From Blasia pusilla (taxonomy: Eukaryota): a DNA stretch of 64,000 nucleotides. Under the pieces are notes generated by a model, which did not search any database, was not told the DNA's origin, and saw nothing but the letters and a program-made list of their open reading frames with translations. The position numbers were made by a program, and so were the translations under genes. Every line of letters begins with the position of its first letter. Positions within the stretch are counted from its first letter, which is position 1. The stretch lies in contig CM114271.1 in the NCBI GenBank assembly GCA_050084515.1, positions 45,136,001 to 45,200,000 on the forward strand. The letters run 5' to 3'. Shown here one piece after another: positions 1 through 64,000 of this stretch.

Positions 1-739
1 CACAACTCGTGCTCCACCCCTATCCATGCTTGACAGACATTCTCTACTCTCCTCAAGAATGGGTTTTGGCGGAGTTATTCTCCCAAAAGGGGTAATCAAC
101 TTTCATTGGGAAAGTAACAAGCCAAAACATTCAGTATTTTAATATGACTAAACTCCTCTAAGGTGACAAACCTCTCATCTCCACACACACACCACACTGT
201 AGAAACCTCTCGAAGAATAGAACATGGTCAAGTTACTCTCCCAAGAAGGGTGATCCACTCTCATTGGAAGAGCAAGCAATCCCAAAGTCATACACTCAAG
301 AGTGACACGAGAGACTCAAGATGTGGAATAGAAGGTGATGAACCCTTGAAGGTCCCTCCTCTTTATAAACTCACAAGTGATCCACAAGAGTATGAAATAT
401 AACTAATCTTATCTTGTGCCACATGGCTTCCTCTCAAGGCTTAGCCAATCACATTTTGACACAAATAGATTTCGTCTTATCTCTTCCAAAATATCTTCTT
501 TTATCCACTTGATATTTTCCAAATTATCCGAACTAACCTAGCCACCAACCAAGCCTAATTTTGCTTTTCATTAAAGCACCAACCTCACTACTTTACTTTT
601 ATAAAGTCATCTTTTATTTATTACCTCTTTTCCTAAAGTTAGGCCCGCATAAAAGAGGCACCATAAAGAGGTTTAAACATGGGAATTTCCTTTTCCTAAG
701 CTAATTTACTTAATATTAATAAAACTCTAAACTCTTACA
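1..739 (-). mobile_element. LTR-like sequence (truncated by window edge), apparently inserted into the gag-pol of the adjacent Gypsy element
   Basis: Minus strand begins TGTAAGAG at 739; TATA-like motif at ~363-369; the neighbouring coding remnant stops abruptly at ~740. No partner LTR in the window. Confidence 0.4.
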
Positions 740-3700
740 CACTGGCTGATTTTACTATACGACTACGGAAGGTATCACTGCCTTTGGTCTTCTTGGGGTC
801 TTTGACTTCGCGCGAAGACGAAGCCCCTATCTGGGTTTTGGTTGTCCCTCCGGTCTGGGTTTTGGACCTCGTGGTGACCACGAGAGCTTCGTTCAGGAGT
901 TCCTCCGGCCACTTTGAGGAGTCTTAAGTTTCCGTCCTATCGGACTCCGCTTCCTTGATGGTAACTCGCCTTGCTTTAGGGGATAACAACTCCTCCACTC
1001 GGACGAGCTGAACATTTACTTCATTTTGAGACTCTGTTGGTATCACTGGGGTAGTTACATACTTGACCAGCAACCGCGGAACCTTGGGCTCCGGGCACTC
1101 CACAACAATGTGCCCGCCTTTCTTACAATTCCCACACATTGGATTGAGTCCTACGGGCCTCTTGGGGTTTGGGCAATTGTTGGCCCAATGGTCGGCCGCC
1201 CCGCAGTTATAACAGCAGTTCCTTTTTATTGGCAGCGTGAAGGCCGCCGTGCCCATAATCTGTTTGAGGGGTCGCTGCTCCCCGTACTCCGGGGGCACAT
1301 ATCTTGGGATCCAACTTCGTCCAGGATTAGGGGTAAGCATGGCTTGGATTGCATAACATCCTTCCCATTGTTCGGCTTCATGCCACCCTTCTTCCGCGGT
1401 TAGTACTTCCTGGATCCAACGTAAATCTCTCTGAATGTGACACCCCTGAGCAGTATGTCCTTGGGTTCCACAGGCACTACACCACACGTTGGGTCTCACC
1501 AAACCCGGTCTTCTACTGGGGTCCTTCTGAGACGCCAAATTTACTTTTAACTCCGCAATTTTTTTACTTAACTCCTCCATGGCAGACTTGCCTGACTTCT
1601 TCGATGTCCCTTGTACTGGACTGACAGATCTTCGGGGGCCATGCTTGGTAGGCTTGCCTTTCCTTCCCCGCTTGGGAGTGCGGTGGCATGTACGTCTCTT
1701 CCGTTTGGATTTTGGGTCCTCTTCGAAGTCTGTGGACCCCGTCGTGCCATCCGTGGAGGCTTCGGTGTCTGTAGAGGACGCTTCGTCCTCTCAGGAAGAA
1801 CTAGTGTGCGAAGAGCCTCATCGTTGATGACATCGTCTTCGCGTTTTTTGGGACTTCTCGGAGGCTTTGTACGCCTGTACTGATGCAATGACTGCTTCTA
1901 GAGAGTCTCATTGGCCCTGGCGGCAATACCGGTCCACCTCCTTGGATAGTCCTGACACAAACCAGTCTACCAATTGTGAGGTAGTTGTGGGTTCGAGTTT
2001 GTTAACAAGACTTCGGAACCTTTGGGTGTATTCCCTCAGGGTTTCCTTCTTTTTCCGTTTCAAATCCCTGAGCTTCATCAAAAGCATGTCCTCGAACTCC
2101 AAGTCGCGGATTTCATGAAGAAAGGACTTGAGTACCCTCTTCTAGGTTTCAATGACCTCCGCTCCGAGGCCCTCGTACCACTGACTTGCCCGCTTCTTTA
2201 GCAGGCCCAGGAATACACGTAACAAATCCTCCTCCAAGCCTTCCCCATTAGCCTTAGCTACATGGGTAAACTCAAGCACAAAGTTGTCGACGTCATCTCT
2301 TCGTCCTCTCGCGAACGTAGGATATCTTAGCAGCGTCTTTCTAGTGTTAGCCATTGGGAAATTTCGGTTGCTAGGTCCCGGACTTGATGTTCGGGAAGGA
2401 GGAGGTAGAGGTTCCGATCTGATCGGTCTGGCCGGCCCCTCGTCCCCTTCATCCCCAAAGAGATTCCAGGTTGACTCTTCGTTTGACTGCGAAGTGGCAA
2501 GAGACGTGTTGGGGATAGCACTCATGTCCCTCTTCTTGCTCTTCGGCTTTGTTCGAGGAAGAAGACTGGGAGATACACCCATAAGTCTCCAAGACAGATG
2601 ATCTTCGTGTTGCTTATTGCGTCGGTTAGCTCACTGCTCCCGAGCGGATGGCCGGGAGCCTTTTAAGAGTCCCTCTTGGGATTCAGAAGCTTGCTTCCCC
2701 ACCCATGATTGCAACAAGCTATGGGTCCATGGGGAGAAATTGGATCTTCCTAATTCCTACGGGAGTGTGAAGGTGCTCTCAATCTACCAGCCAGGTTTTC
2801 CTCCCAGAAACAGAAGTACCGGGTCATCACCAAGTACAACTGACGTTCATGGGCAAAGCACCGTTCGGCGACGGGTTCTTTGACAATACTAATTAGTTGT
2901 TCTATCTTCTCTAGCACTAATGCAGCAAAAAGATTGCTATCTTCTTCCATCCATTGTCTTAGGGGGATAGCTAAAGATAGTAGGTGGTCTTCGGTGAGAA
3001 CTGGATGGATGGGTCTCCTATGCGACGAGGCTCCCCCGACCCAGGGTTACTTATCAATCTCTCTCTTTCCAGCAAATCTTATGATCCTTGACAGCGGCGC
3101 AAAAAGTTTGTGGTTATATGTAATGTACAAGAAATTTAAGAATTGATCTTTATACATTAATTTAATGAGTTCGATCCCAAAGAGGATCATGATTATGTGA
3201 AAAGAGAGGTTAAGATGTCGTTTATCTTGCAATAGTTGTAATTAAGTGTATGTAATTCAGATTCAATGACTTATCAATGTCTTCAGATCTCTCTTAGTAC
3301 CAAGATTTCTTTCCTCTATTCTCTTTAGTAGAGTTGAAATCACGCTAAGGTAGATCTTCACTCAACATCAAAGAACCTCACAGAGACCTCAACAAGAAGC
3401 TGGCTTCTCCTACTTTCGGAACTCAATCTGTCTAGGCAAGCTACTCTCTGTCGAACAGATTTCTTACAACTCCATGTTGATATTCTATTGATGAAAAGGT
3501 TCTCCTGATTCACTCTTCACTCTGCAGACCCAATGAGAATACTCAGACATATGCATTGCACATCTAAATGAAGGAATGAGTGCTTTACTACTCCATCAAG
3601 AATGAGAAAGCTTCAAAAGTGTGTACAAACACGAGAGGGTACTACATTCTTGCTCGCACCATTCCTACAACATAAGGACTTCGTGAGAGAATGATGATGA

Positions 3701-4373
3701 TAGCTACTTTCATGCTTCTTAAATATCTTCCGAGAGTGTAGTAGGTCCAAAGATCTGAAGCGACGAATCTAGTGTCTATTGAGAGTTTGTAACTACCTTA
3801 ATCTATGATTCTCTTATCTTTTCCTATGATCGCTATGAATCCGTTGGGCGTAACTGTCCTAACTTCCTATCTAATCCAAAAAGTCTTGCCTCTTCCTAGC
3901 CTAACTATTCTAATAGTGAGCCGCTTGAAATCACTTTGAGTCTTAGCTTCGCTTCGTTGCAAAGTCTAAACTTCTTCTTCTTCCCTTGAGGACGTAGCGT
4001 TGCATTCTTCGCTCTTGTTCCAGGTGCTTCGTTCTTCATGCTTCGTTGAAGAGTGAAGTACCTCTTCCTCTTTGTCTTCATCATGCTTTGTTCAAGAGCG
4101 AAGCACTTCATTAACAAGTTCTTACTAAGGCTTCGTTGTCTTTTCCAAGCTTCGCTTTTGAGTCTTTAAACTTCGTTACTGCATTTCTCTCTCCTCTAAG
4201 GCAAATCCTTGATCTTCCACCTCTCTGCCTTGTCCTAGGAGCTTCGTGATCTCTTTCAATATTACTCATTCTTCTACTACACAACCATCATATCCAAAAT
4301 CATTATGTATACATAAGTTTTCTTCGAATAAAAAGCTCTAAATCTTCAAAAGTACAAAATTGCGGGTATCACA
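740..4373 (-). mobile_element. 5' part of a Ty3/Gypsy (Athila/Tat-like) LTR retrotransposon: LTR, PBS, disrupted gag
   Basis: Putative LTR 4373->3109 (TGTGATACCC...CA); PBS-like TTTGCGCCGCTGTCAAGGA at ~3103->3085 resembling the tRNA-Asp type TGGCGCCGTTGCC; gag and zinc-knuckle ORF pieces downstream. Confidence 0.65.
924..2582 (-). pseudogene. Retrotransposon gag with CCHC zinc knuckles (split by stops/frameshifts)
   Basis: ORFs 2142-2582 (DDVDNFVLEF..ASQWY), 1908-2102 (ETLREYTQRF..WFVSGL, Retrotrans_gag-like) and 924-1580 (CSACGTQGHTAQGC, CYNCGAADHWANNC, CGNCKKGGHIVVEC). Confidence 0.85.
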
Positions 4374-6645
4374 GCACTCACACTATATGAGAGTGTCTCC
4401 CTCCTCTCATATGGTACCTTCTTCACTTGCTTATCTCTCTGGAGACATCCTTGTCTCACAACACACAGAGCAAGAGCATATGCGGACATTGCTAAGCTAG
4501 TAGCATCAGCTTGGTTCAACACATTCAGCAGCCTTGATTCATTGCCAAAAGTTGTTGCATTGGTAAGTAATGTCTATTGGGGATCCCAATCAGATAAAGT
4601 AGATTGTGTGGTGAATAGTTTCTTGGATGATACTTGGAAGCTCCGCACAAACACGTTGTTCGGTCATCACTCAGACTATATGAGAGTGTCTCCCTCCTCT
4701 CATATAGTCCCTTCTTCACTTGCTTCTCTCTCTGGAGACATCCCAGTCTCAAGCATCGTCCAACGAGGGCGCGGGGTCTATGGTTGCAAGGCTAGGACAT
4801 GCACTACTTCAGAAGGAAAGAATAGGTGGCATGCATATTTTAGAGCCGAGGTGTTGCGATGGCTTGACATCTCCATTGTGAATTTCGTAGACCAACACTC
4901 AGGATATTGGAATTCGGTGTTGAGTGATATTTCTGCTAGATGGGAGTATGTTGGAAACAATGGCAATGGAGTGGCTGTTCCATGTTTGGAGGAATATGCA
5001 CAACGAATACTCAAGACGGAGAGATTTAGATTGCGTCAGACATGGAAAGAAGCTGGAGGAGGCAAGAAAGTGGCCTCACCACCTCATGTACACCCCAACC
5101 AATGAGGGAGATTACTTACGCACTTCATGAGCGAGAGTGCTAAGAGAAAGAGTGAGCAGATGTCCAAAGCACGGGCAGCGATGACCAATCCAATCCGTGC
5201 AGAAGAAAATGGAATGCACCGATTGCAGAGCGCCTGGTCTGCATAATATTGAAGGACCCATCTTTAATTTATATGAACACCATGCATATAATTTGGCAAT
5301 TGGTGTTTGGTAGACTGAACTTGGTCGGTGTAACATGTGTTGTAGAGAAAAGAGTAGGGGCAAACCCCTACTAAGGCGCATGTGCATGAGGAGGCAAAGA
5401 ACCAAAGGAGTTATGGTATAAGTACAGTTTCATAGCAGGTATTTGCATCTGGTTGCTTTAGAGTAGAGGTGAATCTAGTGTATTTCTAGTACAAGCCTGT
5501 TGATATAGACTGAGATCCAGATCTTGTATTTTAGGCACCAGGAACATCTGAGTTGACAAAGATCGGTGCCTGATTAAAGTCTATGGAGGAGTTGTTTCCC
5601 GAGTCTGTGACTTACATAATTGATCGCATGGATGCATTCTCCAGCAGCTTGGACGTGCTAGAGGCAAGCATAATGATTGCTCTTGCTGATCAACAAGAGA
5701 ACTTCACAAAGTTGATGCAATTGATTTCCCTGAGCTAGAGAAGGGACCATGAGGACATAAGGGGTTCCAAGGAGAGATTGAAAAATCCAAGAGTTGTATC
5801 CTCTCCTCATGGAGTTAGTGATCGAGACCCTACTCCTAGTGGAGCACTTGCCTCTATGCCGTTGAGTGTATCCTCTCCTCATCCAATCATCCGACCACCT
5901 TCAAGGGAGAGTACACCCTCTTCGGAGATGGTCACTATTGTGCCTTCGCCTCCAGTTCTACCATAGGTTGCCAAGGGTGTTCATACAATAAGAGGACTAG
6001 ATACAATTTTTGGCATTGCACCAATGGGTCCAAAGAAAAAGGGACGCACAAGAGAGGTTAATGCTACTGTGTTTGCGGGTGACCCTTTGATTTAGGTATG
6101 TGAGTTTAGAGTGATGTTGTGCATTTTACTTTGAAGTTGGTGAAAATCATGATATATTTGAAAGGGTAGTTAAAGTTTCTTGTTGATTGTGATTGTAGAG
6201 ACTACACATGAGGCCCCGACCGTTGTAGGCAAACGCCAAGTGAGGACATCAGGGAGATGCAATTTGGAGGCCACGGTATTTTCAGAGGAGAATGAGGACA
6301 GTGCACGGATGTTGGGGAATGGTGGACCCATGGAGTTGGATCATTGGATCTTCTGAAAAAGCCAATTGTGGTGAGAAGAGCAACACTCAGGAAGAGGATC
6401 CGAGAGGCTACCAAGCCGGTGTTGAAATCTGTTGTGCCTCCGCTGCAACAGTTGATATCACATGAGAATCCCTCTATGGTTGTAGGTTATGGCAGCTTGC
6501 ATGATGGTTGTTCTACTTTCCATGGACGTGACATTCTAGATGGGCATTATGTTCTCCATTTGAGACAAGTGTGCAAGAAGAAATATGCATTGCCATTTCC
6601 AAATATGGTTGACGATCCACCGCAGATTTATGTTGGAGATGTAGG
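4374..6645 (+). mobile_element. CACTA/En-Spm TnpA-like coding remnant
   Basis: ORF 4542-5105 and its continuation (PPHVHPNQ*GRLLTHFMSESAKRKSEQMSKAR) resemble Ptta/En/Spm proteins; 6470-6640 (VVGYG..TFHGRDI..LPFP) resembles the TNP1-type C-terminal domain. Termini not found. Confidence 0.5.
4375..4751. repeat. ~84-bp direct repeat pair (4375-4458 and 4668-4751)
   Basis: CACTCA(C/G)ACTATATGAGAGTGTCTCCCTCCTCTCATAT...GGAGACATCC..GTCTCA occurs twice with few mismatches. Confidence 0.9.
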
Positions 6646-8744
6646 TGGTAGGATTCTACCACCAATCATGGGAAATGGAGGACGTGCATCCAATGCTGCG
6701 CTCATCACTTGTATTGATCATTTTGAGTGGAGAATTGCTACCATGACGATGATGCACCCAGGGACAAGCACGAAGCCAAGAGTAGCTTGTGTGGCTCTAG
6801 CCTCCAAGTTGTTTTAGGATACGGAGGAGGATTATACGGGCTTGAGTTTTCTATGCAGTGCGGCTTAAGTAGAGGCTGTTGCGGTGGTGACTTGGGGTAC
6901 TGCGAGGATGATCGAGCCATTGAGAGGTTGGGTGGAGATAGATCTTGTGAAAGGGACCGATGGTCGACAGGCCAAGGTTCCACAGTCATTTATGTTATGA
7001 GAGGCACTTCACATACCATCGATGGTGCCTCCACAACTAGAAGTGCCCATAGTGGAGAGAGATGGGTCGAGGTCACGAGGAGTTGGAGATATAACTTCTA
7101 TGCCAGCTCGGATGGAGCCAGTGTCAACCACGTTGTTGGAGGTGGCCACTAGGATGACCTAGGCTCCATTTTTTTCCACCATGGAGTTGGCGACGATGGG
7201 AGTTGGACGAGTGGAGGTGTTCTGGCTCGCCGCCATATTGTGTGAGCGTGGAGAGATAAATGCCTCTCGTTTAGAGGTGGTTGAGGAGGTGGTGGACCTA
7301 CTCTCAGAGAAAGTGCTCAAGATGTTCCCCATTGAATCATGGCATGCTATGGCGGCAAAGTTGGTGGATATGCCAACAAGGCCATCGATAGAGCGAGCCA
7401 TGATCATAGTAGATACAGTGTTGTTGGATAACCGAGTTGGAGTGTTTTTCTTGGTTAGTCCCACAGGTATGGTGTACCACCCGCAACACGTCCTACTTGA
7501 TTCTGGAGCAAAACCCTTGATGTTGGGGAAGATGGCGAGTTTGGCGGATAACGGAAAGGTGACATTGATCCTTGTCCCTTACAAATACATGCCTCTATTG
7601 GGGATGTATCACCCATGTAGTACATGATTCGACATGAGTTGGTGGTTAGACTCCAAGTAGAGCATGAGATGGATAGTGCGATAGTGCGAACTTGAGCGAT
7701 TATGACATCGACAAAGTTGTATGATATGTTGGTAGGTAGTACCGTGTTGTAGCCCCTTTTTCTTATTCTGGATTTTTTGGAGGAGACAGTTCTTTATCAG
7801 CGAGTGTGGCGAGTAGGTGATGGACGGGTACGAGAGTGCTAGATCTCTTCGGAGAGATCAACACATGAGATAGTTGTAGTGTTGCGGAGATGACGACATC
7901 AATGGTGCTAGATGTGGATAGGATAGTATATCATGTTGGGTAGATATGTGTGTGCTATCTGGAGTTAGGGACCCAAATGCCTACTAGGGGGGCCGTTGTG
8001 GGGTCTCGATGTATATGCGTGAGTTCATTTTTTTATGGAAGGATCGACCCGTATGTTGGGAAGATCGGTGTTGTGTGGTGTGTAGATGTGACCAACGATA
8101 TGGGTTGTGTAGCGATATGTATGCGCACGATAGCAGTCACATCTTAAATAGACGTAGGTAGAGTTCTATCACGTCGATGGCATAGAGGGTCAAGGGATTG
8201 TTCGGGTGTTACTTCGTCCTGAGATGTCGGATGAGGTTGGCGGCATGTCTGTTGCGTCGAGAACGTCATTTAAGGTGATTTCCCTCTTTTTTTCTTAGTT
8301 AGTCAAGTGACATGTTGACCGAATCAAAGGTCACCCGGTAACGTGTGCACGTAGGTTACCGTTGGGATGACGATTTTTGGGGGAAGAGACTTTTGGATCT
8401 TTCCAAGGGTATAAGAGAGGAAGAGATGTCTTTCTCAAGTCATCTTTCTCATGTTGAGCCTTAGGAGCACCTCTCTTGCCTGTGTATGTAAGAACTAGGG
8501 TGCTAGTTTCCAGATTCCCTCATAGTAGAGGGTGGATGTGGCTCGATATGCTGATATATATTCAGGAGTGGAGTTTTAGGTCGTTTGAGCCCTTTTTACT
8601 TCGATTTTGTTATGGGGTCTCGGTATATATGTGTGAATTCAATTTATTTATGGATGGATCGGCCCGTCTGTTGGGAATATCGAAGTTATGTGGTGTGTAG
8701 ATATGATAAGCGATGTGGGTTGTGTAACAATTATGCACACGAAA
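6645..8744 (+). mobile_element. Non-autonomous, internally deleted member of the DNMT/PHD Gypsy family (copy 3)
   Basis: ORF 7181-7627 (ELATMGVGRVEVFWLAA..HVLLDSGAKPLM) aligns with ORF 59271-60053 of copy 2. After the protease (~7830) it jumps to the PPT (AGGGGGG 7986-7992) and terminal repeats. Confidence 0.85.
7993..8744 (+). repeat. B1-A-B2 terminal repeat block of copy 3
   Basis: B1 ~7993-8132 and B2 ~8608-8744 are diverged direct repeats matching the reverse complement of 54215-54492. The spacer A carries TATAAG (~8410), GTTGAGCCT and AGATTC..TGGCTCGAT motifs shared with A of copy 1. Confidence 0.75.
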
Positions 8745-9523
8745 AATTATTTACAAGATAGATAATCGGAGATAGGCAATCCTATCCTCCTATCTCGTAT
8801 ATTCCTTATAGATTACCAACCCTCGATCGTGCCATGGTTATGCCTCAATAAAAGTGGTACTATGGATGGATAGTACCACTTTTATAAATGTGGTACTATC
8901 CATTTGGTCAATCTAGGATGTAGATTTTATTCTTTATAGTATGTCTTATAGGATGTTGGAGTGCAATCCTCATTGTTAACCCGAAATGGATTGGTGGGTC
9001 TAAGAGCGACTCTAGCTCGAGCTGATGTTGAGTAGTGTCTATTTCACATTTTGAATTCACTAGGATGGGGGCAACACAACAAACTTCATCATTAGACTTG
9101 AATAGTGATGAGACTCCATCCAAAACGTGTGACAAATGAGTCAATGGTGCAAGCCGAAGCCATAATAACCGATGTCAAGTTCAACAACGTTTGTGATGAA
9201 GTAACCGTGTTATACCCAATGAGGCTTATCCTAGATTAGTGGGAGGAGACAATCAGGTGATAGATAAATTAGCTCTTTATTATAATGGTTCTCTAGTGGT
9301 ATGACGAAGCAATTAGATCAGAGGGGCCCAGGATAGATGAGAAAAATAATGTGTGAAACAGCCACTAGGAAGTTATAAACATATTCATGAGAGGAGGTAA
9401 GATCTCAAAACCTCTAGCCAATCATAACATATCTGGAAAAAGAAAAGACCCAAAATTCAAAATTGTAAAGAATAACCAATTTCTAATCTAAAATCAAAGA
9501 TTGAAACCGCCACTGACAAAACA

Positions 9524-9565
9524 CTAGTTAGGACCCGTGAGTAATCTGTGCGATGCACGGTCCCT
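9524..9565 (-). mobile_element. Helitron 3' terminus
   Basis: Minus strand CCGTGCATCGCAC..CACGGG hairpin-like sequence followed by CTAG|T. Confidence 0.55.
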
Positions 9566-9961
9566 AACCCAAATCGCCCCATTCTCAGTCCCTAACTTTG
9601 AATGTTACTTGAATACCCCCTATCAAGCAATAGGTTAAAAGGACACATGGTGGATTGTCCCTCTTGAAAATGGCTCCTACCATAATGACATAGATGTAAT
9701 AATTTGCAGTGGTCGCTCCTCCTAACATAGCATCACTTATAGTAAGTTCCTATATTATTGGATAGCTCAATCTGGTTATACCATCCAAATTCCTCTTAAA
9801 AACTCCATTTGCTATTCACTACATAACAATACTCAATGTTGATGTGAAGGTCATGGTCAAGATAGTGGCCGATGATGGTATCCCATGTAGGTTAGGGCAA
9901 ATGGCTCCCATGGGCATTTCTTTCCATTGTGCAACATGCATTTGGCTCTGTCAATGTTATA

Positions 9962-10333
9962 GGGCCGGGTCGCATGGGCGACTTCTTGGGGTCGCTTGCG
10001 ACCCCAAGAAGCCACCCGCCGGCTGGAACTGCTCGCCGGCGGCGGCTTTCCAACCGGTTGGGAGAATACGACAAAAAAAGCGACAAAAACGATTAGAATT
10101 GGAACGAGTTTTTTCAAATTTCTATCGGGTTGTGGAGGTCACGAGGACACACATCATTTCTTGCGCCCAATTTTTTTGGGCGCAAGAAAACCAAGGCCTG
10201 CCGGACAAAACCAAGGACTCTCTTTGCAAATCACCGACTCCGGCCAGGACAAAAGATTCTGGACCGTTAGATGGAGATCTGCTTTAACAAGGACCACCGT
10301 CGGTGCCCGACGCTGGCCCATGGGACCCGGCCC
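9962..10333. mobile_element. MITE, PIF/Harbinger (Tourist)-like
   Basis: 18-bp TIRs GGGCCGGGTCGCATGGGC / GCCCATGGGACCCGGCCC (1 mismatch); flanks ATA and TTA. Confidence 0.6.
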
Positions 10334-11114
10334 TTAGCATCTCGCATTCGACATGAAACTAATGACACAAATGCATCCTAAATTCAGCGCACCATACAAC
10401 GACATCTTCCCTCGTCCACAATGGATCCCAGTCCTCAATTTCTCATCAGGTCATGGGCATGTTTAAAATTGTTGAATATCTATCTACTCTCATTTTTCAA
10501 ACCTTTCTCTTGAAAGATGCTATTACCGCCTGCGCCTACATGATTCTTCATGGGAGTCATGGACTGTTTGAAGGCAGATGTCTTTCTCACCCAAATAAAT
10601 TTTAGTGGACAAATCCGTTTCCAAACATGGTCTCGGCAATCTCAACTCAAACCGGAGTGGAACCCTCCGATAGCACAGGAGGGGCATTTTCGTGTTGGAC
10701 ATTACATTCTACTTCGGTGAAATCCACGCCTCAAATTGGTGGGCACTCAAATCGATGGCAAGTACAAATGAGATGCTTTGTATCTAATACTGGTTCTTCT
10801 TTTCCTCTAGCTCAGCTCGTGTATTCCTTTTAAAAGAGTCCGTGCTTCAAACCTGCTGCGATGGCCGGAGGTTGGGATCTTGCACGCGTACGAGGCTACC
10901 TCGGACAGAATTTTCCTTCTCTTTATCCTGAATGTCTGCTCCATTCAACCCTTGATTCCAAGGCTGAACTTCGAATGAGAGTGCCACATGTATCGCATGC
11001 TCCTGCGAACTCTGCGTCTCACACTAGAATTGGCACTCTCGCATAGCCAATTTATGAAATCTCTTCTTGCGGAGTTATGCCGCGATGGTAGTGACCAGTT
11101 TATCACCTGTCAGG

Positions 11115-14100
11115 CTAGGGTCTCCGTTGATTGGGCCGTGAGAAGGATTGACCTGGTCGGGGGCTAGCTTGACCAAACCTCAACGGCACAATGGGCTTAA
11201 TATATCCCTCTTTAGGAAAGTGGCGGGAAGATTTCGGGAGCTTGGAAATCTCGGGAAGCCAATGCGCAACGTAATCTCCCTCAGGGTCGTAATTCTGTGC
11301 CTGGAATTTGAAGAATGCACGTCTTTAAAACATCCAAAGCGCGTTCCTTCAAGAAAAGCATATTTTCACTCATCACAGTTATAGTGATGCTTGACAAATA
11401 ACAATGTGCACGCACCACAACCGCAAATCAACCAAGGCGGAAATGTAGTCACAGCAACACGGAAGGAACTGTAACTGGAATCATGCCAAGAATTTTAGTC
11501 CTATGGAATTGAGTAGTTCGGGGGATAATGGGGTTTTCAAGTTTCACTCTCAGTGAAAAACTGCAAGCTGTTCTGCAGGGATTATGAGCACCTACCGAGG
11601 TGGGGGTTGTTGAGCTGTCATGGAACCGACTATTATTGAAAGTTGACTCTGCTATTGGCAAAGTGACCCAGGTAGAATAGTCATGGACAGTTGAAATACC
11701 TGTTTTGGAATGCTGAAGTATCGATCCTCGCGTGGGTCATTTCCTACCCCTGCAGCCACAGACGTCACGCGTTTCAACGAGAAAGTCGGAAATCTAAAAT
11801 AACTGTAGATTTTACGAGAAGATTTGACTCCTATAACAGGTATGAGAATATTTGACTTCTGTAACAGATACAACCGATAAGGCAGATAGAACAGTAAGTC
11901 TTTATGATTTATAAAGACAAAGATTAAGTTGTACTTCGCAACGAAGAAGCTCCACGAAAGGAACAAGTGGCCAAATCGAGACACCAATTCTGATTGATAG
12001 CAAAATAACAGAGGCTCTTACCGGCACCATATGTCCAATTGCCATAGTTCGAACAAGGATCATAATCAAGCAAACAAGTCTCGAACCATTCCGCTCCTAA
12101 TCGCCAATCGAGACCCATATCCCTCACCAAGAACGAGCAGACTATCTGCAAGCAAAGCAATGTCAAGAGAATATTAAAATTATTCCTCACCGCGGAAGTG
12201 TAGTTCGTTAGGTTTTTGCTGACCAGTGCACGGACGGAAACAAAACATTTGACATGCACAGCCCATTCTTCATATGTATCCAGATTATTGTTATTTTGTA
12301 AACCACTCAGCAGTTTAGATCTGAGGCGTTGACTTGGTGCACTCTCTCTCCTAGAATCTGTAAAAACTGCCATCTGTGCCGAAAAAATAGATGGGGAAAG
12401 CCTTCAAAATAAAGGTACGGGAGCACACATGCCTGTCTTCCACGGTTGGACATAAAGCCAGTTGACGCGAGTTCTTTCATGTTGGCATCAATAAGAGGAT
12501 ATCTGAACAATGCAACAAAGATGTTGAGTAGATATGACTATTCCTCAGGATGGCAAGCACAAAATGACTCATCTCATGTCACACATTACGTGCATGAATG
12601 TACCTGCAGGTGGAGAATAATTTGGAAGTCCAAGAAAGGAATTTATGGAAAGGAATTGAGGGCCAAGGATAGAAACTAATTACCCTGTCTGTCCATCTCG
12701 CCACGCTTCGAAAAGTAATTTATCCTGACTCCATGTTTTCCCCACCACGTCGCGAGGACCTCCTGCAAAACAACCAAGATATCTCCAATAATCAAGCAGC
12801 CACTTTACTTCTTCGACGCGAAAAATGATCGTTGCTAATTTCCCCACCTTAGCTGATAGCTGGATTCGAGTGCCATACATCAATCAGTGCTCAACAAAGT
12901 ACACGCCAGTGGAACATTTTTTGAACATTTTCATGTATTATAATTATTCTTCACGACGGGTTATTAAATCCCTCCCACCCATTACTTCATCTACCGTCCA
13001 CCACTTCAGCTGCAACCTAATTCCAGTTTCCACTATTTCTGTGAAGGACTTACAGGATTGAATGCGGCTCGGCAAAGAGATGGAAAACGTACCGATGTGG
13101 AAAATGGCGTTCCCATACTTGATAGAAAGGAACCGGAAGTAGTCCCGCCATAAAAGCTCAAAAAGGACCCTGCAGATTTGCAAACATAACTTGTTCAAGT
13201 TTTAAACTGGTGCACAGATGAAATACGACGGAGTGTTAAACGTGTGCTCTCGTTTTGAATCCAATGAATAATTGATGTACGTTGTGTGCAGCAAGATCGC
13301 AACAAATAATGGGCAACCTTTTGTAACCTTTGTCTCGGGAAGAGTTCATTGCAAATTCTCCAGGACAGACTATGATGCTATGTGATGCCCCACGAAAAAA
13401 CCACGCCAGGAGACACATAGTACCGTATGTTCTTTATTACCAAGTCCCAGGGAAAACATAAAGTTCCAGAAACTATGAGGGAAAGTTCGCTCCAAGAAGA
13501 TGATGGAACAATAAATAGTTACCTCCAGTATACAAGCACTTACCAGTAGGTTGATTGATTAGCCACTCTTTCGGCTTCATATCTGATCAACTACACAAGC
13601 CAACCTAACGGTCAGATACAGCTGTGATGTAAGAGGATTGGCTAGTAAAATGCTAACGATCCACAAAGTCATAATTGAGACGCAAGTTCGGGTATTAGTG
13701 TGAATTCAGTCAAACTTGATCGTCAGTACAGAAGCAGATCGCACCAAATTTACATGACACCAAAGTGAACTGTGGAGAAAGTGTTCTTTCCATATTTTAG
13801 GGTAGTTACACATAAAAAAAATCGTAGAAATTACAACCATGATTCATTTGTATGTAAGGAGACGACTGATTGTGTGAACCCAACTGAAGTGGAGGTAGAC
13901 TCCACTGAAAAGAAGTTTTACTCCCCAAAACTTTCTTCACTTCCGTATGGTGTGATTCAGTACATTTCAAGTCTTGCTACGAGATACAGCATGCAAGTGT
14001 CTTAAGAGAATCCACACTAGTGCAAAGATTAACTAGCCCCGAATGCTCATAACCAATTGTCCAACCTGATGGATGCATAAACTCATAAAGGCCTAGAGTC

Positions 14101-16684
14101 GTAACAAGCGCACAATTTCTAAGGAAAGCTAACAGAAATGAGTACAACTCCATACCTCAGCATTGATTATTCGTGGCGTGATGCAGCCATGAGCAAGCCA
14201 CGGTGAGAACTTTGTTGAGTAGTCTGCGCCAAGCATGCCATTCCTAGTATCTTTGTAAACACGAACCTTGTCCTAATACATCAAAACAAGTTTCAGTCTA
14301 CGCTTACTTTACCTCCATGTCCTACAAACAAGAGAATCCGATCTCTACTGCCTCCGAACGCGTGAACGAAACATTGAATGCTGGCAAACTCGGAAAGCAA
14401 TACACACCTTCACCCAAAAGTAATCATTAAGTCGAGCTAGGGCCGCTGTCTCCCCACCAACGAATCGCATTACTCCAAGAGGACTCTGAACGAGCAAAAT
14501 TAAGGTTGTCAGACGACTTGGTTTACCTGTTATTTGTCATTTGATATTAATTCCCTCGTTTAGCACCCCTCACGTTAGAATCGAAGTGTCCTGACATAAT
14601 TTTTCATGGGCAGAAAACAAGACATCCAACCCCAAATATCCGGAACTAGAACTTAGGTTGTAGAAGTAGTAAGACGTTGTCAGTTCCCTATGGAATGGCT
14701 ATCAAGTTGGATCTTGGAAAGTTCACTGGAGTCAGATGTACCTGTTGGATGTTTCCAATTACATGAGACTGGAGAAGGGAGAAAAATTAAAGAATTAACA
14801 TCATGACTGCATTCCATTCGGATATGTGATTGTACCTGCTCACGGGGTGAAAGACCGACATCGCCCAACGTGGGAAGTGAGCCACAACCGCCTATCTTTT
14901 CCATCCCATCAGGCAGGGGTCCAAGTGATGAAGGCATTTGACATGCTGGACGAATCTTGGCACCTGTCTCCACCGACTGCCAAGACAGTACTACACAATG
15001 AGGACATATGAAAAAAAGGTATTCTCGTAGAGATTATCTTCAACGTCACAGCATTGAACGTTTCTCAATTTACTTGATTAGTTTCTCTTCTTCTCATCGG
15101 AATACTCATATTGGATACGGGGAACAAAACTTTGTCTAAATGTGATGACATGGCCTATCAACATAGAAGCAAATGAGGTCCGATTTGAGCTACATCACCC
15201 CAGAATTATTAGCTTTTCTGCCTGTGCAAAGGCTACCACCCTCAGAGTAGCTACACTTCAGGAACTAAAGCTCATCTGACAGTACATCCTCCGAATCTGC
15301 GACAATGGCAAGTGTGGATTCTTAGATGGACCCCGAAGAGCACTCCAGAATTCGGTTCAGAAATCACTCCATGAGACAGACTGCGAGAACGACCTTACCT
15401 TACGGAACTGAGTGTAAACATCTGGTAAACGACTTGCAGGAAATGGCAAGTCATCAATATGATAAAGAGTTCCCCCCCAGACGAGTTCTAGCTTTGAATG
15501 TTGCTTTCGTGTAGAAGCCTCAGGCTTGCCAGTGGTGACTTCTTTTGTTTCAATCTCAACCTTTCCAAGTTGATTTTTAACATGTCGTTCCACAATTGTT
15601 TCTTCACTGGTTGTTTCCTTGTGCGTAAATACCTGTTGCAGGATAGGATAGACAAGTTGTCAGCTCCCTGTACCAAGACTGCGTAAACTCCAAGGTAAAA
15701 TTAGCAAATTCCAGGAAACAATAAACCTCATAGTGCGTAACTTGCTCGGGACAACAAATATCTTGACGGGTAAGAACAGTCGTAAATATCGAGTTGTTGG
15801 ACTTATTCCACTCCTTCTCATGTCCAACGGGATCGCTCCACAGGTGAATTATAGTCAGATCGCAGAGTCCACAGTGGAGAGAAGGAAAAAGTAGGGGGAA
15901 GGCAGTTGAAGGGATCGGATGTCAGAGACTTGGCGAGCTACTTCTCGTTATACAGACGGTGTCCTTACGGTGTGAGCTCCGACAGCCGCAGCCAAATTGG
16001 GAACGATGTCCTCAGGTTTGCCGAGGCGAATAACCAAATCTAATCCACGCTGTTGCAAATTCTTTCGCAGGTCGTCCACACTCTCCAAGATAAATTGTGC
16101 ACGCAATTCTGCAATAGACTCTTCAACTCAGTAACAATAGTTAAACTGAAACTTCGAAATATGTCACGGTGACAGCATTTCCAGTTTGGTGACGAACAGG
16201 AGAACGTCGGACACACAGATGAAATCCAACACAGAGAAATTCAGGGATTCTCGACGGAAAATATCAATTTCACGCAGATGCCACAGAGAATTCTAGGGCA
16301 CGTCCAGAAACTAAGGTGATTGATGACGAGCGGAATTGTAACCTCGGCACTCGACCTGATTTGTAGTGGATTAAGAGAAATACCTCCAGTTTTTGGAAAC
16401 TTGAATATATGAGTGGTAGAGAAGAGTCTTGGATCGAGACAGTAAACAGGGAGCACTGCATTCGATGTCTGCCAGGCCCGCAATAATGCCTCGTTATCGG
16501 ATACGCGCAAATCATTTCTGAACCACACCACTGCTGTACCCGTTCCCTGCCTGCGGAGTTTCTCCCCACGACTATCCTTAGAAGCCATGACTTGTACTGA
16601 CCGTTCCGCGCTTACGGAAATTCTGGGAAGACTCCCGCTGGCAACGAATTGACTGCCCGTTGTGAAAAACTTGCTTCCTACCAT
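11115..16684 (-). CDS. CRYD: Cryptochrome DASH (CRY3-like photolyase/cryptochrome), ~547 aa, 13 coding exons
   Basis: Exons 16684-16384, 16108-15969, 15632-15399, 14976-14836, 14485-14408, 14272-14156, 13590-13544, 13169-13093, 12762-12684, 12502-12433, 12145-12022, 11749-11700 and 11300-11115 splice in frame (1644 nt). Motifs: [97 protein letters not shown]. The Ser-rich N-terminus looks like a transit peptide. Confidence 0.95.
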
Positions 16685-17944
16685 AGCGAGAAGCCCACGA
16701 CAAGTATCTATTTAGTGAGTCTTGCAAGCATTCATTTCGAAATAGCCTGTAAATTCACAGTTTTTCTTAACTTTGCCTTCCCGTCGAATAGGAGTGCGGC
16801 CAGATCAAGGCTCCAACCCTGTAGGCTTGCAATTGTCAAATTTGATTTTGTTATGGGCGGGAAATAAGAGATTGAAACTTCTTGCTGTCCGATAAAAACG
16901 CTAGTCTGTGTCTGTGTCACAATAGGGTGCAATGGTCTGGCCCGGTGGACAAACACAGCAGCACAGCTGAGTATCGTCACATGCTATTCCAAAGCTACAA
17001 GTCCTAACATAGAAAAAAAAAATCTGTCTTTCTATTACGCGCTAGTTGCTATCTACCTCGAGCCGAATGGTACATTACCCTGAACATCAATCGACCCAAG
17101 AGCCTACGGCCTCTAAGAACCTGTGCGTGCATGTTGCCAGCCAAGTTTGTCATCCTTCAGCCGCATTTGAGTCGCGTTTCCGCCTGGCATTGCACGACTT
17201 TTACTGTGAACATCTCTCGTCCAGTCGAAGACACTCTGACGTTTAGGTCCAGAAACTAAGGTGATTGACGTAAACCCAGATATCCTCGACCTCTACGTCT
17301 AACGCCAACCCTCTCTTTACTCCCGGAACTTGGGTTAGAAGAGTTCCCTCACTTACCACGACTTGAAAGCATTAGAGCTGCTGTAGATCGTCACGGCTCA
17401 AAGCAAGTATCACACACGCTTGTCACGTCCGGAGTGGATACTGTGTGAGCAGTAGAAGCCACGGAGCTGAAATCGGTCGGGCTTTCGAAAACAAGAAGTT
17501 GGTAGCGTGTAGATGCATTCTTGCCGGTGCTCGGGATCTCTGCACCGACTCCCGGATGCGTATCGAGCTTCCACTTTCCTCTTACATCTGCAACTGTAAT
17601 GGCTCCCATGCATCCACGTCTCCTCTGCTCCACTCTCCCGCACGCGGACATCACTTGGGGGTTTGTTCACGACATCGTCACCAACCCACCGCCACATAAC
17701 AGTGGTAGCACTGCGGGAAGGACTTTCTAAAGAGTAGAAATGCTAATTGACTACCATATTCTGCAATAAGTGCATAGACGGCAACTTTTCCGTTCTCTTT
17801 ATTTATGATCACTTTTTATTTGGCAGTATGGGACTCTGGGTAAACAGGTAAAAACTAAGTGGCCATTAATGGCCAAAACACGACGAAGCTGGGAGTCAGC
17901 GACAGGGTGTACGCACTGAGATCTTACCAGATCAGCGACAAAAT
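16685..17944 (-). other. Putative spliced 5' UTR of the CRY-DASH gene (exons 17944-17928, 17726-17357, 17003-16685)
   Basis: Minus-strand splice signals: polypyrimidine+CAG before 17944, GTAAGA after 17928, CTTTAG before 17726, GTAAGT after 17357, poly-T..TTAG before 17003. Confidence 0.35.
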
Positions 17945-19115
17945 CTGAACGAGAGCTCGAAAGCAGAAAAGAATCGGCGGGCAACAAAACTGTGATAGTT
18001 GTGCCCCTTGAGAAACATTATGCGTGTTTGAGATGTTCACTCGGCAGGCACTTCCACGGAAGCTCGTAGTGTTGCTCGTCTCTAGAGAAAGCGAAGTGCC
18101 AGGATGGCGTGAAATGGTTACCACAATCAAGGAAAATTTTGGCACCACGGAGGATCATCGCTGTGTGTCCGCGTGGGAAGACGCTGGATCCGCGGCGATC
18201 TCGCGGTGTTTCTTGACGGACGTTTGAGTATCGCAGTACCAATGACAATCAGCCACAAGAACACACCGTGAGCGTGTCGATCCTGGAGCTGCAACCTAAG
18301 AGTCCAGCGTTCTACTGCCACACGAATTGTAAGTTATATGGTGATTTAGATGTTTCTTAAGTGTCTTTGCGATTCGCTAGGTACAATCCCAAGCTTTTTG
18401 GTACCCTATCGCTGGAGATCACTATTCACAGCGTATTCTTTCTCGTTCCAAATCATGCTACTCCTCTACGCTGAACGCGCCGAACAATGGAGTCAAAATT
18501 GGTCTGAACTAAAATCTCTTTGTACGATATGTGAAGTTCCGGGAGGTAACTTATCTTCAAAGACAGGGAGGCAGGCGGAGCAAAGAATAGAAGAACAAAA
18601 CGTGCGCGGAGACGAGCCTCGGATAACTTTCCGTGAAAACGACGCGAACTCGGAGCGGAGCTGCCGAAGCACACGCCCGCACGCTTGAAAGGTGGTCTTA
18701 CACACGCGCCATTTGAATTTCGAGGAGCGGGACAAAGATCATTGATTGATTGATCTACTGGAAACTATGATGTAAGTTCAAGTAGACGGTGTGAGTAGCG
18801 CTGATTCTTCTCTGATCATCGAGCTTGATGCTGCAGGAGCTTTCGATGTGAGCTTCTCTTCGCCATCGAGCGCAGATGACTGCAATGTTAAGGTGGGTTT
18901 CCTTGCCAACCTCATTGGAATCAGAGAGAGTCCAAAGTTAGAAGTAGGGTGCTTTCCCAACACTCACCGACTGCTTTGTAAGGATTCGTTGTGAGCTGAT
19001 CGCTGTAGACCTTCTCACGTCTAAAGTTTAGTGAATGCTTTGTTAGGATTCATTGAGCATTTACGCAGAAATAATATGATAAGAGTTGTATCTCTAATAA
19101 TATTATTAACGGAAG

Positions 19116-19297
19116 TATTTGTTCTAACGGATCTTTACATGATACACTTCATTAACAAACGAGAAAGAGTTAAAAGAAGATTTTATAAAAATATTTAATT
19201 ATAATCTATTTGTTTTAACGGATCTTTACATGATACACTTCATTAACAAACGAGAAAGAGTTAAAAGAAGATTTTATAAAAATATTTAATTATAATC
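19116..19297. repeat. 91-bp tandem duplication
   Basis: 19116-19206 and 19207-19297 are identical except for one substitution. Confidence 0.95.
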
Positions 19298-20903
19298 TAT
19301 ACTATAATGTGAGGAGGGTGTTACCTATTGTGGAAATTAGTGTGTTGCCCCTTTGAGATAGGTGACCCTTTGATAGGCTCCATGGGGGAAGGAAAAAATT
19401 CAGGGAGAGCTTGTAAGGGTCTCTAAAGTAGTCATATGACCTTACCTCTTCGAAAAAAATGTGAAGAGATCACTCCCAACAACCCTATATTTGGATCTCA
19501 CGCCACTTGATACACACAAGATACATGTTAGATTATGAATAAAGGTTTACTTACTCTATTCTATTGAGGATGGGGTAGCTATGAGTGGAACCCCACACCT
19601 TTACGCGGAGTAAAATACTTCACTCTTTGTATCAAAATATAGAGGCTACTCATGATCCACATACTCGATGAAATACTTGGATCGTAGTAATTTCCATCCA
19701 CACAATTGTGCTTGTATGGATGGTGTACCAAATGAGTGGCTCATAAACAAGTAATTGAGTATAAAGAAGGAGCGAGCTAGGCAACTTTGGAGCGATGTCG
19801 ATGTCAATTGAAGGCTTGAAGTTGGAGGAGTTGAGATTCTTTCAAACACAGGCAAATTGTCTGTGGGTAGGCAAACCAACACATATGACAGTTTGTGCAA
19901 AACACAGGGTGAAAGGTCCTTTTGGCACCACTTCACTAAATCTGTAGATATATTTCCATGACCCATGGTTGGCATTTTACTATTCTAACCTATAAGAGAA
20001 CATCTAGAAGCTTGATGTAGTGAGTACATGCTAGATCGGAACCAAGAATGGATGAAGCAAATAGGATGTGAGATGTGCCTATATCATTCTCACGATCGTG
20101 GAGATTCGTTAGAACGTGCCATCATCTGTTGATGGTGCATAAGGGATGGTAAGCAATAACCTTTTTTCCAAGTGGGTCGATGACAAGTATCTATAGGCAA
20201 AGAAGCGGTGCTTGCTCAATTCGGTCTACATAAATAGACCTCTGACATGGAAAATTTCTATCGTCTAATTGGATCAGGGGCATACATACCTAAAATGATC
20301 ACATGATTTCAATATGAGTTCTATCTAAATTATTGAGATGGTATCAAGATTGAGAATTTCTGGATCTTTACAGATTTTCTCCATCATTATTTCCTTCGGC
20401 CGTTGCATGCATTAGGATTACGGTTGATTGTTGGCTTGCTTTGAGAGTATGTGAGGGACAGTGGGGATGAAAACTGGGAAGGGAAAGACAAACCTCTTGA
20501 GCTTGCTCCGTGCGTTCCTTTCCCAAGCACCTCCCTTGGTGTGAATTGTTTCTTGTAAGTATTTATCACAAACATCTCCTCACCATAAACAACTTCCTTG
20601 GTAACATAGTGTAATGTTCAATCGCCCATGTGTTTGTTTGTTGAAGGAGTTTTACATCCTACTTGAATTGAAGAGTCATTATTGCAAGTGAGTAGCTAAA
20701 TTATCAAAGATATGCCAAGTCTGTCAACCAATAGAGAAGGGGAAGACCATGCACAATTTTTAATGACATGGAAGATTGATAAAAGCATGAAATATGCAAA
20801 TTTTTCTTTTTATATTACATCATAATTAATACAATTAGATTTGTATGTGAGAGAAAAATTGTATTTTAAAAATTTTAAGTCGGACGTTGGTATATCCAAC
20901 TAG
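19296..20903 (+). mobile_element. Possible non-autonomous Helitron
   Basis: A|TCTATACTATAA start and CTAG|T end with a short palindrome; no coding evidence. Confidence 0.35.
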
Positions 20904-22517
20904 TATTCTTAAAGAGTCGGAGAGATAGCTATGAATTTTCTATTGGAAGATTTCAAAGATTTTTGTAAAAGTTACATTTTTAAGAAGTGGAAGAGATAGT
21001 CTTGAATTTTCAAGGAGGAGACTTCATCAAAGATTTTCAGTTTTTATGTTTTGTAAATTAGGAAAATAGTAATAAGGTTTAATTAATGTCGATAGAGGAG
21101 AAATTTTTCACTATACTCATCATTTTAAGTTTTTTTATTATAAAATTTATATCAAAAGAATATTTTGTAAAGAATCGTTCAAAAGTATTAACTTCAATGG
21201 GAGATAGGAGGAAATATATTGGGATTACAGCAGACAAGTGAATTAATGTTCTTGGATCATTTAGCAACAACCTCAAATTTACTTAATACTTCAAAAAAGA
21301 ATTTATTTGAAGTTATAATTGACTCTCTTAATCATGATAAATATGTTCCGATATAATATGGTAGAATGACATTAGAATGGTGACATGTGTGCACAAGTCA
21401 CTTATATAAAGTATGGAAGAACAAGGAGATTGCAACCTAATGAGAGAGGAGTTTTAAATTGATTCTATCATTGTTGAGCCCGCTAGTATGGAGGTACCTA
21501 AGTCTTTATCTCATACGTGGATCGAAACTACTATTTGTTGACACTCTCTCGTAAATTCCACTAGAACTTTTAAAGAATTTAAGAGAGAGTTGTATGGTAA
21601 ATTTATAATGAGAGTGATTGTAAAGCTCTTCTCCTCTTTAGGTATATTCCTTCATTCTCCTAAGGCCTCCCTAGGTAACTTGCATACACAAGTCACTATT
21701 TTAGTTTCAAATTATCTTGTCAAATCATGATTTATCTTTCCAACTAGAAAATCAACTAAGATGGTAAGTTAATTAACAATGGATGAGACTTTCAAAATTT
21801 ATGGATCTGTTTGCATACGTGTGTCATTCATCTCTCAAAGCTACATTACCGTATTAGAGCTTCAATTGTTGATGAGGGGATGAATACCACACCATATCCT
21901 TTAATGTCATATTGTGATGCTTATAGCCATAATGTCTTCTCAATTATTGTGTTCAATTCCTCATGTCAAATCTTGCTTCATTAGTGAGGGTTACTAAATC
22001 TTGTTAGTTCAAACAAGTCCAAATTGTTGATGATGGTAAGGGTGTTATTTTTTGTAAGAGAACATTGAGGTATTGATTGCGAAGGGGTGACAATGTGAGT
22101 TATCCAAGCAAGTAAGTGACAATGTGAGTTATCCAAGGTTGTATCTAATTACAACCTTATACTTATGAAGAATTTTAATAGTAAGATATCTCTTTTTGCA
22201 AAAACATGAAAAATACAAGTTTGTAGGAATTTTTCGTTCATTTTATTATATATCAAGCGCATGGAAAAATCATGCATTCCAGATGCATTGGGGAGGTATC
22301 ATGCTTATCTATGATGAAGTAGAAGATTTAGTCCAACCTAGATATTTTTCCGATATACATCTAGCGAATTACATGTAAACATAGATGAGAATGTTGCATA
22401 TGTACTTTCTTGTTATTTTAAGATATAGCTTTTAAGTAGTGCATATGCATGTCGTATCCTTGCAACCACAGACTATCCGCTTCGGTCAGACGATGCTAGA
22501 GTTGGATGAGCATATAG

Positions 22518-22862
22518 CAAGGTTGCATATGAACAAATTCTTTGTCCACAGACATATCCATATCCATGGACTTACGTTCGCCCTTTAGGAAGTATTTGTC
22601 TGTATGGATCCCATCTCCCTGTTCTTTCTCATCCCTCCCACTTGCTTTCATGATTCGCATTTTCTCATTTCTTCCTCCTTCCACTTCCATTCCGTGAATT
22701 TCCCTCCCTCCTTATCTATCCGTCCGTCCGTCCTTGCCTTGCCTTCCATCATGAACTAAAAGTGTGGACCCCATCTGTTGCAATCAATGTCCATGGACAT
22801 ATGTAGATTTGTCCATCCACATCCGTCTTAAAGATGGACTTGTTTGTTTTTATGCAACCATG
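22518..22862 (-). mobile_element. hAT-type MITE, copy a
   Basis: TIRs CAAGGTTGCA / TGCAACCATG; 8-bp TSD-like GCATATAG / GCGTAGAG; internal similarity to copies b and c. Confidence 0.7.
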
Positions 22863-22922
22863 GCGTAGAGAGAACGAAGAAATGAAGCGGACCTTATATA
22901 AAATTGAGGACTTTCTTAAGAC

Positions 22923-23189
22923 AATGGTTGCAAAAAAACGGATATGGACATGGATTGCAAGAGGTGGGATCCACACTTATAGTTCATGATGGAAAGTAGG
23001 GCAAGAGCAAGTTAAGTAATAAGGAAGGAGAAGGGAAGAAATGGGAGAATATGGTACACGAAAGAAAGTGGAGGGATGACAAAGAAAGGGAAGATGGAGC
23101 CCACAAGAATAAATCCTTCCATAAGACGGACGTATGTCTACGGTCATGGATATATCTACATACACATACTTTGTCCACATGTAACCTTG
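22923..23189 (+). mobile_element. hAT-type MITE, copy b (inverted relative to copy a)
   Basis: TIRs AATGGTTGCA / TGTAACCTTG; 8-bp TSD CTTAAGAC / CTTAAGAG. Confidence 0.7.
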
Positions 23190-23899
23190 CTTAAGAGGAT
23201 TATTTAAGATTTAAACTCAACAGAAAGAGGAGATATTTTCATGGCTTCATCATGAATAGTCTATAAGCTTTCCCCATTACTTTGATTACGGTATCCATAA
23301 ATGATTTCTCCTCTTACTCCCACAATTTAGTATTATAGGGAGGTTGGTTGGTTGCATGATTTTTTTGAACCTCTTTACCTCTAAGAATTAATTTGCTTTC
23401 TTGGGCTTCTTTGGGCCCAAATCATATTAAAAGTGTACTTTGTATCATTAGATGTACTTGGGCACTTTTGATTCTATTACTCTGGCTAGGAAGACTGTCA
23501 TTTAGGGAATCTTCTACTCAACTTGGTACCAATGCTAGTCTTGGTTATCCCAGTTGGTTTTCAATATCATTATACCACTCCAATATGTTTTCTTCTCAAC
23601 CACACTTTCACATTAAAGAATATGAGGAAGATCATATTTTGAAGTTCTTCTTGAGACTAAGGAAGCACAAGTAAATAAAAGAACAAGAACAACAACTCCC
23701 ACTCGAATACCTAGTACACTATCCTCTATTTTTCTATGATAGGGAGTAGATAAGATATTGCAGAGAGAAGGATAGTGGAGGCATCCTCGGACCACTCCTT
23801 GTAGGATGTCTTTTACCAATTCTGTACAAACCATATTCAAATGTACTTTCTCCACCATTCTCCACATTTTCCTTCTAAGCCAAGTCTTCAATAAGCTAT

Positions 23900-24250
23900 A
23901 TATGTTTAGTCATGACGCCACCAGGTGGTAAATGCCTACTTGATCTCCAAGAAGAAATTGTATGTGGACCTCCTCCCTTTTTTCCTACCTAAGACAAATT
24001 TTATAGAAGGCAAAGATGTAATCTATCTATCCTTTAGCATATCGATCGAAAACTTGCCTTCCTCGCTTGATGACAATATTGTTTTCTATGTGCATGGAGG
24101 TTTGATGTATGTGGAGACAACAAAAGAGCTTCTTGGGTATGCCCAACAATATAATCCTCAAGTAACTTCCAACATCTTTGCATTCACCCTTCTTGCAAAG
24201 GCTCACAATATCTCCTTTGTAGAATGCCACCTTTGTGGAATAACGACTAC
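23900..24250 (-). pseudogene. Decayed LINE reverse transcriptase fragment
   Basis: GDIVSLCKKGECKDVGSYLRIILL..GRQVFD resembles the non-LTR RT motif IxPxxKKGxxxxxxNYRxIxLL..GR..D. Confidence 0.5.
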
Positions 24251-27200
24251 ATCAAATTGAAGAAACTCATGAGAGAACAAGCCATAGTGAAGTCTCCATA
24301 TTTCAATGATTCATTCATAAACTCATCCTAATTGGGCGCTATGTGGTTCTCAAGCTAAAAAGAAACCAATCTTTTCATGGATTGCTCAACTCAACCTCAT
24401 CATCCATGAAGTAACATTGGATCATGAAAACATCCTCCAATACTTTCTAAAAGTCTTACTCTTTAAGACAACTTTGATGTGGTTTCTTGCCTAACTCCCA
24501 ATAGTGGTCTTCTAACATATATCTGGTCTATTTATCAAGTGTCGCCATCACATTGTCTTTTCTGTTCAATGCCTTAACATCAGTTTTGTCTCTTTCCATA
24601 GTGGATTTTGCACATATATCCATCCACGTATAGGTTTTATGGTTCACAAAAAAGTTGACATTGATAGATATATAAATTTCTTGGTTCATTTTTTTCTTAA
24701 GTCTAGTTTGCTTGCGTATAACCATATACTCTACCTATAAGGTTTCACAGTATTTTACATGGGCACATGTGGCTTACACTTCTCTTTATTTAGCAATGAT
24801 TGCCTTGAATTCGAGGGACCGCCATTTTACGGCTATATTACAGATCATAAGTTTCGCTATAGTAATCTCAACAATATTTGTCATCCCAAACTCTCACCAT
24901 GCTTGTACCACATCCACAAAAAATTCTTGTCAACCCAAAGGTCTTCAAGGTAGATTCAATAAAAAGTGTGAAATATCCAAGATTGCACAAAAATGGACAT
25001 GCCCTATAGGTCCCCTATCCGGGTTTCTTTTTGTATCCCAAGTATCCACGCACGAATAGGTGCGGGCTTGGATTAAGAGGCCCTCATCGAGCCCACACAT
25101 GGCCCATGTCGACCCCGCACGAGTCCACCCTAAGCCCCCACTGGCCAACTGCTTGCGCAGGCTCCAAGCCTACCTAGTATGGGCCATGTGGGCTACAAAA
25201 AAGATGGCACCAATGGGCATCGAGTTCCTGAACTCGATGTGGGAACATTGCGGGATGGCCAAAGATGGATCTACATTAAGGGTGGAATGAGTGCGAGTAG
25301 TAGGGTAGTTCCTAAACAAACCACAATGATCCATGATTATAAAGGGTGCTAGGCCTTGAAGGAGTATCTAATATCATCGACACTCCAAGGAAATCCCTTA
25401 GAAGATGTAGAAATCCAGCTCTAATATCTCCTCTAATATTCCAAAATATAGAATGTCCCCTTTGAAAATGTTTGTGTTGTGTTTGGATGCTCACAACTCT
25501 TGCTCAAAAGTGCAACATAATCTGCTATCTTGAGTTTGTATATGTCCACCTCTATATTCTCGCAATTCTCAAGACCTATCTCCTTTTTAATCTCCCATCT
25601 TCCCATGAATCTCGAGATAAAGTTAGAAAAATATCTTATTTTCCTATGATTGCATGAAAATTATGGTCCTCATTTCTTGGGTGCCTCTATAGAGTTAAGC
25701 ATTTCGCAAATGAGCCAACAGCCCGTATATGGCTACCTTGAGATTAGGTGATACTCATCTATGTATTGGTATGGATAGTAGGTCATACATTAGTTGATGG
25801 AGATCATGGGTAATAAGTCCTTTATCACAATTTCTTGCATCATCATATAGACAAGTTGTTCATAAATATATAATATATCCTATGGGCATCTAAGCCAAGG
25901 TAAGTCATTCACCCAAAATTCATCGCTCCACTCTATTCAAAACTCATGGTGGAGGTGGCCTATGTACCCTACTATCTTCCCCTTCAACCAACCGGACCTC
26001 CAAGTCCATATCCATCTCTCTACATGCTTGTTTATAGGAGTTTGTGCCTTTGACCAAAAACATTAGTACATCGACAAGGGCATCACATTACCTTTAGATA
26101 GGATCCTCAAGGTGTTGGATCAACACGCCCTACATGTTTTAGAGGCAAACCACAAGCTCATGTAAGAAGAAACATCAACTCATCCATACACAAGTAAATG
26201 TTTCAATGTCCTCAAGATTTCCTAATATCAAAGTAATGACATGTACTCAAACTCCAATGGGGAAATATATTGAGGCACCACTCTTGATTTATTTTTGAAC
26301 AAGTATGAGTTATCTAACCCCTACATACAATCTTCATGTGTCGACCAATCCAAGTATGTCGCAGTAGATAGGACATTAATGAGCTCTCTTGTCGTATCCA
26401 ACCTCATGGCACGCTCGCGGAGAAAATATTCATTCCACATGAGTATATGATGGTCCTCAATTCTCTATCATAAAATCCCTCCAACCAAGGTCTATAAGCT
26501 AGACATAATACACCACTACATTCACAACTATCTTGCAAGTGCTAAGTGTTGCAATTTAGTGGCAATATATAGATAAAAATAGCTACAACATAGTCACAAG
26601 TTTGCAATTGGGTCACTCATAAGACAATCGCAAGATCACATTTTTGAATCACATGTTGTGACTTCCTCTCTAGGTAGTCACAATGTATGATTCTAAAAAC
26701 TCTAAAGCATGATTTTTTTTTACAATCGAAACTCAATCGCAAGACAGTCATAAGTAGCCGCAAAGTGGCCGCAATGCAATTACAAGGACTCAAATAGTAC
26801 TCATAACATAGTCAATTTTTTGCAAATGACATGTCGTTCATGTTGTGAAATGGGTTATTTTTTTAAATAAATTAATAGAATTCCATTGCATTACCAAATT
26901 CAAATTCATATTTGAACACATGCAACACTTGTCAAAATGGATTTATATACAAATGAATTTACAAAATGGACATACGCATGGAGTTAATCTTATCTACATT
27001 GTGGTCTTGCACCTTACGTGCCACACAGACAAGGTTGTGCTAAATCCATAGATGGTCCAACAACTAAAGAGCATGTGACTATCCACGGATGGTACCGCTA
27101 CTACTTGGCCTATGGATGCTACTAGAAGATTCCATGTGGTGCCTATTATGAATAGGTCCATCAGATCTACTAGGTCTGCTACTTGAGGATAAAGTTTTGT

Positions 27201-27299
27201 TATGCCTAAGTGCAACTACTAGCTCAATGAGGCATCTCTTGTGATCGTATGCATACGAGCACGAGACTCCTCTTCCTCGTTGTACAAGACTTTGTGCTA

Positions 27300-27900
27300 A
27301 TCCAAATGGTCAGATTCAACAATTGGATCCGACTAAAGTAATGCAAGCACACATTCAATCGGATGAGGCATCCCATGTTGCACAATACGCCCCACTAGGT
27401 GTCATTAGTATCACAAACCTGCAAATGACCTAAAAAATGGACTTTAACATAGATATTTTCGTGTTAGTAACTTACTATGGATGCTATAACATCTTGGTTA
27501 AGAAGACGTCATCTCTAGTCTTCCAACCTTCCCTCACATCATCTATTATCTGGAGAGTTGGGTACTATCCATACTTCTCAAACAACACAAAACACTCCCA
27601 CATAGTTAGTTAACCTTCATACATTGTAAAAGTGCTAAAAGGAGTTCTCATAACTACATATCTAAATGCATTTTCTCCTCCTTAGTCTAAAATCTCCAAC
27701 TAGGCCCAACTCTGAACTCCCTATGAAGAAGTGCCACCTACAAAGCGCAATTGTTGTTGGTAGGTGTTGTCATATCTAACACCCACATCAAACTCTCCTC
27801 TACTCCCTTTTAAGCCAACCTCACCACCTCGCGCTCCCTTGAAGTCACCATACGAAGTATACCTCCAGATTTTGCTTTCCATACACTCCAGAGATATTTT
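27300..27900 (-). pseudogene. Possible decayed LINE APE endonuclease fragment
   Basis: G-rich GSRG/GV motif near 27780-27810 and a terminal ESDH at ~27306-27317; lies upstream of the RT fragment on the same strand. Confidence 0.3.
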
Positions 27901-30266
27901 CATGCCATTCTAGAACTCCATGGTAGTAAAGTTTCAAATATTCACTAAATATGTGGTGTCATATTGAGTCACACGTTGATAACTAACATGTGTTACACAT
28001 AGACACCTTCCTACACACAAAGCAAAGTAACTTCTTTTCTATCAGCATCCAAGAACCCAGAAGTGAACATGAGGCTCCTCAAGGCCTCTAGCTCTCACAT
28101 GCTCTCACTCCACCAGGGGTGCCACTATTTGCCTCCCCGGATGTAGCTTGCCCACCATCACTACTCTCCAATCCCACCCTTACATTGTTCCCTTGCACAA
28201 TGGAACTATAGCTGCAAGAACAAAAATACGGCGACAAAACTCCTCCTACCACACTTGCATAAATACCTTCATAGGTGTAGTGTTGGATTCAAGGATTGAA
28301 TCCAAAACACTAGACACAAAATATGGAGCATCATGTTGATCCAACCTCTAACTCTAGGTCAAAGGAACCCCCATGTGAACTATGGCCTCTAAAAAAGGGG
28401 CATAACTATCCATCCATGTTGGATCCCCATAACTACTTCCTTGCGATTGTGGGTACTCCCGAAATCCTCATAAAAAATTATATTTGTGGCTTGCGAGAAG
28501 CTGCAACGTAGTCGCACCATGGACCGTTAATCGGAAAAAAAAATTTCAGAGGAGCGCGTGCTAAGAGTCACACAATAATCGCATCATAGTGGCAAATTGC
28601 ATCCATCTACTCTATTTTAGCCTTTTCAACCCCATTTTCACACACTATCCCATCTCCCATCTCCCCATCACCTTCTTTGCCCATAAAGTGTTCCTTGTTG
28701 TTAGATATGATGTTGCGACCTAGAAGGACACGGGGATTTTTTATTTTGTGTTTACAAGAGGCGGCTCTCGAATGCATATCTAGATAGTCTGGAAGATTGA
28801 TCCAATGACTTATCTCCATTCGTAATGCAAGTTTTTCTCTTGACTAATTGGTTGTATGTGACATTCAAACTCAACTTGAGGGAGAGGTATATTGTACCTA
28901 TTTGTTACACTCTCTATTTGGGATCGATTGCACAAGGGAAAATGATATAATCTATATGGAGCTTGTGCCCAAAATGCATTTTTGTCCCTCCTCTCATCAA
29001 ATTTTATTGGACGGAACAAGAGCTTATCTCCATCACTCTCAATGTTCCATGCTCTCTTCTCTAAAACATGAAACTAAAAACCACAATGCTTGTTGTTAAC
29101 AATTGAGCCTTTGGCCGCTACTCTGTGCGACAATGAAGATTCTCCCCTCAAGCTCACGCATGAATGATGATAAACCTCCGGCTCTTGGGTTTAGATCGAT
29201 TGATCAATGGACAGAAAATTATTACATAACGGATAAAACATTAAAAGTGCAAGTGAAAGACATAAAGATGTGCAATTTTTTTGGCTTGAATCTGAAACCA
29301 CATACGAAAATCTGACAAAATTGCACTTGTATTCAAAAGTGCAAGTGAAAGCAATAAAGATGTGATATTATTTGATAGTATGCATACAAGAGGACAAACC
29401 TAGCCCTCACCAAAAATATGGCTAAGGAAATATACACATTTATGATTTTGACAAATGAGGGAGGGGAACTTATGGATTGTATGCTTGCCTTAGTTTTCAT
29501 GTGTGGGACTTCCGTGTGGTCGCTGCCCCTTTATAGCTTGCCTACCCTCCATCTTCAGCCTTCTCTATCCTCCACCACTTTCTTCTCCAAATTATAGAAC
29601 TTCCAACATATATTTGTATTCTACATAGGTTCGTGTGCTCTCTCCAACACTATGTGTCTCCCTCATAGTGTTGAAAAAACTTTGAATACTAATATAACAT
29701 CTGTCCCAAATAGAACAAGCTGAAAATCAAATCAAATAATATCAACAAAGGCTATGAGAAGTTGGCGTTAGCCCTTTTCTTGAAGATGTAGCATAGGAAT
29801 TATCTGGCAAGTGGCTTCACTTCTTATAAAAGCCCACTTTCCCTAAAAATTACCACCTTGTCCTCAAACATTAGTATAGTTGAAGAACCCCCTTGGAAGG
29901 GACAAAGAAAAAACCAAAGAAGGATAGAAAACCCCTCTTCCCTTTGTCTCCTTGTCTCCTCCTCCCTCTCTTTTCCATTCCCTGTATGACGCACCCCTCT
30001 TCCCCTTAGTCTTTGTCTTGTCCTATCTCCCGTTCTATGTTCTTCCCCTCCATGATACCTCTCCCCTCTATTTGTTTGCTCTCTGGCCCTTCTCCAACTT
30101 TGTGTTTGTGCTTTGACCCCTCTCCTCAATTGTGTTTGTCATATCTCCCCTCCACGGAGCCCAAGGGCTCCTTTTCCGTTTCCCTTTTTTGTTCTTCTCG
30201 ATGAGCACAACTTTTAATTGATGACTTAGTACACGTAAATACGTGTAGGTACAATTTTACATAACA

Positions 30267-30296
30267 CTAGTGAGAACGCCCATGCAATGCATGGGC
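30267..30296 (-). mobile_element. Helitron 3' terminus
   Basis: Perfect 9-bp stem GCCCATGCA/TGCATGGGC, 7 nt from CTAG|T. Confidence 0.7.
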
Positions 30297-30333
30297 ATAG
30301 ATAGTAGAGTAGTTTTTTCTTTGATAGTTTAAT

Positions 30334-30510
30334 AGGCACCTTTGAAAGAGGAGGTGAGTTTCTACTCTCGGGTGAAACTTTTGGTCACCTTAGCTTCTCA
30401 CCTCCTCTCGCACACCTTTATTTGTCTACTCCCAAGAAATATCACTCACTCTATGGAGGATCCACTACATCCGGGAGAGTAGAAACCCACCTCCTCTTTC
30501 ATAGATGCCT
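30334..30510. mobile_element. Small MITE with ~40-bp imperfect TIRs
   Basis: AGGCACCTTTGAAAGAGGAGGTGAGTTTCTACTCTC pairs with GAGAGTAGAAACCCACCTCCTCTTTCATAGATGCCT. Confidence 0.7.
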
Positions 30511-33500
30511 TCCATAACGACAATTTATTCACTTCTTGTAATAAATTATTATTTTTTCTCCCTACTCGTAGTAACCCCTTTAATGGTAGAGATTACAAAT
30601 TAACAAAAATGAGAAAAGTAATTATTTATCTTCTTTGAGATGAAGTAAAATTTTCCTTTTGGTCAGGATTTTGAATGGCGTACATTAATCTAATATTTAC
30701 ACTTTTAACACATTCCAAAAGCTGGAACACATGACGACTTCCTTGTTTCCAAAAGCTGTCTTGTCTAAAAAAAAACATTTCCATGAGAAAAAAAAGAAAT
30801 ATCTCTAGGGTGGAACACAACTTCCCACTTTATACCCTACGGACTTTACACATAAGGCTCTACACTTATGTGCATATAGATGCCTTTATAATTAATAGGC
30901 ATGTAAAGTTACCAATCCTCACAAACTATTTATATATTTAAGCAAAAGACTTTTGTTTTACTAGAGAGGGTTTGTATTAAAAAATGTTAGTCCCATTTGC
31001 CTACGTTCGGATCATTTTCGTTACATTTTTTCAATTCACTTAGTGGAACATGAATCTCTTCCCGTAGAACAGTTTGGACTGCATATCGGAAAAGTCTAAT
31101 GTTGGAAACTATCTGAATGAATCCCGAAAGAAATAAATTATTTTAAAATAAAAATAAAAAAACTAGAAACTTCTGTGGCTTTAGGGAAAAGCACCAAATC
31201 TTGTTCCCTGCCTCCGTCCGTCTGTATTCCGTATAGCTTTGTCCGACCAGAAAGTGACCATAACTCCCGGACTTTTATGGGGTGGGTGGTATTGGAATGG
31301 AAGAAACCATACTCACCACATGCTTTGAAAAACAGCATCTGTTGTAGGTATGCGACTAAAGGTTACTAAAGGTGTACCCTCAACAGAAAGCTCCAACTCA
31401 TCAACCGTAGCCCCAATGGCGACTTCAGTGGCGACTGTAGACAGTAGCGTTCACGCCGGCTTTAGCATACAGGCGGAGCTTTCTTTTATTTATTTATTTA
31501 TTTAAATTCTTTTTTTAATTAAGCATCTCTCTAGGAAATTTTTCGATTAGAGGAAAGAATTATTTTTTATTCTATGATATTATTATTTAATGGTTAAAAG
31601 AGACAAGTCATGTCCACTTTCTTATTAGAAACTAAGAAAGAGTGGACTCCCATTCCGATAATATCACATGTATCCTCCCTCTCACAAATGCGAATTATCA
31701 TTCTCATGGTAGCGAAGAAAGTACAGAAAATACTCAATTTACATTCAGTAGGTATTTTTTTAATGTATGCTTGAAAAAATAGAGTGTCATGGCCCATAGT
31801 AAAGCTTGCTGTATATGAATCTATTTTTTTGGCCGATCCAAGTTATCCAACTGATTGCAAGTCTTGGGTTGCCTTTTAATTGGTTGCAAGTTTTGTGATG
31901 CCTTTTCGACCTTGGAGGACCCTTCTCTAATTTGGTATTTGATATCGTGATCTTTATGAGATTGAATATTGTTACATCATAGAAAGTCGACAAGTAGAGT
32001 TCTATTGTCTCGCCGACGTAGAGAGTCAACGGGTTTTTGGGCATAACTTTTTCTTGAGGTATCACATGACTTTTTTGACAACTTAGTTAAATCGGAATCA
32101 TGGTTGAAAGTGGAGTTGGATGTGTGAATTATTTTTAATCCAAATCTTTTTTGACATCTTGGTGTGCATGTATGGGTGTATTTTTGTCCGTGTACAGATT
32201 TTTCCTATGTGTTTGAAGGATTTTTTGTATGGAGATGTGATCAATGATGTGTATGCATACAATAACATGGAAACAAATAGATAGTAGTTACATATGAGAT
32301 AAACAAACTGCATATGAAAGCAACTAGTTTGAAACTAAGAGCACCGTGCTTATGGCGATTTGAGAGTTTGATCGGAATAGAATTATGTGAGCCAACATCT
32401 AGAAGTTTGAATGTAGATGAGATATATCAAATAGTTCAAGTCACGAAAAGAAATGCATTCTAGAATTGAAATTTCGCCTTTATTGATATTGAATATGTCC
32501 TCTGCTCATATTCAATTTGTCCTTTGTTGAATTTGGTATAATCTCTTCTCATTAGACAAGAGTACATTTTGGGTTCTAGAATGACCAAAGTGTACACCAT
32601 GAATAAAAATAACTGAAAGGAAGGTAAATTCCCCCCTTTTAAGTAGTCTTGATGCTTCGAGGTAGTCGTTTGAAAATCCAAACTTCTAACGAGTACCACA
32701 ACCCATAGGAAATTCCTCTACGAGCACCTTGGTTGAAAGATTTCACCTACAGTCCCCGAATATTCTAACAATAGTCATCATGTGATCTATGGCCATTAGA
32801 AATCCAATAGTATAAATGTAGATATTTTACTTTTCATGCAAAATCTCTTTCCCATAGAAAATTCGTATGTTTCTAGAAAGCCATTTTTGTCTCCATGTTT
32901 TAGAATATGGAATTTTTGACACATATTAAATGGATTTCAAATGTGTGAATCTCTTTGAAGCACGCAAATAGAACTTAAACAAAATTGTAGTGAGGATTCC
33001 TTTTTTAAGCATTATAACAAGATCTACAAAAGGGCATTTGTCATGAGGAGAACGGCCCTATTCGCAAATGAATGATGGAAGCACATGTTTTGAGGGAGGC
33101 TTGCTTTTTTTTTTATGCCTTATGGCCTAGAGAGACACAACACATATTATGAAGGGAGAACCCTGTTTCCAAAGGCCCACCTTTGGTTAATAGTGTAGAC
33201 TAGTAATTCATTGCTTTTGCGATGTATTGGTTTAGATGGTCTTAAATGGAAAAAAAATCCATGTGGAGGCTGATAATGTGAAGACATTGGGCAAGCATTG
33301 AATTCATAAATTTTAACAATAAAATAGAAAATATTAATATTAGTGAGTTTTTTCTTGAATAGTAAAATAATGGATCTCTACACTTTCTTTGAAACAAAAT
33401 TCCCTTATTAATCAAGGAAATAATTAAGTTATCTTTATATTTTCTAATCCTCTTATATTACTCAAGGAAAGAAATACCTCAACTTTATCAAAAAATGATT

Positions 33501-36500
33501 CAAGAATATATTTAAGATTTTCCTCCCAAACAAGATTGAAAATTAAAAGTAATGTAGAAAGAAAGTCTCTCTCATCATTTTGACAAATACTTCATGTCTC
33601 GTCATTCTCATTATCCTTTTTAAGAATTTTCCAAAACATTTATTCATTTTCCATCCAAGCTAAACTAGAAAATTGAAAATTTTAACTCTTTTTTTAAATG
33701 AACCTTTAATCCAATAAATTTTGTTTTTAAAAGGAGAAATGATAATGAAGGACACTAAGGATGCTTTCGTGGAGATTGGAAATATTTTAAACAATCTAAT
33801 TTAAATTTATGCTAGCAATTGAGGATGGGTTTAACGCCCTTCATCGTGTTGAAAGCTGTAATTTTAAAGGGGGAGTCAAATTAAGGAAGGAAGAGGAGGG
33901 AATTAAGTTAAGGGGAGGGGAGAGGAGAGTACATATAAGGACAAGGGAGTCAGAGAGGGGAAAGGCAGATTTTTTTATAAATATTCTTCAAATATATTTT
34001 CTCTAGCATGGGCAACACTGTAGTTTAAGATAATTATGTAATTTTAATTAAAAAGTTAAACTTTAAATTTAAAACTTACACTAAAATGTTTTTTTAATAA
34101 AAGGAAAAATCATGAATTAATCGAAAAGTAAAATTTTCTCCTTAAACTTACTTTTCAATTTAGTATGAGGGTAAATTAAAAGGAGATAGGATAGGTGGCA
34201 TTCATTCATAGGCTTAATGCAAATAATGGTACCATTATCTTCTACATAAAAGGAGCCCACGATAATTTCATAACATTAGTGTGTTCTCATTCCATATGCG
34301 AGATTAAATTATCTCTCAAAACAAGAATCAAGCCTTAGAATTATTAAATATCATTTAAAATAAAGGCGAACAATCCTAGTGACAGGAAGTGCCAATTGTC
34401 AAAAGACACTCTCCCTTTACATGTGGTGTGTTTGTCTGATTCGGGTAAAGTTCGGTATCCGTGCCTAATGGATTTTGGAGAAGGCCAATATCTACAAGTA
34501 TGCATTTCATTGTTTTCCTATCCTACAAAGATGGATGTCCACACTCCCATCTCACTCGCTCTCTTTCATGATGGAATGGGAAAGTGGAACCCGTTCTGAT
34601 GAATAAGCTTCCTATAAACTATAGTAGGCGAGTCCGCCTCGGGATTTTGGTGGTATGCATCTTTTCATCACATATGCAAGTCGACCGCGTGCGTTTGGAT
34701 ATGTGAGGTCATTGTATAATTGGCATGGTTGATTAGAACCTTGATTGCAAGACTAGTAAGGCGCTCATGCGATGCACACAAGAGGTTAAGAGTTTTATTT
34801 TGGTAAGTTGCTAACAATTTTGGACATACAAATCATGCTCAAGTGGGGTCTTTGCCCCAAATGCGTCACATGGTATGATCTCTATAAATTTTCTTCCATC
34901 CAAGTATTTCTTTTTACAATACATTTCATGTAGAGTCACCTTCCTTATTTAAATGTTCATCACTTCGAATGGTAATGTGGATGGAACTTCTCTTCCCTTC
35001 TTTAGATAATGCTACGTACAATTGACCATGAGAAAATAGGGTACTAGGCAAGTAAAGATCAACCTTTTGCAAAATTTGACCTTTAGACTTATTAATAGTC
35101 ATAGTAAAAGTTGGCTAAATAGCGAATTGAAATCTACGTAAATCAAATCGCAAATTGGAGTAAAATGCAATTAATGGGATGCATGGAATAAAAACTTGAT
35201 CTCCAAGATTCTTCCATGTGATGATTTCAACATTTATGCAGTGTTGCATAAGTCCATGAATCACCAATCTAGTTCTGTTTGTTTGTCCATGTGATCCGTT
35301 CATGTTTTGTAAGAGCATGATTGGTGCACCAATCTAAAAGACAAGCGATGCGGAGATAGTCCAGAAGTCAAGCATGTGTTCAAAAATTCAATTCGATAGA
35401 TATGACTCATCCCCTCATTTGGAATAGAATCAGCGTTGAGCTTAATATGCTCATGTACACAATATGTATTGAATTGGTGAGATTAAGTAGTATTACTATC
35501 CAAGAAACCAAGACATGATATCTCCATTTATTTTGTGAACATCCTTATTTCTCGATGTCAAAATAGCCATGTCTCTCAAGAAATAAATTTCATGGAATCG
35601 GATATGAGAATTGTAATGGATCAAATCAATAAGATAGCATATTTTATTACTATTAGTGATAATTCCACATGATAATTGTATAAAGTCTTATCCCAAATAA
35701 GGATGCAAACGTACACGACCCTCTCCCACTTCCAATAATCAATCATAAAAATCTTGTTGTTAAATACGCAATTGACCTTCCAAACTTTGAACTTACATGT
35801 TTGTTGTCAACTTCATGACCTTTACATTAGACCAAAGACATGACTTGTTTATAGAGGCTTGGGCGATTGGCGACCAACCCCTCTGAAGAACAACAATAAA
35901 AACTTCACAAAAGTTACAACCAAATATCATGAATTTTCCACAATATGGTATTTGTTGTAGATCATCAGAGATTGTTCCCGTAATATATTATAAAGAGCGA
36001 TTCACAACCTTGAATGCATGACGATGAGCAATAGGTGTTTTTTCCCATACAATAAGCATCACATCACGGATGAAACGCGCTTTGTCACTATTGATTGAGA
36101 AACTACAAACGACTCAGGGAAGTAAATTAGAATTTGCAACACATGATCAACGTAAGAAATTGTATGCACTGATATAATTAGACGTAAGGCGGGTAATGAC
36201 ACTTACTTGCAAGTAGAGCTCTCATAAAGATTCATAGGGATCTTGAAGTGTGAATGGGCAATATGTTATCCATCTAACAATAGAGCAACTATTTCGGATG
36301 ATGCTACTGCCAAAATTATATCTCTTGCACTCCTTACACTTACAAGGAGAAGATTATATAAATATAGCTTTCTCATTCCACTTGGACCATCAATGAAATA
36401 TTTTTTTGGAGATGGTGGAGCATTCCTACATATTTTATCAAGCTCATGATATATAGAATCTTGTTCCTCCAAATATGAATGTGAACAAAGGCTTTGGAAA

Positions 36501-37532
36501 TTAGCTTGGGGCATGTTAGGAAAGTCAAACAGTCTCTTTCCTTGATCTTGTAAGTAATAGTGAACTTCCAAAAATGCAATATTGATCATAACATCATCAA
36601 AGGAAAGATTAGAAATTCCTATTTTCTCCAATGGAAAAGTTTTGAAAGGTGTTCAGATCATGGTTAGTTTCTTTAATGCTCAATAGAGGGTACTATTAGG
36701 AACAAAACGAAGTATTTAAGGAGTGATCGTGATGATTTCTTATCTCACATTGCTCCCATAAGAGATATTATATGAATGGAACCAAAAATGACTCCATAGC
36801 GAATGGAACCAAAAATGACTCCATAGTGTAGTAGCTAGTTGGGTCGGTGTGTTGTAAGCTAGAATAATTACAAATAGGTGGCAAAGTAAAGAACCCGTAC
36901 GGATCATAAAATCTTCCTCAAAGCAAGAGAACACTTCCCTATCAACCTCGAGAAGTCCCAATTGGATTGCAATCTCCTTGAATGTTAGACATAATACTCA
37001 ATCAATAGTTCTCAAACATTCGTATATATATAGTTGCTCCTCAAACATTATGGAGTAATCTTAGCCAATGACGTTCTCCTTCACCTATGGATGAGTGAAA
37101 TAAATTACCTCATCCCTTTCCACAATAATTCATTCACTTTTGAGGATGGAATATAAAACAAAAATCTAATGTACAAAAAATAGCATATAATTAACTTTTG
37201 AGTATTTGCATAGATGAGTATGTATATGTGGCCAATGGAATGACCACAACCAATTTTTTTGTATCCTAAAAATTCATCTTTTTTTAGTCCAATGATAATA
37301 TGAATGAAAAATCTGTATACATATATTGATAGGCAGTGGAGTCAGATAGATAAGTTGTAAACCATTATGTTAGAGTTGTCTCTCTATTTAGTTGCAAAAC
37401 ATCTTTGGGGGCGTCAACATCATTGAAGTACACCATTTACTACTCTGGAAGATGAATAACTAATTGCACAGTACTTGGAAGTCCAACATGTAGACTAAAC
37501 TTGAAGAGTCGCCAATATGCCTTCATAGAAGA

Positions 37533-38106
37533 TGTCGTGCGAATCCACATCGTCATACAACATACATCGTTGACATACCATACTCACATACATACATAAC
37601 ATAGACGAGAGTATCCACAAACACAAGTGTACCACAACTCGAAATGCGTGAAAGACCTACTGTCATAAAACACGTTTACAATCACATACAATCGAGCCAA
37701 ACCCACTCCACGATGGGAGAATCTAGGTCGAAGCTTGCGGGAAACACCATAGCCAAGAGCTCTACTCACTACTAAGGCTAACTCCCAACGCAATAGGCTC
37801 AACTCAAAGAACTGACTGTTCTTTGAGTGCACTCCACCTTATATCCTCCAACCTAAGAGCGGGCCCTATTGGGAAAGTCACCCCCAACCCTATGTATGGA
37901 ACCGCATCTCTACCAATCCACTACGGTCCTACATAAGGAATGGCCTCTACTAGCACACCATACTCTATGACATAATCCGTATCGTCATGACAAATTATCT
38001 ATCGTGAATCCACATCGTCATACAACATACATATTTGACATACCATACTCACATACATACATAACATAGACGAGAGTATCCACAAACACAAGTGTACCAC
38101 AACTCG
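37533..38106 (-). repeat. 3' terminal block B1 (38106-~37996), A2 (37992-37642), B2 (37641-37533)
   Basis: B1 and B2 are near-identical ~105-bp repeats; A2 matches 46887-47252; the PPT AGGGGGG (38113-38107) abuts B1. Confidence 0.92.
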
Positions 38107-38276
38107 CCCCCCTAACTAGAGGTTAGGTCCCTCTAACTCCCAGGTAGCCCTATACATCTACTACATGCTATACACCTTCTTGGGTGCCCGAATCAGAAGG
38201 CCGGGTGCTAGGTTGCCCCATCGTTAGTCGCACATCTGTAATCCATATCATGCAAAGATCAAGTCATCTACCTCTC

Positions 38277-38420
38277 CTAAGTACATCGAGGACAAACCCA
38301 CCTTCCAAGAGGAACAACATCCAAACGTGGAGTCAAACACATCATGTGCCAACCCCTAGAACACCGATCACACACCAACATACGGGTGGGTTACCAAAGC
38401 AGACCCACACAACATGCACC
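38277..38420 (-). pseudogene. PHD finger at the C-terminus of pol (copy 1)
   Basis: CMLC..MLVCDRCSRGWHMMCLTPRLDVVPLGRWVCPRCT-stop (C4HC3), with one frameshift. Confidence 0.9.
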
Positions 38421-41230
38421 TCAAGCTAGCACGTATCATGGCTAAGCTTGGGTCAAGATACCATCCACATTTGAAGATGACATTGCGCACAATTACGCAC
38501 ATGGTCCTTCCAAACAACTTCATCACGACCCTCCAACATGAGAACTCCGAAGCTAACACTCGCAAGACTCATAAAATAGTGCGGCTGCCGTCACATCCAA
38601 CGTTGTCGGGGCAATCTGCTGCAAATAGACATAGTCCCCACATGGAACCTACGAATCGATGGTCGATAACCTCCACACTCGAATGGTTGCATACCGCAAC
38701 GTATCCCTGTGTTGAGCAATGGCAAGATTCTCAAAGGCGGTTGGCATAACTCTCCGAAAGAGCTCCGCTCGCTGAGAACACACCCTCATCCACATCTCTC
38801 GGGTCATCAAGGTTCACCACCTCACTAGACTCTCGACAATTGCTCTTTGGCAAGTCCGGATCTCGGCCGTATAAAGAAAATAAGGTGAGAAGGAAGCCAA
38901 GGATGCTTGGCGATTGAACCTATACCCCATGGCTAACCATGGCAACCGAATATCCGGTCTCCAAGATGCCCCTTCAGAGGCCATACTTGCGCAATGCCCT
39001 CTTCACCGCCTCGAACCACACGCCAGCCAAACCATCCGCCCCGGATGATCTCGAGACGTGGTCCGATGATCAATCAACGCCTTGTCACACAAGACCTGAA
39101 ACTCACCTTGAAACTCAGACTGGTCGGTCGGTCAAGACTTCAGCTGGTGCACCAAAATGACTAAGCACTCTATCAGAAACGATACGCCGTTCCTCACTCG
39201 CCTTGTCCGGTAATGCCACCAACTCAATCCACTTGGAGAAGTGCTCCACCATCACCAACACATATCGATGATGTCAAATACAATCAACGGTAACGGTCCC
39301 GCATAAAGTCCACACTCCAACGGTAACCCAACCCCATAATAGGCAAGGGGTGTAATTGTGGTGTAGGGGCATTAAATGATGCCTCACCCGGTCACAAACC
39401 ATACAACGTGACACCAATCGCTGCACTGAGTATGCATGCCACGCCACCAATATCGCCAAGGAGTAAGCTATACGACGCTTTACCCCAAAATGTTCCAACT
39501 CCTCATGGGCATGTCGCACAATGCGCTCTCTCTGGAGCCAAATGTGGCACTACTCGTACTCTACCATCCTCCCACACGCGGAGAATATGTGTTCCTCCAA
39601 TCGATACCTCTTAGCACGTTGAAGAACACGGTCTCGCTCCTTGGCACTCACTATGCCCGGCACCCTACTGGTCCGTAGGAACTCCAACACCAATGCATCA
39701 TCATGAATATCACGTTGATCCATACCACCATCTCCAACCTTAGGATCTGAAGGTTGGACATCTACCCTCTGACTAGAGTAAGATATCACGTGGTCCTCCA
39801 TACTAGAGTCCACCCCTAACCAACATAAAAAGGTGGATGCATGCCAACCTGGCACCATCTCCTCATCAACCTCGCCATGCCATCTAGCCCTTGTTGTATC
39901 CTCTTGGCTAGTACATGGGTTCCTACTCAACCCATCAGCATCAAGGTTGGCAACCCAGGTCTATGTACCACCCGGAAGTCATACTCTGTAAGATAAGAGC
40001 CCACCGTGCAAGCTTCCCCGTAAGCTTGTCCGACTCCATCAACCACTTGAGCGGTTGGTGATCAAGAACAAGGGTAAACGGGTGCCAAACAAGTAACACC
40101 TAAAGTGTGCCACAGCCCCCACACTCGCCAAGCACTCTCCCTCATATGAACTATAGCGACTCATTGCATTATTCGAACGACTTGCATAGGCCACCACAAA
40201 CTCCATGTGCTCATCATCATGTTGTGTCAACACCGCTCCAAGTCCCAACCTACTCCAATCAGTGTGTAATTGGAATGGGCGCCCTCTGATAGGTCTCCTC
40301 AAGATAGGCGCCGCCACCAATCGGGCCTTAAGCTCCACAAAAGCTCTCTCCGATCATCTCCACAAGTGCCACTCTTGATCTGATTTCAGCAATTGGTTCA
40401 AAGGCTTTGCCATAGCACTAAATCCCTTCACATACCTCCGATAGTAGTTCGCCAATCCCATGAATGCTCGAACTCTACTCACATCTACCGGACGCGGAAT
40501 AAGTGCAATAGCCTCCACCTTTGCTTGTGAACTCCCAAACCACTTGGATAGATCACATGACCCAAGTACTCAACATCCTCATGGAAGAACTTACACTTTC
40601 TGGATCCAAACGTAGACCATGAGCTTTCAACCGCTCAAACACCATCTGCAAATGTATCGATGCTCCTCCACCGTGTTATTGAACACCAAGATATCATCAA
40701 TGTAACACCGAACAAAATCCAACCCCGCTAGGATCCTCGCCCATCACTCTTTGAAACTCGGCAGTGCATTCTTCAACCCAAAGGGTAAGAATTTCCACCG
40801 GTACAAACAATCCTTTCCATGAGAGTTGACACCCCAAAATGTTGTCTTGGGCTTGTCACTCTCCGAATCGGCAATTGATGGTATCTCGCTCAAGATCCAA
40901 AGTACTGAAAATCTTTGCCTGTCCCACCACATCAAAGATCTCCTCAGGTGTAGGCATGGCATACCTATTGGCCTTGGTTTGCCGATTGATAGGACGGTAA
41001 TCTCCACACATCCGCCTATCCGTGTAGTTGCCATGTATATCCTTTTTAGCAGGCATGACAGTGGCTGATGCATACTCTCCATGCGACAACTCCACTAATC
41101 CAACCTCCAAAAGGTCCAACGTCCTACTCTGAATCAAGTCCCTCTCCATATCACTATATTGGTAGGGACGACGGAAGATTGGCGTATCACTAGCCAAATC
41201 AATCCGTATACCGGGTCCAACCAGAGAACC
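38420..41230 (-). pseudogene. RT, RNase H and integrase of copy 1 (frameshifted)
   Basis: RT RRMCGDYRPIN..YAMP, FLPFGLKNA, CYIDDI; RH FQLHTDWS..VVAYASR..YEGECLA; IN HEELEHFGVKR..CMVCD, VEHFSKWIE. Confidence 0.92.
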
Positions 41231-41639
41231 CAACTCCTTCATGCTAAAGGCAAAACAACTCCTATAAGCACATAGGAAGTGTGTCAAGCGTCGTTTCTCA
41301 CCTCCCGTAAGCTTGGGCCCAAGTAATGGCTCCCAAGTCTCCTCCACTGGCACACTAGAGGGAGAGGACGATGCCATTGGTCGCACGTAACCCCTCACAA
41401 GATGGTACACCCTTAGCTACACCATCATCTCGAGCAAATAACTCCTCCACCAAAGCATGAGCAACCAACTCCACATGCCCACCATTACATCCCATTACTC
41501 CAAGGATGCAAAAATACTACTCCTCGCCTTCACCGATGCCTCTACCATCCCGGTAGCCATCGAGCTCATTACAAGGGGTGGAAGACCCACAGACATAGTC
41601 CGAAGTCGACGCTGCTCGGCCATACCAAGACTCAAAATC

Positions 41640-42570
41640 CAAGTCAAACAATTCAGGTACATGGCCTGACCCAACACATGACGTCGTGAAGCCTCGAAAT
41701 AGAAGCAATTTGTCACACCGAGAGCAAATCCCATCGCACGCTCTCTCTCATCAACGTTAGGCTCCACCAACGCCGCACATGAGAATCCCATACAAGCCCG
41801 GGACCACCTTCCCCGTAGGCATGTGACGCGGGAAAACTCACAAATGTGGGTAGTGCCATCCTAGGTCTGGCCCACACGGTTCACCACCGCCATGGGTGAC
41901 CAATCAATAACCTCACCACTTGAGAAAGTCGCCAAGATTCAAGAAACTATCCACCGTAAGGCGAGGATCCCGCCAGACCGCATCATATGCTCGACGAGAA
42001 CCTCCCTAGGCAACAAGTTTGTCCACCACAAGCGTGGGCGATGTGCACGCTGAGCCAACTCGCGGCCAGCATCCAACAACACCGCTGGTCCAATCCAAGA
42101 GCGCACTCATGAACACTCGCCATCATCCGGTCCGAGTGTCACCCAACAATGGAACATTCTCCGAATGTAAGCTAGAGCACGTGCTCGATGAACTGAAGAT
42201 GTCGTAACACCCGTAATATCTCCCAAAACAATCGAGACCTAGGGTCATGTAATCCCTCACCACAACCAAAGACGTATGACCCGACATGGCCATCCAAAGC
42301 AATCACCAAATCCACAGGACCAACCTCTCAAGGTCCTGCGCTTCAACAATGCAATGTGTGATGGTAAAGCACGCTGGTACCCACGAATAGCCGATGGCGG
42401 CAACAACTCAGGATATCTCGCATCAATCGACCAATATGTCGGGATGAGACTCTCGGGCCGTCTCATCTTGCTCCACATACACGTATCTCCAAGACAGAAT
42501 ACCGCCTGCAACACGCCGCCAAACCAATGCTAATCCCACCAAAGAGATCTAACACACAAATGCCCTCCGC
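41640..42570 (-). pseudogene. DNMT3-like C5-cytosine DNA methyltransferase domain inside pol (copy 1, frameshifted as assembled)
   Basis: Motif I VLDLFGGISIGLAA; II RYVYVE; IV GPVDLVIA-GWPC; GLHDPRSRLFWE; VI ENVP; IX/X ERERAMGF..RRHVLGQAM. Confidence 0.9.
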
Positions 42571-42999
42571 GGATACCGCCATACAATGGGTGTAGTATCC
42601 AAAGGGGTAACCTAATGGACTGAAGTAGGAGTCCGTGGGGCCTCCTCTTCCTCGTGAGGTATAGACCTCACACCAAGCCTCTGCACTAGGCGACGCCTCT
42701 TGCCGTAGTGCACCGCTGAACTCCAAAGTGGCACATCCAACGATGAGGATGCCATGCTGCAAAAATAGGGACCTCCTCTACCTCCTCATGCGCAGGAGAA
42801 TCCATAGCGTAAACATTACCCTCCAAAAGTCTCTGGCCAAGTGACTACTCCACTAAAACCACCACAGATGCTAACATCTTTGGGGAAGACCCTCGGTCGA
42901 GCCCCATAAATAAATCTCACAGAACTTGGCTCATACGTCCATCCCGATCGCCAACCAGGTCTGTCAGAAGATTGTCTCGACCCAAGAATCCATCTGAAA

Positions 43000-45200
43000 A
43001 CCCATCGGGTACAATATTGCTCCTCCAACTAGTACATCATACGACTCGGATGATGTGACTACCTGCAGATACTCCCAACCGGAGCTATCGGTCGCATGAT
43101 CTGGTCTCAACTGCAGAAAACTTCTCCCGTGTCATGAATTGAGACCTATCATTGGCTCTCCAAGTGATGTTTGAATCTGGAATGGGCAAGGCTCAAGCTC
43201 GACCTCCGAATACCCAAACCAATACATGCCGCCTTTCCCAACATCAAAGGTTGGGCACCGTGAGTCTAACAAGACTCTATCCGGTCTATACACCTATCCC
43301 TGTAGGACTCACCAATCGGAAGATCCCACTCCGGTTGTCCAACATACATACACACGGTGTAAGCCTCTCACGATCAATGGTGGCCGGGTGGTAATGCATC
43401 CATCTTCGCCGCCGCCGCCGCCAAGTAGCACCGGGTACTCAATGCTACTCTCGACATAGAGGGTCGCTCCACCGCAACACCCTCATCCACCTCAACACGT
43501 AGCAAGAATACCCCACGTTCACACAACGTGGTCGCTAATCAAATACAGGAGCTAAGTCAACTCCTAAAGCCATCACCCGTGGCCGAAAACAATGGGGATC
43601 CCAACACCGAAGTTGCCATCCGCACATCGCATTGATGTCGATCCGTGTCTACTACACGCGATGTAGATGCCTCGATCCCCACTGCCGGCTCAATAGGTCG
43701 CTGAGGAACCATGGATGGAGTCCTAAGCACCTCAGACAACAAGAATGACTGGGAAGCCTAGCCTGTCTCCCAACCTCACCCCCTCTGTGGGTCCAACTCC
43801 ACAAGAGCACCACGTGGCTCGATGCTCGAGTGGCTCCTCTCAGAATCGCACGGTGATGCCTCAACCTCGGCCGCACTCGCCATATAAGAGAGATCATCCC
43901 TCCATAAGAGGTGGAAGCCCTTGCTCCCGAAACGATCTATCGCCGGATACCGACCATAGTAGCCAACTCGCGCTCCAATGCTCAATCCTCGGCAGCCATA
44001 GTCGATTGTCGAGTGGTAGGGGTAGCCACCATAGGCTCTCCAACCACCTGGTCCACCTCTACCACCCCTACCACCTCTACCACCTCGGCCTCTCGGAGCT
44101 ACTCCACCACGGCCACGGCCCGATCTCAACTCCGATGAAGATCAAAGCAACGCTCGAGGATGACCTAGTCTCCCGCAATGATCACACTGAGTTGGGGCCG
44201 ACCGAGGCCCATCCTCCAAAGTTCGTCTCCCATCCTCTTGGGGACAAAACTTCCTAACATGATCACCTCCACATGTCCAACATGATCGCCCTTCGCTGAG
44301 GCAGCAAATGAAGGCAATGGTCTCTGCACAAATGTCCTCTAGGACTTGATGAGGTCGCGTGTACCCCCCCACGACTCCCACTACTACTACCACCACCACT
44401 ACTACGAGATCGTGAGGTGGGCGGTGAACACGAGAAGTAGTAGTTGTATCCCTCTTGAATGCGGATGTCACCACTCTCTCCTTCACCATGTTAAGCTCAA
44501 TCTTCTCGAGATAGAGCAAACACATGGGTCAATGTGGGTGAATCATCACTCATAAGAGTAGCATCACGCACCCTACGGCGCAAATCTCTCGCCCAAGATC
44601 CCATACCAAAAATCGATCGCTCGATCCTCGTCACACCCTGGTAAGGTAATGAAATCAAGCGCCGATACGCGTGTATGCCTCACGAAGACTCTCACCGTCT
44701 TTCGCTCAAAGTCCTGAAGATTCCTCAACTTCTCCGTCTTCACTCCTTGATAGTTCTTCTTCAACCTCTTGAAGAACTCGCAATCGGCTAAACGATGGTG
44801 GGGCACTAGTACCCCCACTAGTACCTCCACCGGTATCCCCACTCCGGCTCAGACTGCATTACCACTCAAAGATCGGATCGGGCCGGGCATAGTAGGAGCA
44901 CTACTACCAATACCACCATGGGTGATAGACACATAGCCGGAGACCAATATTGTCTCCATGCCTCAATCTCATCAATATGGTCCTTCCTAAACTCATGGTA
45001 ATCATCCATGGGTGGTCCTTCCAAGTGTTGAAACAACCCTTCCAAGCCAAGAAGGGTGTAAACAACGCATGGCGTTCCGCAACATCTGCATATCACACCA
45101 CGTATCAAACTCGCATGAAGTCCTCCGACTCAATGGTACCCACTGCACCGAGTATCGCCGTGGGCCCTTCATGGCCCCATATCCACCGTCCATGTCCCAA
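43000..45200 (-). pseudogene. gag (two CCHC knuckles, RGG tract) and aspartic protease of copy 1
   Basis: CWTCGGDHVRKFC, CDHCGRLGH, GRGGRGGRGGRGG, and RVLLDS(G)AQPLM at ~43240-43280. Confidence 0.85.
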
Positions 45201-46874
45201 ATCAATGGAGTGCAACACTCGATAACACCGAGAAGACTGGGGTGTTTGGAACACCTCGCCCTCCTCCTCTTCATCAACCGTCGGAAGTGGAAAAGGTAGC
45301 CGATACCTAAATCCACTCCGTGTGAAACCACCACTGCCCACACCACGGTCCCCAACCAGACCACCCGACAGCTCCGTGATGACCAACGCCGATGCCGCAC
45401 CACCACCAAATTACCAAGTGACGTCGATGTCGCTATACTATTCTAGCTCTACTAGCTATGGGTGTAGGCAACCTAACTTGTCATCACCACAAGAAGTCTC
45501 CCACAATCTACTCGTCATCCCTCCAGCCTCACTACCGCTAGCACACAGGAGTAACACTACTCCGAAATCGGCGTCAACCCTAACAATGGGCGCAAAGCAA
45601 GAAGCACGATGGAGGGATCCAAACACAGAAATCCAACGACAACCCTCCAATCGCAAATGGAAATCAAGGTAACACAATCCACCAAACGTGGTGCCCTCTG
45701 AATCCACCAAACCCACCACACAATTCTAACGCAATAGCTACTCCCCCGCGGGTTGATGACGTGCTAGTCGAACGCGCAACACCTGAAAATATCACCTGCA
45801 TGGAGAGGCTACACCGTAATATGCGCTAGAGGTACATCAACCAAAAACCTGAGATGCATAAAGCGCCTAACACATCTCCGAACAGCACCAAATGAGCTAC
45901 AACAGTCTGTACACTGGCATAGTTAAGAACTCGGCAGTTAAGCGTCCTCCAGGCAGAATAGCCCAAAGATGGGTGACCAGTTATGCAAAACTCAAATCCC
46001 AAATCCTGCAAAAATTGCCTCACGCCCAAGCAAGCAAGCTTGCTTGCTTGCTCCTTGCTCCTTACTCCGCCTCTCACGCCCACTCGCCCCGAGCTACCAC
46101 GAGTTGCCTCGAAGCCTCGAAGCCTCGAAATGCTCGAGACATGCCCCTATTGCCCCGTTCGCCATGCTTCGCTATGGAGAGAGGTCCAACTAGGGCGCCC
46201 CCAACGGGATAGGCATCTCCAAAAATGAACGAGTCACCAACCAACCAGCCCCTCCGATCCGCTGTCCACCATAGCCAGACCTTGAGCTAGTCCGCGAAAT
46301 TTCGATCAGAAATTACTTCACAAATACGTGACCAAAATCAAATCTATTTCGATCAGAATTCAATTGACCACCATAGCTATCTCCCCACAAAAACTCAGCT
46401 ACAACCGAGCTCCGTACTCCGAGCTAAAAATCAGACAAACTTCTTTGTCCATACACCTCTAGAACCCAAATCCGGATAGCGCTTCCGCCAAGTTTCATGC
46501 ACGCGAGAAATCCGCAACGCTCCACGCACTCGAGCAGATAGCTTCACATGAGATCACAATACAAGTAGCAATAGGAACCTCTCACCCGATCTGGATGGAC
46601 TTCAACAGAGCTTCCGCACTCCAAGCTCTCCACATAAGAAAACTGTCAAACACGAACAGAATCTTCAATGCTTGATAACTTCCAACTCCTTGACGAAATC
46701 CGGCGATCTACAGCGTTGGAAAGCTCTCAGCAAGGCGCTTCTTTCCCAACCAACCACGCACCTGATTCACACCTCCAACATAGGCAACAAGCCCCGAACA
46801 TCCACGGCTGAGTACACAATCGGCCCTAACCAGATCCCTCTTGATCTACAATCAAGCTACCATCGATCTACTCC

Positions 46875-46886
46875 AGTTCTTTGAGT
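46875..46886 (-). promoter_or_regulatory. Self-priming primer-binding site
   Basis: ACTCAAAGAACT directly after A1 is the exact reverse complement of AGTTCTTTGAGT (47058->47047), which starts 30 nt after TATAA (47088). Confidence 0.8.
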
Positions 46887-47252
46887 GAAATGCGTGAAAG
46901 ACCTCATTGTCATAAAACACGTTTATAATCACATACAATCGAGCCAAACCCACCACGATGGGAGAATCTAGGTCGAAGCTTGCGGGAAACACCATAGCCA
47001 AGAGCTCTACTCACTACCAAGGCTAACTCCCAACGCAACAGGCTCAACTCAAAGAACTGACTGTTCTTTGAGTGCACTCCACCTTATATCCTCCAACCTA
47101 AGAGCGGGCCCTACTGGGAAAGTCACCCCCAACTGAGTAACCCCCAACCCTATGTATGGAACCGCATCTCTACCAATCCACTACGGTCCTACATAAGGAA
47201 TGGCCTCTACTAGCACACCATACTCTACGACATAATCCGTATGGTCATGACA
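46887..47252 (-). repeat. 5' terminal repeat A1 with TATA box
   Basis: Matches 37642-37992 with a handful of substitutions and ~3 indels; no B segment attached. Confidence 0.92.
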
Positions 47253-50200
47253 AAGACATATATCTGGAAGAAATTATGTCAAGTATTCAAGTAAGGAGAA
47301 TGAAAAAATAAAATTTAGAAATAAACTATAATTCAAAAAAAAATCATCAATTGGTAGAATCATACTTTGTATTAAGATATGAGGTTGTCTTATCAATGAC
47401 TTCCATTACATTGGATGTATCCATATTTTTTAACAAGTTAAGTATCACTATATCAGACCCCTTATATACATATTTATATAAGTTCTTCACAAAAAAAACA
47501 TTACTTGTGATCTCTTAATTAATATGACAATCAAAGAGGGTGCACAACATAGATATTTATTGATCTTGTGGTCAATTCACATTTCATGGATCAATAATAT
47601 TCGTATAAGATTTATTTTAAATAATTAAAGATTTGGCTCCTTGAATGATTTCTTAACCTATCATTTTCTTTCAAAGTAAAATTTCCAAATTTTTCTCCGT
47701 ATAACGACCCCTACTACTCTCACATATAATAAATTCTCTCCCTCGTATTGCCATGTATGGTTTTTGTGGCATATGGGTACTAAGTAGATTCGTAGTGGAG
47801 AGGCTCCATAATGCAAGTTATTTTGTGACAACTTCTCAATCATAGATATGAATGGAGATGTGAGCCACTTAAAAATGACTTTCGGATTTATTGCACTCAT
47901 GTTAGCATTTATCTACTAACCCTCCATATAATCAACCACATTCTTCCTTGGTATTAAGACTTTTTTTTGTACTTTCTCCAATCCCTTTGTATTAATCCTA
48001 CAATCAATTAATCAATCAAGCAATCAATGCAAGAAAATTTTAATTTTTTCTTTAATCTTCTTTCCAATTCGGTAAGTAATTTAATTTTTCTTTCGTAATT
48101 TAATTTCCTCCCCTTCAATATTATTGTCTGCCTCCCATAATACCATTATGAGCGTTAACTTACTTTGACGTACTATGAATGACTGAATGAGTGCGACTTG
48201 TGAAATGTTTTCATGAAGCCAGTTCATGAAACCTCTCTAATTTTTAAAATTTTCCCCTATACTAAACTTAGAATCTGAATTAGGGGAGAGTTTAAATAGT
48301 AATTTCTTATTTACTATTTATAATTATAATTATTAAAATAACTTAAAAATAAGAAAGGAAATATCCCCATTGGAATATTCCAAATTCTCCCTCGTATCTC
48401 TTAATTTTTTAATCTTAAAATCTAAAATTATTTCTTCAATTTTATCATAAAAAAGAATACTTTTCAAATTTCGTTCGGAGGGAAAATTGATTCATCTTCT
48501 AAGAAAAATAACAGGTCAAATTTATTTATTTTATTTTTTCAATCGAAGCATGAGAATTGAGAAATCTAGTATTTTCTAATTTATTTAAAAAAATTTAAAA
48601 TAAAATCATCATATATTTTAAATTTTAAATATATTATTTTAATTATATTTTTAATATTGGAATGTATGTGCTAAAAATTTTTCACACTATTTTCTGGGAT
48701 GCACGGGCTTAGTTATCTCCCAAAATGGTAATTAACGTTCAAACTATCAAATATCATTCAATTAATTTCAAACGATCTCATTAATTGAGATTATATCAAA
48801 TGAAAAAATTGAAAAAAAAATACCCTCCGACAATAATATACTAGTTAGGACATGCCAGGGCGTTGACGAACAATTTCTCTGTCAATTTTCAAACCATGTC
48901 TAGATGACGTTTAATTCCGAGAGAAATTCAATGACACAACAAGCAACTCTAGAAATGGACTCGTAGAGCCATCCACGTAGACAACACCATGAACATGGAT
49001 CTTTGTTTAATTTAACATGCGATGTCACTATCTTTACCAACATCTATATATGGTCCAAATTATAACGACCGTAAAATATGGTTAAAAAATAATAACATGC
49101 GTCAACCATAAGAAATAGAACTGAAAACACAGCATCCTCCAACTAAGTAGCAGATATATATTACCTTTCGTTCCCGGTAATCTCACCCGAACTTTACCAG
49201 TGGTTCTTGATATCGGAGACAAGGCGGTGTGGACGAGAAACGCCAGATCGTGCGGAAGCCAGAATTCCTATCAGCTTACGCTCGCAAGCTTATGCCTCCG
49301 TTCCAGCTGGCTCTCGGCGAGTGGCTACCGTTCTCCGGTAGCTCACAAGCTGTTTGGTGAACTTTGGTCTCTGACACGTGTGTGGAAGGGAGACGAACAC
49401 CGGTTCCTTCCTTTCTGATTGGTTGGGAAAGAGTAGGGAGTGAGAGTGAGCGAGATGGAGGGGGAACATTCTTGTCAACGCACCGACTTGACACGGCGCC
49501 ACGATGCGCGCGCGCGTGGATGGAGGAAGACCACCGGATGCTCGCCAACGGCTGGGAGTCTCCTTCGGACGTAGCCAGCCAGCCGCCCGCACGCCCGCAG
49601 CGTCCGTAGGAGAGTCTGCTCGCCTGCGATTCGACCTTAAGCCGCCTCCAATCCAACAGTAGTTAGTTAGGCGACGTACATATTACATACACTTCAGGAC
49701 TGTCGTCGACAACTACTACTGAAGCTTCGGGATCCCCCGGCTTCGATGTTTTCCCGAGGCTCCGTAGGGGAACTGGATCCTCTCCTTCAGCTGAATATCT
49801 ATATATCCATCGGCGATGGACACTCGAAAGACTTTCGATCGGCTGAAGTGTCTCCGCTCGGAAGTGAGTGAGGGAGAAACGCCGCGAGCTACCGACTGAA
49901 CCGCTTGTGGTTTTGCGATTTATCGAAGTGAGGCACGTGTCTGTCAAGCGAGACGATCGGGAAAGGAAGTGTCCGTTTCGATCTTCTCTTTCTCTTGCTC
50001 GCGATTAGATTAGTGGATTGCGTCTTGAAAGTGGAAACGTAAGTGTGTGACGGTTGAAGCTGCCCATGCATATCTACTGGTAAGGAAGGGGAGAGGGGAG
50101 AAGAAAGTCCATGAGAAGTAGAGCATTCCACTCTTGTATAAGCTATGTTTAAAAGTAGTGAGTGCGTTTCTTTCAATGTTCCATCCAGTTTTTGGTGTGC

Positions 50201-50749
50201 CCATCTTAGTGGATCCTCTATAAAGGTAGGGACATCTGTTTCTCTATATTTTGGAGGTACTATGGCTTCCAGAAAACTTATACAAAAAGTGTATCTCTAA
50301 GATTGGAGTTTAAATTCTATCCACATAAAATGATCAAATGAGTGCGATGATATAGGGTGGCACTTTGGCCATCCAAGTGAGAAAGGATAACTAGCCTGAG
50401 TGGATCATAAGGAATTGGAGCTCTCGGAGCTAGATTTGAGTAATTGGAGGTCGTAAAGATGTTGAAGGCGCCTCGATGAAATTGGGTGAAGTAGTTGATG
50501 TTGTGAACGATTGAGGGTGGAATCGATTGGGTGGATATGTTGCCAATGTGTGTTTTGTTTAGCAATTACATGTCAATCCAATTCAAACCATATGAGGTTC
50601 ATGTCCAATCCACTTCCCACAATTCTCAAGTTATGACTCTTTTTAATCCGAATTTTGAGGGTGTATGTATTGCAATATATCTTGTGTAGTGATGTGTATG
50701 TGCATGAAATCCATCCTATAGCATCAACTACTTTTATAGGAACTAACAT

Positions 50750-51400
50750 CCCCATGTCATGCACACTCCAAATTCGTGCTTTAACTATGCAGTTGCATCC
50801 ATTACCGATCATGAGTTTAGGTTACATAAGGAATTCAGATTTTACAAAGCCTTCCATATGGTGCATCTTAGCCATATGATGTAATTTGGGGGTATGAAGG
50901 CATGGCAAATGGAGCCATAGGACTTGATGATATGGTTGCAAGAGATTTGTACCATTCTCGTGAAGGTTTTAAGGGTCGTGTATTATGGACCTCGTATACG
51001 GGGCTCCTTTGATCATTTTTCACTTATCGAATCTTTCCAATCCAATAAATATCTAATGGTATCATACTCATAAATTTCATGAGTTGAAGACCATTGCATG
51101 CCCACAATCATCAAAGATCTCTCAAAGGATGGATATTACATATTTATTCGCATTCTACTGATTGATAAGTCGATCAATAATCTCGAGACAAGTGCTTATT
51201 CATCTAGGTGTCATCCATATCATTCTAGGAGGGTATGAGTATGACAGATGGATACTCTCCATGCAACATCTCCATTAGTCTTTCCTTGACCATGTCTTGG
51301 CTTCTGTTCTAAATTAAGACGTTCTCCATATCACTTTATCTATTGGATCATCAAAAGACGAATCCATGGAACCTTCAACAGTCCCAATGTATTATGCTAA
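50750..51400 (-). mobile_element. Highly decayed retroelement integrase-like debris
   Basis: Scattered motifs (HLSYSYPP.., YGSICHAFIP) resemble an integrase core and C-terminal region; no open frame. Confidence 0.25.
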
Positions 51401-51418
51401 ATGCAAAAGACTCGTGTG

Positions 51419-51743
51419 CATGGTTGCACAGAAACGGACAAGTCCGTTCCTATGTAGGACATGGAAGGACAAGTTTGGACATATCCACGGACATGGATTA
51501 TAAAAGGTGAGGCCCACACTTTATAGTTCATGGTGGAAGGCAAGATAAGGGTGGGCGGAGTAGTAAAGGGGGAGCCAATGAAGGTGGGAGGAAGAAGAAA
51601 CGAGAAAGTGCGGATCACAAAGGCAATTGGGGAAGATGAGAAAGAAGGGGGAGGTGGGGCACACATGGATAAGTCCTTATATAGGATGGACATAAGTCCA
51701 CGTACATGTCTATACACACGGACTTTGTCCATATGCAACCTTA
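51419..51743 (+). mobile_element. hAT-type MITE, copy c
   Basis: TIRs CATGGTTGCA / TGCAACCTTA; 8-bp TSD-like CTCGTGTG / CTCATGTA. Confidence 0.7.
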
Positions 51744-54214
51744 CTCATGTAACTCCATAAGAATTGACAAATATGGCGCCGCTTTGCTCCTACCAAAAAA
51801 TGGTATATATATGCTTCCACAAGCGTCTACTAAGATGGATTTAAGGGACTAGTCTCAAATTGACTTAGCCTTGCAAGAGATGATGGTGAGATCTAAGGTG
51901 ATTTCCCAATCTTTTACCTAAGCACAAAAGGGTGGTTATCATTTCTGGATTAGAGCTTTGGAGAGCATTGTACATAAACACAAGACAACGGAGAATGATG
52001 CACCTTTGAGCAATAATGAAAAGCATCTCGACACGCAATGAACGTCCCTGGGGAAAAGTTGTCGAATTTTGATATCTTAGAGGATATTTCAAAGTTTGAC
52101 TTCTAAGTGCTCGTCCCATAATATTGATGGTATAAGAGACTTCTTCAAGGATATGTCATTATTTATGACGAGTTTGGAATATATGAAGTAGAAAATCTAT
52201 CTTACCAATGAGAAGATTAAAAGAACAATGAGAAATTTCTATTTCCATCATAGGTGGAGGAGTGCTTCCATGTTGAGCCTCCATCCTTAGAAGGATGGAA
52301 GTTTTGAATGATGCATGTTCCTTGGAGTCGAAAATCCCTTTAAGAGATGGGCAAAGTACAATCCAATATAGAAGTGTAGATAGTAGAATAAACAATAGTC
52401 AATCTAGATGATTTATGACTTCCTTCAAAAAAACTTATTTTGAAAAATATGTGAATATATCATAAAAAATCAATTACCTCGTGATTTCTCACCCCACCCT
52501 TCTATATATCCCTTTCCTCTCATGTCTCATCAATTTGCATAACTTCCTCCATTCATAGGCTCCTTCCAATATGGAATCAACGTGCAACTCTCTTGAAAGA
52601 TCAATTTAGTATTGTCGGTAGTAAGCTTTAAAGGTTTGAGGTTCTTCCATATTAGGCATATATTTTCTTTTTTGAATCCCCTAAATTTGATACGCAATCT
52701 ACCGATGACAACTTTGCTATCCATATCATCCCAAATTTAGGTGTCATACTCCTCCACATTACTCTTTGAACTTCTTACATTATCAACTTGAACCTTATCA
52801 CCAAAGCCATCAATACCTTGTGTTTCCCCTAATCTTAGTTTTTCTAGCTTTAGAACAAGAGAGAGAGTAGCTTTTTAATTGGAAGATACTTGTAAAGCAC
52901 TTAAGAAATAAGATAACTAACAAATTTTCCATGAGTTGTAACATACTCATCGAATACTTACATGATCGAAACTCGTAAAAAAACACTCATAGTAAACTTG
53001 CATAGTAGTAGTCCCAGCCAAAATGGGACTTGTAAAAATAATTTGGGAACCCTTAATTGCTATTAGTATTTACAATCCATTTAAGTAATTAAAGTTGATT
53101 GTTTAACCCATAACATGTTATGAGATAACTTCATCAATGACGTTACTATTATCACACTTGGGGAAATCCATCGCACTTTCTTGCGACAATGGGGTTCACC
53201 AAATATTATGTATGATCTTTCCAAATCAAGCTTAGGTTGCCCTCTCTTTAAGCATGAGAGGCAAGAAATTCACCGCTGTGCATGGATGGTGCTACCTATG
53301 GCACTCATAACATATTGGAGATTGATGATTATATCGCATTTCCACTATGAAGATCAATCCTCCACAACACTTGGCAATTTGTCATAGTGTAATAGGTTGT
53401 TGTATTGCAATAATAACCTCTATTTGGAGGTCCTCCATCATTGGAAACCCATTGGAGAGTGATGAGCTACTAAGCTCAATAAAATTTTGGGGGGGTTTTG
53501 GGTGATACTCATGTGTCCATGTTGTGCCAAGTCATCACCATAGTGGCGATGTGGTGGGGGATAAGGATGCAAAACCACCGCCATTACTACAAAATGTGAG
53601 TCGTAAGATATTTCTCACTCCATTGTAAATTTCATCTACGTTGCAAATAAATAATTAATGTCCCAAATATAAAAATAAGCATAGTTCATCCATTTATTTT
53701 CCGTGAAATTTTTTTTTCCAAACAATTCACCTATTTGCAATCCCTATCTCTCTAGAACTCAATATCTCATCTCCTCCAAATTTTGGCGTATTTGTTGTGA
53801 TCTTCCTTTAAGTCAAAATATTGTTAAATATTCTAATCATAGGTTTGGAAAAATAATAGTGGATAACCCTCCACATGAGAAGCCATGGCTACGGAAGGTT
53901 TTAGGCTCTACACATCTTTGTTCGCTTGAACCTCTCAGACATATTGTATATTTTTTAACTTGCATAATAGGGTCCTTGGTGTTGTGAGATCCCCAACCAC
54001 CATCATCTACTTCATTACTTGAAACCATCACATCCAAAAAAAAGGCTCAAACATTATAAATCAATTTAGTCGTGGTTAATTATATCAAAATATGGATTGG
54101 GAATGAGCATATCCTCTCAATTATTGAGTTGATCTCATCACTGTTCAGCATTTTGCAAACCTCTAGCATGGGGCATTGGGGATCCATATTTTCTCTTGGA
54201 GGGGTCACATGCAT

Positions 54215-54492
54215 GTTGTCGTGCGCATACATATCGCTACCCAACATACATCGCTGGTCACATCTACGCCACACAACACCGATCTTCCCCACACACGGGT
54301 CGATCCACATGTACAAAAATCAACTCATACATATACATGGAGATCACACAACGTTGTCGTGCGCATACATATCGCTATACAACATACATCGCTGGTCACA
54401 TCTACACCACACAACACCGGTCTTCCCCACACACGGATCGATCCACACATGTACAAAAATCAACTCATACATATACATGGAGATCACACAAC
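54215..54492 (-). repeat. Tandem pair of ~139-bp B repeats (54215-54352, 54353-54492) next to the PPT
   Basis: Near-identical direct repeats, each starting GTTGTCGTGCGCATAC on the plus strand. Confidence 0.95.
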
Positions 54493-54567
54493 CGCCCCCT
54501 AGTTGGTAGTTGGATCCCCCCAACTCTAGATAGAAAATATCACATCTCTCTGACATGACCTACTACC

Positions 54568-54715
54568 CTATACACATCTCGGACACATCCATCGTCCCGT
54601 GGGAACCAGATCAAGAGGGGGGGTCAGACATGACATATGCCACCCTTGAGAACAACCATCACATACCAACATGGTGGCTGCACCCCTCGTAGATCCGCAC
54701 AACATACACCTCAAG
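54568..54715 (-). CDS. PHD finger at the pol C-terminus (copy 2)
   Basis: CMLCGSTRGAATMLVCDGCSQGWHMSCLTPPLDLVPTGRWMCPRCV, an intact C4HC3. Confidence 0.92.
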
Positions 54716-57630
54716 CCTGCAGATACCACTGCCAAGCTCAGATCCACCGTCCCATCTACGTTCGGAAGATGACATGGCGCACAATTGCGCACATGATCCT
54801 TCCAAACCATACCATCCCGTCCCTCCAATATGAGGACTCAGGTCGGTAATACCTTGCGCACACGTAGGATCGTGTGCCCTGCAGTGACATCTAGCGTCGT
54901 AGGTGCCGCTTGCTGTAAATACACGTAACCTCTAGGATGAAACCTCCTAATACCTGGACGATAACATCCTCCATGAATGGTCGCGTACCTCAATGTATCT
55001 CTATGCTGGGCAATAGCTAAGTTCTCAAAGGCCATAGGCATAACTCTAAGAAAAACCTCTGCCCTCTGAGAACATGCTTGTACCCACACATCTAGATCAT
55101 CAAGATCTAACACCTTCGTCATGTCACGTTGAATCGCTGCAGGTAAATCAGGCTCTCTCCCAAAGAGCAAAAAGTACGGTGAAAATGTCGCCAAGGATGC
55201 CTGCCGACTAAAGCGATAACCCATAGCCAACCATGGCAACTGTAGGTCCCACTCGCTGAACTGTCCCTTGCAAGCCATACTTGCGCAATCCTCTCTTCAC
55301 CGTCTGTACCACTCTTTGCGCCAACCCATCCGCCTCAGGATGATCTCTGGACGTGGTGCGGTGATCTATCAGCGCCTGATCACACAAGGCCTCAAAAATC
55401 TCCCCTGAACTCGGTACCCTGGTCTGTCAACACCTCCGCCGGTGCTCCAAAGTGACTAAGCACACGATCTAGAAACGCATAAGGTGTTCCCTCGCTCGCC
55501 TTGTCTGTAGTGCCACCAACTCTATCCACTTGGAGAAATGCTCCACCATGACCAACACGTAGCTATGATGACACCCCGTCAATGGCAAAGGTCCGGGAAA
55601 GTCTAAAATCCACCGATAACCTAAACCCATAATCGGCAAAGGATGTAATTGCGGAGTGGGAGCATTGAAGGCTGCTCGCACTCTGTCACATACCATACAT
55701 CTGGCCATAAACTGCTGTACCCCATTAGGCATGCCGCGCCACCAATACTGAACCTGGAGTTAGCTGTAAGTACGCTTTACTCCAAAATGTCCCAACTCCT
55801 CATGGGCATGTCGCACTACACGTGCTCGTTGGGAAGGATGAGGTACCACTTGTATCCTACCATCTCCCCATACCCGCAAAATGTGAGTCCCCTCCCACCG
55901 AACCTCTTGGCTCCTCAGAGGATCCGATCCCGCTCCCTAGCACTCACTGTACTCGCAATGACGCCAGTGCGCAAGAACTCCACAACCTCCACGTCGTCAT
56001 GGATATCACGACCACCTGTCGCCTCCTCACTAACCTCCGGATTGAAAGACTCATCATCCAATCCCACCACTGGAGTCATCACTTGTGGCTGACCTGCCAT
56101 AGTCAACCAACAAAGATAGGCAGATGCATGCCAACCGGGCACCATCTCCTCATCACTCTCTCCGTGCCATCGAGCTCCTGTGTCGTCTCTCTGACTCGGA
56201 CATGGGTTACGACTCAACCCATCCGCATCCAGGTTCAACCGAATTGGTCTAACTCATACTCTTGTAGTAATAGAGCCCACTTGGCAAGCTTTCCCGTAAG
56301 CTTGTCGGACTCCATCAACCACCTCAACGGTTGATGATCAGTGATAAGTGTTAAAGGGTTGCCGAATAAATAGCACCTGAAATGTGCCACAGCCCACACT
56401 ACAGCCAAGCACTCTCCCTTGGAGGAGCTGTACTTTGCTTCTGCAATGTTGTTCGATCAGCTCGCGTAAGCCACAACAAACTCTCTCTCCTCGTCATCCC
56501 TCTGAGTAAGCACTGCTCCTACACCCAACATGCTCCAATCTGTATGTAACTGGAATGGGCGACCCCTAACCGGTCTCTATAAAATGGGTGAGGACGTCAA
56601 CCTGTCCTTGAGCTCCTGAAATGCTCGTTCTTGATCATCTCCCCACAACCAAACCTGATCAAGTCTCGTCAACAAGATCAAAGGCTTTGCGATCGCACTA
56701 AAATCCTTGACATACCGTCGATGGAAGTTTGCCAGTCCAAGAAATGCTCAGACTCGACTCACATCTATAGGGCGTGGAATGTGCGCAATAGCCTCTACCT
56801 TTGTCTGATGAACGCCTAACTCACTCGGGTATATGATGTGTCCCAAGTACTCAATCTGCTCTTGAAAGAATCTGCACTTGCTTGGATGTAACTTCAGTCC
56901 ATGTAACTGCAATCGCCGAAACACCTCCTCCAAGTGTCGCTCATGCTCCTCAACCGTGGAACTGAAGATAAGAATATCATCTATGTAACATCGTACAAAA
57001 TCCAAGCCAGAAAGAATCCTATCCATCACTCTCTGAAACTGTGCAGGTGCGTTCTTCAACCCATATGATAAGAACCGCCATTGATACAAGAAATCTCTTC
57101 CGAACCGATCTATCCCCCAGAATGTTGTCTTCTCCCTGTCCTCCAACTTGATAGGAAGTTGATGATAGCCAACACGGAGATCTAAAGTACTGATGATGTT
57201 TGCATGCCCTACCGCATCAAAGATCTCATCAGGAGTAGGCATGGCGTACAGATCTGACCTCGTCTGTCGGTTGATAGGACGGTAGTCTTCACACATCCGC
57301 CTATCCGTCCAATTTCCATACATATCCTTCTTCTTCGGCATGACTGTGGCAGATGCATACTCCCCATGTGATAACTCCACAAGTCCTACCTCCAACAAGT
57401 CCTGACTCCTGCTCTGAATCAAGGCTCACTCCATATCAGAATACTTGTAGGGTCGACGAAAGATTGGCGTATCACTAGCCAACTCAATATGTATCCCGGG
57501 ACCCTTCAGTGTACCAAAGTCTCTCATACTGAAGGCAAAACAACTGACATGCCCTCTCAGAAACCTATGAACTCGCCGTCGCTCTCCTCCTATCAACTTG
57601 AGACCTATCACAGGCTCCCAAGTCTCCATT
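54716..57630 (-). pseudogene. RT, RNase H and integrase of copy 2
   Basis: ORFs 56748-57422 (DYRPIN, YGLKNAPAQFQR, YIDD), 55469-55732 (CMVCD, DFPGPLP) and 54838-55278; contains stops and frameshifts. Confidence 0.93.
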
Positions 57631-57924
57631 GTGACCTCACTCAGAGAGGATGCAACCTCCGGCTGTGGTTGCTATGTAGCAACCCTAGCCACCTCCGCAA
57701 CAGCCACTCCACTCTGACCTCCTACACCATGCTCCACATCCAAAAAATAAACATGTGCTACTCTAGACGCCTTTGCACTCTCTGCTCAAACGACGTCCCA
57801 ACTAGTCCATGGGTGCCTATCTCTCCTCATCTCGCCCCCAACCAATGCCTGTACAGACCCTGTAGGCAATGGTCCAACTTGTGGACGTGACGACATGGAT
57901 GACACTCGCATCCGTCTCTGCTCA

Positions 57925-58600
57925 GCCAAACCTATCCATGTGAGACAGTTGAGGTCCATCGTCTGCCCCAACACCTGTCTCCGGAAAGCCTCAGTCATCC
58001 CTTGCACCGCCATAGTACCAGTAGCAAACTCCATGGCGCGCTCGCGCTCATCTGCTGTAGGCTCCTCCAATGCTCCGGTCACCTCATCCCAAATCCTGCC
58101 TCACCCTCCTTGACGAAAGGCATGGGATGCTGGGAAGCTCACCAACGTAGGTAAGGCTGCCCTCAACTCCCCCATCCTATTGGCCATGGCCAACGGTGGT
58201 CTATCATCGCGTGTCACCACCTGAGATCGACTCCCTGAGCCTCAAATAGCATCCACTATGAGATGTGGTGCTCTCTGGACTCCATCGTATGCTCGACTCA
58301 GTACCTTTGATGGTATCACGTTTGTCCACCACAATTGTGGAAGATGGGCACGTGATCCAACTCTCGCCGCATCTAATAACACAGATGGTTCCAACCAGGA
58401 CCTCACCTGATACACACTCGTCATCACATGTGCACGAGTATCTCCCAACAATGGCACGTTCTTCAAGATGTACGTTGGAGAACATGTCTGACTCTCCTGC
58501 AAGTGTTGTACTACTCGCAGCATCTCCCAAAACATCCCTGACCTCGGATCTTGCAATCCCAATCCTCGGCCAGTTGATTAATGACCCTAACACCCTCCTC
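57925..58600 (-). pseudogene. DNMT3-like domain of copy 2 lacking motifs I-IV
   Basis: GLQDPRSGMFWE, ILKNVP (motif VI, E>K), LLDAARVGSRAHLPQLWWTN (VIII), LPTLVSFPAS, ERERAMEF..RRQVLGQTMDL (IX/X). Confidence 0.88.
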
Positions 58601-60790
58601 TGGGCACTGCCATACAACGGGTGTGATATCCAGTGGGATCAACGTCTCCACTCCAAGATCCCGATCGCCACGTGACTCTCGCTGCTCCGGGATAAAAGCA
58701 TGACTCCACGCGTGCCTCACAAGGTCGTCGGCACTCCTCTGTAGCTCTCGAGTCGTATCCCACAATGGTGAAGAGATGTCGCCAACATGGGAAGAGACAA
58801 CCGCCATGGCCTGTCTCTCCGTGGGACTATCCGCTACGGGGACATCCTCCGCATGTGCGTTCCCCTCCAACAACTCTCCTGGCCAGCTAACACTACCTGT
58901 GAAAGACGCCAACGTGGTCACAGACTCGCCTCGTGATCGACCACCTCGTCCCGCAAACTGCACGGGTAACTGACTCATCCGCCCGTCACCTGACCGCCAC
59001 CCTGGCCGATAAGCAACGGTCTCCTCCCAGAAGTCAAGGATGAATCCTAGGGGATAAAACACTGTACTCCCCACCAACACATCGTACGACTCAACTTGTG
59101 TTGTAATCGCACGTCTGCGCACCATAGCACTATCAATCTCATGCTCTGGCTAGACTCTGACAACTATCTTCTGTCGAGTCATATACAGCGTGGGTGACAC
59201 GCAGTATATGGAAGGAACAAGGCTCAATGTCGGCCTTCCGTAACCCCAACGCTAAACACGCCGCCTTCCCTTACATCAAGGGTTGCGCTCCCGAATCAAG
59301 TAGGACGCGCAGCAGGTGGTATACTATCCCCGTCGGACTAACCAAGCGAAATACTCCAGCTCGGTTATCCAGTAACACTACTCCATGTGTCACCACTGCT
59401 CGATCTATGGCCGGTCGAGCTGGCATATCTACCAACTTCGCCGCCGCCGCATGCCATGACTTTGTGGGGAACGTCCCAAGCACCCGCTCTGAGGGCAAGT
59501 CCACCACCTCCTCAACTACCTCTAAACAAGAAGCAGTCATCTCTCCAAGCTCACACAATGTGGCGGCCAGTCGGAACACCTCAATTGGTCCAACTCCCAA
59601 CGTTGCCAACTCTCCGGCAGAAAATAGTGGAGTCTGACTCACTCTGGTGACCACCTCCAACACTATGGTCGACACTGACTCCACTCCAGCTGGCATAGGA
59701 GTTATCACTCCAACTCCTCGTGACGTCGACGTAGGTGCTTGAGTTGTAGGCACCGCCGGTCGTCGAGGCAACATCAATGGGGTGTGTAGTGCCTCCAACA
59801 ATGTGAATGATTGTGGAACCCTAGCCTGCCGCCCATCGGTCCCCTCTGGTGGGTTAATCTCAACTCCACCTCTCGATGGCTCGGTGCCTCTCGCAACACC
59901 CCGAGTCACCACTGCAGCTGCCTCAACGTGGGCTGCACTACACATAAATCCCATATTGGTGAGATCCTCACCTGGGTCAGGGTAAGAGGTAGAAGCAAGA
60001 GTCACACTAGCTGCTTGTAGCTCCGTGCCTTCCCTAAGCTGCATCATCGTCATGGCAGCAATCCTCTACTCCAACTCATCGATGCGTGAGAGAAGTGCCG
60101 GATCTGGTGCTCCTCCTCGATCTCCTCTGGCTCGTGGTGGTCCTCTACCACCACATCCAAGAAGGACTCCCCAACCTCCTCCAGGATGACCGCCCCGAGG
60201 CCCTCGGCCTACCTTTGGACGTGCCCCTCGGCGAAGGTCAAAACATCTATCCCTAGTGTCACCATATTTGTGGCAATAGTCACACTGGTGCTGTGGTGGG
60301 GCCATCCTCTGTGGCTCCTGAGCAATCGGAGGCGCTGGTGGTCCTCTCTCATGCTGTGGGCAGTCTCTCTGCCTATGGGCCCCTCCACACGTCCAACAAG
60401 ACCACATTGGTCCGTGCTCGACAACATATGTAGGTACGGGTCTTTGCCTCATAGGCTCACGGTACCCACCCTGCTCTCTGGGCACACCGGCCCGCTCCCG
60501 TGGTACTGGTGTTCGCTGTGGCACCTGCGGGGTCACCGTCGCTAGTGGACCCGTCGACTCTTGAGAAAATCCAGTGGTCACTACCTGCTCCTCACTCATG
60601 TTGAGCTCAATACGCTCAGACGACTCAAAGACCACCTTCAATGTGGGCTTCACTGTGTGAATCAGCACCGCATCTCGGACTCTCCTCCATAGTTCTCGGT
60701 CCAGAACCCTGTACCAATACAGGATTGACTTCGCCTCAGTCATTCCATACGTAGCAATGATCAGCCTCCTCATGCGTGTGAATGCCTCTC
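58600..60790 (-). pseudogene. gag and protease of copy 2
   Basis: CWTCGGAHRQRDC and CDYCHKYGDTRDRC; ORFs 60066-60773 and 59271-60053 are in the same frame, separated by one stop. Confidence 0.88.
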
Positions 60791-61495
60791 TTAGACACCA
60801 TGTCTCAACCGCTCAAGCACTCAGACTCACCGAGAGTCTCCCACACGCCTCACTAGCTCACCTATGCTAAGATCAATCTCGTGATGACATACCCGGCCTC
60901 ACGCACACTCAACACTCGGGCTCATCATGAGCCTCCCAACTAACTCACCTAACGTAGCGACACTCTCTCGGGTCATACACGCGACCCCTACTCGGCAACT
61001 GCAGTATATCCATCAATATGCTACACATGAAAAGAATCTACACTCATCACCATTGCTACACCCACCTAGCACCAGCTACTACCCGCTACCTAGCACTCTC
61101 AATCACACACAACAAGTGCAGGAAAAGGGACTCGAATAGGTAACCTCATCATGCCCTCCAACCTACGACATCATCAACACGCACTCCCCCATGTGACATG
61201 GAAACCTCATGACTGACAAACTCCCGTCGCGGATCCCATCCACGCTTACATATCACCAAATGCATAAACGAGCTCCCATTGCACAACTCGCCTCAACCAC
61301 GTCCAATTGTTCAACCTCGTAGCCAGAGTCAACCTGATCTGGCTCCACTCCTACCACGTCAACATGACCCCGACCACATTCGGCCTTTCCCAACCACATC
61401 CGCACTCTCAACCACGTAGCTCAACGTCATCCACGTCCGTTGTCCAACTATGTAGGTCACTTACCACGTCGATATCCTCACCGCCACCACGTTAC

Positions 61496-64000
61496 CTAAA
61501 TGGGGGGGAGCCTTAGCCGGCACCCCTATGGCTCCCTTGGGCCCCAAATGCGGGGAAGGGGGCAAGGGGGGCTAAATCTGACGGGCCCAACCATTGTTTT
61601 CATAGATCCAGATTTACGAGTAGTGCTGGCCGGCACTTTTCGTGAATTTTTATCTAGCAGGGAGAGTTCCGGTGGGACTTCCGTCGAGCCTTGCACATGT
61701 ACCAGAATTTGACGGGGCGATGTCGGGGCTGCAGTGCTTGTCTGGATTCCAGCAAGAATGTGTCGAGAATATGGGGGAGGGCCGACTGAATCTGACAGAA
61801 GATGATGGCTTCCCAGAATAAGCCTCCCGGAATGCTGCTGTTGTAATTTCCGACTATTGGAAATCAGGTACGTAGGTGGCATAGGGGGATGGGATGGCAT
61901 GATGGACGGTTGGATGGAGATTACTTTTTCATGCAGAGATCCGCACCGTCAAAACTTAGTGGGATGGTGGTGAACCCTAACCCGTTTGCCCCTTTAGCCA
62001 TCCAATCTCCATCGACGGCTTTCTAGCCATGGGTTACGGGGGAAGCTGTGGCTTCGGTCCTGCCAAGCCTGGACCCAGGGAGGCAGGGCCCTGGAGTTAG
62101 TACGTCGGGGAGGCCCTCCCCCCCTCATTCGAACAGTTTTCCTCTCCTCTCACTCGACGTTGGCAAAGCGCTGCCAGATTCCCGCCCGGTCTCGACTCCC
62201 GCATTCAAACTCTTTTCTTCACTACACAGTGTCGAAGCTGCCAAAGTTGCCCAACTCCGCACTCGAGTTTGCAAATTCCTTGAGATTCTCCCGTGTCCGA
62301 ACTCTTTTCTTCACTACACAGTGAAGAAGCAGCCGAACTCTGATTTCACAGATTTTCTCTCTCTGCAGTGCAGCTCCGCTCTACGTCTACTCTTGCGCAG
62401 AAACTCCGCTCAACGTTGGCTCATGCTCAACTTCGCGATAGCCTTGGCGGTCTGAGTTTCAACCTTGCAGCCTTGCCCCAATATCTCCCGTCAACGTCTG
62501 CTCATGCACGGCGGCTCGCTTTCGGCGTCCGCTTTTGCAAGACGACCTTGCGGTCTGAGTTTTGACTTGCCCAAAGACATTCTTGTCGACGTCCGCTCTA
62601 GCGCTACTGATCCGAATGTTTGATGTTTTTCCGCTCTCTGATTTGCTGCTGCTCGTTTTTGCTACTTTGCTCCTCTACGCTTTTTCTCTGCAGATCCGTA
62701 CTTCAGTTTAGCGTTAGTGTATTTTCTGTTTTGTTTTTCAGTAACATGATTTGGCTGTTGATTCACAGTGAGCCCCGTTGAAGTCTTGAAGTTGCAAATC
62801 GGCTTTCGTTATAGCCGTTTTGCAACTGGTCTCCCGACTGTTATACTTGGGGGTTGGTTCAATCCGACTGTCATATTTGGGTATTGGATTCAATTTCCAG
62901 CTTGCAGAGATTAGTACCTTTTTTCACAAATACTCAGATGTTTAGATTAAGTTTACTAAAGTAAAGTTTAGGGTTTAGGGTTTAGTTAGTGCTTTGGAAG
63001 TTCGCGTTCTTGACTTGAAGCTTTGTAGCTCTACATCCGCCCGAACTCTTCCATTCGATTTGAAAGAACAGGCCATTTGCTTGACCCTTGGCCACCTGTT
63101 GGTTTGTATGCTTGTTTCCCGCATTCGAGTCTTTTTATTGTGGTTAAATGGCCAAGAGGCAAAAGACCATCAGTGCTTTCTTAGACAAGGGACGCCGGAA
63201 CGATGTTCCAGATATCATTGGATTGTCTCGCTCATCTGATGATAAAGATGAACAACCTACATCAAGCAGTAGTGCAGCTTTACATGAGAAATTTGCATAG
63301 CTTGGAAGGACGTATTCAATGTACAACTGGATTGACTATGATTCAGCCCTTGGTAGAATTTTTTGTAAAGTATGTAGGAAGGGTAAGGTGAAGAGTGCTT
63401 TTGCTAGAGATGGAGCAATCAATTGCAAAGTCTCTGCATTCACTGACCACGCCAAATCCAATGAGCATATCAAACTATCATGGGCTGCAAATGGAGGTAA
63501 GCAATCGATCGCCAAGGCCATTGCAACAACAAACCAAAGTTGTGAAGTAGCCCTCCTAACATTGTTTAGGTGTGCATACTTCCTTGCGAAAGAGGCAATT
63601 CCATTTCTGAAATTCCCCAATCTTTGTAAGTTAATGCTTTCTGTAAATGCACCTATAACCAGAGATCTTTACCACGATGAAAAGAGTTGTAGTGAAATAT
63701 CTTATTATATCAGCCAAGTTCTGCAGAGAATAACTCTTTCCAGAATGCAGGCCTCTCCCTTTTTTGGTATCATGATTGATGAATCCACGGATATATCTGT
63801 TACAGGTCATTTAGTTGTGTTTGCCACTTTCATTGAAGAGGGTCAAGCAGAATGTTGTTTTCTAGGATTACTTCAATCCGAATCCAAATCTTCTAATGCC
63901 ATTACTGAAACCTTGCTGTAACTAATCAAGGATGGAGGGGTGGAGTTTACCAAGATGGTAGCATTTGGATCTGATGGGGCCTCAACAATGGTAGGTAGCC
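61496..64000 (+). mobile_element. hAT DNA transposon (ZNF862-like), running off the window
   Basis: GC-rich subterminal region followed by a transposase ORF; exact TIR not identified. Confidence 0.7.
63148..64000 (+). pseudogene. hAT transposase (TTF-type zinc finger plus DUF4371-like region) with two in-frame stops
   Basis: MAKRQKTISAFL.., WIDYD..FCKVC..H...H, FFGIMIDESTDIS, FGSDGASTMVG; stops at 63298-63300 and 63919-63921. Confidence 0.88.

Follow-up and report, generated by a model that had tools for sequence, protein, structure and literature searches.

The window, by which we mean the whole 64-kb stretch of DNA analysed here, holds two copies and one internally deleted fragment of a Gypsy-type retrotransposon family whose elements carry a DNMT3-like DNA methyltransferase and end their integrase in a PHD finger. 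The features are listed below, with coordinates counted along the window.

37533..47252, minus: copy 1, full-length Gypsy-DNMT3-PHD element of 9,720 bp with TG...CA ends and the layout A-coding-B-A-B
47253..47256, minus: 4-bp duplication TCTT (TSD) on the 5' side, with its twin at 37529-37532
46887..47252, minus: repeat A1, with a TATA-like box (47091-47082) and a predicted self-primer (47058-47047)
46875..46886, minus: putative primer-binding site of copy 1, able to pair with the 5' end predicted for the RNA
44442..45054, minus: gag core of copy 1, frame broken
42973..43293, minus: aspartic protease of copy 1 (homolog P0086)
41621..42608, minus: DNMT3-like C5 methyltransferase of copy 1, frame broken
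40501..41275, minus: reverse transcriptase of copy 1
38809..39408, minus: integrase core of copy 1
38480..38660 (approximate limits), minus: SH3/Tudor-like C-terminal barrel of the copy 1 integrase, modelled on another copy's frame
38277..38420, minus: PHD finger of copy 1, frameshifted (finger 38418-38280, stop 38279-38277), from six-frame translation and Pfam
38106..38115, minus: polypurine tract ahead of repeat B1
37993..38106, minus: repeat B1 and the internal B/A junction
37641..37992, minus: repeat A2, 93% identical to A1
37533..37640, minus: repeat B2, 98% identical to B1, with CA at its end
34926..37528, minus: decayed Helitron-like Rep/PIF1 helicase, split by copy 1
54217..61208, minus: copy 2, of a second subfamily, 72% identical to copy 1, 5' end missing
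57933..58592, minus: DNMT3-like domain of copy 2
57666..57674, minus: in-frame TAG CAA CCA between DNMT3 and RT of copy 2, a predicted leaky stop
54568..54708, minus: PHD finger of copy 2, intact C4HC3 plus stop codon (finger 54708-54571, stop 54570-54568), from Pfam
6638..8742, plus: family fragment with an internal deletion, a gag/protease piece fused to a B-A-B end

The domain order of the element is gag, protease, DNMT3, RT, RNase H, integrase and PHD, which includes the PR-RT-RH-INT order of Gypsy elements with a DDE integrase. The methyltransferase is present in both copies and is a non-permuted DNMT3-like domain, 29 of its 30 PDB matches being DNMT3A/B/C, in line with the DNA-methylation writer of the sequence-only reading; its catalytic motifs are intact as GWPCQG in 22 of 37 copies and as ENV in 26 of 37. 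The Helitron around copy 1 also holds up, with PIF1 Pfam matches on one flank and the TCTT duplication on both sides. On the other flank, 47257-47514 has no Pfam match and is assigned by its Helitron motifs, as a likely continuation of the Helitron.

Elsewhere in the window lie exons of a cryptochrome/photolyase gene (11900-16750, minus strand; PF00875, PF03441), a zinc-knuckle gag-like frame (924-1790, minus) and a C17orf113-type zinc finger frame (63301-63921, plus), both probably from other transposons, a short inverted-repeat family (22516-23191 and 51419-51745), and a small RT fragment between copy 1 and copy 2 (51056-51358).

The integrase tail and its family

The integrase finishes in a PHD finger, as originally proposed. 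The finger of copy 2 matches Pfam PF00628 over the entire profile (1-47/47) in an unbroken frame at 44.6 bits (E 1.5e-11), and the 3' part of the copy 1 finger reaches 39.6 bits by itself, the Pfam cut-off being 24 bits; the C4HC3 ligands and the core Trp that define the class are present. The statement that both copies hold a C4HC3 PHD applies in full to copy 2; in copy 1, all eight ligands are kept but the frame is broken between Cys2 and Cys3 near 38395, a frameshift inside the finger that had gone unstated. In another copy (L082:6174-8168), a stop-free natural frame joins RNase H, integrase and PHD, and the order at the integrase end is core, small SH3/Tudor-like barrel, PHD. The slot after the barrel is the position where chromoviruses place their chromodomain, in agreement with the position first assigned to the finger; here the integrase frame stops at the PHD, and Pfam gives no chromodomain after the integrase.

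In an alignment-based model of the integrase tail (pLDDT 71, pTM 0.40), which does not fix the barrel-PHD arrangement, the barrel spans residues 25-86 and the finger residues 99-149; a single-sequence fold (pLDDT 39) was discarded. The top structural match of the finger is the ATXR5 PHD (Z 9.2, rmsd 1.4, 51 aligned), and the barrel resembles the PHF19 Tudor (Z 8.2) and retroviral integrase C-terminal domains (Z 6.1-6.2). Foldseek matches of Tudor-PHD pairs to the tail, at rmsd 13-14, are informative on domain order only. At the barrel/PHD boundary (about 38480-38510 and 54772-54795, alignment A4) there is also a nearly invariant H-x3-C-x2-C-H motif, a possible extra zinc site.

The family is present in thousands of copies in the source genome (390 Mb, 26 contigs searched). 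The PHD region returned 10,931 first-look candidates, of which 150 were scored and are 88-100% identical, and PF00145 returned 5,347, of which 123 were scored, neither figure being a copy number. The top PF00145 matches lie on two small contigs (C20 and C23; L071-L074), look different from the DNMT of the element and are possibly non-nuclear or contaminant sequence. The DNMT lies upstream of the PHD in all 20 subfamily-1 copies and in 8 of 10 subfamily-2 copies picked by their PHD; picked by the DNMT, 9 of 10 loci have the PHD downstream, as do 22 of the 27 metagenome loci of adequate length. Between the three subfamilies, PHD, DNMT and integrase are under purifying selection, with dN/dS of 0.09 and 0.10 for the PHD (the third subfamily pair is saturated, pS 0.77 and pN 0.14), 0.09-0.12 for the DNMT and 0.06 for the integrase. 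In this high-copy Ty3/gypsy family, the integrase thus normally ends in the PHD.

None of the sampled subfamily-1 copies has a stop-free frame longer than 400 codons. Substitution divergence between their A1 and A2 is just 1.4%, yet indels are many and recur at identical sites (L031-L070), and part of the frame damage may be assembly noise. In RNA from three runs of one study, 4,506-5,138 reads cover the entire internal region, nearly all from the same strand, which would be the sense strand in a stranded library of the common type. The majority of these reads are 90-99% alike and thus come from other family members; an indel relative to copy 1 lies inside the PHD in 119/144, 105/132 and 111/145 reads of the three runs.

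A protein homology search returned named relatives from Marchantia, Calypogeia and Sphagnum, and further ones from distant hosts. In the tree, the DNMT of the element clusters with those of the three bryophytes (support 95/99), so its host is probably a bryophyte too; several gene models annotated in Marchantia are fragments of the family. No named Klebsormidium protein was among the homologs returned for the PHD or DNMT searches. Relative P0126 has the same domain order as the element and no stop between DNMT and RT. In distant relatives, the DNMT sits between RNase H and integrase in a single frame (clade 98/98), and the order RT-RH-DNMT-INT-PHD in one frame is seen in P0059, P0062, P0063, P0109 and P0113. 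In two of these, a weak PTM/DIR17 Tudor match, below the cut-off, follows the PHD, and the terminal region of three carries putative adenine-methyltransferase-like motifs.

Repeats, priming and the stop before RT

The layout A-coding-B-A-B with TG...CA ends is found in copy 1 and in all 20 fetched subfamily-1 copies, which were chosen by their B-A-B 3' end, and 19 of these 20 have a perfect 4-bp duplication. The same layout recurs in metagenome loci L142, L160, L164, L172 and L180. Other ends also occur: the 3' end of copy 2 (54217-54492) and L023 have B-B without A2, and L013, L015, L018, L025 and L027 have a single B, all of which are possible products of aberrant circles or recombination.

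The bases after A1 are complementary to a stretch that follows the TATA-like box by about 30 nt. The match is 10-13 nt long in 14 of the 16 measurable copies (5 of 21 were not measurable), whereas none of 800 control positions exceeds 8; the sequences at these sites are different in subfamilies 2 and 3, with matches of 14 and 15 nt. Self-priming is known from Tf1 and Tcn1 (PMC6317226), and a Tf1-like self-priming is predicted for this element. A polypurine tract stands ahead of B1. The internal B/A junction reads CA-nn-TG in 14 of 21 copies and is often palindromic (copy 1: 37993-38000), and the A2/B2 joint shifts by one base among copies (copy 1: 37640-37641). Ordinary reverse transcription would yield B-A-coding-B-A; closure of a circle followed by a cut at one internal junction could convert this product into the integrated layout A-coding-B-A-B. 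The CA-nn-TG junction suggests integration from an opened two-LTR circle.

The sequence-only reading placed a chromatin reader and a methylation writer in one polyprotein. Both do belong to one element and share a frame, but an in-frame TAG intervenes (57674-57672 in copy 2). This stop between DNMT and RT lies at the identical place in three subfamilies, although the flanking residues differ. For subfamilies 2 and 3, a fixed-flank search of the genome found TAG followed by CAR CCA at 2,049 of 2,197 junctions; in subfamily 1, a clean TAG CAG CCA remains in just 4 of 20 copies and the remainder are garbled, as is the junction of copy 1 at about 41390, just upstream of RT. Of the 60 metagenome loci that span the junction (among L113-L192), many of them near-identical copies, 56 have a stop followed by CAR-YY-N in the equivalent position; exact CARYYA occurs in only 6 of the 60, 47 read CAA CCC and 15 use TAA, and distant metagenome elements carry CAG TTA and CAA TCA after the stop. 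UAG CAR YYA is the readthrough consensus of tobacco mosaic virus (PMC2754532, PMC3542737). The family has this type I signal together with an in-frame downstream ORF, from which readthrough is predicted.

The frame between DNMT and RT is open in relatives such as P0126, and DNMT and PHD stand in one open frame in P0126, P0059 and P0062. Many homologous database proteins of 1,200-1,450 residues end 90-170 residues past DNMT motif X, without RT. The likely products are an abundant gag-protease-DNMT3 and a rare readthrough to RT-integrase-PHD; since the stop separates the two parts, a single polyprotein likely needs readthrough.

What the finger may read

We surveyed the finger in the 44 of 117 fetched proteins that contain it whole (35 short, close homologs and 9 long, distant ones) and in 15 metagenome copies. 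K4me3-reading PHDs have an invariant cage Trp, and K4me0 readers have instead an acidic cluster N-terminal to Cys1 (PMC3241642). At the cage-Trp position, two residues ahead of the His, both copies in the window have Gly, as had been noticed at the outset, and so do 33/35 short homologs, 8/9 long ones and 15/15 metagenome copies, so the finger lacks the mark of an H3K4me3 reader. The P-x-G-x-W loop, the hydrophobic strand before Cys3 (M-L-x in 34-35/35, a feature of H3K4me0 readers) and the Asp directly after Cys3 (34/35) are conserved. The best 60 PDB relatives are headed by CHD4, PHF12, KDM5A/B PHD1, MLL3, DPF, BHC80, AIRE, BAZ2, UHRF1 and ATXR5, with ORC1b also among the nearest. Many of these, some by the titles of their PDB entries, are readers of the unmodified H3 tail, and the resemblance to such readers that was first suggested is supported.

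Like the PHDs of the UHRF1, KDM5 PHD1, BAZ2 and ATXR5 type in sequence and fold, the finger has no aromatic cage and keeps the Asp after Cys3, presumably the equivalent of UHRF1 D334. Unlike them, it has no second Asp (0/35 short homologs have one after Cys4), no acidic N-terminal residues and a net basic charge (+1 to +6 in 34/35). In UHRF1, D334 contacts H3R2 and is essential, loss of the second Asp weakens binding nine-fold, and K4me3 is bound just three-fold worse (PMC3214078). For the PHD and the H3(1-32) encoded in the same genome, the predicted complex has a score of 0.44 against 0.02 for the best control, with 81% contact agreement and a partner pLDDT of 56; 51 of 78 solved pairs attain these marks, as do 2 of 108 mismatched ones, and the 0.44 possibly reflects solved complexes that the predictor had learned. 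The score weakly supports H3 binding. The finger is probably an H3 reader anchored on A1 and R2, K4-tolerant and weak.

Do the insertions themselves tell where the finger leads? The sequence-only reading took the transposon debris around the copies as fitting chromatin targeting. The flanks of 20 subfamily-1 copies show 4 nested in their own family and 2 more with the family on one flank, and in a genome with thousands of copies such surroundings are no evidence of targeting; the Helitron site of copy 1, though real, is uninformative as well. Apart from a T-rich duplication, these flanks show no preferred sequence, and the junction density on the first 18.9 Mb of contig C1 is 5.3 per Mb, equal to the genome mean; within the family's own data, neither shows a targeting signal. 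The mutation spectrum of the copies (CG 0.037-0.049, CHG 0.059-0.065, CHH 0.008-0.016, A/T 0.009-0.014) has CG and CHG transitions raised three- to six-fold, as expected of methylated plant repeats; it marks the copies as methylated, whichever enzyme is responsible.

The claim that the finger targets H3K4me0 chromatin fares less well. A strict H3K4me0 reader that, in the manner of the ADD domain, leads both the integration of the element and its DNMT3 into silent chromatin would fit the missing cage Trp, the hydrophobic residues before Cys3 and the strict readers BHC80 and AIRE among the nearest structures, and the readthrough product would carry both domains until cleavage. Eight of the 9 long, distant, single-frame relatives do have an acidic residue ahead of Cys1, and conserved Asp residues 12 and 16 positions before Cys1 might substitute for the cluster. 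Within five residues of Cys1, however, D/E is absent in 33/35 short homologs and 13/15 metagenome copies, and the finger is net basic, so strict H3K4me0 reading is unsupported. The parallel to the ADD of animal DNMT3 is weak as well: the finger belongs to the integrase and lies about 1,000 codons from the DNMT, with a conserved stop, RT and RNase H in between, and coupling of that kind is unlikely since the DNMT changes position among relatives and the PHD stays on the integrase. We regard this explanation as quite unlikely. Given the same basic charge and the loss of both acidic features in the bryophyte clade, the finger may bind H3 weakly or not at all. It is conceivable that it has lost histone reading altogether and that its basic surface contacts a host protein or DNA, be it of the target or of nucleosomes, or that the finger has a structural role in the integration complex. 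PHDs with non-histone partners exist (PMC3241642), and the copies are dispersed at the genome-mean density; against this stand the retained R2-binding Asp, hydrophobic strand and P-x-G-x-W loop, and the weakly positive H3 complex score. We give this possibility a modest chance. It is highly improbable that the element captured the PHD as a neutral passenger or that the match arose by chance: copy 1 is frameshifted, and the subfamily-1 finger has pN 0.031 above pS 0.015 (few sites, in copies picked by that end), but dN/dS between subfamilies is about 0.1, the eight ligands are invariant in 43 aligned relatives, and the finger occurs across liverworts, Sphagnum and distant hosts. A chance match or a host gene was rejected on the Pfam score, the linkage to element domains and the purifying selection.

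The explanation we favour, and consider moderately probable as a whole, is that the integrase PHD tethers the integration complex to the nucleosomal H3 tail and that the DNMT3 is mostly made separately, ahead of the leaky stop. The tether would likely be through the first H3 residues, with a sensitivity to K4 methylation that is probably weak. Most ribosomes would stop after gag-protease-DNMT3, and the methyltransferase would thus be made in Gag-like amounts, its substrate being perhaps the cDNA of the element itself or new copies; a minority would read through to RT-RNase H-integrase-PHD, with the protease cleaving the parts from one another afterwards. The element would be served by both reader and writer, likely as separate proteins and not as an ADD-DNMT3 unit. 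We can also sketch a bolder picture, which is tentative and rather unlikely to hold in every part: a lineage-wide, transcribed Gypsy class that self-primes, loads DNMT3 into its particles at Gag stoichiometry through a TMV-type leaky stop so that its cDNA is pre-methylated, opens a two-LTR circle at the CA-nn-TG palindrome with its DDE integrase, and picks nucleosomes with its PHD.

Known relatives and significance

The family matches the Gypsy-DNMT3 (KnitGypsy-Dnmt3) kind already known from green algae. KnitGypsy-Dnmt3 of Klebsormidium has DIRS-like repeats and its DNMT in the Pol ORF; the enzyme had no activity in yeast, a result its authors deem inconclusive (De Mendoza et al., PMC5890265), and the streptophyte elements are named again in 10.64898/2026.05.21.726589. 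By description, not by sequence, the two share the domains of a Gypsy element plus a DNMT3-type domain that is non-permuted, the DIRS-like repeat layout A-coding-B-A-B, a DNMT under purifying selection and methylated copies. Our family differs in its land-plant host and thousands of copies, in the predicted leaky stop that separates DNMT from RT, and in the integrase-terminal PHD, a term absent from the text and supplements of PMC5890265 searched, Fig. 4c aside. The open-licence text searched gave no account of a PHD, leaky stop or self-priming in the Gypsy-DNMT3 family.

Like the chromoviruses Tcn1, Tf1/Sushi, Tekay and CRM (PMC6317226), the element has a chromatin-reader module after the integrase barrel, and its predicted self-priming is shared with Tcn1 and Tf1; unlike them, it has a PHD in place of the chromodomain, a DNMT3 and split repeats. 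PHD-bearing transposons have been reported, including Chlamydomonas Gypsy-7a_cRei (PMC9940879, PMC8557442, PMC2836005, PMC6673714), in which a PHD in the Gypsy polyprotein is likewise a proposed insertion guide. That element inserts intergenically 2.6-fold above chance, has near-ordinary LTRs and, in the available text, no DNMT listed. EpiLTRs (10.64898/2026.05.21.726589) also join a chromatin reader and a DNA methyltransferase in one LTR element, in their case chromodomain, DAM and a DNMT4-related enzyme, in Cymbomonas and Euglena. The Phygy clade of Physcomitrella (PMC6317226) consists of moss-type Gypsy elements that are comparable in size and also make 4-bp duplications, but is described there with a tRNA-Trp PBS, an NCGN preference and no extra domain. 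Membership in Phygy was rejected, as our family has predicted self-priming and no tRNA-Trp PBS, an NCGN target in 0 of 20 copies, and two extra domains.

A DNMT3-carrying Gypsy element was previously known from one alga; here it is a major, transcribed land-plant repeat family with relatives in liverworts and peat moss. Its integrase PHD is a testable second route to chromatin-guided integration beside chromodomains, and its repeat layout allows a test of the old question whether a DDE integrase can integrate from circles. Such domains, present in thousands, inflate the numbers of DNMT3 and PHD genes annotated in bryophytes. The leaky stop predicts the amount of methyltransferase and argues that the enzyme does its work inside the particle or at the newly made copy; this reading may bear on why transposons capture a silencing enzyme of their host.

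Follow-up and report, generated by a model that had tools for sequence, protein, structure and literature searches.

A putative DNMT3-like cytosine methyltransferase domain in decayed Gypsy-type retrotransposons

Features of the locus

The stretch of DNA analyzed here, 64,000 nucleotides in length and hereafter called the window, contains three copies of a retrotransposon, two on the minus strand and one, internally deleted, on the plus strand (Table 1). In copy 1, a three-frame translation of the minus strand from 42900 to 41400 contained all of the C5-methyltransferase motifs quoted in the original prediction, in colinear order and split over three frames: VLDLFGGISIGLAA, RYVYVEQDE, GPVDLVIA / GWPC, GLHDPRSRLFWE, ENVPLLGDTR, AHRPRLWWTN, ERERAMGF and RRHVLGQAM. 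The canonical order of the C5 motifs (I, IV, VI, VIII, IX, X) was recovered as LFGGISIG, GWPC, ENVP, AHRPRLWWTN, ERERAMGF and VLGQAM. The position predicted for the domain (41640-42570) was correct, while its extent was slightly underestimated, as the alignment reaches from 42611 to approximately 41500.

TABLE 1. Positions of the element features identified in the window.
Copy	Feature	Position	Strand	Evidence
1	Gypsy-type element, whole	37541-47254	-	Repeats and domains
1	5' terminal repeat A1, 368 nt	46887-47254	-	93% identity to 37641-37994 across 370 aligned nt
1	Gag-like region, two CCHC-type knuckles, frames broken	44142-45193	-	tblastn P0002 residues 1-231 to 45193-44503
1	Gag-to-methyltransferase interval with protease-like stretch, frames broken	42755-44035	-	tblastn P0002 residues 386-811
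1	DNMT3-like C5-methyltransferase, motifs I-X	41500-42611	-	Frameshift-aware alignment to P0002 and family profile
1	Reverse transcriptase, broken	40601-41416	-	tblastn P0011 residues 696-902 to 41335-40601, 56% identity
1	RNase H	40039-40353	-	Pfam RT_RNaseH_2 85.7 bits, RT_RNaseH 60.6 bits
1	Integrase (zinc-binding domain and core), broken	38616-39726	-	tblastn P0023 residues 357-730, P0016 residues 1098-1237
1	C-terminal PHD finger remnant, one internal stop	38283-38420	-	C..C..CDRCSRGWHMMC..CPRC pattern, frame 1
1	Internal repeat B1, 101 nt	38006-38106	-	98% identity to 37541-37641
1	Internal repeat A2	37641-37994	-	93% identity to A1 (46887-47254)
1	3' terminal repeat B2	37541-37641	-	98% identity to B1
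2	Element, whole	54570-60812	-	Methyltransferase domain kept in part
2	Gag-like ORF, 248 aa, CCHC-type knuckles	60066-60812	-	tblastn P0002 residues 171-668 to 60794-59205
2	Protease region, LLDSGAQPLM	58577-59735	-	tblastn P0011 residues 6-383; motif in ORF 59271-60065
2	Methyltransferase remnant, after motif IV to motif X	57786-58577	-	P0001 translation; alignment to P0002 residues ~990-1245
2	Reverse transcriptase	56748-57425	-	Pfam RVT_1 110.1 bits
2	Integrase	54838-55897	-	tblastn P0023 residues 399-827 to 55897-54619, 43% identity
2	C-terminal PHD finger, pol end	54571-54837	-	Pfam PHD PF00628 44.6 bits, cut-off 24
3	Internally deleted element, gag-protease part fused to 3' end region	6638-8130	+	Similarity to copy 2

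A frameshift-aware alignment of the copy 1 domain to the intact Marchantia protein P0002 gave 252 identical residues among 362 aligned pairs, with 16 frameshifts and no stops; because a family member guided the choice of this reading, the identity is inflated and dN is lowered. The same stretch was matched by P0002 and P0011 in tblastn searches with E-values of 1e-41 to 1e-55. With an X at each break, the domain scored 259.6 bits over positions 4-336 of a family profile of 383 positions, which was built from 14 family members, none of them from the liverwort/moss clade, and only 59 of 200 shuffled controls gave any score against this profile (maximum 2.3 bits). The expected match to the Pfam profile DNA_methylase (PF00145) was not obtained for the uninterrupted pieces from the window (0/3 from copy 1, 0/3 from copy 2), which are short owing to the frameshifts, but it was obtained above the cut-off of 22 bits for five of the eight intact relatives scanned (34.9-44.3 bits), and further relatives also match.

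The methyltransferase domain is located between protease and reverse transcriptase, as originally proposed, with protease-like matches upstream and matches to RVT_1, RNase H, integrase and the PHD finger downstream in the two minus-strand copies. The gag-like region of copy 1 gave no Pfam match, and the knuckle strings CWTCGGDH..C and CDHCGRLGH are situated in ORF 44142-44528. The best tblastn segment in the protease-like interval (43299-42973) is 55% identical to P0002, and aspartyl-protease Pfam matches were obtained at the corresponding part of the relatives P0018, P0034 and P0214. The N-terminus of the reverse transcriptase is contained within ORF 40856-41416, Integrase_H2C2 scored 15 bits in copy 1, which is below the Pfam cut-off, and the PHD remnant was also recovered with tblastn (P0023 residues 810-827 to 38381-38328). 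The Gypsy pol order (protease-RT-RNase H-integrase) is present, as judged from RVT_1 in copy 2, RT_RNaseH_2 in copy 1 (Table 1) and the tblastn matches to the integrase.

Instead of two identical long terminal repeats, copy 1 ends in split direct repeats with the layout A1-coding-B1-A2-B2, where A1 and A2 differ by 7% and three indels. CpG depletion was considered as a record of past methylation and was uninformative, as the observed/expected ratios of copy 1 (0.78) and copy 2 (0.69) lie within the range of the flanks (0.48-0.83). Copy 1 is a decayed, dead element without function.

Copy 2 is dead as well. Motifs I-IV of its methyltransferase are deleted, ENV is replaced by KNV and four stops are present over the aligned stretch, yielding 216.6 bits against positions 113-329 only of the family profile. 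The translation of this remnant (P0001) was also searched alone against the PDB, which returned no methyltransferase and a chance match to RecJ (E = 0.29). The gag-like ORF of copy 2 had no significant Pfam match, and no terminal repeats were found for this copy, only a 138-nt tandem at 54215-54492. Copies 1 and 2 are approximately 72% identical at the DNA level and have the methyltransferase at the same position. The dN/dS between them was 0.17 in the methyltransferase (241 codons) and 0.12 in RT-RNase H, values obtained with a saturated dS (2.25) and with a dN lowered by the choice of reading. Copy 3 resembles copy 2 in two blocks, 6638-7827 with 60157-58979 (72%) and 7910-8130 with 54579-54357 (80%); it is without methyltransferase, reverse transcriptase and integrase, and no tblastn match to a methyltransferase or reverse transcriptase was obtained on the plus strand of the window.

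Affinity and family of the methyltransferase domain

The predicted DNMT3-like identity was borne out by sequence, profile and fold. The best phmmer match among solved proteins was DNMT3A (E = 2.4e-11), followed by DNMT3B and DNMT3C, with DRM at 5.8e-5. The family profile gave 85.8 bits for DNMT3A, 83 for DNMT3C and 81 for DNMT3B, as compared to 59.5 bits for tobacco DRM, 47.6 for DRM2, 39 for HhaI and 36 for DNMT2, and neither DNMT1 nor CMT was found among the 57 profile matches at E<=1. An AlphaFold model (pLDDT 88.7) had a best Foldseek E-value of 7.6e-21 with a TM-score of 0.80, and every one of the Foldseek matches listed was to DNMT3A, DNMT3B or DNMT3C. The resemblance of the motifs to those of DNMT3A was also recovered, as the alignment of the Marchantia relative shows VLSLFDGIATG, GPFDLVIGGSPC, ENV, SAAHRARYFWGN and EMERVFGF..RQRLLG.

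Although the host enzymes DNMT3A, DNMT3B and DNMT3C are the best sequence, profile and fold matches and motifs I-X follow the canonical order, the structural alignments give only 22-24% identity, and neither a PWWP nor an ADD domain was detected with the element domain. The latter comprises about 340 residues inside a retrotransposon polyprotein, as compared to 285 residues in the solved catalytic-domain chains of DNMT3A. The nearest solved structures, together with the placement of the K. nitens element domains in DNMT3 in the published tree (text of PMC5890265), support the classification of the domain as DNMT3-like; the phylogeny made here is not part of this basis, as it includes element domains and six weak outgroup matches and no canonical DNMT3. 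Beyond element domains, the word-based sequence searches gave nothing but a DRM from Selaginella and enzymes of bacterial type.

Of 2024 candidate proteins, 22 were found to be related at E<=1e-3, and 17 of these 22 have a precomputed PF00145 match. The domains are joined in single proteins in P0034 (gag/protease-MTase-RT-RNase H-integrase), P0214 (protease-MTase-RT-RNase H-integrase-PHD) and P0011 (MTase, RT, RNase H), and the matches to RVT_1, RT_RNaseH_2, Integrase_H2C2 and rve were all significant in P0034 and P0214. At E<=1e-3 the family comprises 3587 representatives, and at the stricter threshold of E<=1e-30 there are 252 representative clusters, with named members in Marchantia, Calypogeia, Sphagnum, several green algae and Klebsormidium. 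Among the related metagenome loci, the domain order is shared by 17 of 18 and the A1..B1-A2-B2 layout is present in 6 of 18. An alignment of 14 diverse members, with a mean column identity of 31%, shows no variation at the catalytic Cys of PCQ, at the Glu of ENV or at the RxR arginines. At identities of at least 90%, the methyltransferase stretch was covered by 25719 contig pieces from run X1 and 307 from run X6. Runs X3 and X12 (presumed RNA) were rejected as evidence for expression since the 5-11 contigs, which are 90-99% alike, are derived from paralogues. The concern that the domain represents a one-off capture can be set aside, since it is present in copy 2, in many related contigs and in the 252 clusters.

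In the phylogenetic tree, the 65 element rows were separated from the six outgroup rows (SH-aLRT 97), and both window copies were placed in a clade of 11 rows (SH-aLRT 100) that also contains Marchantia, Calypogeia and Sphagnum. P0317 from K. nitens, likewise within the element group, was placed in another clade of 12 rows (SH-aLRT 100), and the two clades are not sisters. The closest named relatives are those in liverworts and Sphagnum, and these relatives, as the sole basis for the affiliation, suggest that the window derives from a land plant.

Comparison with known elements

We compared copy 1 to KnitGypsy-Dnmt3 of Klebsormidium nitens, which is described in the text of PMC5890265 (de Mendoza et al., 2018) as a Gypsy-type element with a Dnmt3-type domain in pol and A-coding-B-A-B repeats. 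Both of these traits, a Dnmt3-type domain in a pol with Gypsy domains and the A-coding-B-A-B repeats, were found in copy 1, and further points in common are that the domain inside pol is non-rearranged, that its Ka/Ks is low and that the repeat layout is DIRS-like. The K. nitens protein P0317, which is partial and degenerate and only 24% identical to P0011 (E = 4e-7), scored 112 bits against the family profile and has the methyltransferase upstream of the reverse transcriptase; from the species and from this adjacency it is probably a copy of KnitGypsy-Dnmt3. These observations favour the suspected kinship with the Klebsormidium elements, where the link to KnitGypsy-Dnmt3 is made through this one protein and a figure legend in PMC5890265. 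The differences are that the window copies belong to a separate, well-supported liverwort/moss clade, that a PHD finger is present at the C-terminus of the integrase here, of which there is no mention in the main text of PMC5890265, and that the acquisition is regarded in that text as confined to the K. nitens lineage, whereas we identified relatives in both chlorophytes and bryophytes.

SymbioDIRS-Dnmt3 of Symbiodinium likewise has a Dnmt3-type domain inside pol and A-coding-B-A-B repeats, but it uses a tyrosine recombinase and a DIRS-type reverse transcriptase, unlike the DDE integrase, H2C2 zinc domain and Gypsy order found here. It is the sole class of retrotransposon in the text of PMC5890265 with a DNMT domain for which de novo CG methylation was demonstrated in yeast. 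PAT/Ngaro-type elements, as described in the text of PMC4157794, share the A1-B1-A2-B2 arrangement, in which the internal pair follows the coding region; those elements have tyrosine recombinases, whereas this layout is combined with a DDE integrase here. Our literature search found no paper that describes bryophyte or chlorophyte members of these elements, which may be listed in supplements, nor any paper that mentions the six Marchantia gene ids of the family. The texts of PMC12344493 and a 2026 preprint refer to "streptophytes" only for these elements.

The fusion of a chromatin-reader module to the integrase C-terminus is a feature shared with another group of elements. Chromoviruses are Gypsy elements with a chromodomain at this position, whereas the reader is a PHD finger here and a methyltransferase is carried too.

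Interpretation and significance

The best explanation, to which we assign a probability of about 0.9, is that the stretch represents the methyltransferase domain of a decayed minus-strand Gypsy-type element from a large green-plant family that includes elements of the KnitGypsy-Dnmt3 kind. The order of the element is A1, gag, protease, DNMT3-like C5 methyltransferase, RT, RNase H, integrase, PHD finger and B1-A2-B2.

If instead the 16 frameshifts in copy 1 were indel errors in the assembly, the real copy would be intact and possibly active. An amino-acid identity of 70% is high for so many frameshifts, the best run contains only 0.53 of the sampled 31-mers from the stretch, and contigs from other runs have indels of a frame-restoring phase at 41866, 42296-42300 and 42454, that is, at no fewer than 3 of the 16 places, as judged from 12 of the 74 indel rows listed. 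In run X6, the depth with frame-restoring indels at these three places was 776/776, 2815/2837 and 698/791. However, with thousands of copies in the family the depth is dominated by paralogues, and in run X1 part of the depth matches the window sequence at the three places. The divergence of A1 and A2 with its three indels fits an old copy, and the reverse transcriptase, integrase and PHD finger of copy 1 are broken too. We therefore consider assembly errors an unlikely source of the broken frames.

Equally improbable, in our view, is that the family domain serves as a non-catalytic module, either a pseudo-enzyme or a DNA-binding domain, rather than as an active methyltransferase. The domain of the K. 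nitens element gave no detectable methylation in yeast, but this result is called inconclusive in the text of PMC5890265, as human DNMT3B also failed. The invariance of the PCQ cysteine, the ENV glutamate and the RxR arginines despite the low mean column identity, as well as a dN/dS well below 1, argue against a loss of catalysis. Finally, a fragment of a host DNMT3 gene beside retrotransposon debris, or a single-copy capture, has a negligible probability: owing to the broken frames no ORF in the window joins protease, methyltransferase and reverse transcriptase, but copy 2 has the methyltransferase at the same position, methyltransferase and reverse transcriptase occur in the single proteins P0011, P0034 and P0214, and the same order recurs in the metagenome loci and the domain in the representative clusters.

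For an intact member of the family, the pol polyprotein would place a SAM-dependent C5 methyltransferase beside the reverse transcriptase, and the cytosines of new cDNA, or of DNA near the insertion, would become methylated. Such methylation of cDNA or insert by intact members is conceivable, at somewhat less than even odds. By analogy with the chromodomains of chromoviruses, the PHD finger of the integrase would read the state of histone tails for target choice, and the A-coding-B-A-B repeats would imply that the ends are regenerated in a DIRS-like manner. Neither copy 1 nor copy 2 is capable of any of these steps.

Retrotransposons are normally silenced by enzymes of this class; to our knowledge, few of them encode such an enzyme themselves, and those that do have been published only from dinoflagellates and one charophyte alga. 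The Gypsy-DNMT3 kind is thus already known; what is new is its reach into land plants and the breadth of the family, whose close members occur in liverworts and mosses and whose more distant members occur in several green algae. The combination of methyltransferase, PHD finger and split direct repeats is constant across liverworts, mosses and green algae, and this speaks against the idea that the domain was acquired once and recently in Klebsormidium. Tentatively, and as a reading that we hold to be rather doubtful as a whole, Gypsy-DNMT3 elements might represent one old green-plant lineage that is not private to Klebsormidium, characterized by the DNMT3-like domain, the split direct repeats and an integrase with a PHD finger. 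Two domain orders would exist in this lineage, with the methyltransferase before the reverse transcriptase in the bryophyte-type, Klebsormidium-type and other elements, and between RNase H and integrase in one derived clade that includes chlorophyte members. The lineage would have persisted into land plants, with thousands of copies in the organism of the window, some of them with better-kept frames. If this is true, activity of the lineage may continue today, and a bryophyte epigenome may receive de novo methylation from these elements. Marchantia provides a tractable model plant for testing the role of an element-borne DNMT3.

The DNMT3-like domain of copy 1

In a large family of elements, pol carries a conserved, DNMT3-like catalytic domain adjoining the reverse transcriptase (RT). 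The original prediction placed such a C5 cytosine methyltransferase (MTase) between the protease and the RT, and every motif string that it quoted was recovered from the retrotransposon copy 1 in a three-frame translation of 42900-41400 (minus strand), colinear and in the correct order with switching frames: VLDLFGGISIGLAA, RYVYVEQDE, GPVDLVIA, GWPC, GLHDPRSRLFWE, ENVPLLGDTR, AHRPRLWWTN, ERERAMGF and RRHVLGQAM. A frameshift-aware alignment of 42800-41450 to an intact Marchantia polymorpha protein, P0002, contained 252 identical residues among 362 aligned pairs, with 16 frameshifts and no stops. The domain is located where it had been predicted (41640-42570) and extends slightly further, with limits at 42611 and about 41500. 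When each break was filled with X, this reading scored 259.6 bits against a family profile of 14 members, none from copy 1's own clade; 59 of 200 shuffles gave any score, with a maximum of 2.3 bits. The region 38000-47000 has open frames on the minus strand, a strongly negative GC skew and a GC content of about 0.50, as compared to 0.37-0.42 in the flanks.

The DNMT3-like reading was borne out by sequence, profile and fold, in each of which DNMT3A, DNMT3B and DNMT3C ranked first. At E<=1, the MTase part of P0002 matched 54 different PDB sequences, headed by DNMT3A (2.4e-11), then DNMT3B and DNMT3C, with tobacco DRM (5.8e-5), followed by HaeIII, DNMT2 and HhaI, at lower ranks. A profile built from 14 family fragments limited to the domain gave 85.8 bits for DNMT3A, 83 for DNMT3C and about 81 for DNMT3B, as compared to 59.5 for tobacco DRM, 47.6 for Arabidopsis DRM2, about 39 for HhaI and about 36 for DNMT2, and neither DNMT1 nor a chromomethylase was among its 57 matches. 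Mean column identity in this profile is 31%, and the catalytic cysteine and the glutamine of PCQ, the glutamate of ENV and both RxR arginines are invariant. An AlphaFold model built from it (pLDDT 88.7, pTM 0.88) retrieved DNMT3A/B/C chains only among the Foldseek matches listed, the top match having an E-value of 7.6e-21 and a target TM of 0.80. Phylogenetic placement inside DNMT3 has been published for the domains of the Klebsormidium nitens elements (de Mendoza et al., 2018, PMC5890265).

Recognition by Pfam DNA_methylase (PF00145) held for most relatives scanned and failed for uninterrupted pieces of the window. None of three MTase pieces of copy 1 and none of three MTase queries of copy 2 matched PF00145, nor did a PDB search with P0001, the read-through of copy 2, recover a methyltransferase, because of fragmentation and the lost N-terminal motifs of copy 2. 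When P0001 was the query of a word-based search, 22 of 2024 candidate proteins passed E<=1e-3, and 17 of these 22 carry a precomputed PF00145 hit. In a fresh scan of eight relatives, five exceeded the cut-off of 22 bits (34.9-44.3 bits), and P0006, P0016 and P0023 did not.

Element copies and neighbouring features

In both copies 1 and 2 (minus strand), tblastn with relatives placed gag and protease upstream of the MTase, which is followed by RT, RNase H and integrase. The positions of the split direct repeats give copy 1 the layout A1-coding-B1-A2-B2, and its PHD remnant contains a stop. Copy 2 has about 72% DNA identity to copy 1 over pol. Its MTase runs in one frame from just after motif IV through motif X, with four stops in the aligned stretch; motifs I-IV are gone, KNVP stands in place of ENVP, and terminal repeats were not found for this copy. 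Both copies are dead.

Features in the window
Feature	Position	Strand	Description
A1, copy 1	47254-46887	-	93% identical to A2
A2, copy 1	37994-37641	-	93% identical to A1
B1, copy 1	38106-38006	-	98% identical to B2
B2, copy 1	37641-37541	-	98% identical to B1
RNase H, copy 1			RT_RNaseH_2, 85.7 bits (Pfam)
Copy 2	~54570-60812	-	
RT, copy 2			RVT_1, 110.1 bits (Pfam)
C-terminal PHD finger, copy 2			44.6 bits (Pfam)
138-nt tandem duplication	54215-54492		Just downstream of copy 2 PHD stop
Copy 3	6638-8130	+	Internally deleted derivative without MTase, RT, integrase
Block of this tandem, recurring in copy 3	7910-8130	reverse	
Copy 3 end block, repeated again	8609-8742		
ORF fragment	36266-36652	-	PIF1-like helicase PF05970, 38.3 bits; adjoins copy 1 3' end
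206-aa ORF	63301-63921	+	zf-C17orf113 zinc finger PF25431, 52.6 bits
RT-like segment	51085-51339		66% identical to copy 1 RT region 40906-41159; weak P0016 tblastn match
91-nt AT-rich unit, two in tandem	19116-19297		99% identical

Copy 3 derives from the copy-2 subfamily, with the gag-protease part (counterpart of 60157-58979) fused directly to the 3' end region (counterpart of 54579-54357). The 138-nt tandem possibly represents this subfamily's B/A repeat region in diverged form; a 5' repeat matching it was not found. Elsewhere in the window, the helicase-like fragment may be a Helitron-type remnant, the protein of the zinc-finger ORF appears to be domesticated or related to a transposase, and the RT-like segment is, judged by its similarity, a further Gypsy RT remnant.

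Between copies 1 and 2, dN/dS was 0.17 for the MTase over 241 codons (dN 0.384; dS 2.25, saturated) and 0.12 for RT-RNase H over 392 codons, with codons paired via alignments to a family protein, a procedure biased toward conserved readings. Contig pieces with at least 90% identity to 41400-42800 numbered 25719, 307, 11 and 5 in four public runs (X1, X6, X3 and X12, respectively). In the 12 of 74 indel rows listed, indels of frame-restoring phase were present at no fewer than three frameshift positions out of the 16 (41866, 42296-42300 and 42454), and other copies in the organism of these runs thus keep the frame there. It is quite unlikely that the frameshifts of copy 1 are assembly errors.

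Family spread, domain orders and split repeats

The P0002 domain served as query in an exhaustive phmmer search of representatives of 50%-identity clusters; 3587 of these matched at E<=1e-3, 850 of them at <=1e-10 and 252 of them at <=1e-30. The best 150 of the 3587 are 34-89% identical, mostly with near-complete domain coverage, and many of these proteins are 1000-3456 residues long. Most family matches are metagenome or assembly proteins; named members come from Marchantia polymorpha (many), Calypogeia fissa, Sphagnum fallax and S. troendelagicum, from Scenedesmus sp., Cymbomonas tetramitiformis, Chlamydomonas eustigma and Monoraphidium neglectum, and from K. nitens (one member, P0317, 112 bits).

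The MTase precedes the RT in 24 of 344 domain-bearing proteins and follows it in 68, of which 59 also have an integrase after the MTase; integrase alone was seen after the MTase in 42, and neither RT nor integrase in 210. Single proteins combine zinc-knuckle gag, protease, MTase, RT, RNase H and integrase (P0034) or protease-MTase-RT-RNase H-integrase-PHD (P0214, 2358 residues). A second architecture, with the MTase between RNase H and integrase, was observed in 68 of the 344 proteins, among them P0032, P0049, P0061, P0223, P0225 and P0084.

A quick IQ-TREE phylogeny (LG+G4, SH-aLRT support only) was built from the two window readings and 69 of 346 collected proteins, hand-picked to cover both architectures, the named taxa and six weak matches that served as outgroup, with no canonical DNMT3. 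The 65 element rows split from the outgroup (SH-aLRT 97). Copies 1 and 2 belong to a clade of 11 rows (100), together with Marchantia, Calypogeia, both Sphagnum proteins and one further protein, and P0317 in a separate 12-row clade (100), in a tree with flagged long-branch joins and six rows, including P0317, with fewer than half of the columns filled. P0317 and Marchantia P0011 align colinearly over a stretch that starts past motif IV and reaches the beginning of the RT (24% identity, E 4e-7), and the MTase of P0317 therefore precedes the RT. Proteins with the RT before the MTase group in a single clade of 24 rows (98), which contains the named chlorophyte members and is nested among MTase-before-RT rows, suggesting a single relocation of the MTase within pol.

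A metagenome contig scan yielded 80 loci, of which 18 with long flanks were examined, none in the liverwort/moss clade and all with at most 42% identity to P0002. The order gag/protease-MTase-RT-RNase H-integrase-PHD was found in 17 of these, and is rearranged in L055. Six loci (L002, L006, L022, L027, L044, L050) have the full A1 ... B1-A2-B2 layout and two more (L021, L028) the B pair, with A1 expected beyond the contig; in ten, repeats were absent or weak only. L002 (5636-14960 of a 55-kb contig) is a nearly intact element with ORFs of 407, 847 and 385 aa for protease, MTase-RT and integrase-PHD, and with A1/A2 92% and B1/B2 94% identical. DIRS elements have an "A-coding region-B-A-B" layout, and the K. 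nitens element has a DIRS-type repeat structure with Gypsy domains (de Mendoza et al., 2018, PMC5890265). PHD fingers, present in the elements described here, are not mentioned in the main text of the paper on KnitGypsy-Dnmt3 (PMC5890265).

Precedent and possible role of the domain

The Gypsy-DNMT3 kind is already in print, and later papers refer to "streptophytes (Gypsy-DNMT3)" (PMC12344493). Liverwort, moss and chlorophyte members, the PHD finger and the two domain orders were not found described in the literature searched; supplements may report some of these. In intact members, the domain would methylate cytosines in newly synthesized cDNA or in DNA close to the insertion, as hypothesized by de Mendoza et al. 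(PMC5890265); there, de novo CG methylation was shown only for dinoflagellate DIRS domains, and none was detected for the K. nitens domain, a result the authors called inconclusive. The split repeats would imply DIRS-like end regeneration. By analogy with the chromodomains of chromoviruses, the integrase PHD finger would steer target choice by histone-tail state.

Follow-up and report, generated by a model that had tools for sequence, protein, structure and literature searches.

Which RNA primes reverse transcription in a retrotransposon whose 5′ repeat is not followed by a tRNA-type primer-binding site (PBS)? This question is raised by an element in Blasia pusilla, located in a stretch of 64,000 nt (GenBank assembly GCA_050084515.1, contig CM114271.1, positions 45,136,001 to 45,200,000 of the forward strand; from here: the window). 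Tf1 of Schizosaccharomyces pombe is the established case of self-priming, in which the first 11 nt of the element's own RNA serve as the primer. Self-priming has been described for the Tf1/sushi group and, in the published survey consulted here, predicted for the plant elements Tcn1 and TAR (PMC6317226); self-priming in plants is therefore not new as such. A first-pass annotation of the window had proposed a Tf1-like mechanism for the element described here. We analysed its repeats, its coding domains, its relatives and the pairing between the putative PBS and the predicted 5′ end of the transcript, and we weighed other possible primers.

Methods

Relatives were collected by scanning metagenome contigs with an RT alignment, which yielded 133 confirmed relatives among 498 candidate stretches; 80 were kept and are referred to below by numbers with the prefix L. 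The self-comparison of repeats covered 52 loci of at least 6 kb. Pfam searches on the short window ORFs missed the reverse transcriptase (RT) and the methyltransferase, and more intact relatives were used instead. For the RT piece at 40856–41416, 379 of 494 candidates proved to be relatives at E ≤ 1e-3, and the named ones came from Calypogeia, Sphagnum and Marchantia, which points to a bryophyte as the probable host.

Results

Layout and coding domains of the element

The + strand between 37.5 and 47.3 kb is rich in C and A, and broken ORFs with similarity to RT, RNase H and integrase lie on the minus strand; hence, the element reads from right to left. In coding-strand order it consists of A1, the PBS, gag/DNMT-like/RT/RNase H/integrase, a polypurine tract, B1, A2 and B2 (Table 1). 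Self-comparison placed the A repeats at 46887–47254 and 37641–37994 and the B repeats at 38006–38106 and 37541–37641. Contigs of other copies, obtained from sequencing runs, diverge from the window at precisely positions 47253 and 37532.

Table 1. Features of the retrotransposon in the window (positions of the window; a dot indicates that no strand applies).
Feature	Position	Strand	Basis or remark
Whole retrotransposon copy, degenerate	37533..47252	-	repeats, junctions, contig divergence points; termini TG...CA
Target-site duplication, left	47253..47256	.	TCTT on coding strand; same 4 bp at 37529-37532
Target-site duplication, right	37529..37532	.	junction comparison
Repeat A1 (5′ repeat)	46887..47252	-	holds TATAA, hairpin and predicted R-U5
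TATAA box-like motif	47084..47088	-	TATAAA in relatives (alignment of 35 A copies)
Hairpin ACTCAAAGAAC-AGTCA-GTTCTTTGAGT, 11 bp	47047..47073	-	in A1; A2 copy at 37802-37828; relatives keep it with loop ATA
Predicted self-primer (C)AGTTCTTTGAGT	47047..47059	-	predicted first 12 nt of transcript, putative start A 47058, C before
Predicted minus-strand primer-binding site ACTCAAAGAACT(G)	46874..46886	-	adjoins last base of A1
DNMT3-like C5 cytosine methyltransferase domain, degenerate	41498..42777	-	relative L006:8651-9997 maps to window ORFs 42466-42777 and 41498-41860
RT and RNase H, frameshifted	40042..41416	-	RT_RNaseH_2 at E 2.5e-24; RT homologues
Integrase remnants (H2C2 zinc finger, rve core)	39118..39549	-	rve E 3.2e-5; Integrase_H2C2 weak, E 0.027; clear matches in relatives
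Polypurine tract TTAGGGGGG	38107..38115	-	directly upstream of B1; relatives keep TAGGGGGG(C/T)G
Repeat B1, internal	38002..38106	-	B1/A2 junction 37993-38001 mutated in window copy
Repeat A2	37641..37992	-	repeat self-comparison
Repeat B2, terminal	37533..37640	-	ends ...GCACGACA; begins where the PBS would begin after A1

The closest solved relative of the RT is that of Ty3 (4OL8, E 3.5e-38). Upstream of the RT in L006, the stretch 8651–9997 matched PF00145 at E 7e-9, and its best solved matches were DNMT3A/3B chains (E 5e-11). The more intact relatives carry RVT_1, RT_RNaseH, Integrase_H2C2, rve, a C-terminal PHD finger (E 2.7e-8 in L035) and the upstream C5 methyltransferase. A further PHD finger in the window (54571–54837, minus strand, E 1.5e-11) was grouped with L035:12005–13126. 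CCHC knuckles were read by eye in the ORF at 44145–44528. No chromodomain was matched in the 69 ORFs, of 112 listed, that belong to elements A and B of the window, or in any of 15 ORFs from relatives, and no member of the tyrosine-recombinase family was found among the matches in the ORFs of the window and the relatives.

The element conforms to the Ty3/gypsy type in its order gag, RT, RNase H and DDE integrase, in the TG...CA at its termini and in its short target duplication, except that it does not possess two identical terminal LTRs but ends in A on the 5′ side and in B on the 3′ side. The DDE integrase together with the target duplications ruled out a reading of A1..B1-A2-B2 as a Ngaro- or PAT-type tyrosine-recombinase element.

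Repeat order and junctions in relatives

The order A...B-A-B recurred in the independent loci L012/L035, L027, L060, L006 and L019, and B-A-B ends were found in others. The junctions are uniform: TAGGGGGG(C/T)G leads into the start of B; the end of B, ...GCACGACA, is followed by 2 nt and by TGTCATGACC, the start of A; and the end of A before B2, ...CATTTTC(A), is followed by the start of B. The genomic ends are TG, the start of A1, and CA, the end of the last B, and they lie between 4-bp duplications. Of 11 distinct complete copies, 9 have a perfect duplication, and in L027 and L051 it agrees in 3 of 4 bases. The arrangement A-int-B-A-B was present in 11 distinct loci, the window counted, and A-int-B in 13, with target duplications in both forms; the shorter form may be a primary product or may stem from later recombination between B1 and B2. 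B did not occur upstream of any of the 26 5′ ends, and A-B-A-int-B was not seen at them. The copies are old and broken, with no active element among those seen.

Within the window copy, A1 and A2 are 93% identical over 370 aligned positions and B1 and B2 98%, whereas the window repeats are only 71–82% identical to those of the L copies. In five L copies, A pairs from the same copy were 0.897 identical compared to 0.855 for other 5′-3′ pairs, a gap that partly results from 12 extra bases included. Since A1/A2 and B1/B2 are closer within than between copies, both repeats appear to be regenerated in each cycle, like LTRs.

Further related copies were noticed. In the window, element B (54215 to about 62000, minus strand) is ~72% identical over pol to 38283–41260, and its end at 54215–54492 (minus strand) reads polypurine tract, B1, AC, B2, with no A between the B copies. 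Element C (6638–8742, plus strand) is an internally deleted relative ending in B1, GC, A2 (478 nt) and B2; its A2 carries the direct repeat TCTTTCTCA after TATAAG where other A repeats carry the inverted hairpin. Searches of the window for the 5′ ends of elements B and C found none, so both were dropped as further subfamilies for testing, and a search with the PBS predicted from the A2 of element C matched only that A2 itself. Outside the window, L014:4920–5820 (the same locus as L018:11338–12234) is rearranged: an RNase H region comes first, then an inverted piece of A with the hairpin and ~500 nt of unrelated sequence, and after these the 3′ half of A, which 15 nt of the PBS separate from B and the flanking sequence.

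A complementary site begins directly behind repeat A1

A1 (47252..46887, minus strand) ends with ...CACGCATTTC. The adjoining 12 nt, ACTCAAAGAACT (46886..46875), can pair without a mismatch with AGTTCTTTGAGT (47058..47047) on the same strand. The first-pass annotation had claimed a perfect 12-nt match behind A1 with a partner 30 nt past TATAA; coordinates and sequence agree with this, and the perfect pairing in fact reaches 13 nt, as 46874 pairs with 47059. Counted from the first T of TATAA, 47059 lies 29 nt away and 47058 30 nt. By chance, a repeat of 366 nt would be expected to hold a perfect 13-mer 5e-6 times; in a control within the window, an anchored complement of at least 13 nt in the preceding 366 nt turned up at 5 of 18,164 sampled positions.

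The two A repeats are alike up to ...CATTTC and then part, A1 continuing into the 12-mer and A2 into B2, the start of which is identical to the start of B1 behind the polypurine tract. The A2/B2 junction thus sets the end of the repeat independently, and this end coincides with the first paired base. The same coincidence was observed in L012, L027, L035, L060 and L019, and behind A1 the junction in the relatives is the end of A followed by ACTCAAAGAACT. Minus-strand DNA would be expected to begin at this end of repeat A.

The absence of a TGG-type tRNA PBS directly after A1, also claimed previously, was confirmed: there is no TGG at the boundary, and one lies 11 nt inside (46877..46875), away from the repeat end. 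The downstream motif TGG(G)AGTAG is set back from the repeat end by 11 nt in the window and by more than 20 nt in the L loci. It is no tRNA site, because A2 ends before the 12-mer and is without the bases in between; a tRNA PBS at the inner TGG was ruled out for this reason. ARAGORN detected no tRNA genes in the window or in the 42 loci, out of 80, that were scanned. Just behind the PBS, both subfamilies carry the motif GGAGTAG(T/A)T (window 46860–46877 and the L loci), which occurs also ~20 nt past the hairpin within A (TTGGGAGTAGTT in the L copies).

The element's own transcript as the probable primer

We assign a probability of roughly 0.7 to the reading that the 12–13 nt at 46874–46886 (minus strand) are the minus-strand PBS of a Ty3/gypsy-type element primed by its own RNA. 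Transcription would start ~30 nt after the TATAA motif in A1, at ~47058. The first 12 nt of the transcript (AGUUCUUUGAGU) would fold back over the R-U5 portion of A1, ~170 nt long, and anneal to the site behind A1. A presumed cut behind the duplex would free a 3′ OH, from which the reverse transcriptase would copy R-U5, as in Tf1. The plus strand would later copy the primer, so that the site would be re-templated from the RNA 5′ end in each cycle. A host RNA would then presumably not be used as a primer.

The distance from the TATA motif to the paired stretch is 29–32 nt in the window, L011, L018, L051, L057 and L060, and a pyrimidine-A step is located just before the 12-mer in both subfamilies. 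In structure predictions for RNA beginning at the predicted start, the 5′ end folds onto the site and closes a multibranch loop in the window and in L019, with energies of −61.4 kcal/mol (z −2.4) and −57.8 kcal/mol (z −2.7), respectively.

Conservation and covariation of the pairing

The sequence ACTCAAAGAA is intact in 16 of 26 A copies with non-B sequence behind them and has at most one mismatch in 22 of the 26, rows that include same-locus duplicates and one A-PBS-B junction. When an 18-bp helix was evaluated in 16 copies, 84.4% of the 288 cells were paired compared to 34–49% in six shifted registers. Changes on both sides affected 5 of the 18 pairs. Of 500 shuffles, 7 attained the observed covariation score of 0.145; this control is not to be read as a probability, and the sample consists of few decayed copies from essentially two subfamilies. 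Two compensatory pairs each were read from the alignment in L025 (CA>TG with TG>CA) and L044.

The hairpin loop differs by subfamily: the window has AGTCA, the L loci have ATA. In either case the 3′ extension of the site complements the loop without being a copy of it: it reads ...ACTG in the window, giving 13 nt, and ...ACTATGTT in L019/L026, giving a perfect match of 17 nt. The covariation of PBS and 5′ end across subfamilies, put forward in the first-pass annotation as a check, was thereby borne out by compensatory changes as well as by a subfamily-specific extension into the loop. Position 13 of the helix is mismatched in 10 of the 16 copies, which fits a 12-nt primer starting at the pyrimidine-A step. 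In general, then, the pairing covers only 12 nt, and the longer matches may be incidental.

Alternative explanations of the site

The partner of the site is the 3′ arm of the A1 hairpin, so that the 12-mer at the same time nearly repeats the sequence of the 5′ arm. This bears on the most serious alternative, which we consider unlikely, that the element primes itself with the 3′ arm of the whole hairpin instead of its extreme 5′ end. Such a primer could come from a transcript starting upstream of the hairpin or from the A2 copy of the hairpin near the RNA 3′ end; it could be cut behind the arm and anneal to the site in cis or in trans. The full hairpin is kept in the A copies of both subfamilies, as this explanation would have it, and in L019/L026 the 17-nt complementarity runs through the loop into the 5′ arm, where similarity to the hairpin complement, read by eye, extends over ~24 nt with two transitions. 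The mismatch right past 12 nt in 10 of 16 copies speaks against the longer primer, and the TATA spacing and the pyrimidine-A step fit a transcript start at the 12-mer.

One contig from run X20, another organism, aligned over window 46875–47205 and reads from the end of A through ACTCAAAGAACT and the loop into the inverted hairpin arm and bases upstream of it, with 21 letters visible. This arrangement agrees with a primer from the hairpin arm: it could represent a longer inverted PBS region or primer-linked cDNA, and the primer could then be longer than the extreme 5′ end. Against this stands that the piece is a single contig with 21 loose letters.

Two further explanations appear improbable, to about the same degree, and both more so than a primer from the hairpin arm. 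According to the first, a host RNA complementary to the 12-mer, be it a tRNA fragment or another small RNA, primes, and the match to the repeat is secondary. Half-tRNA primers are indeed described for plant Ty1/copia lineages (in the survey PMC6317226). Here, however, the site does not begin with TGG, the inner TGG is excluded by the end of A2, and no Rfam family matched at E up to 1 within 46500–47400. Moreover, the extension of the site changes together with the loop of the element itself, and individual copies show compensatory changes, which is not what a fixed host RNA would give.

The second holds that the complementarity is structural or regulatory only, a packaging or dimerisation stem or a duplicated palindromic promoter motif, with priming elsewhere. 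That the motif is palindromic, sits at the promoter and is repeated, and that GGAGTAG follows both the hairpin region and the site, would suit this explanation, but in both subfamilies the repeat boundary equals the start of the pairing to the base, and at one locus 15 nt of the site are kept between A and B. The latter is expected only if these nucleotides were copied from a primer or stood at a cDNA end. The locus in question, seen twice as L014 and L018, has the structure A, 15 nt of the site, B, a junction as would be expected of joined cDNA ends with a retained copy of the primer.

Permuted termini and the ends of the cDNA

In the self-priming reading, the polypurine tract would fix the start of B as the 5′ end of the plus strand and the PBS the end of A as the 5′ end of the minus strand. 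From the positions of these two sites, the linear cDNA should be [B-A]-int-[B-A]. Reverse transcription would hence define a repeat B+A, from the polypurine tract to the PBS, of which A1 is only a part, and the genomic copy A-int-B-A-B would be a permuted form of this cDNA. Because PBS and polypurine tract flank the A/B junction, the A2/B2 junction looks like joined cDNA ends, a possible sign that integration proceeds from an end-joined intermediate. The integrated ends lie at a CA-NN-TG site between B and A, which in L019 is a 16-nt palindrome.

We tentatively suggest, as a possibility held with much less confidence than self-priming itself, that an ordinary LTR-type cDNA is made, self-primed at the end of A and with its plus strand started from the G-run before B, but that the DDE integrase cuts the internal CA-NN-TG of an end-joined circle or concatemer, yielding A-int-B-A-B with 4-bp duplications. 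An unbiased cut of a symmetric 2-LTR circle is doubtful, since none of the 26 5′ ends shows the other product to be expected from it, A-B-A-int-B. Inheritance of the A2/B2 junction by a DIRS-style 'splint' is unlikely, given that A1/A2 and B1/B2 are closer within a copy than between copies.

Discussion

As in the Tf1/sushi elements, including Tcn1, the PBS predicted here lies directly behind the 5′ repeat, is complementary to ~11–12 nt at the predicted transcript start and is not of the tRNA type, and the 5′ end is predicted to fold over U5. Unlike in that group, the partner site in the window family is the arm of a conserved hairpin, and the termini are permuted (A-int-B-A-B). The Tcn1 elements, as characterised in the survey cited above (PMC6317226), have a 5-bp duplication in 100% of cases, a mean length of 6.4 kb and in 100% a C-terminal chromodomain of the integrase, whereas the window family has a 4-bp duplication, the window element measures ~9.7 kb, and the relatives possess a PHD finger and a DNMT3-like domain. 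The Tf1-like self-priming proposed in the first-pass annotation is therefore supported as a mechanism, by complementarity, boundary, conservation, covariation and fold, but does not extend to membership in the plant Tf1/sushi (Tcn1) clade, whose features the element does not show.

A counterpart in domain content is KnitGypsy-Dnmt3 of the charophyte Klebsormidium nitens, a Gypsy element with a Dnmt3-type methyltransferase in Pol and DIRS-like repeats (de Mendoza et al. 2018, PMC5890265). Going by its published description, it shares with the window family the Gypsy-type domains, the methyltransferase in Pol and the DIRS-like order A-coding-B-A-B. The available text of that report does not treat its PBS, polypurine tract, target duplications or priming, and assigns the acquisition of the methyltransferase to the K. 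nitens lineage, while the hosts of the window family are bryophyte-like. By its domains and repeat order, the window family is of the KnitGypsy-Dnmt3 type, in a land-plant lineage. Our literature search found no paper reporting a Gypsy-Dnmt3-type family in bryophytes, and among the papers listed, those with split direct repeats all dealt with tyrosine-recombinase or unrelated elements.

Among the tyrosine-recombinase elements, the PAT, Ngaro and DIRS-type elements (A1-B1-A2-B2), as outlined in PMC4157794, resemble the window family in the order of terminal and internal repeats, and the DIRS type also in a methyltransferase domain in Pol. They differ from it in that the window family has a DDE integrase (rve and H2C2), 4-bp duplications and a C5/DNMT3-like methyltransferase, gave no tyrosine-recombinase match, and has A and B copies that are homogenised within a copy, as LTRs are.

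Retroviral integrases have been reported to cleave the palindromic LTR-LTR junction of 2-LTR circles, for PFV (PMC1180852) and HIV-1 (PMC1905944). Measured against these accounts, the CA-NN-TG palindrome (CATGACAGCTGTCATG in L019) is likewise situated where the integrated ends form, and a cut by the integrase would give processed ends. In contrast to the retroviral junction, the palindrome of the window family lies inside the repeat defined by reverse transcription and away from the joined cDNA ends.

Self-priming frees a retroelement from the host tRNA and has so far been associated with the lineages Tf1/sushi/Tcn1 and TAR. In the present case it would operate in another Ty3/gypsy lineage, one with DNMT3 and PHD domains; the mechanism is already known, and this variant is new in its lineage, its hairpin and its permuted termini. 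PBS and polypurine tract provide fixed markers of the cDNA ends beside the internal A/B junction, away from the genomic ends. If the joined-end reading is true, split direct repeats would be a footprint of joined-end integration, whichever enzyme performs it, and this lineage would form a living connection from LTR elements to DIRS/Ngaro-type elements. With these markers, the copying and insertion of elements with split direct repeats, long unclear, become directly testable in plants amenable to cultivation and transformation.
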